Shown here: in pieces, positions 1 to 64,000 of the stretch | Layout of the letters: every line of letters begins with the position of its first letter | Position numbering within the stretch: the first letter of the stretch is position 1 | Assembly (NCBI GenBank): GCA_003971905.1 | Contig: RSEE01000168.1 | Span: forward strand, 1-64,000 | From: Moniliella sp. 'wahieum' | Taxonomy: Eukaryota | Reading direction: 5' to 3' | Length of the DNA: 64,000 nt | The notes under the pieces: model-generated | What the model was told of the DNA's origin: nothing | The model's database searches: none | What the model saw: the letters and a program-made list of their open reading frames with translations, nothing else | Translations under genes and position numbers: made by a program

Positions 1-2219
1 TAAAACGCAAGTGGAAACACTTGCAAATAGTAACGATCGAGCTGGGTGGTCCCTGTCTTGTGTCCTTTCCAAATATGATTGAAGAAAGAAATCAAGGAGC
101 AGTCTCCCATATGCGACCGCCACTAACAGACCACGAATTATAGGCCTTGCGCGTACGATCTTAGAGGTCTTGCCTTAATCCGATGACATCGAGTGAGTAG
201 TGGGCCTTATTAATGATCGATCTTTTCTTTCATTCATACGGTGTAACCCATAATCAAAAAGCTGAAGAACTACCGAAACCGGAACCTGGTGCAAGCGACC
301 CCCTGACCCCGCAGTCGCGACTGAGGCCTGAGGTTCAGAGAACCCGATATAACGTCATGCATTCTTGCCGATTACATATATATCGAGTATCGGGTTTCGT
401 TTGCTCATTCGCCAGAAAAGTGCCACTCGTAATCAATAAGATGGCTAACTGTGTTATATCGAGAGACTACGGTGGGGAGTTTGGAGAGCACGGCTGATGC
501 CCACACCCTACTTTTCTACCAACAAGGCGCAGCCAACTCCATGTATACGGCGTGCAAAATCGCAAGATATAGCCTTTCGTTGGCAAGAGCACAGTGACTA
601 TAGTATGGTATGACAAGTGACTTAGTGAGGCCTGAGACCCATGAGGCCGCCTGGCCTGATTTTGGTGGATACGCCAAAAGTGGGAGTGAGGGGTTGCTGT
701 TGAGCGTGTGGTGATATATGATAGAGATTGCGCATTGGCAGCATTTGGCTACTGAGTCTCAATGGAAATGGTTCCTCGCTTGATGTCAACCACGTTCATC
801 CGTGTCCACACGCGCTACCTAGGGTACGGGACCGCAGATGGTGACCACCACAGAGGGTCCTGATATCTTAGCGATCCCCCTGGTTCCTTACTAACCTTGG
901 TGGCCTTCCAAGTAACCCCCGCAAGATGAACGGTTCGGTTTAGACGCAGCGTTTCCTTAAACCGTACCGTTTCTCCTGTCCCAGCCTTACAAGCCAATGA
1001 TATGGATGCAGTATAGAGTGTGTCCTGGGAGGATATAACGCACAGATGTAGGGGTGGCCAGTGGAAAGAATGATTCTGACAGGTCATGGATACGTGCTCT
1101 GTGACATACGATAGGTGTTCTGCATACCATATGCCCAGCAAGTGGGCCACGCGGGCGTCGGTCGCGTTGCTAGTATAGTCGCTCTCGGTTCAAATTTATG
1201 GTACTGAGAGTACTGAGTGCCGGGTATACTCTGATCCGTGGTTCTACTGGGTCCTACTGGTCGAGATGATCGGATGATCCCTCAGCGTCTACTAAGTACT
1301 AATGCCTGTCTTATAGAGCAGGATAATGATTCTCGATTAACAATGCCAATTATCTATTGGTGACTGTAGCGATATCGAGTCGCTTTAGTCACAAAGGTCA
1401 CTATTGGTCACACGTCAACGCGTCAGCTATGGGAGGATGTGGGTACGACGAGTGCATTGCGACCATATCAAACTGTACGGAGAAGTTAAAAAAAAGAAAA
1501 AAACGAGAGCGCTGGGGTGTTGTAAATGGCCGAAGGGGCGTAACGCGTAACGTTACGAGAAGGGTGTGGGGAGGAGGACTCCCATGGATATCGAAAAGGC
1601 ATAATGTGTGTGACTGAGAGCCACGCTCTCACTTGCGAGTTTTAAGACGCTCGGAGGCTCGCCTGCCTCGCCAGTGACTAGTGACTTCTTCCACTCAAAC
1701 TGAACACATGTATGTGGGCCTCAGGCCTCACATGTCACGCCAGCACACAGAGATCCGGCAATTCTCCAGATGGATCGATACCTTTTGCTAGCTACATGTG
1801 TAGATCGGGTGGGTTGCCACCCTGAAAGACTGTCAGATTACATGTTACACCATTCAATATTCATCCCCAGCTGGAACTTCACCGGTTCCCGGCTTCCCGT
1901 CGGCAACCGATAGTATTGTGACTCTTTTTATCGCACCACGCCGACCCGAACGACTCAGGGAATATGCTCTACCAGTATGCAGTATGCCACTTACGACCAG
2001 AAGCTATTAGTCACCTCTAATCATTTAATCTTCATGGATTTTGGCACATGCGCACATTACCATGTCACAGGTAAGATAGGACCCGGCCAGTGTTGGAGTG
2101 TGGTGGCATGTGACATGTGACACCACTTGATGTGATGGGTTTTGATAGATCGGCCATGTCGCTGGCAACCAGAACTGGCTATAGAGTTATCCGCGTCTCG
2201 CGCGCTCCAGATTGGTTAC

Positions 2220-2299
2220 CGTCGCGCCTCGTTCCCCTCTCCTTCTTCTTCTCCGTCTGGAGCGTCGCGCCTCGTTCCCCTCTTCTCTTCTTCTCCGTT
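2220..2299. repeat. Imperfect direct repeat, 2 x ~37 bp
   Basis: CGTCGCGCCTCGTTCCCCTCT..CTTCTTCTCCGT occurs at ~2220 and ~2263. Confidence 0.8.
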
Positions 2300-3570
2300 T
2301 GCATTCAAAGTTGGACTAGCGTCAGGCCCAGGAGCTTACAAGAAGCTATCTCTGACTGTTTCCGCCCTGCACAGTGCAATCGCCCGTATAGTTTTTGGTA
2401 GCGTAGCTACTTCTCACTGTTAAACGTTGCTATAACGACGGACAACCGCGGTTCTCGGCTCTCTCATCGTGCTCATCATTGATCGCCCGTGTTGTAGTGC
2501 TTCGCTCTGGCCCTCATTCTTTCAGCCAGGGACCTAGTATCCGCTATCCGGTAGCATACAACACGTTCTACACGAAGAACAAACATGTAGCCCGTTTTCT
2601 ATATTGGCTCTCTCTGAGCGCGGAGATGAAGAAGGCCACGTCACGCGTCAGGTGCCACGGGTGACATGTGACATGGCAGTAACACACTCGCCTGTGGCCC
2701 GGGCCCGAGGCCTGAGGCCTGATCACGCGATCACGCGTCACTTGTTTCTAACCCTCCGACGTGCTCGTGTGCCTGATTGTTCCTAAAGGTGTCAGGCTGT
2801 GACATGTGAGATCTGAGATCGGAGTCTACTGTATTTCTCCCATTTGCGCGGCTCTGTCTGCAACCCTCCCCCGTCTATGGCCACGTTATATGTGAAACAG
2901 CATGATGTTGATACGTTGATAACGGTCATCGATCATCGATCATCGATAACGTCAAAAACGTGGTAGTTGCGTATACAAAGTGTCTGTCAGATGTGCTGGA
3001 GCCGTTCAAAACGTTCGGTCCGCGGCGCCAGTTTGCATCTCCACAGCCTGTCTCCTTGCCATGCAGGCCTCACGCGCCACGAGAGGCGTGGTCCAACACA
3101 TGCACCATCGATCATTAATCACTAATCATTGCGACATCTTCCTTCCCCTTTAGTCGTGTGGCCAACCTCTGACAACGGGGTATGCCCTGGCATGCCGGGC
3201 ATGGTAGGCACAGAGACAAACTGGAAAACAAACTGGAGCGCAGCTCGGCGAGCGCATCGTCATGAAGTTTAGTTGGTTGATTGGGAGTCTGGGCCCATAT
3301 CGGGCAGTGTGCTCTGTGTCCAGAAGCCGTCGGACTATGGACGACCCACAGGTGAAGAGCCAGTCAGAAAGCTAGATAGGCTTGATTGATTGATTGATTG
3401 ATTGCTTGTATACCAACGGATTAACAGTGGATGCGCGTGGGGTCCCTTTTGCAAAGCAGCAATTGACGACATGCCGGAGTAGCGCATCGTTATATAACTT
3501 CAACCGTGCCTCCCCTGGCACGGAGTTGCCCAACAACAACCGCCTCTTCCCTCTACTCACGCCCTTCATC

Positions 3571-6254
3571 ATGGCCTCGCCCTATGAGAAGGACGATGCT
3601 AAGGACGTCATTGACGGCCCCCGGTGCCTGCCCTCGGCTCGCAACAGCCTCAATACGTACTTGACCATGAGGCTGCTTTCGGTAACATTGAGGACGCCAT
3701 TCGCCAAGAGATTACCGACCATCGGATTAATGACCCCAACCTCGACCCACGCTCTTGCGCGAGGCGGACCAGGCTTTGTCCAAGGGCGATCAAAAGGCCG
3801 AGCTTCGCCTGGAGGATGTGATTGAGGACGACTCGATTTATCCTGAGGTCCGTGCCGCCGTTAGTAATCTCGACGACCCCACCATGAGGGCCAACACTTT
3901 CCGCGCGTGGTTCATGGGCATGATTGCCTGTACCGTTCTCAGTGGTATCAACATGTACTTCGCCCCCCAGGTATGTCCTTTTTCGCCTAACGATGACAAA
4001 CGGTAATTAACCTCCGTTGTAATGGTCAGTGGCCCACAGTTACCTTCCCTTCAATTGCCGTCCAGCTTTTCGCATACCCGATTGGTGTCGCTATGTCTAA
4101 GATCCCTTACCCTCGAAACTGGCCCCTTGCCGACTGGATGAACCCGGGGCCGTTCAATATCAAGGAGCATTCGATGATCTCCATCATGTCCACTGTCGGT
4201 GTCGGGTCTGCCTACTCGACGGACATTTTATCACGCAGCACGCGTACTATCGCCAGCATCTTACGCAGGCTACATGATCCTCCTCACGCTTTCGACTCAG
4301 CTGATTGGTTCTCTTTTGCCGGTTTCTGTCGCCAGATTCTGGTCTGGCCCGCCTCAATGATCTGGCCTAGTAACCTGACCCAGACCGCTTTTTGTTTTCC
4401 ATGCACGATGGCAAGAGCCAGGCCCGGTGTTTCCGTGGCTGGTCGCGTTTCAAGATGTTCTCGGTGGTGGGATGCATCGTATTGTGTGGGAAGTTATCCC
4501 CAACTACCTCTTCACTGGCTTGGCTACCTTCTCTTGGCCAGCATGGTGTGCACCCAAGAACAAGGGTGTCAACCTCATGTTTGGCGGCACTGGCGGCATT
4601 GGCTTCAACTTCATTTCATTGGATTGGCTCACCATCACCTCCGGGTTGGGCTCGCCCATTTACCAACCTTGGTTCGCCATTGTCAACACTTTCACTGGCT
4701 ACCTGATCATCATTTGTGTAGCTCCAATCATGTGGGCCACCAACACCAAGTACACGGGCTACTTCACCTTCAGCAGCTCTGCCTTGTACGACCGCTTTGG
4801 CCAGTCCTACCAGGTCGGCTACGTGGTCAATGATCGTTTTGAGTTGGACAAGGACAAGTACGACTCTTACTCGAAAGAGTATCTGTCGGCAACCTTTATC
4901 ATCAGCTACTGTGTTGGTTTCGGAGCCATCACCAGGTACGTGCTGTTCTCTCTCGGTGAGGTGCTCGGAAAATGTATCACTAACCCCTTCCTTCTTCATG
5001 TGGCTCACATCAGCACACTTGCACACTGCGCTTTGTACTACTCGAAGGACATCATCCGGCAAGTCAAGCGTTCGCTCAATGAGGAACCCGACATTCATGC
5101 CCGTCTCATGTCGCGCTACCCTGAGGTTCCACACTACTGGTATGGCCTCACTTTCCTCCTCTCGTTGCCTTAGCTGTTCCTTCGGTTTACGTGTATCACA
5201 CCGACCTCCCCATCTGGCTACTGATCGTTGCCATCTTGATGAGTGCCGTCTACACCATCCCCATTGGAATCATTACTGCTGTGACGTCCAACGAAGTGGG
5301 TCTCAACGTGATCGCCGAAATGATTGTGGGTTATGCTTTGCCAGGCAAACCCGTGGCCATGATGATCTTCAAGACCTTTGGGTACATCTCCATGTCCCAG
5401 GCTGTCTCGTTTGTCAGTGATCTCAAGTTGGGTCATTACATATGAAAGTGCCTCCCCGTGACATGTTCTGGGCTCAGATGGTGTCCACCTTCTGGGCATG
5501 TTTTGTGCAAGTCGCCGTCACTGCCTTCCTCTTTGGCTCGACCCACAACCTGTGCGGATCAACCCCCACGAGAAAGTCAGTCCTGCGCACTTTACCTGCG
5601 CTTCTCAGCACACGTTCTACTCTGGTACGTTTCTCTCCTTTCCAACTGGCAACAATGAAAGTATGTCCACTGACCCTGACAAATCGTTCTTGTTCACAGC
5701 GAGTATCATTTGGGGTCTCATTGGCCCGGCCCGCACGTTCGCAGTGGGTCAGACGTACGGTGCGTTGAACATCATGTTCTTGATTGGTGCTCTATCCCAA
5801 TCCCGACGTGGCTGCTGGCTAAGAAGTACCCCAAATCGTGGGTGCGCTTGATCAATTGGCCCGTCTTCTTCTCCGCGACGGGTATGATGCCGCCCGCGTC
5901 GGGGATCAACTTCACGTCGTGGTTTGTTGTCGGCTGGTTCTTCCAGTACTACCTCCGTCGTCACTATTTGAATTCTGGTCGGACTACAACTACATTATCT
6001 CTTCCGGTCTCGATGCCGGCAGCGCCATCATCTCCTTCCTCATCTCGCTCTGCCTCGAGGTGCCCAACACTAAAAAGCTTACCGTGGACAATGTGTTCAA
6101 CGGGACACTTGTGGTGGGGTAATAAAGTTGAGGCCAATAACTGCAGGGCTCGCTTTCCTTGACCATGAAGGAGGTTCCTGCCAAGGGCTTTGCACCCGCG
6201 CCTAACGGCCAGTGGCTGCCCAACCCCTTCGCGGCATCCTCTTCCTCGAGCTGA
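3571..6254 (+). CDS. OPT-family oligopeptide transporter (introns, several frameshifts)
   Basis: OPT signatures across ORF fragments: DSIYPEVRAAV, TFRAWFMG, NPGPFNIKEH, LYDRFGQSY, DIHARLMSRYPEVP, SDLKLGHY(M)KVPPR, NYIISSGLDAG. ATG at 3571 follows TATATAA at ~3491; GTATGT/GTACGT introns at ~3971, ~4936 and ~5625. Confidence 0.93.
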
Positions 6255-6441
6255 TCACACTTTTGCGCTCAGCGTCCCCCGTACGATCCCTTCTTGCACC
6301 GCTACAGCCAGGATCCTTCTATCCTTTTATACACATGAATTTGCTTCCCCTTGTTAATGTTCGACACTCATAGTCAGATCCCAGCTGGCAGAGGCAAGTT
6401 TCAACCATGGATCACCTCAAAACTTATTGCATAGGATGCTA

Positions 6442-7747
6442 CTAGGATAGGGCCTGCGCGTGAGCCCTCCACCGGGCCAAGTCTTCGTCTGAATCGGTCG
6501 AGACCCGGGAACTTCCTTCGCGCCATACACCCACATGCCCATCCGAGCAAGCCGAAATGATCGTCGCCCCTTCCAACGGATCAGGGCCAGGGGAGGAAAG
6601 GGCAGTGACGGACCAGACGGTGGTGGCCATGTGGGGAGCAAAGCCAACTGTTCCCCCGTATCGGATGCCCAGACGCGCACCGTGCCGTCCTCGCTGGCGC
6701 TCACAATACGTGGCGGTTGGGCCTCTTTTCCCGGAATCAGGCACAGGTCGTACACCGAACTATCGTGCCCGACTAAAATCCGCACCAGCGCTGGCGCACC
6801 TGGTACCTGCTTCTTCCCCACCTCGGGAACAGGATCTTCCTGTCCTGCTAGCACAGTGGGCGCTCGAGCGAAATCAGCTTCTCCCTTGTCCAAGTCCCAG
6901 ATGATAATACGGCCATCGTTGCCCGATGATGCAAACCACAGCCCCGTCTCCTCATTGGAATCGGAGTGGGGATCGGGAGTGGGGGGCCGAGGCCAGACAG
7001 CCAATGTGCGCACCACATCATCATGGGCTTGGAATTGCTTAGTGATCGTAGTACCAACAAACAAGCGTACCCGCAGATCCGCACAGGCAGTCAACGTTCG
7101 CTCTGCATCGATCAGTTTGACACTCCATACAACGCTTCCGTGCCCCCTGAGAATACGGAGCGCGGTCCATTCGCCTCCCTCGGCTTCCGTGCCCGACCTC
7201 AGCACGGACCAAGTGTACACCCGCACCGACTGGTCCCACGATGCGCTGGCCAGGCGCGCTTCGCCGCCTCCACACCAGGTATCAAGACTGGTCACGTTGT
7301 CCCAGTGGTCCACCAGTTCTGAGTAGGATGGTCCACCGGCTTACCCCCGGCCAGCAGATGGGTGGCATCCAGGCTATCCAATGCATAGGCGCGCACCACA
7401 CCGTCCAGACTGCCCATAACCACATGCGCGGGCATGCCCAGCTTGGGTGCAGCAGCAGGGACAAGTACAACACTGTTAACGTAGCGAGTGGCACCGGAAA
7501 ACGTCGCTTGCTGTGTCCAGGGATCTCGCGGGTGGGGTGGGGACGGAAAAGAGACGGCTGGTCAAGTCCCGGCTGGCGGTGGCCAGCAGCGCTGGGGCGC
7601 CAGGCACACAGAGACTGCGGACACACTTAACCTTTGTGGAGGTCGGCGGGGGGGGAGGCGTCAGGGAAGCACCGGGACGGAGGAGGGCAAGGGCGCACTC
7701 ACATCGCTGGTATGGGCCGCCAGCAGCTGCACCAGCTCAAACGGCAT
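6442..7747 (-). CDS. WD40-repeat protein resembling the N-terminal propeller of Doa1/Ufd3/PLAA
   Basis: Starts MPFELVQLLAAHTSD, then a GTGAGT intron (~7702-7632), then VKCV. WD repeats ASASWDQSVRVY, GHGSVVWSV, AHDDVVRTL, SSGNDGRIIIWD, SASEDGTVRVW, SACSDGHVGVW. Frameshifted; 3' end 6442 or 6417. Confidence 0.8.
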
Positions 7748-8580
7748 CCTCGGCTTTGTTGCCACGCAGGGAAGGCGAAGCACCAGTAGACAGGTGGGGT
7801 GCGGTGGATGGGCACAGGGAAGAGGGGGACGGCTACGAGGCGAGAGTGGTGGTGGTGGGGAGAGAAGTGACTCTGATCATTCAGCTCTTGGGGGTGGAGC
7901 CAACAGCCAGTATCTAGCTTGAGCCACCAGGGCCCAGTTCCGCCCGCGGCGCCGTCTTGCGAGGGGAGGCGCGATGTGATATCGCATGTCACATGTCACG
8001 TGGCCCAGGCTGGGGAGCAGTTGACGTCACATGGATGCTGAAGACGAAATACGGAGCGTAATATGTAATGGATTGAGCCATCTGCATCACGGCCTTCTCG
8101 GAGGCTACCAGGAGCAGACCAGCTGGCAGCCCTCCATCGTGCATCGACCATACATGAGGAAAATCAACAACGCGATGGGCATCAATCTCGTTGATCATCA
8201 CATTTTGGATCGTGTGAGGGACGTTGTGCGTGTGCTTGCATACTTTTGAGGACAGTTATAATATGCACAAAAGAGAGGGAAGAGAGATGTTCCCGCGACA
8301 CGCTCATGCACAGATGAGAGGAGGCACCTCACAGGGTATGATTGTGGCGAGAAACAAAACGAATTGTTTCGAAGAAGAGAGACAGAAACGGTGAAGAATG
8401 GACGAGGGATGGGGGTGAAAGGATGGGAAGAAGAAAGGCGAAGAAGGAGAGAAAGGGACATTCCAAAATATACAGAGATCGAGGAAGGGGCACACACATG
8501 TAAATAGGAGGGAATGTTGTTCTTCTCTCATCCCACATTCGTCATATCCACAAAATATGAGCAGCCACAAATGACCCATT

Positions 8581-11146
8581 TCAAGCCTTTTCGTCTTGCT
8601 CTTGGGCGGTGCCCGGGCCGGGGTGACGGGTGGTGAGCGAGTCGCCTAGGGTGAGCAGCGGGGCGAGCTTGGCAGAACGATTAAAGCAAATGTAACGCTT
8701 GAACCAGTAGGGCAAGGTCTGGGTCAACTGATACTTGATGTATACCTTTTGTGGCACGGCAAACACTTGATCAATTTCTTCTAGCGTGAGTTGCTTGGTC
8801 TCCCGTACAAAGAGGAAGATGAAGATGAGAGAGAGCACGTTGGTGCCGGCGAAAAAACCAAAGCACCTGTTGGTGTGAATACGGCCAACTGCGCTGGGAA
8901 GCAGATGGACAGCACCGCCGAAAGACCGAAGCAAACCGCGACTGACCATGCCATGCCCATCGAGCGCTGGGCCAGAGGAAAGACCTCAGCAGAATAAGTA
9001 AAGGGCACCGGTCCTTCGCCGGGCGAATAGGCACAAGTAAAGAGGTAAATGAACAGCGCAATGAACCCAATGCGGACGTGCTTGTTGGATTCCGTGTCGG
9101 GGATCAAGAAGCAGAGACCGGCCGCCAAAAGGAAGAGGCCCATAAAGGGGAACGTCCACAACAGCAACGGCCGCCGTCCAAACCGATCAATCGTCCAGAT
9201 AGCCGGGAAGCAAAAGACAAAGTTCAAAGCACCAAAGCCGATGGAAGCATTGAGAGCGGTATCGACACTGCCAGTGGCCTGTTGGAAAACCTGAGGGTCA
9301 AAGGCGAAAAAAAAAAAAAAAAAAAACATATCATGTCAGTTCCATACCAACAAGCATGGTCTTCCCACTGCATGCGCCTTGCACCGCACCCCATCCTGGG
9401 CTGCCGAAGCAAATCCCGACTGGTGTGCACACCACAGGACCAGCAATGAGAAGGAGGCCTAGTTTAGAAAAGAACGAACCGTGCTCGAGTAAAAAGCAAT
9501 GATGTTAATCCCACACGCTTGTTGTGCTGCCATCACAACGCTAGAGAAGAAGAGAAAGTCAGCACCACAATGGCCCATAAAAAGATAATGGGGAGGCAGA
9601 ATGATGAAACATGTTGGGTAGAGAAGCATATACACACCTAGCCGCCACCGTTGCGCGCCGAACTCGAGGAATGGTGAACAGTTGCGTGAACTTCTGGAAG
9701 GCAGTTACTCCCTTGTTCATCTTTTTCTCTTCTTCGAGAAGAATGTGAATGTAGTACAAGTCTCGCGCAGCCTGGAGTCGATGCTTCCGTAGTCTCAGCA
9801 AGCTCTTAAACGCTTCTTCGTACCGACCCTTTCCGATGAGCCAACGTGCGCTCCGGGCAGTAAAAGACAAGAAGCGTCAATGGGACAGCAGGGATAAAGG
9901 CAGAACCAAGCTGCAAGCGCCAAGCCATGTCCTTCCCAGTGTTTTTGACAATCACGTTGGCCACAGTTCCAATCTGGATACCAAAGAAGGTGAGCATATG
10001 TCATCGTGCCCCTGCTCTCCCGTCCTTTTTGACGAGACTCATTCCACAGTCCTTCTTGAGGCATTGGGTCGAATGCCCAGAAGTATGTGCATAGCCCGAT
10101 TAACTGGTGTGAAGAACCAGAGGATGAGAGGGGAGACGTACGAAGATACCAAATGCGGTTAGAAGTTGCCAGTTGAGCACCAGTGCGCCTCGGATTGCAG
10201 CTGGTACCTGTTCAGCGGCAAATACCGGGGTAGTTGAGCCCTTGATGCCCATGCCAACTCCCAGGAGAAGGCGGACAATGAGCAGCTCCACCACTTTTGG
10301 GTCAGGCCAGAGCAGATGGGGGGTAATGATGAGAATGAGCCCACAGAGAAAGATTGCACCACGCCGACCCCACATGCCATTGATCCAATCGGTAATCCAA
10401 CATCCGATCAGTGCCGAACCGAGGTACGGCCCAGAGTTGACGATGCCCAAAAGCCAAGTGTTTCGGTACCAGTGTGGCGAGTACCCTGGTTTGGTCGGAT
10501 CCGACTCGTTGGGAATTCCAATAATGGAGGTCATGGTCGTGTTGGCAGCGTTGGAACCTAACATGATCAAAAGAAAGGATGAAAAACAAAGAGGATGAGC
10601 AAGTGCACAGATACATAACAAAATCCAACACGAGATCCTCAGAAAGAGAAGGGGAGGAAGTCATCACGTACCTGTCTGATCCCAACCCTGTGTCGCGGCA
10701 CCAAGAGAACAGACCAAGATGGTAATGTAAAGCGTCCACGTCTGGGACCATTGGTGGGCCTGCTCGTATTCGAGCGCGTCACGCTCATCGGGCAAAAGTT
10801 CGGGGATGTTGCTCCAGGCATGGGGAGACTGGGCCACTAAGGCGCCCCGTTGAAAAAGCTCTGTATGCTGCGCCAAGCCTTTGCTCTGGGCAAAGTTGGT
10901 TACGTCCGCAAGTAGCTTTGTGCGTGGCACCCCCTCGAGCGGGTTACTGATCTTGCCAGACAAGTTGCGACTGAGATCGAGCGAGGGGATGGCAACGTCG
11001 CTGCCAGCGCCATGCACTTTCTCCTCATCCACGCCGCGTTCATGGGAGGGAAATGCGTCGAGGGTGTCGAGCACGAGCGGGCCAGCAGGCCCCTCCTCGT
11101 TAGCAAGTGCCTTCTTCTCCTTGCTCCAATCGTCGACGTTGGCCAT
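8581..11146 (-). CDS. MFS sugar-porter family transporter (myo-inositol/polyol type), multi-intron
   Basis: [89 protein letters not shown]. Confidence 0.92.
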
Positions 11147-14100
11147 ATGTGCAGGGGGTGATGGAGGGGGGGGGTGAAAGGGGTTGGCTGGGATATGGAA
11201 CCACGTCACCGTCTGCCGCCTCTTTTATTTGTACTTGTGAAGCCGCAGCGTTGGGGCGGAGTAACTAGGAACTCGTAACCATCAGTAAGGCTAAGGACGA
11301 GCGTGCGTGTGGTGCAGCAGGCACCAAAGCACAGAGAGATGGATCGTGCTTGTGATCGGCGGGCTATACCGTGACGGATATCGGATCGCCCGTTTCGAGG
11401 GGATTGTTATAGCCAAGTGTAGCCATCGGGGCGCGGCGGGCAGGGGGGCAGTGTTGGTGGGTGTGCGGGGGGCGTGCGGTGTGGTGCTGGGCGTGGCTGG
11501 CGTTCCTCGCAGGGGTAAAACATCCGACTGCCGAAAGCCCCGGGCCGCAGCGGCGGCGATTGGCGATTTGCGGCGGCACAGGACGGCACAGGGCGGCACA
11601 TCGGCGGCACCCAGCGCCCGGTGCGGGGCCAGCCAGATGTGCCCCGGGCCAGCTCAGATCTCAGAGTGCTCAGGTGCCGAGGCGATCCGGCCTCAGGCGC
11701 CCGGGCCAGCTCGCGCCGCCACTCAATGCGGGGCCCCAATCGAAGGACCTGTCTCACCTGCACCCCGCACCACAGCACTTTCGCCACGCAGGGTTCTGGC
11801 CCCCGCCACCGCCATTCCGCAACCACGGGCGTCCCCAGCCGCCCCAGGCTATCCCGTGGCGCCATGTCCCCGATTACCCGGCCATTGTACTTGATCGCTA
11901 CAGTGACTAGCCTCTCCCCCTGGTCTCTCCAGGTTTCTCCGGTTAATCCTTCCTACTACATGATATACGAGGCTTATTCGCGAGCTTCAAGTGGCTTCAC
12001 GCTTCAAGGACCACAGCCAACGAAAGCACTTGGACAGTAATCGCCAATCACTAGCACTAGTCAAGCTAGTCGCCCTAAAAAAGTCACGATAGCAACTATA
12101 GTCAAGTATTCACTGGCCATACGGCAGAACCCCATGCAATACGCGCAGCCGCGGTGCAAAGCGGGCGACAAAAGTGCTGCTGAGATGCGTGCCTGTGTGC
12201 CTCATAAGGCCCCTGTGAGACTCGACAGGACCCGACCCTCGAAACAATGTGAGAGACCGGCTCTGGCTCAGAGGGAAGAAGCCGCAGGGCACGAGATGAG
12301 TTAGGCCGAAAATGCCGTATCGTGTGAGCGTCTGTGCGAACCCACTGCTGCAGCCTCTCTGAGTTTCTCTTTGCCACTTATATGCATCCCCATGCTCTAC
12401 ATACATGCCCCACACACTTTCGCATCATGCCATCACGGCGATAGTTGAGAGACAATGCCCCCCCCCTTTTCCGTCCGTGGGGCGTGCGGGGGTGCCACGA
12501 TGCCAACAATTAAAGTTGGGGAACTCGATGAAGAACAATTTGGTCAATTATTTTAAAACTGACCCCAGAACCCTCACAGGCCTGAGCCTCAGGTCCCTGC
12601 TTGATCACTTAATCCTGATACTGTGGGGTATAGGAACACATTTTTAGGTACCAAAGAGGAGATACTTTCGCAGCAGAGAGAAGCATTTCTCCTCCCAACG
12701 TACTGTGTTTGCGAAGAGGGTCCAACGTGTTCGGCGTTGAACGTTGACCGGTTGACCGTTGCACGTTTTTTAAAGCTTGAAGCTTGAAGGGGGCTTTTGT
12801 CGTCTCTCAAGTGTCGGGTGCCTCTCAAATGCTGTGTCATCGATCATCGATCTACGGCATATATCCAGACTAAGATCTAAAAAGGGGGCAACCCCGGAGC
12901 ACTATGGATCGATCAAAGGTGTGGCACTAGTGTGTGCCGCAGAACAGGGCACTCCGACGAGCAAAGTCTACGGGAAGAGAGGTGGCCATCAGTCGATCGG
13001 TCACAAAGAGCGGGAACGAGGTTACCGGTTATGAGTGAAGCTTGAAGAGAGCAGAGCAGAGGTGTGGTGTGGAGAGACAGGAGACTCACTACAGAGATGG
13101 AGGACATGCAAGGCGGGCGGGCGCGCAGCGCGAGCAGTATGGCATGAACTGGCGTTGTGCACCAGAGCCATGGTACCAGCTTACTAGGCAGCCGCTATCC
13201 CCCCGCATCACAACGTTAGCATCATCAGAAACGTTTTCTGTGGATATGTTGATACCACCACAGAGTATATTTAAGTCACTACAGCAAGCACCGATCATCA
13301 TGATGCGGCTCAACTGGGCTGGCGGACGAACCCTTGGGGCATAAAGAAATCGGGGAGAAGTCATTGTCGGAGCTGCTCTGGTGATAGAATATCCATGGAG
13401 AGAGTCTCGCGCTTTCTTTTCTGTGGGTACGCAAATCATGGTGTTGGCTTTGGATCTCAGGAGTGCATTTATCTTTCTCATAGATTCATCTCGGCATCTC
13501 ATCTGCTGTATAAAGTGTGTCGGTCATGTAACGTAATTGAGCAAGTGCCTGAAAGGATGAGAGCACAAGCTCACAGACCGAATGTATGCTCTGTACTATT
13601 TCGCCAGTTTCTCTATATGTTAACATCCCGCCATTCTTTTCTTCGTCCTCTGCCATCGCAACAGCTAACATTAAACTGGGATGTCGCCTTAGCTCAAGGC
13701 CAAATACATCAGTCGTTGCCGTCGGGCGCATAGACGACATCCTTGATGATACAGCACGAAAAGCAGACGATGCCCCCCAATATGCTGGACCTCACCCTAA
13801 CTCCGTTCAGATGTATTACCAAAGGTATTTACCCTCTCTATAAAACCTTGAGTACTAGTAGACTCTCCTCCATAAGATTGCGGTGTGTCAATCGCGCTTC
13901 GACGTTTCCGAATTATCCGCGCAAAGTACAGACCATGATGAAGTCACCAGCTCTGCTCCCACGTCCTCAGCCGCGTGCATGGAATGTGGTGGACGACCCC
14001 CCAATGACTACCGGTTACCGCGGTTATCGAGGCTATCAGTCATAATACCCATCTCGTTACCCGCCTGACCGGCCTGTTGGCCGTCGGTGACCGGCGTGAC

Positions 14101-15123
14101 AGAAGCTGGGACGTAGCAGGCCGCAGCTCCGATCCTGGTAAGCTACTAGCAGTGAGAGTAGGAATGAATACTAGGTTCAGAGATCTGATTATAGCCCTTA
14201 GCTCTGTATGGCTTGTTTCCCCGTCAGCTCACCGGACTCACCAGAACATCACATGCCCACGCTGAGAGTAACCCCTACCGTCACACCCAGCAGCGCAGCA
14301 CGCGCAGTACTCTCGTTGGCCCCATTCTCTGGCACACGATAGGATCGATGAGATATCTTCGCGAGTGCACGGATTACACTGATAGTTATACGTGGGAGCA
14401 CCGTGATCAGGTGAGCACAACTCCCCATGGAAAGAATGAGCCTATTGAATTGATGAGATGCCATGGTGGACTGCGGTCGAAGGGATATACCAACGTTCAA
14501 CCCGAGTTCGGGGGTGGACAGAGGATTCAAGTGGCAGCAGTGCAGGCCGACATGGAATGAACACACGAAGGGAGAAACGAGCACAACACGCAAGCGCAGG
14601 GGCAAGGTCCAAGGGTTAACTCATACAGTCCTCAATCCTTTTGAGATTCGGGTTACGATTAGTCGATCATCCGATCAGGCGCACTGGACCTCCTTGATCT
14701 CATTTGCTGAGCATACGAGCACTCAGCCTCAGCGCACTGCTCACTGACCCTCGGTACTCAGGGTACTCAAGCTGAGTATGAGCAGCTCTCTCGTCGGCCT
14801 GACCACAGCCGAAACCGAGCCGGGGTCACCCATGGAGTCATCGGCCGGTGCCATTTCCTGTCAAAGAAAGCGGAACGTGGCAGTCACGTGGCGGTGCTCA
14901 GCGATGGATGGTGGGTGATCGCCTGGAGTCTCAATGTATGCGCGAGGCGGCGGGTGGCCGCCGAGACACTGGCGCTGTGCCGGGCGGGGTGGGGTGTGAG
15001 ACAGCCGGGCGGCCACGTGCATAACCTCAGACGAACTTCCCCACCGCCGTCGTCCCACCCCCACCACCTCCTCCGCCCCGCCGCCCGCCGCCCGCCGCCC
15101 GCCCCTCGCCCCTCGCCCTCCCG

Positions 15124-18100
15124 ATGCCCGCGGGCACTGGCGAGCACCAGCCGCGCCGGCAGACGGCCAAGGCGGGACTGGCGCGCACTGCCAAGTACAT
15201 TTTCCATCCCGCCGCCGCCGCCCGCGCGAGCCTCCGACCCCACCTCGACGCCCCACCGCGGCGGCCTCCCCCGCCCACGCCACTCCTTCCCCCCCACCCG
15301 GCCCGGGCTGCAGCGCGCCCTGACCGCACCCTCCCTTGCGCAGCAACACCTTCCGCCCGTCTCCATTTCGGCGGATGTGGCTGACCCGTTGGACACCGCA
15401 ATGGTCGCGATGCCCACCCCACCCATGTCCGAGTCGGACGAAGACGCCGACTCGGACGCAGAGGGTGAATCGAGCGAAGCGGGGTACACAGCAAGGAGTG
15501 CAACCGAAGTTGGGAAACGTGCACGTACCCGCTTGGTTTCGCTTCAGGCAGCGCCAGCCTCGCGCTTGGGTGCCCCCTCGTCCGAACCCGAGGATACGGC
15601 GTGGACATCGGACGACATGGAATGCGATAGCGCTGACGCGGGAGACGAAGGTGTGCTCTCTGAATCGGATGCGGCAGAGCTTCCGTACCATTTGCTCGCA
15701 CGACCCATGATGCCCTCTCATTCGGTCCGGTCAGCTGCTGGAGCGTGGGCAGACTGGATTGTCGAGGAGCAGGCCGCTGCCAGCCGCTCGGATTCTCCTC
15801 GTCGGTCCGAGGCGTGCGCAACTTGACCCTCACCTGGAATGACATCCTCTCTCTCGCAGAGGCCTGCCCGTACCTCGCAATCCTCCCTGGCCCACCCTGT
15901 ACTGGATTACGTTTCGGGCGACGCTACAGATGCCCTGACAGACGTGGAATCTGACTCGGACCAGGAACCCGACGAGTACCGGACGACTGAAGACCTAATG
16001 ACCCCCAGGGGAAGGCAACCGCTCCGTCCGTTGCCCTCTTTACCGCCGTCGGGGAATTGCGGCCTCCCCTTCCCGGCATGGCCATTCCCACTCCTCAAGT
16101 CAAGGGAAAGATGCATCCTCTTCACCCACACGTCTCCGAGGGGTAGGAACAGGCATGCGCACTCTGGGTAGAGAAGTTGGCACGTTTCCGCTCAAGATGG
16201 GTCGAGGGATCACAAAGTGGTCCACTCGTTCCTCGAGAGGTCTTTCCGGCTCATTGATGCCCACGGATGCGCTGACGACCGAGTCGGAGCCCGAGCGTGC
16301 CACCCAACCCCCCAGACGGCGCCACAAGAACCCTGCCCACCTGTTCCGGCGCACGGACGACATGCCGCTCGAAGCCAGCCGGACCACCAAGATTGGCAAG
16401 GTGGCACGGTACGCTGTTCCCGCCGTGCCTCGCATGCGGATGCGACGTCCTCCCGAAGGAGGGGTGCCAATGCGGCACTCGCTCTCGGTGCGTTCGGTGC
16501 ATTCGGTTCACACGCTGCGCTCCCACCCCCGTCGGGCATCCCAGTCGACGTCCACGTTGATTGGCGGTCCCTCGCAGCGCAAACGTTTGTCGATGCAAAA
16601 GCGGCGGAGCAGACACGCCGCCGCCCGGAGGGTCTTGGCGACTGGCACTGCTATGAGCAAAGGAACGACTCGTACCGTGCATGCGGCCGCGTCGGCTACC
16701 AGTACCGCTGCCCTCGCTGCTTCTGCCCCCCTGGGTCGGCGACGAACGCGTAAAGACCACCCCACCGGCGGCGCAGGCGACGGGATCGCCAGTTCGCCTT
16801 CCAACAGGACCTGGGCAAGACGGTGGTGGGCGTGGTGATGCTCGAGGTGGTGGGGGCAAGTGATCTACCCAAGTACCGCAACAGTATGTCCTTTCCTTTT
16901 CATCTTTGATATCTTTGCCTTGCTGACTTGGGACTGCTAGTGGCGCGTACCGGCTGGGACATGGACCCGTTTGCGATCATCTCGTTCGGACGCAAAGTAT
17001 TCCGGACGAGGGTGGTGCGACACTCGTTGAATCCGGTGTGGAACGAGAAGATCCTGTTCCAAGTACGGAGATACGAAACGGCGTTCCGTACCACGGTGGC
17101 TGTGTATGACTGGGACCGACTGTCAACACATGACTTTGTGGGCCAAACGTATGTTCCTGTAATGCAACTGATCGATGCGGCCCCAAGCCCGGACCTGATG
17201 GACTAACGCGCATGTGGTCGGAGAGGGCAAGGAGCCAGCAGAGAACGATGTGACGCACGTATCAGATTGGACCTCGTTCGAGCTTCCGCTACTCCCTCGC
17301 ACCGACAAGTCGACGCACAGTGCCCCAGTAACCGATGCTACCGTACCACTGAGTATGACACCCGTCGCCTCCCCATCGCCTCCTCCCGTGGTCCATGACA
17401 GGGGGGGCAAGCGAAGGTCCAAACTGCTTCACGTCAATCGCAGTCTCCCGCCGTCCGCCCCGTCCACACTGGCAGCTACGCCCAATAAAGGCCTGTCTTC
17501 CCCCCAAGGGACGCCGCCTGCCTTCACCCCGCCCACACGGCCGGGCTGGGCGAAACGCCGGAGGGGTCCCGGGACAAAACGCCCATCCTCCGGCTCCGAG
17601 CCAAGTTTACCCCGTATGCGCTGCTGCGGCAAACGTTCTGGATGCACGTGTTGCAGCAGTACGATCCGCAGCACCGTGGTGGGGTGATGCTAGAGGACAT
17701 GTGTGCGCTCTTATCAAGTCTGGGCTCGACACTGTCTCCCCACACTGTGCAAGGTTGGTTTGATGAGTACAGTCCTGCCGCTCCCGTGGAGATCCTCCCA
17801 TACGGCGCAGCGATCCTTGCGCTGGAGCGAGAGATTCAGCGGCCCTGGACGCAAAAGCGGCCGGTACATGAGTGGTTGTGGACCACCTCGGTGTGGAGCC
17901 AGAGGAGGTGGAGGAAGTTGATCTGGAGATTGAAACTGGATTGGAAGGTTTCTCCAGCACAGCCAGTGCCGACGACCCCTTGGCTCCTCCTCGTGAGCAC
18001 GGCCACGCGCATCCTATCGCCCGACCCACTCCATTGCACCCACGGTCATGGCAGAATCCGGAGACTCAGGGTTCAATTTCCCCTTCTCCCTCTCCGCCAC

Positions 18101-19529
18101 CGCCGAACCCCAGTTCACGGGAGAACAGTGTACCCTCCCCTCTGCCCACTGAGTCAAACATAACACCCGCATCGAATCACCTTTTTGCCCATCCGTCTGC
18201 TTCGCTACCCAGCCGGACCATCTCGCCCCTTGCCGAGGAGCCGATGCGGCGGAGCAGGTGGTGGTCAAGGAACAAGTCATTCGTCTTTCGCGCTGCCCAC
18301 TCTGTGGTCGTGCCAGGCTGGCCCGCAAAGGCGAAGTGGACATTGTTACTCACTTGGCCGTCTGCGCGTCGCGCGATTGGGCCGCGCTCGATAAGATGGT
18401 GACCAAGGAGTTTGTTACGGCCCATCAAGCTCAGCGCAAGTGGTACTTTAAGATGGTGCGCAAGTTGGGCCAAGGATCCTATGCCCTTGGCGCCAACTCG
18501 GCCAACATTATTGTTCAGGATCGAGCGACGGGAGAGATGCAAGAAGAGGCTGCCAAGGCCTATGTCTTTATCGGCATCCGTGCCCTTTATAAGGGCGCGA
18601 GACTACACGTCGAGGGAGCACGAGTAAGAAAGATGCTGCGCAACATGACACTCAAACAGGGTGCCAAGTTTGATGATCCCGCCTCTGTACGGGAGATTGC
18701 TCCGTTTGTCGCGTTCCACAAGTTAAATCTCGAGGAGATCTTGCTCCCGTTGGATCAATACAAAACGTTCAATGAGTTCTTTTACCGCAAACTTAAGCCC
18801 GATGCCCGCCCCATCGAGGAACCCAACAACGAGTGGCGCCTCGTCTCGGCCGCCGACTGCCGCCTGACCGTCTTTGCCTCGGTCCAAGAGGCGACACGGG
18901 TCTGGATTAAAGGTCAAGGGTTCAACCTCCGCAATCTCTTGCGTGGTGCCCCCGGGGCGAGCGCAGTCGAACGCTTCGAGGGCGGACCGATGTGCATCTT
19001 CCGTCTGGCACCGCAAGATTACCATCGCTTCCATCTCCCTGTTTCAGGCCGTGTGGTGTGCATCACCCACACCCCCGGCGAGTACTTTACCGTCAATCCC
19101 CAAGCGGTTCGATCCAAGCTTGATATCTTTGGCTTGAACCGTCGCGCTGTCGTGGAGCTCGACACGCCCGCATTTGGAAAAGTTTTCCTTGTAGCTATTG
19201 GTGCGACGATGGTGGGATCCATCCTGTTTACCTGCGTTGAGGGGCAGATGGTCGAGCGAGGAGACGAGCTGGGCTACTTTGCCTTTGGCGGTAGCACGCT
19301 CGTCTGTCTCTTTGAGCCGGGACGGTGTGTGTTTGATGAAGACTTGCTCACCAACTCGCGCGCAGCCATCGAGACGCTCGTCAAGGTGGGTAATGGCATT
19401 GGCCGCGGTACCCCGGAACACCGCACGCCTACGCCGCTCTCTACCAATCCCTCCCGTGGCCCGAGCAGGGTGGCCACCCCGAATCCGCATCCGCCCGCAC
19501 ACGCCCAACCGGCTGGAACCCCTTTCTAG
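15124..19529 (+). CDS. PSD2: Phosphatidylserine decarboxylase 2 (C2 domain, EF-hand-like region, PSD domain)
   Basis: C2 segment DMDPFAIISFGRKVFRTRVVRHSLNPVWNE; TFNEFFYRKLKP, SAADCR, FRLAPQDYHRFH and the GGST autocleavage motif at 19287-19298. Start uncertain (15124, 15401 or 15425); the N-terminal low-complexity region is frameshifted. Confidence 0.92.
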
Positions 19530-19781
19530 CCAAGTTTCTCACCCGCGCGACTCACGAAGCCTGTCCCCCTCCCCCCCCGGCCCCAACGCTGGCCAACGCC
19601 CTCCCGTCACCTTCCGTACACGGACCTAGTTCAACCTGCCCAACTTCCAAGGACTGCTCTCTCTCTTTTGCATTTTTTCACACTCCCCGTCCCCGCATGC
19701 TCACTGGGCTGCTCTAATTCAACTTCATCCTTTATCGCAGATCGCAGACAAGATAGCCATAGATGCAGAGAAACAAATTCC

Positions 19782-19989
19782 TTAGTCGACCTCATTGACC
19801 TTAGCCGCAGCGGGCGTCTCCTCGGCGGGCGCCTCCTTGGCAGGCTCCTCGGCAGGCTCCTCGGCGTCCGAGTCTTCGGCGTCGCCGCCGAGGTCGGGCA
19901 TGCCCTCGGCCCCACCCATGTTCTTGAGAAGCTCTTGGATGTCCATCCCACCCAGACCTTGGTCGCCGCCGCCCATGCCGCCCAAGCCA

Positions 19990-20024
<35 letters not shown>

Positions 20025-20552
20025 ACCCATCATAGAGGCCATGTCCACTATCAAGTTGAGTCAGCACAATCATCTTCGCCCGAAAGGAACAGGGGGAGGG
20101 GGATAATGAGGGCAACGTACTGCCAGGGGGCATGCCCGCCGTCGGGTCTTCCTGCTCCTCGTCTTGCTCATCCTCGTCCACCCACTTGTCAAAGTCGGTC
20201 TTAACGTTGTGGAGGCGAACCTTGTCCTTGGTCAGACGGGGCCAGAACTCTTCTTGGCCTCCTTCTTGCGGAGCACAGCAAACAAGCTCTTGGCACTGAG
20301 GTGCACCTTGCTAGCCTCCACATCGATAGGCGCAAAGAAGGCAAGAGAAAATGCATAGTGCTTCTCATCCACACCTTGTGCCGCCGGCACGTCCGCCTTG
20401 AACTCGAAACCCTCCGGGGTGAGGGTGAAGCTGGTGCCGGCCTGCAGCGGCGGCAGGTTGGGAGCGTTGATCGTGAGGTACACCACGTTCTTCTCCGCCT
20501 CGTCGGCCGAGGAGCGCTGGGCCCAAAGAATCTCCGGAGCGACAGTAGACAT
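19782..20552 (-). CDS. SBA1: Hsp90 co-chaperone p23 (Sba1/Wos2)
   Basis: PEILWAQRS..KNVVYLTI CS domain, WPRLTKDKVR..VKTDFDKWVDEDEQ, one intron (~20060-20120), GGM-repeat acidic tail. Confidence 0.92.
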
Positions 20553-20722
20553 GGCAGCGAGTGGTGGTGGTGGTGGTGGCTAGAAACGGAACCCTGGGGT
20601 TGGTGGGGAAGAAGGCAGCAAGAGGCCTAGAAGAACACATTGGCCCAAGCGAGGCCTCGCAACCCCAACACTGCCCTAGTGCGGAAGGAAGCGCCTAGAA
20701 CGCGCTTGTTTTGAAACGAACA

Positions 20723-21136
20723 GATCAGTCTGTGGCACGGCGGGCCTGTAGGGTTGGGTGCGGCGAGTATATTCTAGCGGGTCCTATCGTCGTATCGGCT
20801 GCGCCAGAGATGAGCTCGTCCTGCGTCCTCGGTATCAGGGTTGGAGGCGACCAGCTAGCTGCTCGTGGATCTGTTTCTGCAGCTCAGCGATAGTGTCAGC
20901 CTCCTTTTCCAGCTCAGTGTCACCAGAAGACTGGGTGGGAACACTCCCCTACCCCAGGGCTCTGGCGGCGCCGACGAGTGCAGCCGCCAGTCGAGCTTTA
21001 ACTCCACCAGGCCGCACAGGAAGGCAGTGCTGAGAGGCGCCTCCCCGATGTTCTTGAGCGACAGGGGGAAGTTGGCTGATGTATTGACGCAGCCGCGCGC
21101 GTGGCGCCAACAGGTTGTGTGTGAGGAGTCGCACAT
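20723..21136 (-). pseudogene. TRM112: Trm112-like methyltransferase activator gene, degenerate or error-ridden
   Basis: Reading across indels gives M(V)RLLTHNLLA(C)HARGCVNTSANFPLSLKN...LKLDW(A)ALVGAARALG, which resembles Trm112. The C-terminal half is poorly recognisable and the 3' end is uncertain. Confidence 0.6.
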
Positions 21137-22210
21137 TGCTCCCCGCTAAGGTGTGTGGTCCTTCATATTGAGCACAGCAAGCGGAATGCAGTTTTGCGGG
21201 GCCGGGGCTGGGCTCCCGCGGTGACGCACGTGATGCTGCCCAAGCCTGAGGCTCAGGGGTCAGCCTGACCATCCATCCATTCCGCACGTTGGCTTGCGAC
21301 AGATTTGCTCCCCTATGGCCACCAACCGCAGACGCGCGGAAAAGAGAGTCAATTGAGTCGGCCTCCGCGTTTTGAGGGGGTTGGCCCCAGGTGTCAGTAT
21401 GACACGAAGCGCAGGCCCAGTTCTGAGGAAGGCGCGAGAGGGAAAGTCATGTTAGTCATGCCTCTTCAGTGCAGCAAGCGTTTACCAAGAAAGATGCCAA
21501 AGCTGCGCTGATCGATGCGACATGAGCATTTGTTGAACGTCACCGAAAACTTGATGAATTCGGTGAATACGAGGCGCATAAGGACGATGCCAACTTGGGT
21601 GGAACTCAGAGACTCTCACTTGATGACAGTTGTCCATACACAGTACTGATCAGACCAGCCAGCCTTCGAGCTTAATCGCTGGATCGGTGCGCATTGGCCA
21701 GGTGGCGATCCAATTGTGTTTGCATAGCCAAACTGTGTATATTAGTACTTTGTGGCATAGACATGGTGCCTAAATTCATGAATTTTCCTCGTTCTTTCTT
21801 TCTTTGCCGCGCATTCCCGGCCTTCCTGCTTGCCTAGCTGCCTGCTTTCTCCCTTCATGTGGGCCCCCAACCTGGATTGATCGATCACCGACACAAGCGA
21901 AAGGGCACCGGCGTCGCGGCCGTCGGGTTCGTCTGTGAGTATGTTGGCGGGGCCACCGTTGAAACAAAAACAGCCGGTGGTGGTTGGATGGAAAATGGTG
22001 GAGACGCATGTTAGGGTTTCTGCACAGCGCCTGTCTCGGGTGGCTTAGGCATGGCGCCTGTGTAGCTAATTTCCCGGCGCCGGCGGTGACGCGGTGACGA
22101 GACCCGGCCGATCCGGCTCGGTGGTTACGGAGGTCTTGCCAGCACTACCTCCACCACCACCACCACCACTACCCCTCTTCGCCACCACTACTGCTCTTCT
22201 CCCCTGCACG

Positions 22211-25200
22211 ATGGACACGCTCCTCGACTTTAGTCGGGAGCTCGACGTTGGCGCCCTCGACCAGGTCGCTGCGCTCATGTACACGGGCACGGGTGCCGAC
22301 AGAAGCAAGCGCAGGACTTGCTACGCCAGTTTCAGGACCACCCCGACGCCTGGCAACGCGTGCCCACCATCATCACCGCCAGCTCTCGGAACGAAAGCAA
22401 GTACAATCGCCCTCCGATCCTCGACAAACTGATCAGTACCCGCTGGAAGACCATCCCGCCCGAGCAGCAACAGGCATTCGCAACTTTGTCGTCCAGACCA
22501 CAATTGAGCAGTCGTCGGACGAAGTCAACCTCCGTCGCGAACGCGTCTACATCAACAAGCTCAACACCACCCTTGTCGAGGTACGTTGTACCCCGTGTGC
22601 CCTCTTCTCGCGCGCTCACTGACCTTCCCCCGCCCCTTCCCTCAGATCCTCAAGCAGGAGTGGCCCCAGGGCTGGCCCAACTTCATCCCGGAAATTGTTG
22701 CTTCGAGCAAGACGTCGTTGCCGATCTGCGAAAACAACATGCACATCCTCCGTCTTCTGTCTGAGGAGATCTTTGACTTTAGCGCCGGGCGATGACCTCG
22801 GTCAAGGCCCAAGCTCTGAAGGAGCAGATGGTGTCGGAATTCTCTGAGGTCTTCCGTCTCTGCTCAGAGGTCCTGGAGAAGCACAGAAGCCCTCTCTGAT
22901 CAAGGCTCGCTCGACACCACCCCTGCGCTTCATTACCTGGGTCCCGCTTGGTTTCATCTTTGAAACGACGTTCATGGACACCTTCTGAGCCGCGTACGTT
23001 TGATTCCTTGTGACGCGTGCGTATCGTATTAACCTGTCTGCAGTTCCTTGAGCACCCCCTACCGCAACGTGACACTCAAGTGTCTGTCGGAGATTACGCT
23101 GGTCAGTCTGCCGGATTATGACCATCTGTTGATTCTCTTCCAACTGTCCATGTCTGCCATCAACCGGATGCTTCCTCCGTCTGTGGATATTGCCAAGGGC
23201 TACGAGGATGGTTCGGACGAGGACCAAGCTGATTAACAACCTTGCCATTTCATCTCGACTTTCCTTACCCCCATCTCAAGCTTATCGAGACGGACGATCA
23301 CCGCGCTCTGCTCCAGAATGCGCATATGTACCTCATCAAGATCGCGATGGTGCCCGAGAGGAAATCTTCAAGATCTGTCTCGAATCTTTAGCAAGTTGAC
23401 CCAAGAATTTTACGAGGAGATGCAAAAGATGCCCGTGTCCAACCCAATCTTGGGTCTCAACTTGGGGGGTGCCTTTGGCGGAACCAGTCCGAAGCGGCGG
23501 CACTGGTGGCGATGCGCAAGACGATGTATGCCGACATTCTGTCCAATCTGCGGATGTGATGATTGAGCGCATGGTGAAGCCGGAGGAGGTGCTGATTGTA
23601 GAGAATGACGAGGGGAGATTGTGCGCGAAGTGTTGAAAGAGTCGGATGCGATGGTTATGTACAGAGCATGCGCAGTGTGCTTGTCTACCTCACCCACCTC
23701 GACCCGTCGACACGGAAAACCATGACCGACAAGCTGACACGCCAGGTGGATGGATCCGAGTGGGGATGGAACCCGCTCAATACACTTTGTTGGGCGATCG
23801 GATCGATTTCGGGGGCCATGTCGGAAGACTCGGAACGCCGGTTCCTCGTGACGGTGATCCGGGACTTGCTGACGCTGTGCGAGGCAAAGAAGGGCAAGGA
23901 CAACAAGGCGGTCGTCGCGTCCAACATCATGTACATTGTTGGGCAGTATCCCCGTTTCTTGCGGGCGCATTGGAAGTTCCTCAAGACAGTGGTCAACAAG
24001 AACTTTGAGTTTATGCACGAAACTCACGAGGGCGTGCAAGATATGGCGTGTGACACGTTCCTCAAGATTGCACAAAAGTGCCGGAGACACTTTATCATCC
24101 AACAGGCCGGCGAGGCCGAGCCGTTTGTCGATGAGATCCTTCGTTCGCTCCACTTTACCACCAACGACCTGAGCCCGTCCCAGGTGCACACGTTCTACGA
24201 GGCGGTCGGGTTCATGATTTCGGCCCAGACGGATCAAGACCAGCAGGAGCGGCTGATTGCCAAACTGATGGAGTTGCCCAATTCGGCGTGGAGCAATGTA
24301 CTGGAACAAGCACGAGCCAACGTTGATGTCTTTAGCTCCCCGGAGAACATTAAAGTTCTGGCCAATGTGCTCAAAACCAACGTGGCCGCCTGCACTTCCA
24401 TTGGAGCTGCTTTCCTCCCGCAGCTGGGCAAGATCTACCTCGACATGCTCGAGCTGTACAAGAGCGTCAGCACCATTATCTCCGCCAAGGTTGAGGCCGA
24501 AGGTTTGATTGCGACCAAGACGCCCATGGTGCGTGGTTTGCGGACGATCAAGAAGGAGATCTTGCGGCTGGTCGAGACGTATGTGGCGCGAGCGACCGAC
24601 TTGGAGTATATATCGAGCTCGATGATCCCTACGCTACTCGAGGCAGTCCTGGGCGACTATGCCAACAATGTACCGGACGCGCGGGATGCCGAGGTGCTCA
24701 ACGTGATGGCGGCCATCACCAACAAATTGGGTGCGCTACTCTTGCCCCAGATCCAACCGACGATCGACGCCGTGTTTGAACCTACGCTAGCGATGATCTC
24801 GCTGGATTTCAGTGAGTTCCCCGAGCACCGTGTTGGTTTCTTCCGCTTGCTGCGGGCCATCACAGAGAACTGCTTTGAGGCGCTGCTCACTCTGCCGCCC
24901 GAGAAGTTCCGGCTTACGATGGACAGCATCATCTGGGCCATCAAGCACACGATGCGCGACATTGCCGACCAAGGCTTGTTCATCATGTTGGAGCTGCTGG
25001 ACAAGATCCGGTTGGCGGACGCGTCGGTGGCCCAAGCGTTTTACCAGACCTACCTCCTGGCCGTCTTGCGCGACGTGTTTGCCGTCCTGACCGACTCGGA
25101 CCACAAGTCGGGCTTTGGTGGACAATCGATGTTGCTGGCCAAGCTGTTTGAGCTGGTGGGTACAGGTGCTGTGCTTGCGCCGCTGGGACCCGAGGTCGAG

Positions 25201-25521
25201 GCAGGACAGGCGGACAACAAGCTGTATGTGCAACAGTATACGGCCACCATGCTGCACAATGCGTTCCCCAACATGGACCCGGCCTATGTGGAACAATTTG
25301 TGGTGGAGCTCTTCCTGCGCGCGGGTCAGGTGGCCGCGTACAAGCAAGTCCTGCGTGACTTCCTTATTCTCTCGCGCGAACAGAGCGGGGTGCGGTCGGA
25401 CAATGCGGACCTGTATGTGGACGACAAGGAGGCCCAGGTGGCTGCCGAGATGGCCAAGGCGGGCGAGGTGCCGGGGATGCTCAAGCCGTCCCAGATGAAG
25501 GACGAGGACGAGGAGCTTTGA
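22211..25521 (+). CDS. CRM1: Exportin-1
   Basis: [80 protein letters not shown]-terminal [17 protein letters not shown]; introns at ~22581 and ~22994. Confidence 0.98.
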
Positions 25522-25585
25522 GTGCGCGCTCACTGTGAGCTGTGATCTATGAGCGCTGAGCCTGTCTAGGTTTGGCTTACTGCAT

Positions 25586-28049
25586 TCATGTGCTGGTTCG
25601 TTTGTGAAACAAGTAGTCTCCTAAGTAGCATCCCGCCCCCGATGTTCCAGCAAGAACACAGATGGTGTTTGATAGCGTTGGATGGCAGTAGTTGGTGTAA
25701 GCGCTACGGGGAAGGGGCAGGGGCAGGGGCAGGGGCAGAGGCAGAGGGTGATGGCGACGACGCGGCGGTCTGGGCCAAAGCGACCTCATCTTGCGCATGC
25801 GCCGCACGCCGCGGGCAGCGTACCAGTCCGGGAGGAAGCCCGGCGCATCGAGGGTACCCTGCTCAATGGCGTCCAGATGCTTGATCAAATCGTAGTTGGT
25901 CTCGGCAGGCACCTGACTGTCCTTCCGATAGGCGGGGTGCGCCTGAATAAGTCGCGGATAAACGTGGCGGCGGTTTTGAGCTTGCCGCTGGCGCGGTCCG
26001 AAACGAGAGACAGGTAGCGTTCCAATTCACACCGCGTCTCCACGTCCATTCGTAGCCGGTCAAGGTACGAGCGGACTAGTGGCACCAAGCCGGTAAACTC
26101 GTCCTGTTCCCCGATGTGGTCAGCGCAGGCTCTGGGCGAGGTAGGGACGAGAGCGGGCAGGCAAGGCAGGCGGCGAGAGGGGAGGGGAAGGGGGGGGGGG
26201 GTAGACGTACAGTACCATTGATCAACTCGTTGAGGGTAAACTCGGCATCTTCGTCTTCCGGCGCTGGTTCTGCATCGGGGGAGGTGGAATGTGAGTCGGG
26301 GCGGGAGGCAAAGGCCGAGCGGGCAAACGAAGGTGGGTCCGAGGCCAATTCCTTCTCCTTGCCCTGAGCACGAGCATGCAAGTTGAGCAGCGCGTCTTTG
26401 CGGTACCCTGTCTTGCTACTGGAGCTTACCGTGGTGGCTGGCGTGGGTGGGGTGCTGGTGCGCTCCTGCTCGGCCGTCAGGGCCTCGCTAAGAGCGCGCG
26501 GGTTGGGCCCAGCGGACGCCTTGGACAGAGGCGCAGCGGGTGCCGCGACAGATCTTTCCGGAAAAAAGAAGCGCTGCATGTGAATCGCATCGCGTTGCTG
26601 GGCACGCTGCATGTCACGTCCACCTTGGACAAGGCATGTAGAAGTTCAGTCCGAAACTCAGGATGGCGCGGGTGAGAAGACGACAAAGATGCTAAAGGCC
26701 GCATTCTCAAAGTCGGTGATTTGTACTTCCATCGACCGTACCTCAACCCGCCATCCAATCTTGCCACCCAGCGGAGGCGGCTTGAAGCGGAGGGTCTGCC
26801 AGTTGGTAGATTGAATGTTCTCAAAGTGATCCAGGCTCTGCCGGTCGTCGAGGTCAACCATCTCGGAGAAGATGACAAGCGGGTCGCGGATAAAGAGGTG
26901 AGCAAAGTGCCGCGCCAAGCGATCGTCCAGACCATGTTCCTTTAACCGTGCCAGCACACCCTCGTCAACGGGAAGGGGATTGTCATTGTAGTACGCCTTG
27001 TTGGCCGCATCGGTAGAGAGGTAGGAATCGACCGAGTCGTATCGGCTCTTGTTCATGTGCATCCGTCCTTTTCCCTTGGTGAGTGGCTTCAGTCCTTTCT
27101 CCTCGTCTGTCCGGTCGTCAACAGCGGCCGAAATAACGTTCCAACGGCATCAACATTGGCGAGCCAACCGCGGTACACGGGACTGGCCGCCGAGAGAGCA
27201 AGAAGGAGAGGGGTAACAGGAATCATTTGGTCATAGATGGTGCGCGCCTCCTTGACGGAGCTGCTTGAAACGTAGCCTGGAGACAGCAGCAGCCCATGCC
27301 AAAGCCCATGGCGTCCATGTAAATGTGATCGGGCAGGCGGCGCCTTCAAACGCCTCGTTGTCTCCGGGGAAGAGAGAACGATGGGGGATGGTGGGGTCGT
27401 GGAACGGCCGGGGCGTGTTCACGTCGTGGAAGATGGGCACATTGATGGCGACCTTTTTGCCGCGGCGCTTGCGGATGTTGGCCGTCAAGGTGGGGAAGCG
27501 CACATGCTGGTTGATAACCTGGTCAGGCAAGACAGACTTTGACTTGCGGGGCCATCGGGCGCATGGTCAGGATCGATAAAGGGCCTGCCAGGGCGCGGCG
27601 CTCCGAGCATCGGGTAACTTGTCACGGTCAGCGGAAGTTCATTGGGCCGCAGATGGGCACGGATAATGAGACGGCGCAGCGCATGTCGGGTTCGACCTGG
27701 CGCAGCGCTTGGGGACTCGCACCAAATGGCTGTCCGGGGGTGGTCTCCAGCATGAAGCGGCCATACTCGGGGTGGAAGAGCGGGTAGGTGGCGCTGCGAC
27801 CCTCGGCGGCGGCCTCAAGCTCGAGCAGGATCTCTCCCTGGCGCAAACTCAGCGGCGCATTGCGCGCAGCATCGTCGAGGGCACCACGACGTACTCGAGC
27901 TCGTCGCCCCAGAGCATGTGGTCGCCCTGGCGGTCTTTGACGGCGTCCCAGAGATAGAGGAACTCGGTGATGCCGTGGGTGCGGACATGCTCGGCGAGCT
28001 TCTGGGAGTCGGGCCAGTCGAGGGGCGTGCCGAGTGAGAGGAGACCCAT
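25586..28049 (-). CDS. GSH1: Glutamate-cysteine ligase catalytic subunit
   Basis: [101 protein letters not shown]. The true stop may be at 25704. Confidence 0.96.
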
Positions 28050-28822
28050 GGGGGACGAACGGTGGGGGGGGACGGGTGGGACGGAACGGCAGCGATGGCG
28101 AGGAGAGAGAGAGGAGAGCGGCGAGAGGAGAATGCGAGGCACGCCCGATAAAGGAGAGGCAGGCAGAAGAAACCAGCTGGGCAGCACCGGGGTTAAAGCG
28201 GTTAAATCCGGCTGTCAGCACGCTATCGACGGCCGCCCGTTCGACCGGAGGATGCGTTCGCCATCGTCATCGATCGTCGATCATCGACCGTCAATTATCA
28301 ATCACCCACCACCGCGTCATTTAAACTGGGGCGTTATATAGAGCCGCGGCTCCTCTCCACCGCCTGCTGAGCGAAACTCCCCTCGCCTCAGCGCCCCCCC
28401 GCGGTCCCATGCTCGGGGCGTAGCAAGGTGGGAGTGGCACCACTGGTGTACCCTCGGGCTGACTCCGATGCCTGCCTGCCACGCAACGCTGCTCCCAGAT
28501 CTCATCCTCAGCCAGTAGCTGCCATCCTGGTCTCTGACATTGGGAGGTCTGCTCCCCAGCTGGGGCCGTGCTTGGGCAGCCATAAGGCCTAGACCAAAGG
28601 TCTAGGACCCGACGCCGCCCTCAGACTCACCTTCTCTGTCGATACTCCAAAACAAGTCCCCACTCCGCCCCGCTTGGTACCTCTCGGGACAATCTAGCAT
28701 GAGCCTCTCCCTCCTCACACAAAGGAACAGAGAAAAAAGATGCATACAGCACAGCACACAGGCCAGCGCAAAAAAGCTAGCAGCTTAAAGCACGCTGGCC
28801 TCCCTTAAGGCCGAACTCCCAA

Positions 28823-30227
28823 TCATGCCGATGGCCAGGCGCCCGCTGCGTATTCAGCAACACCCATACAACGAAGCTCACTCCGCCAGGCAAGGGGAGC
28901 TTGTGGGGCGAGTCGTGCGGAAAGGGGGAGTGGGCCGACGGGCCTGGCGAACGCGACGCTTGTCGCCCTGCGCGTTCGAGGGCACGGCGGGCTGGAGGTG
29001 GGTCGAGTGCTTCGCCGGCCATGGCGAACGAGACGGGGGACTTCGTTACTGGTTCGGGGGGCAGGACCACTTGACTCGGCGCCGGACCAGGGGGCATCCA
29101 CTGGTGCTTCCGATCCGCGACGCGCCCACACATTGACAAAGAGCAGCCGTTTTAGTCGACGATTGTAGAAAAAGGCATACGTAGTCCACAGCACCCCACC
29201 ACCAGACGAGTCCAACACACTCTCGCGGCGCCACATCGTCCTCATCCTCGCCTCGTCCGAACACGCCTCGGAGGGGGGGATTCCAGGGGAAATCCACCTG
29301 CGTAATCTTCATCAAAAAGCAGATCGCCATCCGAGGGCTTGCGATGGTGGCGTTGGTGAATCGGCACAATGGGGACCGGCTGGGCCTCCTGAGCCCACTC
29401 GTCCGGCTCGGAGCCCAGGTCGTCGTACTCACTCCCGACGCCCATTGGCGCAGGCTCCATCTCGTCCGTGTCAATCTCGCCCGTGGCATGAGGATCCGCC
29501 TCGAGCGAGGGATGGAAGGTGAACACCTCACAGTCGTTCACGTCCATAATGTCGTTCACGACAGAGGCTAGCTGCGGGCCCGGGCTAAGCGAGGAAGGGA
29601 AGAGGGGTTGGTGGGGCTGGATGGGCTTCCGAAGAGCGAGGGCAGGGCGCCGGGCAACGCCGAGAAGGAACGCGGGGTGCCCGAAACGGAGGACAGATGC
29701 CGCAGGGTGGTGCTCAGGCTGGACAGAACTCCATGGACTGGCTTCGGCGCGAAAATCAGCCGGGTTGACCGTGCTAAAATCGTGATCGGGGAAGGCAAGA
29801 TTGAGAGCGGTGATGAGGGTGAACAGGGCCTTGCGCGCCTGGGGGTCGGTGAGCGAACCAAAGGCAGAGTCGAGACTGTCGTCGTCCAGGCGCTCGGGCA
29901 GAGAAAGAGAAAGAGACAAGGAACGCGGATGGGCGGGAGAGAGGGAGGGGGAAGGGGAATAGGAATGGCGGAGAGGGCTGGCTCTGGTCACATGCTGAGG
30001 GGAGGCGGGTCGCGGCCATCGGCAGAGCGGGAGAGAAGCAGATGGAGGTCGCGTTGGGCGGCGGCACGGGCAGTGTACTGCTGCTCGAGGGCGCGCAGCA
30101 GACGGCGTTCGCGCGAGATGGCCTTGCACGAGTAGGCCTCGAGACGCGTGAAGATGCGCACGTCGGCCGTCTCGAAGGTCAGCGCACGCGAGAGGAGCTC
30201 GAGCTCGGGATAGTCGAGATACTTCAT
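28823..30227 (-). CDS. MAF1: RNA polymerase III repressor Maf1
   Basis: MKYLDYPEL, RLEAYSCK, LITALNLAFPDHDFS, DCEVFTF, LWTTYAFFYNRRLKRLLF (Maf1 A/B/C boxes). Confidence 0.93.
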
Positions 30228-30802
30228 CGGTGGTGGGGGCGGCAGGAGGGGCGGAGGGGCACCCAGGGGCTGAGCTGTGGCTGCCATGGGGCTATCATAT
30301 CAGCCACTACCCACCCACACCAGCCTGTGCCCGCCTGGCGTGGTGCTGTGCTGACATCAGCGGCGGCCCATCGCCCGATCCCAGCTGGAGCGTGGCCTGC
30401 GCTGGGCCTGCGCAGCTCCCGGCCGTGCGCCAGCCATCCCCGCCGTCCGCTCCCCTGCCGCGCCCCAGCCGCGCCGCTCGTCTGGGATGTCATCTGGGCC
30501 TCGGTCTGGCGGCGCCAGCAGCAGCGCCGAGCCGGCCCAGCCCCTGTCGGCGACGGGCATTGCCTGTGTCGTCCCACTCTGCCCAGTCACCCACGTCCAT
30601 CTCAGCCATCGTCGGCACCACATTCCGCCGTGCGGGGCAACGCAGCGGAAACAGCAGCACTGGCCGCCTTCCCTTGCGTCATTCATATCGTCACCGGCGC
30701 CCGCCGAAGCGAGGCGAATCCAGCCGAAAACATTGCCCACGCCACACACTGCAGACGACGTTGCTGGCGCCCAGCAACACATCCATCCCCCTCTTGCCCA
30801 CC

Positions 30803-31417
30803 ATGTCCTTCGCTCGCACCTGCACCCGCGCCCTCGCCCCCCTCGTGCGTGCCACCGCCACGCGGCATATGCCGCCCATGGCCCGCTGCGCTCCCTCGCT
30901 TCGCCCCTTGCGCCTCCCAGTATCTGGGCCTCCCGCAGCTGCGACTCTCTAGGGGCCAACCCCTCTCCACCTCGCAGCTCAGCGGGACGCTGCGTCGACA
31001 GAAGCGCAAGGCCTGGCGTTTGAACCCAACTCCCACTTACCTTTACTTGCACCGTTCCCGACTGTGGCACGCGCTCGACGCATGAATTTACGCGTCGCTC
31101 CTACGAGAAGGGCATTGTGTTGGTGCAATGCCCGGGGTGTAAGAACCGGTACGTCACTGCTCCTCCATCTGCCTGCTGGTAGCTGCAGCTACTGGGTACT
31201 GACGCCAAATGGAAGGCATTTGATCGCGGATCACCTAGGCTGGTTCAAGGACTCGAACGAGCCACGCACAGTCGAGCAGATGGTCGCCGCTCATGGCGGC
31301 CGCATTCAGAGGGGCACCAAGCACGTGCCTGCAGGCACCAAGGTGAAACGATCGAGATCACCGACGATTCATCCCGACTTGCCCCCCTCGGAGATCCCGC
31401 CACCCAAAAAGGAGTGA
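30803..31417 (+). CDS. ZIM17: Mitochondrial DNL zinc-finger Hsp70 escort protein (Zim17/Tim15/Hep1)
   Basis: Arg/Ala-rich presequence MSFARTCTRALAP; LTFTCTVPDCGTRS...YEKGIVLVQCPGCKNR|HLIADHLGWF across intron 31149-31215. Confidence 0.9.
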
Positions 31418-32573
31418 TGACACCCCCCCCTACCCTCATCGACCTGGTAATCGGGACCCTTGACTCGCTACGCTCATATTGCACCCAGCACCCCTACGCC
31501 CCCCACACCCCCCACACCCCCCACTACTTGGTTTTTACCTGTACTTTTTCTCCCACGAGCATCGACTCCAATTGTAATCCTCTCCCCTATGAAAAAGCTT
31601 CTGCCTTTGGGTAAACTGTGCGCTGTTCCGCTTCGGAGCGAAGCCTTCTGGACATTGCCGGCACGCTCTGAGATGGTTAGATAGAGAGAGCACCTGTTTG
31701 CCGGGGATGCTATCAACGTTGTTCAACATTCAACCGACACACTAGCTCCACCTCGTGGATGTGGTGGTTGGGTCAGGTGGCGAGCGATATGCCCCCTTGC
31801 TCCGCCCGCTTGCCACCAAAAGCATCTTTTCCGAGTCCAAAAAAAGACTCGCCATCAAAGGGTACCGGTCCTGGAGCTCACAGGGGCTACCACCACTGCC
31901 TGCAGGGGCGAGCCTGACATGAGATCTAAGAAGGGACATTGGATCGGGGGAGGCTTCGAGTGTTGTCTGTGCGCCTGCTGCTTGTAGTTGTTCAAGGCTG
32001 GAAGCTGGAAGCTTGGGCACTGCGCTTGCGTAATGACATCTACCTCTTCATAACACAGACCCCTTTTTACTTTACGTAAAATTACACAAGCATGCCACCT
32101 GGCACGTTTCACCCGGCGCGTTCCAGGCGGGCGCAGCCAGGCGGATGCACATGGGTGATAAATTCCGCCCGAGGCGTAGTGGTGAATACTATTCCGCTCT
32201 CTAGCGTGGAACGGTGGACCGGTGGCTACGGTGGCGACGGGGGAGCGGTGGCTAAGGTGGCGAGCAAGCACAAAGCACACCAAGCTGGGGCGAAGCCCCA
32301 GCTGACCGGGCCGTAGGCCCGGTGGTCCTCCTTGTGCATGACACTGGAAACTTGGGCCGGAAACGCACGGACCCGATCATCGACCATGCATCATGCATCA
32401 TCCCTCCGACTGGCGGGCTGAATTGCATTCGCATACTGCCCCTGTGCGGGCCAGTGTCGTCCGACACTTTTCCGCCGACCCCTTGCAGAGGGCCAGTCGG
32501 CGGGCAGCCAGGGCGGCACCAGGCGGCACGGCCGTGCGGCCTCGGCCGTTGAGCCGTCCGCAGCAGGAGGCTT

Positions 32574-32579
32574 TATAAG
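32574..32579 (+). promoter_or_regulatory. TATA box of the metallothionein gene
   Basis: TATAAG in GC-rich context, 100 nt upstream of the ATG and followed by a pyrimidine-rich leader. Confidence 0.55.
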
Positions 32580-32673
32580 CAAGGGCCTTGGCCCTCCGCA
32601 CGTTCTGCCCTCCCCCCATCTCCATCCCATCCCCATCCCCCCCACCCCTCACCTAACCTTCCACGCCTTGATC

Positions 32674-32872
32674 ATGTCTGTACGTCCGCCCTCCGTATCC
32701 GGCCCCGCCACCTGGCCTGCTCGGAAGCATGGCGATCGAAGCTGACCGCTGACGGCCTTGGGTTTTGCCACCGCAGTGCCCTTGCGGAACCGCCTCCTCG
32801 TGCACGTGCGGCAGCGCCTCGACGTCCTGCTCGTGCGGCACCACGTGCACCTGCGAAGGATGCAAGAAGTAA
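32674..32872 (+). CDS. Metallothionein, 33 aa: MSCPCGTASSCTCGSASTSCSCGTTCTCEGCKK
   Basis: Exon 1 ATGTCT (32674-32679), intron 32680-32776 (GTACGT...GCTGAC...CAG), exon 2 32777-32872 ending TAA. Nine Cys, mostly in CxC motifs; no aromatic residues. Confidence 0.88.
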
Positions 32873-34766
32873 CTTGGCCCTGTGGCCCTGCGGCTCATGA
32901 GACCACCGTGTTTGGTCTCGGTGGGCGGGTCGGACGCACCCAGGTAGAACCGCCTCGGATTGCCTCGCCCCTGCCACCCCGCTTTACCGATATGAACCGC
33001 GCAATTGATGGTTTTGACTGAGTGTACACGTTCAGGGGGGATCGAGGTTCTTGCCCTGCTCGGGATTGGGAGGCTAGTGTGGGAGCCAGACGGGGTCGTA
33101 GAGGCCGTACATGCACCATGCACATCGTGCCAATGGTGCTCAGCTCCCTCAGGCTTCAGCCGCTCAGCTCAACGTCCACCCGCTCAACTCTGCCCAGATG
33201 GCAGGTCCACCTTGGCATGTGACAAGTGACAGCAGCGTAGCAACTGGGACCAGGGCTCCACTAGGGCGCAGCCTGCGCTGTCGAGTGCGACGCTAGTCAA
33301 GCTAGTCATTAATCATTAGTGGCTCCCGTGTAACATGTAATTCCCTGAAGCAACGGTGATCTCCGTACGCCGTAACCACTCCACGGCCACCAACATCTGT
33401 ATACTGCAACCATATCATTGACGGAGGTCTTGGTGGCATAGGATGCTCGCGTCGTCAAGACTAGGGGGGAAGACGGTTCTTGGGTGCGTCCCTGGTACTT
33501 GGCGTTCTTGTCGCATTCTGCTTGTTCCAGCAGCCGAAGCAGCTTCTTCCCCCGTACGACATTACAAAGGCGTCGCGTGCTCTCATGCCTCGCCTTCCGT
33601 ACGCGGCCTGCGCCTCCTGCGTTGCCGAGTCGTGCAGCGTGTGGTCCACCGGCCGGCAAATGTTGTGGTTAGGATACCCCGTGGTGAGGTGGCAGTGCCG
33701 GTGGCTGAAATCGGGTTTCCGCCCCGCCTCCGACCCAGGCATATAGACGTCTGCGATGGGGCCGGCACGCGGTTGATTGGAAGCGTGTTGCGAGTGGGAC
33801 GCGATGGGCCGGCCTGGGTGCGCCCTGCTTCAGTCAGTGGCCCACACCTATTCCTGCCCAAAACACGTTCCAGCAGGTGGCTGCTGATGTGGCATGCTGC
33901 GCGTCCATGCCGAGAACGAGCGGGTGAGGGTGCTGAGGGTGTGGCTGGCAGAGGGATAGTGAGTGCATGCACTAGTGCCCGACGGGACGGGTGTCTCTCT
34001 GCTCGGTTGCACTCGGTTCCTCAGCTGCTAGTATGCATTCAAGGCGATACAGTCAGATGCCTGTCCGAGGGGCGGGTCAGATCTGACACGAGCTGCATGA
34101 TGCATGATAGCCGTTTGGGAGCTGTTGGGAAGAATGCCATTCCAGGGTCAGCGAAGCAGCACGCACCCCCGGGGTGGTCTGGCGCTTGGCTATGAGAATG
34201 CGAATGGAATGAGAATGATGAATGACGACGCGAGGTGCGCGGGGAGCCAGAGGGCCAAGAGGCGTGTTGGCCGACAGGAACAAGATAGGAAAGGGCTTTG
34301 CAGATGGACGTCCCGGGAGACGAGATGGGGCGAGGGGAAGGGGTTGCCGGTTACCTAAGCACGTGCCGCCACAGGGCTGGTGCGTGGCGGGTGCGGGGCT
34401 GACTAGGGTTGGGGGCGCTGGGCTGGGGCTGGGGTGTGCTGGGAGGGCGGCAGTGGCCAGGAGCGTGTGCGAGGCCAAATTGTGGCGACGCGTGATCCCG
34501 CGCCGGGCAGAGGAGGAGGCAGGCGGAGGCAGGCAGCTCCAGCGCCGAGGCTCGATGCACGAGGGCTGATCGATGATCCAGCGCGGCAGCAGATAGATGG
34601 AGCAGTCGGGCGATCGGGTCGGGGTGCGGCTGTGGTGCGGCAGCAGCAACCGCGGCGGGGGACAGCAGACACGGCCACATCGATCGATCGAGCACACCCA
34701 CCGACCCAACACAGCAGCCTGGCACGCGACGAACCCACCCCCACCACCACCTGTGTTCCCACCGCC

Positions 34767-36623
34767 ATGTGGAGAAGCCCGCCCGCTGTGCCCCCTGCCT
34801 GCTCCGGCCTCTGCCTCCGCATCGGCCTCGGCGTCGACGCCCGCATCGGCATCCGTCCTTTCTGCCCCCTCGGCTTCACACCCGCCTCGCCCGCCCCTGT
34901 CCCTCTGTCCCTGCCGCATCCACAGCTGCCGCGGCAGCCGCCGGGACGAGCGGCCTGCGCAGCCCCGCCGCCGAGGTAGACATGCTGGACGCGCGGGCCC
35001 CGCCCCGGCGCCAGCGCAGCTCCCGCTTCCACCTTGCCACCCCTGACCCGCGCGCACGCCAGCTGGAGCTGCTGCCACGTCTGGCCGAGGTGCCGCCGAA
35101 AGCGGGCGGCGCTGGCGGTGCGCAAGCTCGAGCAGGCCTCGGTCTTGTTTGACTTTACCACGGATGATGACGAGGAGGGCAAGCAGCGCAAGGCGGATAC
35201 GCTGCGAGAGCTGCTCGAGTATCTACCACCCCTCCATGCCCCGATTCCTGATATCATCTACCCTGCCATGACCAACATGTTTGCCACCAACTTGTTCCGC
35301 ACCATCCCTCCGCCTCCTCCCAGCACGCTGCCCCCCGCAGCGGCCGATGTGTTTGAAATGGACGATGACGAAGCTGTGTTGGAGCTTGCCTGGCCGCACC
35401 TGCAACTGGTCTATGAACTCTTCCTCCGCTTTGTCGAGAGTCCCGACTTTGTTACCAGTCTCGGCAAGCGGGATCGACCAAGCGTTTGTGTTGCGGCTGT
35501 TGGAGCTGTTTGATTCGGACGATCCAAGGAACGAGACTCTCAAGACGACGTTGCACCGGATCTACGGCAAGTTTCTCAACTTGCGTTCCTTTATCCGACG
35601 CTCCATCAACCATGTCTTTTTCCAGTTCATCTATGAGACCGAACGACACCACGGGATTGCCGAGCTCCTGGAGATCATGGGCAGCATCATCAATGGCTTT
35701 GCTGTGCCGCTCAAGGAAGAGCACAAGACGTTTCTGGTTAGGGTACTGGTTCCCTTGCACAAGGCGCGTTCGCTCGTGCTCTACCACCCGCAACTGGCCT
35801 ACTGTGTCGTGCAGTTTCTCGAGAAGGATCCGGGCCTGACGCTGCCCGTGGTTCGTGGCTTGCTGCGGTACTGGCCCAAGACCTCCTCGCCGAAGCAGGT
35901 CATGTTCCTCAACGAGCTGGAGGAGATTGTGGATGTGATGGAAGCAAGCGAGTTTGCCCAGGTGCACCGCTGCTCTTCCAGCAATCGCTGCCTGCCTCGA
36001 CTCGGCCCAGTTCCAAGTGGCCGAGCGGCGCTGCTCATCTTTCAAAACGATTACCTGCTCAGCCTCGTTGCCGAGCACATCCACACGGTCCTCCCCGTGT
36101 CTTCCCGCCGCTCTACCGCTCGGCGCGCACGCACTGGAACCGACAGATCCAGCCGCTGGTGCTGCAAGCGCTCAAGACGCTGAGCGATATGAATCCGGGC
36201 TTGTTCCAGATTTGCACCGACGCCTTCACCGAATCGCAAGCTGCGTACGTCTGTTTCTTGTCTGTGTCTGTGTCTGTGTCTGGCTACGAGAACACATGCT
36301 AACTAACTACCCTACCCCACCCCCTTGGCAGCGAACCTTCGGTGCTGGCGGCCAAGGACGAGCAATGGTCGCGCCTGGCCGCGTCGGCGCTGCAGACGAG
36401 CAGCGCACTCAACCCTCGCCCCGCCAGCGTACCTGGTGGCCGACGTGGAGCGGCCGCCAAGGTGGCACACGCACGCCGCGCACAGCGTCTGTCGCCGCCA
36501 GTGCGGCCGCTGGAGGAGGCGATGGAGGTGGAGATGGACCGCTCCTCGCTGCTGGGCGGGGCGGTGGACCGGGACCCCGACGATGGCCGAGATGTCCTTC
36601 TCGCCCCGAGCAACGAGCCCTGA
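34767..36623 (+). CDS. PP2A regulatory subunit B' (B56 family, Rts1/Par1-like)
   Basis: [93 protein letters not shown]. Start approximate. Confidence 0.95.
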
Positions 36624-36980
36624 GAGAGGCCGCGAGGGCGAGGCGAGGCGCGGGCGAGCAGCGGGCAGGGCAGGACTAGATGCTCTCTGCGGCTTGTACA
36701 GTACACATGCATGTAAGCACACGCATGCCCCCATGCATCCCCACTCCATCCGCTTGTGACTCGGCCCGGCTGGCGGCGGCCGCCGCCCTGCCCCGTCCCA
36801 GCATGGCACGCGCCACGCACCCGCTCACGTCAGCACTCCGCCCCGGCGCCGCAGTAGGGTTGCGCGCGGTGCATTGCTGCCGTACGTAAGCCCCCGCCCG
36901 CGCAGCGCACGGCCACATGCGCTGCTGCGCTCGCCGCTGCTGCCCCTCCATCGCCCGCCGTAGCCCTCGCCGCCGCCGCC

Positions 36981-38198
36981 ATGATCCTCCTCCCGCCCGA
37001 GAACGCCATCATCCAGCATGTGCTGACCCAGCGCTTCGCGGTCCCCGGCGCGGTGGACCAGACCTTCAGCGACTTTGACGGCGTTGCGTACCACGTCGAA
37101 GCGCCCAAGGCCGGCCCCCTGACCCTGTCCATGGACATTCGCTGCTGGCCCCAGCTCGTGGCCCAGGGCGCAGACCAAGTGCTGGCGCGCGAGTATGGCG
37201 CCTACCTCCTGCCTGCCTCGGAGGTGGAACAGGGCTACTCGGTCTCGCTGCGGTTCGACTATGCCGATCTGCCTGAGGGCGAGGCGCGCGCGGCGCTGAT
37301 CCAGTCGGTGGCCTTGCTCAAGCGCAATGCGATGGCTGCGCCGTTTGAAGCGGCCTTTGCTGCGCACAAGGCACTCGCCGAGCAGTCCAAAGTCGTTGAG
37401 GGTGCCCATTCGGCCAGCCGCGGCGGAGCAAGCGACACGCTCGTCATCCCCTACCGGGAGGACGAGACGATCTACATCCTCCCCTCGGCAGACCGGGTGA
37501 CGGTGGTGTTCAGCACCGAGTTCAAGGACGAGACGGACAAAGTGTTTGGCCGCCTCTTCCTCCAGGTACGTGGTTTTGTTTTCTTGTCTGCCTCCCGCGG
37601 CGCCAGTTGCCAGGCAGGCACCAGCCACCAGCCACCAGCCACCAGCCACCAGCCACCAGCCTAGCCCCCGCTCACTGTTATCTTGTCCTAGGAATTTGTC
37701 GATGCGCGTCGTCGACCGCAGATCCAATCGGCGCCGCAGGTGCTGTATTCCAACAAGGAACCTCCGCTCGAGATCCGGCACTTGCCCAACCTGGTGCAGG
37801 GAGACAACATTGGCTATGTCACCTTTGTCCTCTTCCCACGCCACTTCCAAACGCCCGAATTGGCCTATGCGACAGTCAGCACCATCCAGCTCTTCCGCGA
37901 TTACCTCCACTACCACAGTACGTTTCTTCTTCTTCTTCTTCTTCTTCTTTCCTCTCTAGCATGGTGTGGCGTGGTGTACCCCCGAGACCAGACCCGACCA
38001 GACCAGACCAGAGGCAAGACCAGACAAGACAGGATACTAACATCTCCCGGTGTGCCAGTCAAATGTTCCAAGGCGTACATGCAGTCGCGGATGCGACACC
38101 GTGTTTCGGAGTTTACCAAGGTGCTCAACCGAGCCAAGCCAGAGCAGGCCGACAAGGAACGCAAAACTGCGTCGGGGCGGACGTTCAAGGCGCGCTAA
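36981..38198 (+). CDS. ARC35: Arp2/3 complex subunit 2 (p34-Arc)
   Basis: [54 protein letters not shown]. Introns 37566-37691 and 37918-38058 splice in frame. Confidence 0.96.
37620..37661. repeat. (GCCACCA)n heptamer repeat in ARPC2 intron 1
   Basis: About 6 tandem units read directly. Confidence 0.9.
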
Positions 38199-41100
38199 CT
38201 ACCGCCGCTCCCGGGGCCCTGTCCGCCATGGCTCGGTGCAGGCGCAAGAACAATCCGATCTGGATGCGTTTTGTTTTTCTCTTGGTGTGCCGACCACGGG
38301 ACGGCTGTTCTCGTGGTTTTTGGAGACAGACGGGAAGAGGAGGGGGATACGATGTGCAGAAAGCAAGTTGTGGGTAATGGGGGGAAGAAGAAGTGACAGG
38401 TGAGACTTTTGTATGCAGGCCTGGTTGGCTGCTTGGGTCAGCAGAGGGCAATCAGCACGGCTGAAGATCTGCCTCGGGATCGATAGGTAGCTCTTCTTTA
38501 GCTGGAAGACGAAGGGAAATGTGTAGCAAGCGTTCTTGGTTATTGCTTGCTGAGGAGCACACTTGCCTGGCGGTACAGAGGCAGTACAGCGTGACGATGC
38601 GTTTGACTGGGGACTGGACTTGGACTGAGCCAAGCGCCCTACCGAATGGCCTGCCCGGCGAGCGCCGTGTCCTACTGCCGCATAGAATGCCAAAGGAGGG
38701 AGGACGTAGCCGTTCTTTCCCTCTACACACAGCTCGATCGGGTGATCCAAGCCATGCGTGTGCGTACGGTAATGCCATCGCGTTGCTGAGGGCGATGAGG
38801 GCCCACGCCCCGTCCAACGATCGGCATCATATACGCGGACACCATGGCGCAAAGTGAAGACGCACCGGACCGGACCGTGGAACAAGGAACCAGAGCAAGA
38901 AATCATTAGGGCCCCCTAGGCAGACGCCCAAGGGATGTATAATATCTGTGTGTAGGCAGGACGTTCATTGCACGCAGCTTTCCTAGCATTTCCTCGCGGT
39001 GAACAAACAGGAACGTACCCGCGTTAGCGTGTTGGCCACCCGAAATACGCGCTCTCATCATTCCCCATTCCCCATCACCATCCCCAGGGCATTGGGCGCA
39101 TATTACTTTGTTTACTGTCGCAACAAAGCGACCCTACCTAGCTCACCTCAATCCCATCCGTGCCTCTGGCTCGTCGACAAGCAGGTTCAGAGTGGTCTCC
39201 AGCTCCGCACGCTGTGCCGTTCCCGCGCAGCACGTGCAAGTGGCAAGTGCGGTATCGTGGCCTCGCTGGAGCACATCAAGCATTTCATTGCACCCGCACC
39301 GATGCAGTCCATGTTTGGTGCATTGCAAGAGGCAGTGCGGGATCCCATAGCCCATTCTCCAGCTCGTGCGCTCCATCCCCGACGCCGTGATTCACAACGA
39401 GCCGCCCGACTGTGCAGGAGGAGGATGGAGCGGGGCGTGGGGGGGGGGCAATGCGCACTGACTACCGCGTGATGGGACCTGGGGCAGTGGAGCAATGGGA
39501 AGATGAGGAATGGGGGTGGATCACATGTTGAGACATGTTGCAGGGCTCGGGGACGCAGGAGGAGTTGGCTACGTATAGGAAGGTAGCTGAGCGCACCGCG
39601 ACGGCATAGAATGCCTGTGGAGAGGAGAAGGAGCTGTTGCTTTGGCGGTTGGGACAAAAGTCGAATGCCAGCATAACTACCTAGAGATGCACCCAAGAAC
39701 TCTTTTCCCTTCTCCCCTCCTTCCCTTCTTGCCTTCTTCCCTTTCTTGCCTTCTGCCCTTCTTCCCGTTGGTTCTGATGACGCGAGGATAGTATGCCACC
39801 AAGCGGGAAGCAAGATGCTTGGGCGACGGAACGAATGAAATGATGAGAGCCGAGATGGGTGACCGCAGGGAGGTCGACCCCTCCCCATCGTATCCACGCG
39901 CGCTACCCCCGTTCGGAAGCGAAGGCCAGGCGCGAGAGGGACCTAACTTTTTGCTGTTGGCGGTTCGCCTGGTTGCCTATAATAACCGACGTTTGCGTTG
40001 GGCGCCGACAAGTAGCACGCGTCGGGTGAGCAGGTGGGTTGAAGCGCAGCGCGCGGGTCTTTGTCCTATGGCAGCTGTAATAGAAGCCCAGTTAAGAATG
40101 GATGGGTGCAGTATAGAGATCTGAGATGAATACCGCACAGGAGCGGTGCAGCTTGAAGCTTGAAGTACGGCCCATCATCAGAGTGCCAGCGTTGGATGCT
40201 CGACGGTTGCCCGTTGCTGCGCAAGTGGGGGGCTCTCTTCCCCCAATACAACAAGCGGTCCACCACCGTGGCATCAGTATACTCTCAGTGCTGTATAAAC
40301 ACCGCCCCCCCTCCTGCCGTGTCTCGCCCAGTGCGACAGCTGTGTTTGATATGCACTCTGCTATTGAATACTGACGCGTGACGTTATACGTTTTCCGTTT
40401 AAGGTACGGTGACGCGCTGGTGCATATTAACGCGGGGTAACCGGTAACCGGTAACATGTAAGAGCATCATGCATCACGCCTCGACGCCCGAACCTACACG
40501 GTCTCCTCACCTCGCGCAGTCTCCCTCGTTCCTGCCTACGCCTGACCCAATCGGCCTCGGGCGTCAGACGTCAGATCTTAGAGCACGCCAGAGTTCGGGC
40601 GAGAGCGAGAGAGAAGCAGAACCGAAGCGAGGGTACAATAGCCCTGTCCTGTCCTGTCTTGTCCTACAGAAGGTCGGGGAAGCCCGCCATAGGCCAGGCC
40701 ACGTGGGGTACGGTTCCATTACCCCGAAGCCCGCGGCCAGGCCAGACTGACACCAAGCCTCTCGTCTCCCTTCTCTGCACGTCCACATGTCTTCTGCCTT
40801 CCTTCCCCTCCCCCAGCTGGCCAGGGGACGACGCACGACGTACGCCGCCTACGCGCTACGCACAGGGCACGCGAGAGGGTGCCAAATCGCGTGGGTGGTG
40901 AGGGTGGAAACTAGGGAATAAGAGCGCATCAGTCGCACGGACTGCCAAGATCCGCCTGCCATTCCCCCCCTCCTGTTCTGCCGCTGTCTCTGTCTCCCCT
41001 TCCCACGCCCATATCCGCGCCCGCGCCCGCACAGGCTCTCCCGCACGTAGCAGCGCACCCGCGCCCGGTACGAGGGACCGGACACGAGCGGGTGTGGCCG

Positions 41101-41330
41101 TCGAGCCTGGGGGTGGGTCGATGCAGCATGCAGGATGAGGAATAAGGAAGGGGGAATGAGGAAGGAAGAGTGAGGAAGGGGGGCTAAGGAATGGGTGGTG
41201 TGGAATGAGAACCCTAACGGGGGATGAGATATGCGGCGTAGTACAGGAGGCAAAGGTAGAAGACAGACCAAGGAAGGGGGAGCGAAGGGGGGTGGTGCGC
41301 TCGGATGGTGTGCCTAGGCGTAGGCGCTAG

Positions 41331-42408
41331 CTAGGCACGGACAAACTGCACCACCTCCAGCTGCAACGGTGCGAGATCGAGACAGGTACGTGTGGTGCGC
41401 ACGTACCCGGGCAAGTGACGGGGCAGAGACGGCGTGGGTGCGCCCTTGCTGTAGTGCGTTTGCATTTGCATTTGCATTTGCATTTGCGTCTGCGGTTGCG
41501 GTTGCGGTTGCGGTTGCGGTTGCGTGGCAGCAGGCGCAGGCGCCTCGGGGCAACCCTCGGGCGAATCGTCATCTTCGGGGGAAAAGAGAAGGACTGTGAT
41601 CTGTTTCGGACTCAAACTGGACGCTGCCGCACGTAGCATGCTGCCCACCTCGATCGGGGGACGCCGGTGCACTCGTACTGCACTCCCTGGGCGTAGGGCA
41701 GGACCAGGCCGGACGCCCAGGGGGGCGCAGTTAGCGCTGTTAGTGACGGTACCGAGGGTGCCTGCCCACGGGATCGACGGCGTACGACACGGGTGAATCC
41801 GGTGCGGCGCACGGCGCGGGCAGGGGAGAGAGAGAGCAGCAACGTATTTGGTTCGGCAGACTGCGTGGGTAGGCCAAAGTAAGTAGAACAGAGCGAGGCA
41901 GTCGGGGCTAGTGAGCGGGCCAAGCAGGTACCGTTTTCCGGTCGGAAACCGGTGTGCAAGCCATTCTGCCGCACTGTCCGCGTGGGCAGGGGCGGTGTAG
42001 ATGCACCGGGTCACCTCGAGCTGGGACAGCCACGCCTCGGGGCGCAAATGCGGGCCGGAAAGAAGTAAGGTGTGGTCCGTGACGACCAGATAGCCGTCCC
42101 TGGCACAGTGTGCATGTCAGCGGCCAGCGTCGCAAGCGGCGGGGGGAGGGGGACGTACGGGAGACAGTAGGTATCCCCTCGGGGGTGCTGGCGGCGGGGG
42201 GCCCCCACAGGGTGGGCACAAGTGCGCGGCCTCCCGGGGCAAAGTGGAGCTGGAGCCGTTCAGGGCGGGCCGGAAGCGGGAGGGGAAGCGGAAGCGGGAG
42301 TAGGGTCGCAGAGCGGGTATCGGACGCGATGCTGGCCACCTCCCAGCGGTCCACGCCCATCGGGTCGGGCTCGAGCAGCGTCTCTCTGGGGCCCCAGGCG
42401 AGCGTCAT
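41331..42408 (-). CDS. Hypothetical protein with a QP/QM repeat (orphan, intron-containing)
   Basis: A canonical intron at 42158-42100 (GTACGT...GCTGAC...CAG) joins RGDTYCLP to DGYLVVTDHTLLLSGPHLRPEAW in the frame of the 238-aa ORF 41331..42047. No family recognised; start uncertain. Confidence 0.45.
41459..41524. repeat. Compound microsatellite (TTTGCA)n(GGTTGC)n
   Basis: Read directly; encodes QPQPQPQPQTQMQMQMQMQ on the minus strand. Confidence 0.9.
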
Positions 42409-43949
42409 GGGAGTCCAGGCAAGCAAAGCAGGTGGTGGGAACAGAAGGAGGGCGGGTCGGACGCCGTGCGCCAGTGGGGCTGCTATCTGGATCTTCACGC
42501 TTCACACTTTCCCTTGAAGCTTCATCTTTAGCGCTTCAATGTTCAACTTGCCCCCCCGGCCGCTGGGCCGCTCGGCGCCGCGCCTGCCGCGCCTGGCGCG
42601 CGTGCGGCACACTGCCCCCCTGGGGCTCGGCTGGGCACCGCAACGCCCATGCGAATGCGATGCGCTACGCGAGACGGGGTGCCCAAGCTGCCCCTTGGAT
42701 GACGTGATTAATGACGAATGCCAAAGCGCCAAGCACGCCACACGTCTTCTGCATCCATCCGCCCAACGCAAAATACAGGTGCCTCTCGGTTGGACGTTGG
42801 ACGCGATGGGCGCCCAGGATGATAAGGGCGATCAAGCTTCAAGACGAAAATGCCTCCGGCCTCCCGTCGGAACTCGACCAATGTGCCTCTCTCTGCGCTT
42901 CTCCTTGTCCTCTCGCCCCACCAACACCTCCTTCTCTGTGCTCGCTGCGAACGCTGCTTCAGGGCTGTCTGGTGCATCGGCGTCACGGTGGTCAGGCGCA
43001 CCTGAGCGGGATGCGGGGTAAGCCAGCTGGTGACTCGTGCGTAGGCCAATGTGCGTGTTCCTCCTCAGGCCTAGGAGCTCCGTTGTTTTCTCTCTCCTGT
43101 GTTGTTCCGCAGCGCCCTGGCGGCGACCTTGGTGTTCCTCTGTAGCAGGGGTAGCGGGTTGGCTTCGACCACCACTTCCACCACCAGTGCGATTGCATCA
43201 CCCTCGAGGAGCCTTAGCACTCCAGGTCCCACCCGGGGTGGAGGAAGCATGGCCCGATCGAGCGCCCCGGGGGGGGGGAGGGAGGCACCGCAGCGAGGAG
43301 AAGGTCACGTGCATGCGGGGGTAGGGCTGGCTGCATGTGGGTGTCCTCTGCGTTGGCTGCCAGGGCGCTGGCGCTGGTGTGTGGCGGCGGAATTCCGTCG
43401 GGGGAGGGAGTGGGGGATGGCCAATGGTATGCCAAGAGCCCGTCACGTGGCTGACGCAGGCACGCACACGTGCCGTCTGCCGCGGGGGAGCATGTCACAT
43501 GTCACATGTCCATGTCAGCACGCCTGGGACGCTTCAGGCTGAAGTGCACGAGGAACGGCCACCGCACAGGCTGAGTGTTTCATCCGGCGCTCCCAGGCTG
43601 CCAGGCGCCAGGCACACTGGGCGGGTGGGGCGGGCGCTACGTAAGCTGTGTGGGCTGCATGCCTGCTGGGCAGGCGATCGACGGGCGTTGGGGCTGGGAC
43701 ACGTGACGCGCGTGACGCAGGCAGCGGAGATAAAAACCTTTTTTTTAACGGCCGCAGCCAGGCACGGGCGGAACGAGTCGGCCTAAGCCTAGGCTCAGCA
43801 CAGCTCAGCCCGACGCACTCAGCCGTCTGCACAGCGCCGCACCGCCCAGCGCTCTGCCCCAACGCCGACAAGCCCGGTTGTCGAGTGCCGCTGCTCTGCT
43901 CTGCTCTGCTCTGCTCTTCTCTGCTCGCCGCCTCCCTCCACCCGTCTTC

Positions 43950-45656
43950 ATGGCTGCGCCCCTGTACAGTGCGTCTTGCGCTCCCCACCCTCCTCCTCCG
44001 TTCTAACCCCCTCCCCCCCCACCGCCTCCGGCCAGCTCTTCCATGCCGGCCAGATCCTCGTCGCCACCGTCGGTCTCCCCGCGCGCGGCAGACCCATCTG
44101 AGCCATGCGCTGGAACGCTATCTCATCTGGCTCGGCGTCAAGGCCAAGGTCTTTTCCCTGGGCGACTACCGCCGCAAGCGTCTCGGCCAGCCGGGCGACC
44201 TGCCCCCCGACTACTTTGCTGTCGGCGGCGGCAGCGCCGCGACCGAAGCGTTGCGCAACCAGATCCTCGATGAGTTTGACGCCACTGTGCGCGCGTACTT
44301 TGCCTCGGGCGGCCAGGTGGTGATTTACGATGCGAACAATGGCCAGGAACGTGCCGCAAGCAGCTGTGCGACCGCTTTGCGCCCGACCATGTCAGTGTCA
44401 TGTTTCTCGAGACGGTCTGCGACGATCCGCGCGTGATCGAGGCCAATGTGCGCGCCGTCAAGCTGTCCAGCCCCGACTACCGCGGCTGGTCCCAGGACGA
44501 CGCGGTGGCCGACTTTTACGCCCGCATCCGTTCCCGCCAGGCCGAGTACGAGACGATCAACAATCCTTCCTTTCCCTATGTCAAGATCATCAATGTGGGC
44601 GAACGCGTGGTGGTCAACAACCTTCGTGGCTACCTCCAATCCCGCATCTGCTTCTTCCTCATGAACGTCCACAACCGCGACCGTACCATCTACCTTGCGC
44701 GTGCGGGCGAGGCGCGGATCGAGCACCTGTACAAGGCCGATGCCGATCTGAGCTCGCTCGGGTGGGAGTATGCACAGGAACTGACGGCGTTTGTGGAGAA
44801 GCTGCGGGACCCTACGCTCGTCTCGCCCCCGCTTTCTGTGAGCGACAAAGCTGCGAGCGATAAGGGCGCGAGCCAGACCCCCAGCTCGGCTGGCAGCCCG
44901 ACCGAAGCCAAGTTCGCCTCGTCCCGGCCCCACAGCACCTTGTCTGCCCAGAGTGGCGGGAGCGAGACGCGGCGCTTGGAGGTATGGACGTCGAATCGTC
45001 GGCGCGCGTCGCATTCGTGCTTTTACTTTCGCGAGCAGGGGTACAAGGTGGTGGAGAAGAGCCAGCTGTGTGAACTCAACCCCGGTACGGTGGACGGTCT
45101 GAGTGAGGAGGAAATCCAAGCGCGCTATCCGGAGGACTATGCGCGCTTGCAAGCCGAGCCGTATGGAGGCCGCTACCCGCGCGCCGAGTCGTACCATGAC
45201 CTTTGCGTGCGCATCGAGCCGGCCATCCTGGAGCTGGAACGGACGACGAAGGATACGCTGATTGTGGCGCAAGCGAGTGTGCTGCGTGTGTTGCTGGGCT
45301 ACTTGCAGGGCAAGCCGCCGCACGAGATCCCCCACCTCGACTTTACCGAGGGCGAGGTGATTGAGATTCGTCCGCAAGCGTATGGGATGCAGACTACCAC
45401 GCACCGGTTTTGGGACCCGGTGGAACGACGTCGGGTACGGGACCAGCTCTGGGCACGACAACGCTCCGCACGCAGTTCCGCTCTGCCCATCCTTCCCCTC
45501 GCCTCGCTCCGGACCGGCCTGAGAAACTCTCGGGCCTCTTCCCACTCGCTCCGGCCACCGCCCTTCCCTCCCCCGCCCCGCGCCACAACCGTTCTCCCCT
45601 GCCCCGTGTCCATTCCGCCATTGCGCCTGCCGCATGCGGACCGCTCCAAGGCCTAA
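43950..45656 (+). CDS. 6-phosphofructo-2-kinase/fructose-2,6-bisphosphatase-like protein (YLR345W-like)
   Basis: MAAPLY..LFHAGQILVATVGLPARG(K)THLS, VFSLGDYRR, VVIYDANN, KLSSPDY, GYLQSRICFFLMN, RYPRAESYHDL. Confidence 0.9.
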
Positions 45657-45690
45657 CCTAGTCCCTTGTCTGGCTCCCTCTGATTCATCT

Positions 45691-45785
45691 CCTCTCCCTC
45701 TCCCTCTCCCTCTCCCTCCCTCTCCCTCTCCCTCTCCCTCTCCCTCTCCCTCCCCTCTCCCTCTCCCTCTCCCTCTCCCTCTCTC
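45691..45785. repeat. (CTCTCC)n pyrimidine microsatellite downstream of the PFK2-like gene
   Basis: About 95 bp of pure pyrimidine hexamer repeats. Confidence 0.9.
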
Positions 45786-46384
45786 GCCCTGCGCCTCCGT
45801 CTCCGCCCTTGCTCCCTTTCCCTTCGCGCTAGACCTTGACCCACGCGTAAGCGGCGGGGACGGTGGGCGCATACTCGGCCCTCTTGACCTCGGTAGGCAC
45901 CGAGGATCAGCTGGGTTTCTTCTTGTCTCTTATTGTTTGGGCATGTGGACGATGGCCTCCATGGTCGCCCCCCCCGCCCAGGGGGCTGTAATCTGTATAT
46001 GTATCTATGGCCGCGCCAGCGCGGCTACACTGTTTGTCTTGTCTTGTGTCTTGTGCCTGTCCCCCAGCGTGCCATGTGGTATGGCGATTGATGAGCTAGG
46101 CTAGCGTGGCAGACTCGTCTGCATACGGCGGGCGCGCAGGAGCCGCGGGGAAAGCGAAAGGAAAACAAGTGACTAGCCACTAGCCAGGCGAGCACGTGAG
46201 AGAATGCAACATTGAATTCAGCCCCACCGCCACCCTGCCTTGGCCGAGGGGGGGAAGGATGATGATGGATGACGATGGTGGATGACTCGGCCGACTGTTC
46301 GTTTGATGACTCGGACTGAAGAGTGACTGGCCAGAAGTGGCAACCAACACCTCTTCTCTCTCCCCCCATCGCCTGCGCCTGCCC

Positions 46385-47778
46385 ATGCCCAGCCGCCCCC
46401 GCAACCCCAACATCATCGACCTCACCTCGCCCTCGGACGAAGCAGGCGGCCGCCCGCCCGCCGCCTCCACCTCCAGCACCAGCACCAGCACCAGCACCAG
46501 TACCGCTGCCTCCGGCTCTGCTGCCCGCCCGCGCCGGATGCTGCGTTCCAGCCGACAGATCCGGTTGGCCTTGCCTGCTGGCGGCTCGGGCGACGCCCCG
46601 GCCGACACCTCGCCCCCTGCCGCTGCTGCCTCGTCCCGGCCGCCGCGTCCGGAAGCTGTGAATGTGGAGGAGCACGATGCGGAAGTGGTGCGGCGGGAGG
46701 AACGACGTGCGCGCGCTCGTCGTCCGCCTGCCCACACTTTGCCCGGCTCGGGCGGGTCGGAAGAGATTGTGATTACCAATGTGCGCGAGGCACCTGTTTG
46801 TACGTCCCCACCCCCGTCTTGTTCCCCAAACTCCCTTACCCCCTCCTCCCCCCCTGCTCTGCCTCTCGCTTGTCTGTGCGCTGTGCAAACGAGAACGAGA
46901 ACGAGGCAGAGACAGAGAGAGAGATGAGAGGGCGGGATCGGGGACCCCGTGCGGGTGGCTAACGGTTCAGCGTTAGCAGCGCGTCGCAACGTGCTTCGGA
47001 GGGAACTTGCCGAGCTGCTGCAAGAGCAACTGGATGCGATTCGGCAAATGGGGCCGATGGCCGGAGCGGCAATGTTACCACCTGAAGGCGGGTTGCCACT
47101 CATGTCGCACCAAGAACTGCACTTTCACCATGCGGTGCAGACGTTGGTCCAAACGGGCCAGTTGCCACTGAACGACCCGATGGTACGTACCATGTTGCGT
47201 GACGCGCGGCGCGACTCGATGGGCGCACGATTGCGCGAGGTGGACCGGCGCATCCAAGCCTTGCCACGGGGCAAGTACGTGCGGACCAAGTACAAGCAAC
47301 ACTACACCCACCGCGGTGGTGTCAGCGCGCCGTTTACCGCGTCGCTACCGCCGCCAGCGGTGGAGGTGGACTTGTTGTCGGACGCGCCGCGCATGGGCCA
47401 AGCGGGCTTCGATTGGTCCAGCCACCAAGCGCGTGAACGCGAGCGGGAGTTGGAGCGCGCGTCCCAGCCCATGGGATCGAATGTACCCGTATGTGCCGGG
47501 TGCGATTGTGCGCTGCGCACGGCCGCCGAGCAAGAGTCACTCTTCCTCTACTTTTTGCCATGTGGGCATGTGATTGATGGTGCGTGCCGCGAGCGCTTGG
47601 GCGGCCCAGCCTCCGCTACCCACCCCGATCCCACCGCCCCCACGGGCCAGGCACACGCCCCGCTCGGTAAACGCAAACGCGCCGCGCACCGTCCGTTGCC
47701 TGCCCCGTGCCCGAGTGCGGGGAACAGTGGACTGCCGTCCCGGGTCTCCCCCATTCGGCCACCAGGCTCTACGTCTGA
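46385..47778 (+). CDS. SIM- and RING-containing E3 ligase (Slx5/Slx8/RNF4-like STUbL candidate)
   Basis: SIM-like IIDLT, IVIT and VEVDLL; RING CAGC...LPCGHVIDGAC...CPVPEC...RLYV* (the last part after a frameshift); intron ~46800-46970. Confidence 0.72.
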
Positions 47779-48025
47779 CGCTCGTTTGCCGTGGCTGTCG
47801 TCTGTCTTCTGTCGCTCTTGCTCTTGCCCTTGCTCGCGCTCTTCCCATTCTAGGTTCCGCCCCGCGGGAGCTAGGAGGCAACCTATTGTTTTAGTCTATG
47901 ATCCTGTTGTGCCAAAACGAATGTTCTAGTTAAATGATGGCATTGGAACCAGCCAGAGTTCAACAGGGAGGCGCGTGCAGGGGGGCGTAGAGGGGGGGGG
48001 AGGTCCACAGTGGTCTACAGTCACA

Positions 48026-50661
48026 TTACAAGCCCAAGGTAAGCATGATCAGCACGCCAAGGGTGGCGATGATGAAGCCACAGAGCAAGGTGGCCACTCC
48101 GCCTGACTTGAGGAAATCCTTGACGGCCAAGTACCGTTCGCCCATGCTGTCCTCGAGCGAAGCGGCGGTCATGTTGGGGAAGCCCGAGACGGGCAGGCCC
48201 ATGGCCGCGCTCGCGGCCAGGGTGGAGGCCATGATGAGCAAGCGCGGGTGGGGAATGTCGAGGCTCTCGCCTACCTGTGCCGCGATCGGTACAATCAAGA
48301 CGGCTGCAATGGTGTGGGAGATGAAGGTGGCAACGAGGAGGGAGAGGGCGAGCAGGCTGCACATGACCTGGGCCAAGGACATGGACTTGACGTAGCTCTG
48401 GATCAGTTCGTCCAGGCTCTCCAACAAGCCCGAGGCGGTGACGGCTTTGCCCAGTGCGATGCCGCCCATGGCGAGGAACAAGACGGTCCAGAGAAAGTTG
48501 TTAAAGTCCTCCTTGCTAAGGATGCCCGTGCCAAAGAAAATGATAATGGGAAGCAGAGCCACAACGCCCATGTCGCCAAGAATGTACTCAAAGTTGCGCT
48601 CCACGCACCAGAGGAAAATCGTACCAACGCACACGGCCGCAATGAACCATTGCAATCGCGAAAACGACTCCGAGGGCGGATTGACCTTGCGGATCACCAC
48701 CCCTTTCCCGATCCGTAAATCCGTAGCAGCAACAGCCACACCACCACCACGCTCACCCCGGACACGGGGAGCGTAATGGCAAACCACTGGAGCCAACCAA
48801 TGGGGTCTTTCATGTACTGCAGCGCAATCAGGTTCTGCGGCGAAGCAATGGGCGACGTTTGTCCACCAATATTCGAGGCCAACGCAATGCCCATGATGAG
48901 CGCACGCGCATAGGACGAACCAACGGGCAAGGTACGCAGAATGGGTTGGATCAGACTAAACATGAGCACCGGCGCAGCCACGTTGGACACCCACATGCTG
49001 GCAAAGGGGCTACTGCCATATGGGCAAGGAGCACGGTGCTGGGTCGGGTACCGGCCAGGCGAAGGACCTTGACAGCGATCACCTTGTCAATCCCGTACTT
49101 GCTCAGTGCCGCAGCCAAGGTGAACCCACCCAGGAGCAAACACATGTTAGGGGCAAACATTTGGAGGAAAATCCACTTGGCCGTCTCGTTGGCTTCGAGG
49201 CGTCGGTCCTTGCCATCGTCGCTGCGTGCGACGCGGAGGACGACGACCAAAAGAGGCACGAAGAACGAAGTGACAAAGAGCGGAATCACCTCGGTCGCCC
49301 AAAGGATGGTGCAAAGAGTCAAGAGCGCAAGGCAATTTTGTTCTTCGACCCGATCAAAAAAGCGCAGCATGGGCAGCTTGAGCACCGCAGCAAACACCCC
49401 CAGCGCCACGAGTAGCTGCACAGTGCTCACCCCCAACCAGCTTGGCAGCGTGACTGCACCCACAAGCGGCACGCGCACCCTCCACGGCGTCACTTGCGCC
49501 TCTTCTTTCCTCCCGCCGCCCATCACGTCGCGTCCCAACGTTGCGCCCTGGGCCTTGCGTTCGATCCCAATCATCTCACGCCAGACGTGTTGCGCTGCCA
49601 GACAACCTCTTCGCGCAAATGGGTTTTGAGCTGGTTCAAGGCCAGCTCGGAGTTGTCGTGGGTGTTGACCGTAGCAAAGAGGGCGACGACGCGGGTGATG
49701 CGTGCCTGGAGCACGTTCTTAGCAGTCTCGGTGAACGGGTACTGCTTGTCCACCACCGTAGTCAGGTACCTATCCTTCAAGGACCGTGACAAAATCTTGT
49801 CGTACTTTTTGAGGATCTTCTTCATGCCCAAGCGGTTGAGGTGGACAAACTGTTGCAGCTCACTGAGCGAAACAAAGAGGTCGGTCAGACGACGCTTGAA
49901 CGTGATCCGCACATCAATTGCATAGTCGTCCTCTGACTCCCAAATCGAAACGCCCCTCCTGGTCGAGGCGGACGCGGCCGAGGCTTCGGTGCGTGCGGCC
50001 GAGTGGGAACGAACGGTGCGCAGCGGGTTCCAGCTGCCGGTCGAGGTGGTGCGTTTGCGCTGCGACTGGGTGCGCGCGCGGCCGGGACGTTCGGAAGCAG
50101 TGCGGGACGCAGCACGTGCATGTGCATTGGCCGAGTGGTCGTAGGCCAAGGCACGAGCATGGTCCGCATGCACACTCGACTCGGACGAGCGGCGACGACG
50201 ACGGCGACTGGCGTACGGCGGCAACGGGCGCTTGGACAGGCCCGATTCGTTCGGCTCCCGCGCCTCCAACTCAGCTTCTTCCTCATCACTGTCCTCCTCC
50301 TCGTCCGAGTCGAGCGCCAGCTCCTCCTGCTCCGCCAGCTTCACGTCCTCCTCCACATGGTCCACGTCGGCGGTCAAGCGGCGCTCCTGGCTCTGGTAGA
50401 AGCGGACAATCTTGCCCAACTCGGCATCGAGCAGCGGAACAAACACGGCATCGGTCTTGCTGCCGAGCGGGTCCTCGTGCTGGAGAAGGGCGGCGCTCTC
50501 GCTCTCAATGTCGTGGTCCGGCTGGTCGTGGTAGGGGGCGGGGTGGCCATCGTACAGCCCCTTTCGAGGGTGTAGATGGTTTTCTTGAGATGGTCGTAGT
50601 CCAGATACGCGTCCCGCCACTCGGGGACGCTGTTGAACTGGAGGCTGTGGGAGAACTTCAT
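48026..50661 (-). CDS. SPX-domain low-affinity phosphate transporter (Pho87/Pho90/Pho91 family)
   Basis: MKFSHSLQFNSVPEW..YLDYDHLKK and KILKKYDK (SPX); WATEVIPLFVTS, SNVAAPVL, ASNIGGQTSPIASPQN, GLPVSGFPNM. Confidence 0.95.
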
Positions 50662-52104
50662 GGTCCTCGCAGGCCAGCGACGGTGGGGGCAGAGCAAGCG
50701 AGGGCAGCGGCAAACCAAGGAAGGGGTGGCGCCACGCCAGGCGTCCCCTGGCGTGCCCTGGGCGCGGCCTGGTTAGGCCAGGCGAAGGAGCGTGCTGCCC
50801 ACTGCAAGGTTCAACTTGGCTGCTCAGCCCGCCTGGGGCGTCGCGTACACAGGCCCCGCGGCCCGCCCGCCCACAGCACCCACACTGCCCCTGCGCCCCA
50901 CGCCACGCGGTGAAACCCGTGCTTAGCTAACCAAATGCAATGGGCGATGCAGGGCGGCGGGGCGCTGCGTGGGTGGGTTTAACGTTAAAATTTACCCTCC
51001 AGCCTCTTTTGCCCTGATCGAGGCTGGAGGGCAACCAAGCAACTTGAAGCTTCAAGCTTCAAGCTTCACCAGCTCCAAGCACCCAAACCGCCATCAACTC
51101 ACCAGTCACTGTGACATGTTAGCGGGCGTCGTCTCGGTTTGGAATGGGTGGAGTAAGCGTAAGCCCCTCACATAGCCCACCCCCGTCTCTCCGCCGCGCC
51201 AGACGATGCAGACGGACTGTCGAATGTGCCGCAGCGCATCTCATAACCATGACATCGACAGTCGGTCCTAGTCAGGATATATAGTAGCTTTGTATAGATC
51301 CCCCTGTTGCCGAGTATTTATCTACTTTGGCTGCTCCCTGTGCCTGCCGTTTCTGCGTGGTATATGAAGCTAGCCACTCCTGTCGGCGCGAGATCACGAA
51401 CGGACTACGCCGGAGATCTGAGCCGAGGAGGACTCGTAGACAGGCAGTAAGCAAGTATGTTCTCCGCAACTCGCTCTGGCCGCGCATTCGGACCTGCCCG
51501 TCTGACATTCTGAGATCTGAGACCGGATTGATGGAAGGAGATGATTTATGCAAGAGCTGCGTGGGGGGCATGCGCGTGGCCCTGTCGGGATAGTCGATAG
51601 CAGCGAGATGGTCATCCATTTGCGATGAATTATCGCCCCCGTCCAGAGCGTGAGCGCCGAGAACACCCGCCGGCGCGCGTGCGTGCCTCAGCGCCTCTGG
51701 CCCCATACAGGAGGCACTTTCCAGCGTCCTTGTCCATCCGTCACGCGTCGCATGTCACCGCCGCCGCCGGCTTTGGCGCTGTCGCAGAGCGTAGACAGCA
51801 CGCCCGCCGCCAAGTGCGCCCAGGTGGAACAAGCGGAGAGCGATGCGAGCATCTGCCGTGCGTTCTTTGTACATACCCCCGCGTCTGCCCGTCTATGATG
51901 CGTCTGCGTACTTGTACGCACGCTTCAAGCTTCCGCTTCAAGGCACACTGGCTTGGCACTTGCCACACTCGCCCCGTGCCGCCTGCTCCCCTTGCTATCA
52001 GTGTGGCTCCTCGGCGGCGCGCGTGGTGCTGATGGCGGTATAAGCGCAGCGCAGCCGAGCCGGTACTTCCACCATCACCCTCATCCCCCCCCTCCAAGGC
52101 AGAG

Positions 52105-54070
52105 ATGTTGGCCTCAACCGCGCTCAAGTTGGCTGCTGCGACGGGCATCGTTGCCGCCGCCTTGCATCCCGGCCCTCCTGTCCGCCGCCCCTCTGTCCCA
52201 TCCATCAGGGGGCTCACCGGGAACAACCCCTCGCTCGAATCCCAGGGCGACGCCTGGCTTTCCTCTGGCTCGCACCATGGATCCGCCGATGGGACCGCCG
52301 ATGGGACCGCCGATGGGACCACCAACGGATCCGGCTCAGGCTCCGACTTGGGCGACCCAACGGGAAGCGGAAGTCCTCCTCCTCTGACTCCTCTTCTTCA
52401 GGGGGATCCGACTCAGACGACGTGCCTTACCTAGCCAGTGAAGTATGGCACGCCAGTGTCTATGCTCGCGATCGTTACAGCCCGGGGGACACCATCCCTG
52501 GCGCACGGCAGCAAGATACCTGGAACCAAACTGCCATTCTCACCATTGACGGTACGGATGACATGAGCCAGAATCCCCAGTGCGAAACGGTGTTTATTGC
52601 CACCGCCCCCAACACGGGCTCCTTTCCATCCGGTTGGGAAACGCTTCCGTCAGTCTTGGGATTTGACCTGATGCGCGACCTTTGGGTGTCCTCGCCCGAT
52701 GAGGAGGCGGCTTTCCGCACCAGGCCGAACCGGGCGAGTCGCCGTGCTGGTTCTGGTTCTGGTTCTGGTTCCGGCCCCGGCTCCGGCTCTGGCTCCGGCT
52801 CTAGTACTAGTGCCGGCTCCAACTCTAGATCGGGCTCCGGCTCTGACTCGGACATGATGCTGGACGAGGGGCTATTTTCCCCTACTACATTGAGCATGGG
52901 AAGAACACATCGCTCATTAAGCGGGCAGTCATTGCGATTCCTGGGGTTCCGCGGGACACTTGGAAAGCAGTGAATGAAGTACGCAACTCGCTCATCTGCA
53001 CCGCCTATGCCAACGACACCGACCTCGACCTGTCCGAAATTTTGATCCTCGGTCCGACCTGGTTAACGCAGGACGACATCAAGGCCGGTGGGGAGAGGCC
53101 AAGGATCTGTACTGGCCCTCGGGAAATGGGTGGGGCACGGGCATTCCTTCGGCCGGACCCAATGGGGTGAGCATCTCCGCCTTTAGTGCGCTCGACGCGT
53201 TGGTCAACATGTTGTTTGACAACTCGAACTTCCCCTCGTTAAACAATGTCGTGATTGCGGGCCATTCACTGGGGGTTCATTGAGCCAGCGCTACGCTACC
53301 ATTCGTGGTGTCACAGATGACGATCCTGATCTGATCTACTGGGCTGGAAATCCGTCGGTGTATACCTGGCCCTCGCCCCGCCGGCCAGTGAACAAGATCA
53401 AGGGCTCGTCATGCAATAGCACACGCAACCAATGGCCGTATGGTCTGGACCTGACCAACTCATCTTTGACCCTCTCGTACAATCCGGTGCCGCCACGCGT
53501 TGCCTCGGAGCGCAAGGCCACCTCTGCCACCCTCCGGAGTCAGTACCTTGCCCGTCATGTCCACTTTGCGTGTGGCCTCAGTGATGATCTGGAGGGAGCA
53601 CCGCAGTGCGAGGCCACTTACCAAGGCAACACCCATCTTAACCGCTGCCGAAACTTCCAAGCACAAGTGCTGGCTGAACCTGCGGGCAACAATCAGACTT
53701 GGAGCTACGTCCCCAACGTCGCTCACCAAGAATACCTCGTACGTCCTCTAGCCCTTTCTCTCGCGGTGACTTTTTACGGTTGTAGAATTCAGACTAATGC
53801 AGAACCCGAATCCAGATGTTCTCGGCACCAGCGACGCAGAAAATTTTGTTTATCAATTCCCTCAACGATCGTTTTGCCGCCGTGCGCTCCACCAACTCAT
53901 CTGCCGGTCACTCGGGAAATGGATTGACGGGCACCCGGTCCCCCGGAGAAAATACCACTACGACGTCGCCAGAGCAACCAAGCGCGGCCTCGTTGATGGC
54001 GTCTCCCTGCTTCACCTTGGTTTGGGCCTCTGCTTTGCTGGTGATGATGGGTCTGACATGGCGGATTTGA
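52105..54070 (+). CDS. Secreted, probably GPI-anchored alpha/beta-hydrolase-fold protein
   Basis: Signal-like MLASTALKLAAATGIVAAA; VVIAGHSLG at ~53248-53274; AGNPSVY, WPYGL, VPNVAH; intron 53739-53817; Ser/Thr-rich tail ending in hydrophobic FTLVWASALLVMMGLTWRI. Confidence 0.75.
52749..52850 (+). repeat. (GGYTCY)n repeat encoding a Gly-Ser linker
   Basis: GGTTCT/GGCTCC units give GSGSGSGSGPGSGSGSGS inside the hydrolase ORF. Confidence 0.8.
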
Positions 54071-55234
54071 ATTAGTACCAATACTGTCCTCTCATTTTTC
54101 TATTCCATACCCTCTGTCTCTCGTTTCTTCCGTACACAGTTGATATGGACACGGTTTCCGCTTGGCTCTACCCTGCTTGCGAATACAGTCAGGCTAATCG
54201 TGTCCTTCCTCTCGACATGTCGCAGTAGCACTCCCCCCAGCCCGTCCCGCTGATGCCCCTGATAGATGCCCCCATGACCGAGACGTCGTCCGCGTTCCCA
54301 GCGTCTGACCACAGCTTTCCAAACTGATTACTCATGTGCCTGCCTGGTAGGCAGCACCCGATCGTCGCTGCACTCGAGCAAGCTCGACCGGCCTGTGCCA
54401 CTGTGCTCTATACACAACTCAACGCCTGTGCTTTGCCCCATCTGTTCCTTCCCGGGGCGCTACCATTCCCTACAGGGCATGGGCACATTTGTTGGACGCC
54501 ACCGACTTCTCTAAGTAAGATCAAGCGCGCGTTAGCGGTGGTGGTGCACACGCAGCTATACAAGTGGCAGAACCGCTGGGCCAGATGGGGTTGAGATGGC
54601 GAATTCCGTTCGCCGCTTGTACCCCCGCTATTCAATGGTTTGAGAGGAAACTAAGAATGCGCCAACGCTGGAGCTCACTGGCAGAGCGTGATCCATCATA
54701 GCGCGGCCCAAGGAGGGGGAAATAGATGCCCTCTGCGTCCTTGACTTCCACCCATTGTCGCGATACGAATAGTACGTCATGCTCTCTCCCACTCTAAAGC
54801 CAGTACTGGGTCTTGGTCTAGGAATTCGACCTACTCCCCTCCCCTTGCTCACCGTCTCGGCTTCAGGCCCAAGCACAGACGTGGGGAAGAGCCGCTGCCT
54901 CGCTCCCTCCTTTTGGTCTTGGCCCAGACGGGCCAATGACGATGATGGTCCGATTCCCTCGTCCCCTCATTGCTCTCGCCCTCCCGGGCTTCCCCTTCGG
55001 GGACCTTCGGCGATGTTTTTTTCTTCCAAGACGCCCCCTCCCCTCTGGTGTTCCTCTCCTACCTGTATGTGAACCTTCTTTCTCACTCGGCTGTCAAAAT
55101 GATCACGTAGCTCCACCAGAGCCAGGCGAGAAGGAGAGGAAGAAGATAGTCATCAGTCAGCGCATCAGCCAGCCCGCTCCGTCCCAAGCGTGGTTCCCGT
55201 ACTTCCACGCCCACGCACACGCTCACGATCACGA

Positions 55235-56353
55235 TCACACCTCTGCTGGGTCACGACCATCCGCGGTACCGGGGAACGTGGGAGGAGGACTGGCATCCTG
55301 GGAAGGGGTCGAACTTTCCGACAGTTGCCAGGCTGGAACGGTAGGTTTGGGCGCGTCAGGCACTGGTGTTGAGACCGAGGCAGAAGGCGCAACGGGGGGA
55401 AGGGCAGATCCCAAACCACCATTGGGTGCCTCGTTATCCTTCTTGTCGTCGTCGGGCAGCTGTTGCCAGGCCGGGATGGTTGGTTTGGCGGCCAACTGCC
55501 AGCTGGGCACCGAGGGGCGAGGCATCGATGGCCTGGGTGGCGCCGAGGAAGCGGTGGCAACGCCGCTGCCTGGGGCAGGCGCTGCGGTGCGCGATACAAA
55601 GAGGGTCTTGAGGCTCTTGACTTCGGTGGTGATGCCGTCGAGCGCGGCCTTTTGGGCCTCCTTGTGCGCATCAAACATACGGTTCAGCTGCGCGTTCACA
55701 TCGTCTACTTGACGTTGCAACTGGCGGATTTCTTGGTCGCGCTGCGCCTCGCGCTTATCAGCTTGCTTGAGCGCGTCGTGCACGTCCTGCGTAGCAGCGA
55801 GCACGAGCGCTTGCTGCGCGTCCAGACCGGCCTTGGCAGCCGCTGTGGCACTGTCCAACGACGCCAGCTGCTTCTCCACCGCATCGTACCGCGCCGTCAG
55901 CGCAGCCAGATCGGCTTCCAGCGCATTGTTCGACGGCGGTTGGAGGTACGGGTAGAGCCAGCGCTTGCCCAGCGCGTACAGGCCATACCCCACCCCACCA
56001 CCAACGACCGACATGATGAACCAGTCGCGCCAGTCGCTCGGAGCGCGGCGCGGCGGCGGTGGTGGCGCATACCCAGTGGCAGGGGCGGGGTAGCCATACG
56101 CACCGGCCGAAGCAGGCGCAGGCGCAGGCGCCGCACCGGCACGCGAAATGGCCGCGTCGACTTCGCTGGAGGAGAGACCCTTGGATTCGAGAAAGGCGAT
56201 GCGCTGGGAGAGCGGGGCGGAGGCCACGCTCGGGTGGCGGAGGAAGCTGAGCGCCGACTGGACCACCTCGGGGCGCAGGCTGGAGGGCGAGGGCGCAGGC
56301 GCGATGGCCGGCGCCTCCTCGGCAGGCGGCAGGCCAGGAGCAGCGTCGGACAT
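55235..56353 (-). CDS. PEX14: Peroxisomal docking protein Pex14
   Basis: LRPEVVQSALSFLRHPSVASAPLSQRIAFLESKGLSSSEV, DWRDWFIM, coiled coil, EVKSLKTL, IPAWQ-like motifs. Confidence 0.95.
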   Translation of the reverse strand: MSDAAPGLPPAEEAPAIAPAPSPSSLRPEVVQSALSFLRHPSVASAPLSQRIAFLESKGLSSSEVDAAISRAGAAPAPAPASAGAYGYPAPATGYAPPPPPRRAPSDWRDWFIMSVVGGGVGYGLYALGKRWLYPYLQPPSNNALEADLAALTARYDAVEKQLASLDSATAAAKAGLDAQQALVLAATQDVHDALKQADKREAQRDQEIRQLQRQVDDVNAQLNRMFDAHKEAQKAALDGITTEVKSLKTLFVSRTAAPAPGSGVATASSAPPRPSMPRPSVPSWQLAAKPTIPAWQQLPDDDKKDNEAPNGGLGSALPPVAPSASVSTPVPDAPKPTVPAWQLSESSTPSQDASPPPTFPGTADGRDPAEV

Positions 56354-58870
56354 GGTGGACAGCCGCGAGCCCAGCGGCGCCCTTCGGATGATGCCTGCGG
56401 GCCGGCTCGCGTCGGCCCAACTCGGCTCGGCTTGGTCCGAACAGCCAGAGGGCGGGGGCGCCAGGGAAGCACAGTGGCTCCCACGAAGAACCCGCACTCG
56501 GTAAAAGTTTCACCCGCCCAGCGCGTGAATGGCAGACGCTGGAGACGGCTTCTGGCTTCTGGCTTCGCACTCTACCACCCAGGTATATAAACACACTCTC
56601 CTCCCACAGGCTACTGGTATAGGATTGACGTTCATGCATGCACGTTCTTGGATCCTCGCTCATATGACTGCCCTCATTCATGTGCACTCGCTTGTCGCAC
56701 CCAGTTTGGATGTGAATGGCCAGAGCCAGAAAAGGTCCAGACCTTCTGGCAACTCCATCGGCCTCTTGATTGGGTTACTAGCAAGAGCTAGCAGCACACG
56801 TCCGATCAACGAGCCCGGTATAAAGGTGTAACGTTTCTTCCCCCCCCCCGTCTTCAGCTTCTTGCAAAAGATATCAATGCAGGCGTAACATCGCGTGAAA
56901 CTGTCTGACGCAACACGCGCGCCACCCGACAGTAATAGAAGAAGTGGACAACTCAAAGCTGAACAAGAGGGTCAATAACAGCGTCCAACATAACGGACGG
57001 GCGCGCGAGCGCATTTGCAACAGTTAGGAGGAATTCCATTGCGCGTCATTGGGAATCCAACCAAGCGAATAATTGGCGGCAGCGCCTCCCATCTGGCTAG
57101 GCCGAACCGAGGACTCATTAACACCCAACTGAGTGTGCGCTCTCTGGGGGCGGGGAAAGCAGGTATTTGATTCGGGGGAAAAGAAAACTGGGAGAAGGTG
57201 CAGAATGTACCCCAGGTGGGCATGCAACCCACCGAAGAGAGTTTGTTTACCGTGGCATTCACAAGACCAAGACCGATTGGGCACCATTAGGGAAAGAGAT
57301 GAGGAAAAGAACCAGTGCGGGTCGTCTAGAGACGTGTGTTAGGCCAATGGGCTGAGGATCCTACGTTGGCAGTCACGGGCCAAGGATGGAGGTGTGGCAA
57401 GAGACCAAGGAGGCGGGAGGACGGCCGGCCGTGTCAGTGAACAACTCAGACACCTACATCTACCATAGGCGGAGGGTTGGGATGACGTACTTGATCAAGT
57501 TAGGCTGGGGGTTGGAGCTGGTCCAGCCGAGTAAACAACGAACGGGACCCAGGCGTAGTGCAGCACTCTTGCCCGTCTCGATGGCGGTGGAAATATAACC
57601 CTACAGGATATGAGGAAAGTGGGAAGAAGTCAACATGTCAACGTTGTCAACAGAGGAGGTTTTCGCGCGCCTCGCCATTCATGCCCATCATGTTTGTAAC
57701 CACAGCGAGGCTCGGGAAGAAGACGGGGGGGCGATGCACAGAGGGGATAAGAATCGCACCTTTTGCTCTTCGGACAGCAGCGCCATTGTGGAGAGACGAG
57801 GATGAAGGTGGCAGAGGGAGGTGGCGGTGTGAAAGAAGGCTGGCTTGGCCTCGGTGGCTGCTGGCCGAGCACGAGACTGAAAAGCTCAGCCGGGGCGCTT
57901 CCATCGTTTTCCGCTGCCACGAATCGCATGATCGCTGACCGAGATGATGTCGACAAGCCTAGTGAGGAGGGGCAGCCACGAGCAGCTGTCGATGATCGAT
58001 GATGACATCGATGATGTGGGAAACTTGAAATCAACCAAGGACCATCCAATTCCGCCTCCCCATAGCATGGCCCAGCCTCTGAACGTTCAGTTGAACAGAG
58101 CAAGCACCATCCAGCAACGTTGCATGGGTCAAATTTGCTTTTGCCGGTCACGCGCCAAGTCGCACAGGCCATCCACACGCCACAAGCACACGCGCCCAGA
58201 CTCTCGATCACCCCGGAAGAGACTCGCGAGGATGATTAATGATTTTTGCTCGTTGGTTGCATATGCCCAACAAAGGACTCGGACCCCAGGAGGAATCGTG
58301 GTGGGCACGGCCCATCCAAAGCCGAGGTGCCACCAATAAGATAGCGGCAAAGTAGAGCTGCCCAACTGCTCGCTGGGCGTGCTCTGCCTGGCAAGTGACT
58401 GTCGGTGCAACAAGCCATGCGATGATGGTGGCGTGACGGCCATGAAACGCCGTCGGTGTGTGGGGAGAGGCGGTTAGACCGGTGAAAGTTACAGGAGCCC
58501 AAGTGCAATGCCAGGATCGGCATGTGGGACTACATGGGGCCCATCAGGCACGGCTGCTGCCCCTGCTGGCAGTGCCGGACACTCTCCCTCGGCGACACTC
58601 GGCCGAGACGTCGGGGGAAAAGCAGGTTGGCGCGTGAAGGCCAGCTTGCACACCCGCACCTGAAATCCCCAGTTTTAGAGCTGCCTTGGCCGAAGAACCC
58701 TTGGCGCCGCCCCTCGGCACGCACTGCGCCAGTCTCTCTCCAGCCGTCCCAGGCGGTCCCCCTCGCGCATCTTCTCCCCCTTCTTCCCCATCCCGACGCC
58801 CCCACCGCTGTCGGCTGGGTTGCTCCTGCCACCATCTCCCCACCCCCACTCCCCTCCTCCTCCATTCATC

Positions 58871-60666
58871 ATGCCCCCAGCGCGTGTCGCTGTCGTCGGT
58901 TCTGGCCTTGCTGGCCTGGCCTGCGCCCACCGTCTGGCGGCGGCATGCGATGTGCACGTCATTGAAGCCGCCCCCGCTCTGGGCCTCGACAGTGCCTCCA
59001 TTCTTGTCCGCCCACCTACCCCTACCACCTCGTCCGACGCCTCCACCCCAGCCCCACCCCCGGATGCACACCCAGCAGTGCGAGTGGATGTGCCGATGCG
59101 CGCACTCAACTATGGATACTACCCCGAGACGTGCGCGCTCTACCGCCAACTGGGCGTTTCGCTCCAGCCAACCGAGTTCACCTACTCCTTTGCCACCGCC
59201 GCTCCGCGCAATCCACTGTCGTCTCGTCAAGCATCCGCGCCCCCCAGCTCGACCGACAGCGTTGCGGGCGCGTCCGAACCCTCACAGACCGCGCGCCCCA
59301 ACAGTTCTCAGTGGCAAGCCCCGCCGCCCCACACATTGTACAATGGCGCCTCGGGGCTGCGGGGGGTGGGCCTGCCTACGCAGTACCGTTGGAAGGCGGC
59401 CCGGCAGCGTGCTATCACCCAATGGGGCTCTCTCCCTTCCCCCCTGCTCCTGATCGCTACCGCCCTGGATATCATTCTCGGCTTGGGACGGTATACTCTT
59501 TGGTGGGGCGGGATGTTGTGGTCCTATGTATTGTTGTTGGCCTATGCACTCTATCACCACCATCTCGGCCACTTGCGCGACTCGTCGCATGAGTTGACCA
59601 AAACCGACGTGGCGTTGGCTTGGTATCCCGCTTCAGCGCAAACTCGCTCAGCCCCCACGCGGCTGGGGGTACGGCCAGCTGCTAATGACGGACTTTACGC
59701 ACCACATGCTGCTTCCGCTCATGAGTGCCGTGATGACCTGCCCCATCTCCGAGGTGACAGAGGCGCCTGTGGCCGATATCCTCGAGTATGTCGCGGCTAC
59801 TTTCCTCCGCTCCCATGCACGCGTGCGAGGTGGCGTGACCCGGGTTCAAACTGCCCTCGTTGCCTCCATCCCCGAGGACAACATTCATCTTTCCACACGC
59901 GTCGTGGGCATGACCCCGACCCCAGGTGGGCGAATGCAGCTTCTTGTCTCCCCCTCGGACGGAGGCACACCAGGTACACTCTGCCCCTCCTGGGCAGAAT
60001 TTGATCACGTTGTGCTTGCCACCCCGGCCGATTTGGGCGGAGAATTGGTGGAGCACTACCTGCACTCCTGCCTCGATAAAGGTGGTAACGAACACGCTGC
60101 GTTGCTCCGATCCTTTGCAAACGCTCTCGCCTCTGTCCCTTACACAGCAGTCACAGTCGTCAACCATACTGATCGTCTCTTGCTCCCCCCGCGCCGGAGG
60201 ACTGGAGAGACCTCAACCTAATCCTGCCTTTGCGGGGGGGGCAAACGATGGCCACCCACCTTTTGGCTCAAGATTTCCCCTCGGCCAACGGCCCGCAACT
60301 CTTGCTCCAAACGACGGCACCACAGAACAGAGCGGCATGGCTCCGCGTTCGGCTACCGTGCTTTCAACCGCAACCATGCGCAGGGCACGCACTACCCTCG
60401 CATCGCGCCAGATCCAAGACCGCACCCTGTTCCAGTGGACACGCCGACCATGGGGACGACTGGTACACTGCCTCTCTTCCCTGCTGGGCTTGGCGCAATG
60501 GGACCTCTCGCTCGGTGCGGCGCAGGGAGTACCGCTGGTGGAGCACGGCACCGAAGCTCGGATTTGGGCGTGTGGCTCGTGGTCCCCTGGAATCCCGTTA
60601 TTGGAAGGATGTGTCCGCTCCGCCCACCTGGTCGCCGACGCTATCATTCAGTTGGAGCAATCCTAA
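58871..60666 (+). CDS. FAD/NAD(P)-binding oxidoreductase (amine-oxidase superfamily, COG2907-like)
   Basis: RVAVVGSGLAGL Rossmann motif, VDVPMRALNYGYYP, FDHVVLATPA, VVNHTD, IWACGSWSPGIPLLEGCVRSA; frameshifted. Confidence 0.85.
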
Positions 60667-61490
60667 GCCAAACCGGTTTACATGATGGCGGATGTAACGC
60701 CCTTGAGGGTAAGAGTTGATGGGCAAGTGGGAAGATCCTGCCAAACTCTTTTTGGTTGGCTGCGGGGACTCACCGGGACTGTGCAGTGTTGGGGAGTTGC
60801 GATAAAGAGTTTCCCCCGGCCCAGTGGACGAGGTAATAATTCCCCCAAAACACGTGTCGCCCTTTACGGATGGTCGATGGTTCTGTCCAAACCACCTCTT
60901 CGTTGCCCATGGCATTGCGGTCTTCGTCTTACATACAACCACGGAGTTTCAGACTCTCCTATAGGAGAAGTGAATATGGTGAAACGCTTCTACTACAGCA
61001 TAGCCTGCTACACAAGGGTAACGGCATGAAAGGTTCACTGTTGCTTCATCTTTTGGGTAGCCTCAATGTAATTAGTAAGCTGTTGTTTGGCACTTTGATG
61101 AGCGCGTTACTTGACTCCCGGTATTGGAAGCCAGTGTGGGGGAAAAGGGCTCATCGAAAAGGGATCATCATCATTGATGAGTATACTGAGTCACAGTGTG
61201 TATACTTCTCATATGTCAACGTTGTCCAGACTGTTCCAGCCTTGTCATGTCTCCCCTCGATAAAGACCGTATTCGGATTGTAAGGTCTTGGCTCGATACA
61301 CTCACAAGAAATAAGTATACGATGCGTTGTGGTCCCAAAGATATGAACGTTCTTGACATTATTTCAGAGCGTACGAGCTATATACGAACTATAGTTCTTC
61401 TCCTTCACCACTGGGCCCTCTCGTTAACCAACAAAAGTGTATCGAATTGACTTCCCATGCGTACAGGAGAGGAGGGTCCAACTATCATTA

Positions 61491-62943
61491 TCAAGTGTAC
61501 CAGGTGGGGGTGGGAAGGCCATCAGGGATGCCCTGCAGCGCAAACGACCCACTTCAGCTTTCTTGTGAGCGATGGGGTCGTGGAGGAATATGGGTGCGCA
61601 AATCGCGTCCGGCCACATCCAAAGAACCATACTTGGCATGCAATTGAGGGCGCCCTGCAACTCCCAAACTTTGGTCGTCATCCAGTCCAACTTCGGCAAT
61701 GACCACCTTGGCTGCCGCAATGCGTACTGCCCATTCCCCCCGCGTGACCGCCGGAGCGCTTCTCTCTCAGCCACGTGAATGTCGGAACACTTTCCTTGAC
61801 CACTTGTTCGATCAACGCGGCAGCAGCCCAGACTTTGCCCTGCCAAGACACCGTAGTCAATCTGGATGTACGCCTCGTCGGTCCCGCGACTGACGGCGTG
61901 GGCGTCGGGCACAAACGGCCACGCACGGTTGTTTCTCTCGTATAGGCCAGGCCACGGGCCAGGGCGCCTTCAGAATGCCAAGGTAAAACGAAGTGAAGAC
62001 CAATTGGATTACGGGGAGGTTGAGCGTGTTGTACGGTCCCAAAGGGGTAAACGTGAACTGACCCCCTTGTTGGCTCCAACCAAAGGCTCCTCAAAGGGCA
62101 CACGGACGTTCGAAATGGAAATCCCACCACTCTGCGTGCCACGCATCCCAAGCGTATCGACCCATTCGTCACCATAACGCAATCCCTTCTTGTTTACTGG
62201 GCACAGCCACAAACACATGCTGGCCCTCATGCGCTTGGCCCGCAGCGAACACGCCCTCCAAGATAGTCAGGTCCGACACCTTACTTCCTGTTGAAAAGGA
62301 CTTCTTGCCATTGAAGATGAGCTTGGTGGGGTCTTGCGGGTCTTGCACCACGCTCAGATCCGTATCACGTGGGTTCACTGCGCCTCCAAAAAGAGTTGGT
62401 TCCGGGTCGCATGTTCCTGCAGCGTGCGGATCTGCGCTGACGTGCCAACCAAGTTCACAGCCCAGAACCAAACGTAGTGGTACCTAATATCATAATAGGC
62501 TTGATGTCAGCAGCCTGGCCCCGTCGATCATCTCAGATCTCATCGTCGAGAAAGAAGGGCAGGGCAGAGAAGAGAAGCAAGCAAAAACGTACCCCAACAG
62601 CTGGGCCAAACTTCCATCGCCCCGAGCCACGATCCGAACCACGTCATAGGCCACATCCCACTGTTGTCCGCCTCCGCCTACAGCAGTCGGGCCGAGGACC
62701 CGTGAGACCAGCGTCTTTGAGAAGTTGGACCTGGCGGTACGGCACCACGTTTGCCCGGTCCCGCACCGCCTCGTCCTTGTGCAGCAGCTCGGCCACTTCA
62801 TCGGCACGCTGGAGAAACTGCTGCCGCGTGGTTGGCTGGGACGAGAAGGCGGGGTAGGTGACCAGCTCGGATCGGCGCTGATTCGCTGGGCCCCCGACAC
62901 GGCGGGGACACCACACTGTACGCGCGGGGAGGGGGAGGGACAT
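61491..62943 (-). CDS. Acyl-CoA-dehydrogenase-fold flavin monooxygenase (DszC/TdsC/SfnB-like)
   Basis: VQLLKDAGL, VARGDGSLAQLLGY, FGGAVNPRD, NGKKSFSTGS, LGMRGTQSG, FYLGI, HDPIAHKKAEVG, C-terminal PTPTWYT*; TATAAAA at ~63025-63031 on the minus strand. Confidence 0.85.
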
Positions 62944-63850
62944 GCTTGGAGCTGGTGGGGGGGATTGACGCTGGAGGTGCAGATGGTACGGTAAGCTGGA
63001 ACCAGAATGACAGCTGACTCCCAGTTTTATAGCATCTCTTCCCCCTCCCCTCCCCCTCCTCCCCTCCTCCCCTCCCTCCGCTTCCCTCCTACAGCGTCGC
63101 GCGCAAGAGCCCTGTTCTGGGGTATCAGAGCGTGGGAGGGGTCATCGGACCGAGCCGACCACCGGAACCGACCACCGGAGCGGAGCGACGTCGAGTGTGT
63201 CATTGTTGTTGAGGAATGCGCGATAACATGGGATTGGCACTTGACGCCTTGACACGGAGGCTGCCCAACATCCTCTCCGCACGCCAATCTCTGACGACGT
63301 GCTTGGTTGTCGATGCGACGGGGTGGTGTAAGGAATAAGCCCAGTAACGAGAGCGGTTCCCGTGGGGCAAACGTCAAACGAGCACTTGGGGGACGCACGC
63401 CATGCGCATCATGCAATCCGTGGGGCTGCGGCACAAGATGGAATCCACAACGGCCTGCGTTTTGTCCATGTCTATCTCTCTTGGGATGATTGGTCGATGG
63501 TCGATAGTCGATTATCTCATCCGTCGACCAATCAAGCACGCGAATCACGTACCCGTCTCCGGCGTCTGATGATGCGATTGGAAATGCTGATTAAGCTGAT
63601 TGATGAAGCGTGGCACGTGCGCCCATTGAAACTTTGGGCAGGCGTCCCACCAACCCTAGCAACAGGGCGCAAGGAATGCGCCACACTCCCCCCCGCCACA
63701 CAGGGCCACAGCACGCCACGCGAGATAGGCTAACCCTAGCTGGCAGCGGCGATCGCATGCTCTGGCCCGCAGGCCGCCTGCCGCTCGGCCCATCCATCCG
63801 CTCGCGGCGGCTGCGTTCCCCGTTCTACCCGACCATCCTCCACTGCTGCC

Positions 63851-64000
63851 ATGAGCCGTCTGTACGTCAAGGTCGATCCAGGCCACCAGCGCTCCAAGCA
63901 GTCTCCACCCGCACACCTCGCTCGTGCAGATTGACGGGGTGGCGAGCCAGGCCGACGCGCAGTTTTACCTCGGCAAGCGCATCGCACGTCTACAAGGGCA
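63851..64000 (+). CDS. RPL33: 60S ribosomal protein L33 (eL33/L35Ae), truncated by the window end
   Basis: MSRLYVK..GHQRSK..PHTSLVQIDGVASQADAQFYLGKRIA..VYKG, read across indels. Confidence 0.9.

Follow-up and report, generated by a model that had tools for sequence, protein, structure and literature searches.

In Moniliella sp. 'wahieum', units in which a TNA triplet is repeated on both sides of a self-complementary 4-mer (TNA-[4-bp palindrome]-TNA) are very probably hairpin-type excision footprints of an EnSpm-like transposon lineage which targets TNA and duplicates 7 bp. The pattern itself is real, genome-wide and non-coding.

The assembly comprises 69.5 Mb in 223 contigs and belongs to a basidiomycete, whose best named hits showed 49-64% identity; the window is the 64,000-nt stretch at positions 1-64000 of contig C168. 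The haplotype pairs C168/C125 and C9/C18 are near-identical (3.0% mismatch in 248,489 aligned columns). A third copy of the sequence with an identity of about 80% is present, and indel errors of 1-3 bp are frequent. The region of interest, 1-3500, is the spacer upstream of an OPT oligopeptide transporter gene (start about 3570). The description of this region as gene-free held as far as checked, since the only frame found was a stop-to-stop frame of 124 aa, which overlaps an LTR remnant at 728-1018.

In 1-3500, TNA-N4-TNA was found 38 times versus 13.1 ± 3.7 times in 300 dinucleotide shuffles. For units with a palindromic core, the count was 22 versus 0.86 ± 0.96 (maximum 6, 300 dinucleotide shuffles), which bears out the enrichment over background expected in the earlier note, and a palindromic core with identical N on both sides was found 20 times versus 0.23 in shuffles. 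Hexamer palindromes of the form A....T were flanked by T-N and N-A in 22 of 42 cases (2.6 expected); for hexamers starting with C, G and T, the corresponding counts were 1/14, 0/13 and 3/14. The remaining gaps and palindrome lengths were close to expectation, except for the 4-bp gap-0 class, which is nested within the TNA units. The rest of the window, 6200-64000, contains 39 palindromic-core units versus 5.3 expected. All 11 examples quoted in the earlier note were recovered, two of them beginning one base earlier, at 322 and 626. In the example at 3112, the TTAA core is palindromic as claimed, but the second core, CTAA, is non-palindromic.

The sequence of the cores follows a rule. For a site ab-TNA-cd, the core is either cd d'c' or b'a' ab, i.e., it mirrors the two bases flanking the triplet on the right or on the left, and seven bases are gained. 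The features of the window are as follows (strand is given for the gene and the LTR-like remnant; the units are unstranded).

322..331: unit TGA-GGCC-TGA; core is the mirror of the right flank GG
626..635: unit TGA-GGCC-TGA; longer degenerate GGCC array in the sister haplotype
712..721: unit TGA-TATA-TGA; core is the mirror of the right flank TA
728..1018, plus strand: LTR-like remnant, present in multiple copies; lies within the region and is not the agent
1293..1302: unit TAA-GTAC-TAA; core is the mirror of the left flank AC
1541..1550: unit TAA-CGCG-TAA; mirrors both flanks
1675..1684: unit TGA-CTAG-TGA; mirrors both flanks
1717..1737: mixed GGCC/CATG array, read as left- and right-mirror events in succession at one TCA site; outer right flank CG in the window, CA in the sister haplotype
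1838..1863: TTA-CATG-TTA, which mirrors its right flank, and TCA-ATAT-TCA, which mirrors its left flank
2016..2022: empty site TC-TAA-TC; C125 has TC-TAA-GATC-TAA-TC, seven bases more and non-tandem
2111..2120: unit TGA-CATG-TGA; mirrors both flanks
2641..2740: four-unit cluster, CGCG at 2641, CATG at 2662, GGCC at 2713 and CGCG at 2731
2800..2820: mixed array at site TG-TGA-GA, CATG from the left TG and GATC from GA on the right; in the sister haplotype C125, only the CATG unit is present
2926..2949: homogeneous array (TCA-TCGA)3; first core mirrors the right TC; common to both haplotypes
3112..3121: unit TCA-TTAA-TCA; flanks unequal between haplotypes
3570..6200, plus strand: OPT oligopeptide transporter gene; right border of the region, 0 units within
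7989..62542: 39 further palindromic-core units in spacer clusters, e.g. 12738-13045, 40154-40580 and 50979-51121

Across the genome, TNAAGCTTNA was matched 9,876 times and its reversed control 204 times. The non-palindromic control core TNAAGTCTNA gave 247/281 matches. In eight stretches on seven contigs, the density of same-N units ranged from 0.1 to 2.8 per kb. Each of the 16 possible palindromic cores is represented, and in 82% of the units N is G or C. The AGCT core accounts for 60 of the 411 same-N units in a non-redundant sample of 342,460 bp; extrapolated from this share and the TNAAGCTTNA count, the genome total is roughly 60-70 thousand units. Outside long ORFs (174,696 bp), 456 palindromic versus 503 other cores were counted, and inside long ORFs (167,764 bp) 42 versus 159, so that the frequency in coding DNA is not equal. 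Within Pfam-supported genes (12,165 bp), none of the 4 cores was palindromic, and the density in non-coding DNA is about 2 units per kb.

The flank-mirror rule was examined in isolated units and between haplotypes. At least one flank is mirrored in 178 of 211 isolated units (left only 67, right only 63, both 48, neither 33), which compares to a chance level of about 12%; in 1-3500, this applies to 17 of 22 units. Among 48 clean 7-bp indels between haplotypes, 13 fit the rule exactly and are non-tandem, 15 are both rule-fitting and tandem, 1 is a tandem copy outside the rule and 19 match neither description. When inserts were exchanged between sites as a control, the rule was matched in 33 of 9,397 combinations. 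The implied target is centred on TNA for 11 of the 13 non-tandem rule-fitting indels, and the spectrum of clean indels peaks at 7 (21, 30, 48, 17 and 10 for lengths 5-9). One LTR copy reads GA-TAA-GGCC-TAA-GG, and two comparisons with other copies showed GA-TAA-GG in 10/10 and an empty site in 9/9; therefore, the event was an insertion. This LTR copy is the sole polarised case.

The earlier note had argued that slippage does not account for cores which change in register. This is in line with the haplotype data, given that 13 of 48 gains are rule-fitting and non-tandem and only 1 is tandem without following the rule. Cores switch in register because one site receives events from both sides; of the 22 mixed arrays, 19 have a core at the edge which is the mirror of the adjoining outer flank. 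Arrays of one, two, three and more units number 334, 42, 22 and 3, respectively; those of three appear to exceed the expectation for independent hits, which suggests that slippage or local re-targeting contributes.

The junctions were classified in the 342,460 bp. Same-N TNA pairs at spacing 7 comprise 122 with a left mirror only, 108 with a right mirror only and 124 with both. Plain 7-bp duplications at this spacing number 29 versus 1.7 expected. Fits to a hairpin joint at spacings 8 and 9 were found 61 and 36 times versus 0-2 times in shuffles, and three joints at spacing 11 have both overhangs whole. A few long mirror runs represent a full inverted copy of the 7-mer with TCA flipped to TGA. 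In general, the palindrome is even, is centred on the edge of the target duplication and is built from flank bases, and the mirror spans 2 nt in the great majority.

These junctions can be explained by the following excision pathway. An element would insert at ab-TNA-cd with duplication of all seven bases, as seen in the TIR family described below. At excision, the transposase would seal the flanks as fully paired, RAG-like hairpins exactly at the element ends. A host nuclease of the Pso2/Artemis type would open the hairpins 2 nt 3' of the tip, which would leave overhangs of 4 nt, namely cd d'c' and b'a' ab; Pso2 and Artemis are both described as cutting at this position relative to the apex (PMC3299998). 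End joining would then mostly retain one overhang and drop the other, giving +7 bp and TNA-[mirror]-TNA, a type of product observed in haplotype pairs. Arrays would arise from repeated visits, aided by slippage once a repeat exists, and visits from two sides would place two cores in register. The units would be neutral debris, tolerated in spacers and largely missing from coding DNA. Taken with the haplotype indels and the element copies described below, the junctions support hairpins that form next to an excised transposon, and not in a replication template switch.

Flank hairpins have been demonstrated for hAT, Transib, RAG and MULE, according to the section of PMC5499845 used here. The P-nucleotide joints of RAG, Transib and MULE resemble the units in the even palindrome at the cut, the two added nucleotides and occasional longer mirror runs (described in the same section of PMC5499845). 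They differ from the 7-bp TNA-centred duplication found here, that of MULE being given as 8-10 bp (PMC5499845), and Muta1 excision in yeast is described there as mostly precise. A further difference is the single dominant +7 product, with scars accumulated genome-wide and re-hit into arrays. The TSD of Transib is 5 bp.

For hAT elements, hairpin-derived palindromic insertions at the empty donor site are a shared feature, and fungal hAT7 is listed with a 7-bp TSD, the same length as here (PMC12730594, in part). However, Ac/Ds excision palindromes, which are described as centred on the complement of the element-adjacent base (PMC5873905, in part), are odd, whereas those found here are even; additionally, the protein of the TIR family resembles CMCT and not hAT. 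In an odd model, the apex was the complement in 15 of 66 7-bp and 6 of 28 9-bp cases, fewer than with the same base at the apex. PIF/Harbinger elements have a TAA/TTA target and a 3-bp TSD (PMC4423477, Table 1). Footprints of PIF/Harbinger and Tc1/mariner are alike in that TNA or TA is repeated on either side of a few bases, but their filler stems from constant element ends, whereas 16 flank-copied forms occur here. For rice, the part of PMC4423477 concerned reports that excisions mostly gave deletions or filler and no single stereotyped scar. CMCT elements are characterised by CA..TG ends and a TSD of 2-5 bp (PMC12730594, in part), with 3 bp for fungal CNIRT6 and TA for CNEST (PMC12810828, in part).

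The earlier note had also pointed to intergenic repeats of Ustilago maydis with the same frame; no relevant report was found in the literature search. The cores of these repeats are non-palindromic. Likewise, in this search, which covered main texts and few subscription papers or Repbase reports, neither TNA-palindrome-TNA scars on a genome-wide scale nor a TSD of 7 bp in any CMCT element were found described.

A candidate agent was obtained by a pattern search, in which a facing pair of termini on contig C11 led to an element of 4.85 kb that has long TIRs and repeats in subterminal position. The termini are CTCACTG...CAGTGAG, and full-length copies measure 4.85-4.97 kb. A DNA search with the C11 element end returned at least 19 ends. 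TNA lies 2 nt from the element end in 18 of 19 ends (background 4%), or in 16 of 17 without the two C11 ends, which had been chosen for TNA. No copy is located within the 64-kb window. Exact 7-bp TSDs of the form nn-TNA-nn are present in 5 of 6 two-ended copies:

C34: copy with TSD GTTGATG, exact 7 bp
C35: copy with TSD CATCAAC, exact 7 bp
C23: copy with TSD GATCATG, exact 7 bp
C29: copy with TSD GTTGATG, exact 7 bp
C20: 378-bp MITE with TSD GATGATG, exact 7 bp
C11: copy with unequal flanks; sister allele 67 bp longer, which fits a deletion adjacent to the C11 copy

Empty, single-copy target sites of the family are found on C46 and in four LTR copies, the latter being the four other copies examined of the LTR that holds the C20 MITE. 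The C35 copy has an empty sister allele with a single CATCAAC. On C53, the sister allele of the C29 copy, the element is replaced by the predicted scar, GT-TGA-TGCA-TGA-TG. This scar is made up of one complete TSD, two mirror bases and another TSD copy shortened by two bases, with no element bases and no CT/AG. At TGATG/CATCA sites, such units have a background of 37/806 (about 4.6%); thus, the C53 scar could be an independent earlier event, with a chance of about 5% per allele. Sister alleles could be interpreted for three full-length copies, and the C53 scar is one of these.

The five long copies differ from the majority state by 4-28 substitutions and have, therefore, moved recently. All five are matched by profile A1 (Tnp2-type relatives) with E about 1e-12 and 3e-5; Pfam gave no match for any of the five element ORFs. 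In the full-length elements, the second D, C2C, H and E motifs are found in separate frames, and the first D was recognised by eye only, in one copy. Frame breaks, four internal scars and a piece of a Helitron are common to the five full-length copies, none of which is evidently intact and autonomous. The common frame breaks may be real decay or systematic errors, and the copies seen appear to be non-autonomous and may be mobilised in trans.

Features shared with CACTA/EnSpm/CMCT elements are TIRs with subterminal tandem repeats and CACTG at positions 3-7 of the terminus; putative transposase pieces match the Tnp2-type profile. Two CACTA/EnSpm features are absent from the family, as its termini are CT...AG instead of CA...TG and its TSD is 7 bp instead of 2-5 bp. 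From these sequence characters, an EnSpm/CMCT-like lineage with an atypical 7-bp duplication is the candidate agent.

The flank dinucleotides TG, AC and TC make up 19 of 24 in the family versus 126 of 411 in scar cores (hand count), and CATG, GGCC and CGCG, common cores of the 1-3500 region, are rare or absent among family flanks. Since the family flanks are narrower than the scars, either other or older families are needed or the surviving copies are a biased sample. Numbers are also imbalanced, with about 60-70 thousand units (a rough figure) and at least 19 element ends.

Other candidates were searched for and set aside. TIR-plus-TSD scans of 646-779 kb (partly redundant) yielded no candidate with a TSD of 7 bp. 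LTR remnants account for the repeat at 728-1018 and for the arms at 33467/39709; the insertion 32037-32333 is a Helitron. A TIR-like element at C18:533.5-537.1 kb is single-copy and lacks a matching TSD. Tnp2-like genes on C17 (allele C62) and C34 are without convincing TIR/TSD; for the C17 protein, no sequence match in PDB was obtained. Among the 86 matches listed for the CACGGGCG-ended family, no TNA-preceded end pair was found by eye. The search with PF05699 (hAT) gave no match here, though none in control genomes either, and the search with PF18759 was blank and uninformative.

Instead of a transposon, a transposon-free enzyme, e.g., a domesticated CMCT transposase, might cut TNA with a 7-nt stagger and form hairpins, the TIR family merely sharing its target. 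The very high ratio of scars to elements and a scar spectrum wider than the flanks of the TIR family speak for this, as does a nearly complete EnSpm-like gene at C34:513-517 kb with D, D, C2C, H and E and no detectable TIR/TSD. This reading is nevertheless unlikely. Direct duplication would need gap filling prior to hairpin formation, a step that insertion and later excision provide naturally; the TIR family is a real case of the 7-bp TNA duplication predicted from the scars, and plain 7-bp duplications are present (29 versus 1.7). With excision footprints as the preferred reading, the TIR-less gene at C34:513-517 kb is a candidate helper transposase. The fullest version of the excision-footprint reading is evenly balanced between being right and wrong: an undescribed CMCT-related lineage with a 7-bp TNA target, forming perfect flank hairpins like RAG and hardly increasing in copy number as it moves, would have left P-nucleotide scars by the tens of thousands in all three subgenomes but only a handful of elements, possibly driven in trans by a TIR-less transposase retained by the host.

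Short-range template switching during replication at quasi-palindromes, followed by slippage, was considered very unlikely. Template switches are able to yield a direct plus an inverted copy, 48 of 211 isolated units lie in fully symmetric sites, and the 22 triple arrays exceed the expectation for independent hits, so slippage probably adds to array growth. However, this process predicts no base preference, whereas the strict pattern is 38-fold enriched for the triplet TNA and reaches 0.5-0.7-fold for ANT, GNC and CNG; it predicts variable lengths, but most mirrors by far measure 2 nt; and elements with matching 7-bp duplications are not expected from it. Of the two readings offered in the earlier note, the footprint of a hairpin mutational process is upheld by the 13 of 48 indels and the junctions, and the degenerate protein-binding element is not. 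The latter, a selected chromatin organiser, origin or insulator, would agree with the strong non-coding bias (456 versus 503 outside and 42 versus 159 inside long ORFs), but units are absent from genes because +7 insertions cause frameshifts with in-frame stops. Selection for binding is highly improbable considering that all 16 cores are present and predicted by their flanks, that haplotype mismatch within units (0.039) equals that of the flanks (0.039) and exceeds the neutral half-rate of 0.020, and that the sister haplotype lacks 7 or 14 bases at 53 of 527 sightings. Mismatch as in the flanks suggests that no function is indicated for the units; a secondary co-option of some is possible. Finally, an assembly or base-calling artefact might be suspected in view of the abundant 1-3 bp indel errors, yet 262 of 333 gap-free aligned sightings are intact between separately assembled haplotypes, and the units avoid genes and agree with the element TSDs, which leaves an artefact a negligible probability.

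In summary, the chemistry is known, the variant is new and the scale is unusual. Excision footprints are normally seen singly in reporter assays; here, they apparently form a bulk component of the genome, and the units would document, in a natural setting, how targets are chosen, hairpins opened and ends joined. We know of no biochemical demonstration of the cutting of CACTA elements. If confirmed, the units would provide sequence-level evidence on cutting by EnSpm/CMCT-type transposases and would widen the TSD range of the clade to 7 bp. Furthermore, regulatory DNA would be shown to be remodelled, and tandem repeats to be seeded, by a low-copy transposon that repeat annotation hardly detects. 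Should a RAG-like CMCT lineage of low multiplication indeed exist, promoters and spacers would owe a major part of their indels to it, and it would offer a way for heptamer repeats to arise without slippage. The 10-bp signature can be counted in any genome and may, thus, reveal hidden activity.

Haplotype indels at window 42789, at window 57901 and at C9:913649 show that the +7 mirror rule, by which a site ab-TNA-cd gains seven bases with a new 4-mer mirroring one flank, also acts at CCA/TGG triplets. The TNA target is therefore a preference and not an absolute requirement.

The mobile-element features considered were the following (C, assembly contigs; L, pieces of contigs).

C34:513262-516872 (L078:5262-8872), minus strand: nearly complete EnSpm/CMCT-like transposase gene
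C17:556-559 kb (L076:6181-8900), allele on C62: second Tnp2-like gene
C40 (L021:4092-5706): 1.6-kb element with long inverted arms
C18:533488-537067 (L048-L049): 3.6-kb single-copy stretch with inverted ends
Window 32037-32333: non-autonomous, multi-copy Helitron-like element
Window 728-1018, 33467-33642 and 39533-39709: pieces left from an LTR family present in high copy number, the second and third in opposite orientation

The C34 gene is single-copy and retains the catalytic motifs, and no TIR was found for it. A copy of the CTCACTG-ended TIR family lies 8 kb away, and scars, the presumed excision footprints, are abundant in the spacers of the C34 gene, which is a candidate helper or domesticated gene. 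The second gene is present in two haplotypes; no TIR was found for it, and no first catalytic D was seen in the C17 frame.

The arms of the C40 element consist of an LTR end (TGTCAC...GTGACA), and its 5-bp flanks nearly match. The C18 stretch, within a 5-kb haplotype-specific region, has inverted ends of about 30 bp beginning (C/T)ACAG and no matching flanking TSD.

The Helitron-like element starts with TC, carries two hairpins with GNA loops and, in other copies, ends in CTAG; the allele on C125, the sister haplotype, lacks it and has a TGA/CATG/TGCA scar array there instead. About 145 bp (window 21541-21687), with short inverted CCGA/TCGG ends and no clear TSD, are likewise missing from C125. 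The OPT transporter gene (window 3570-6200) carries frameshifts whose positions differ between the two haplotypes, a sign of indel errors in the assembly.

Three homologous copies (L019 versus C9 and C18; L020), two about 93% alike and one about 80%, suggest that the genome is triploid or hybrid.
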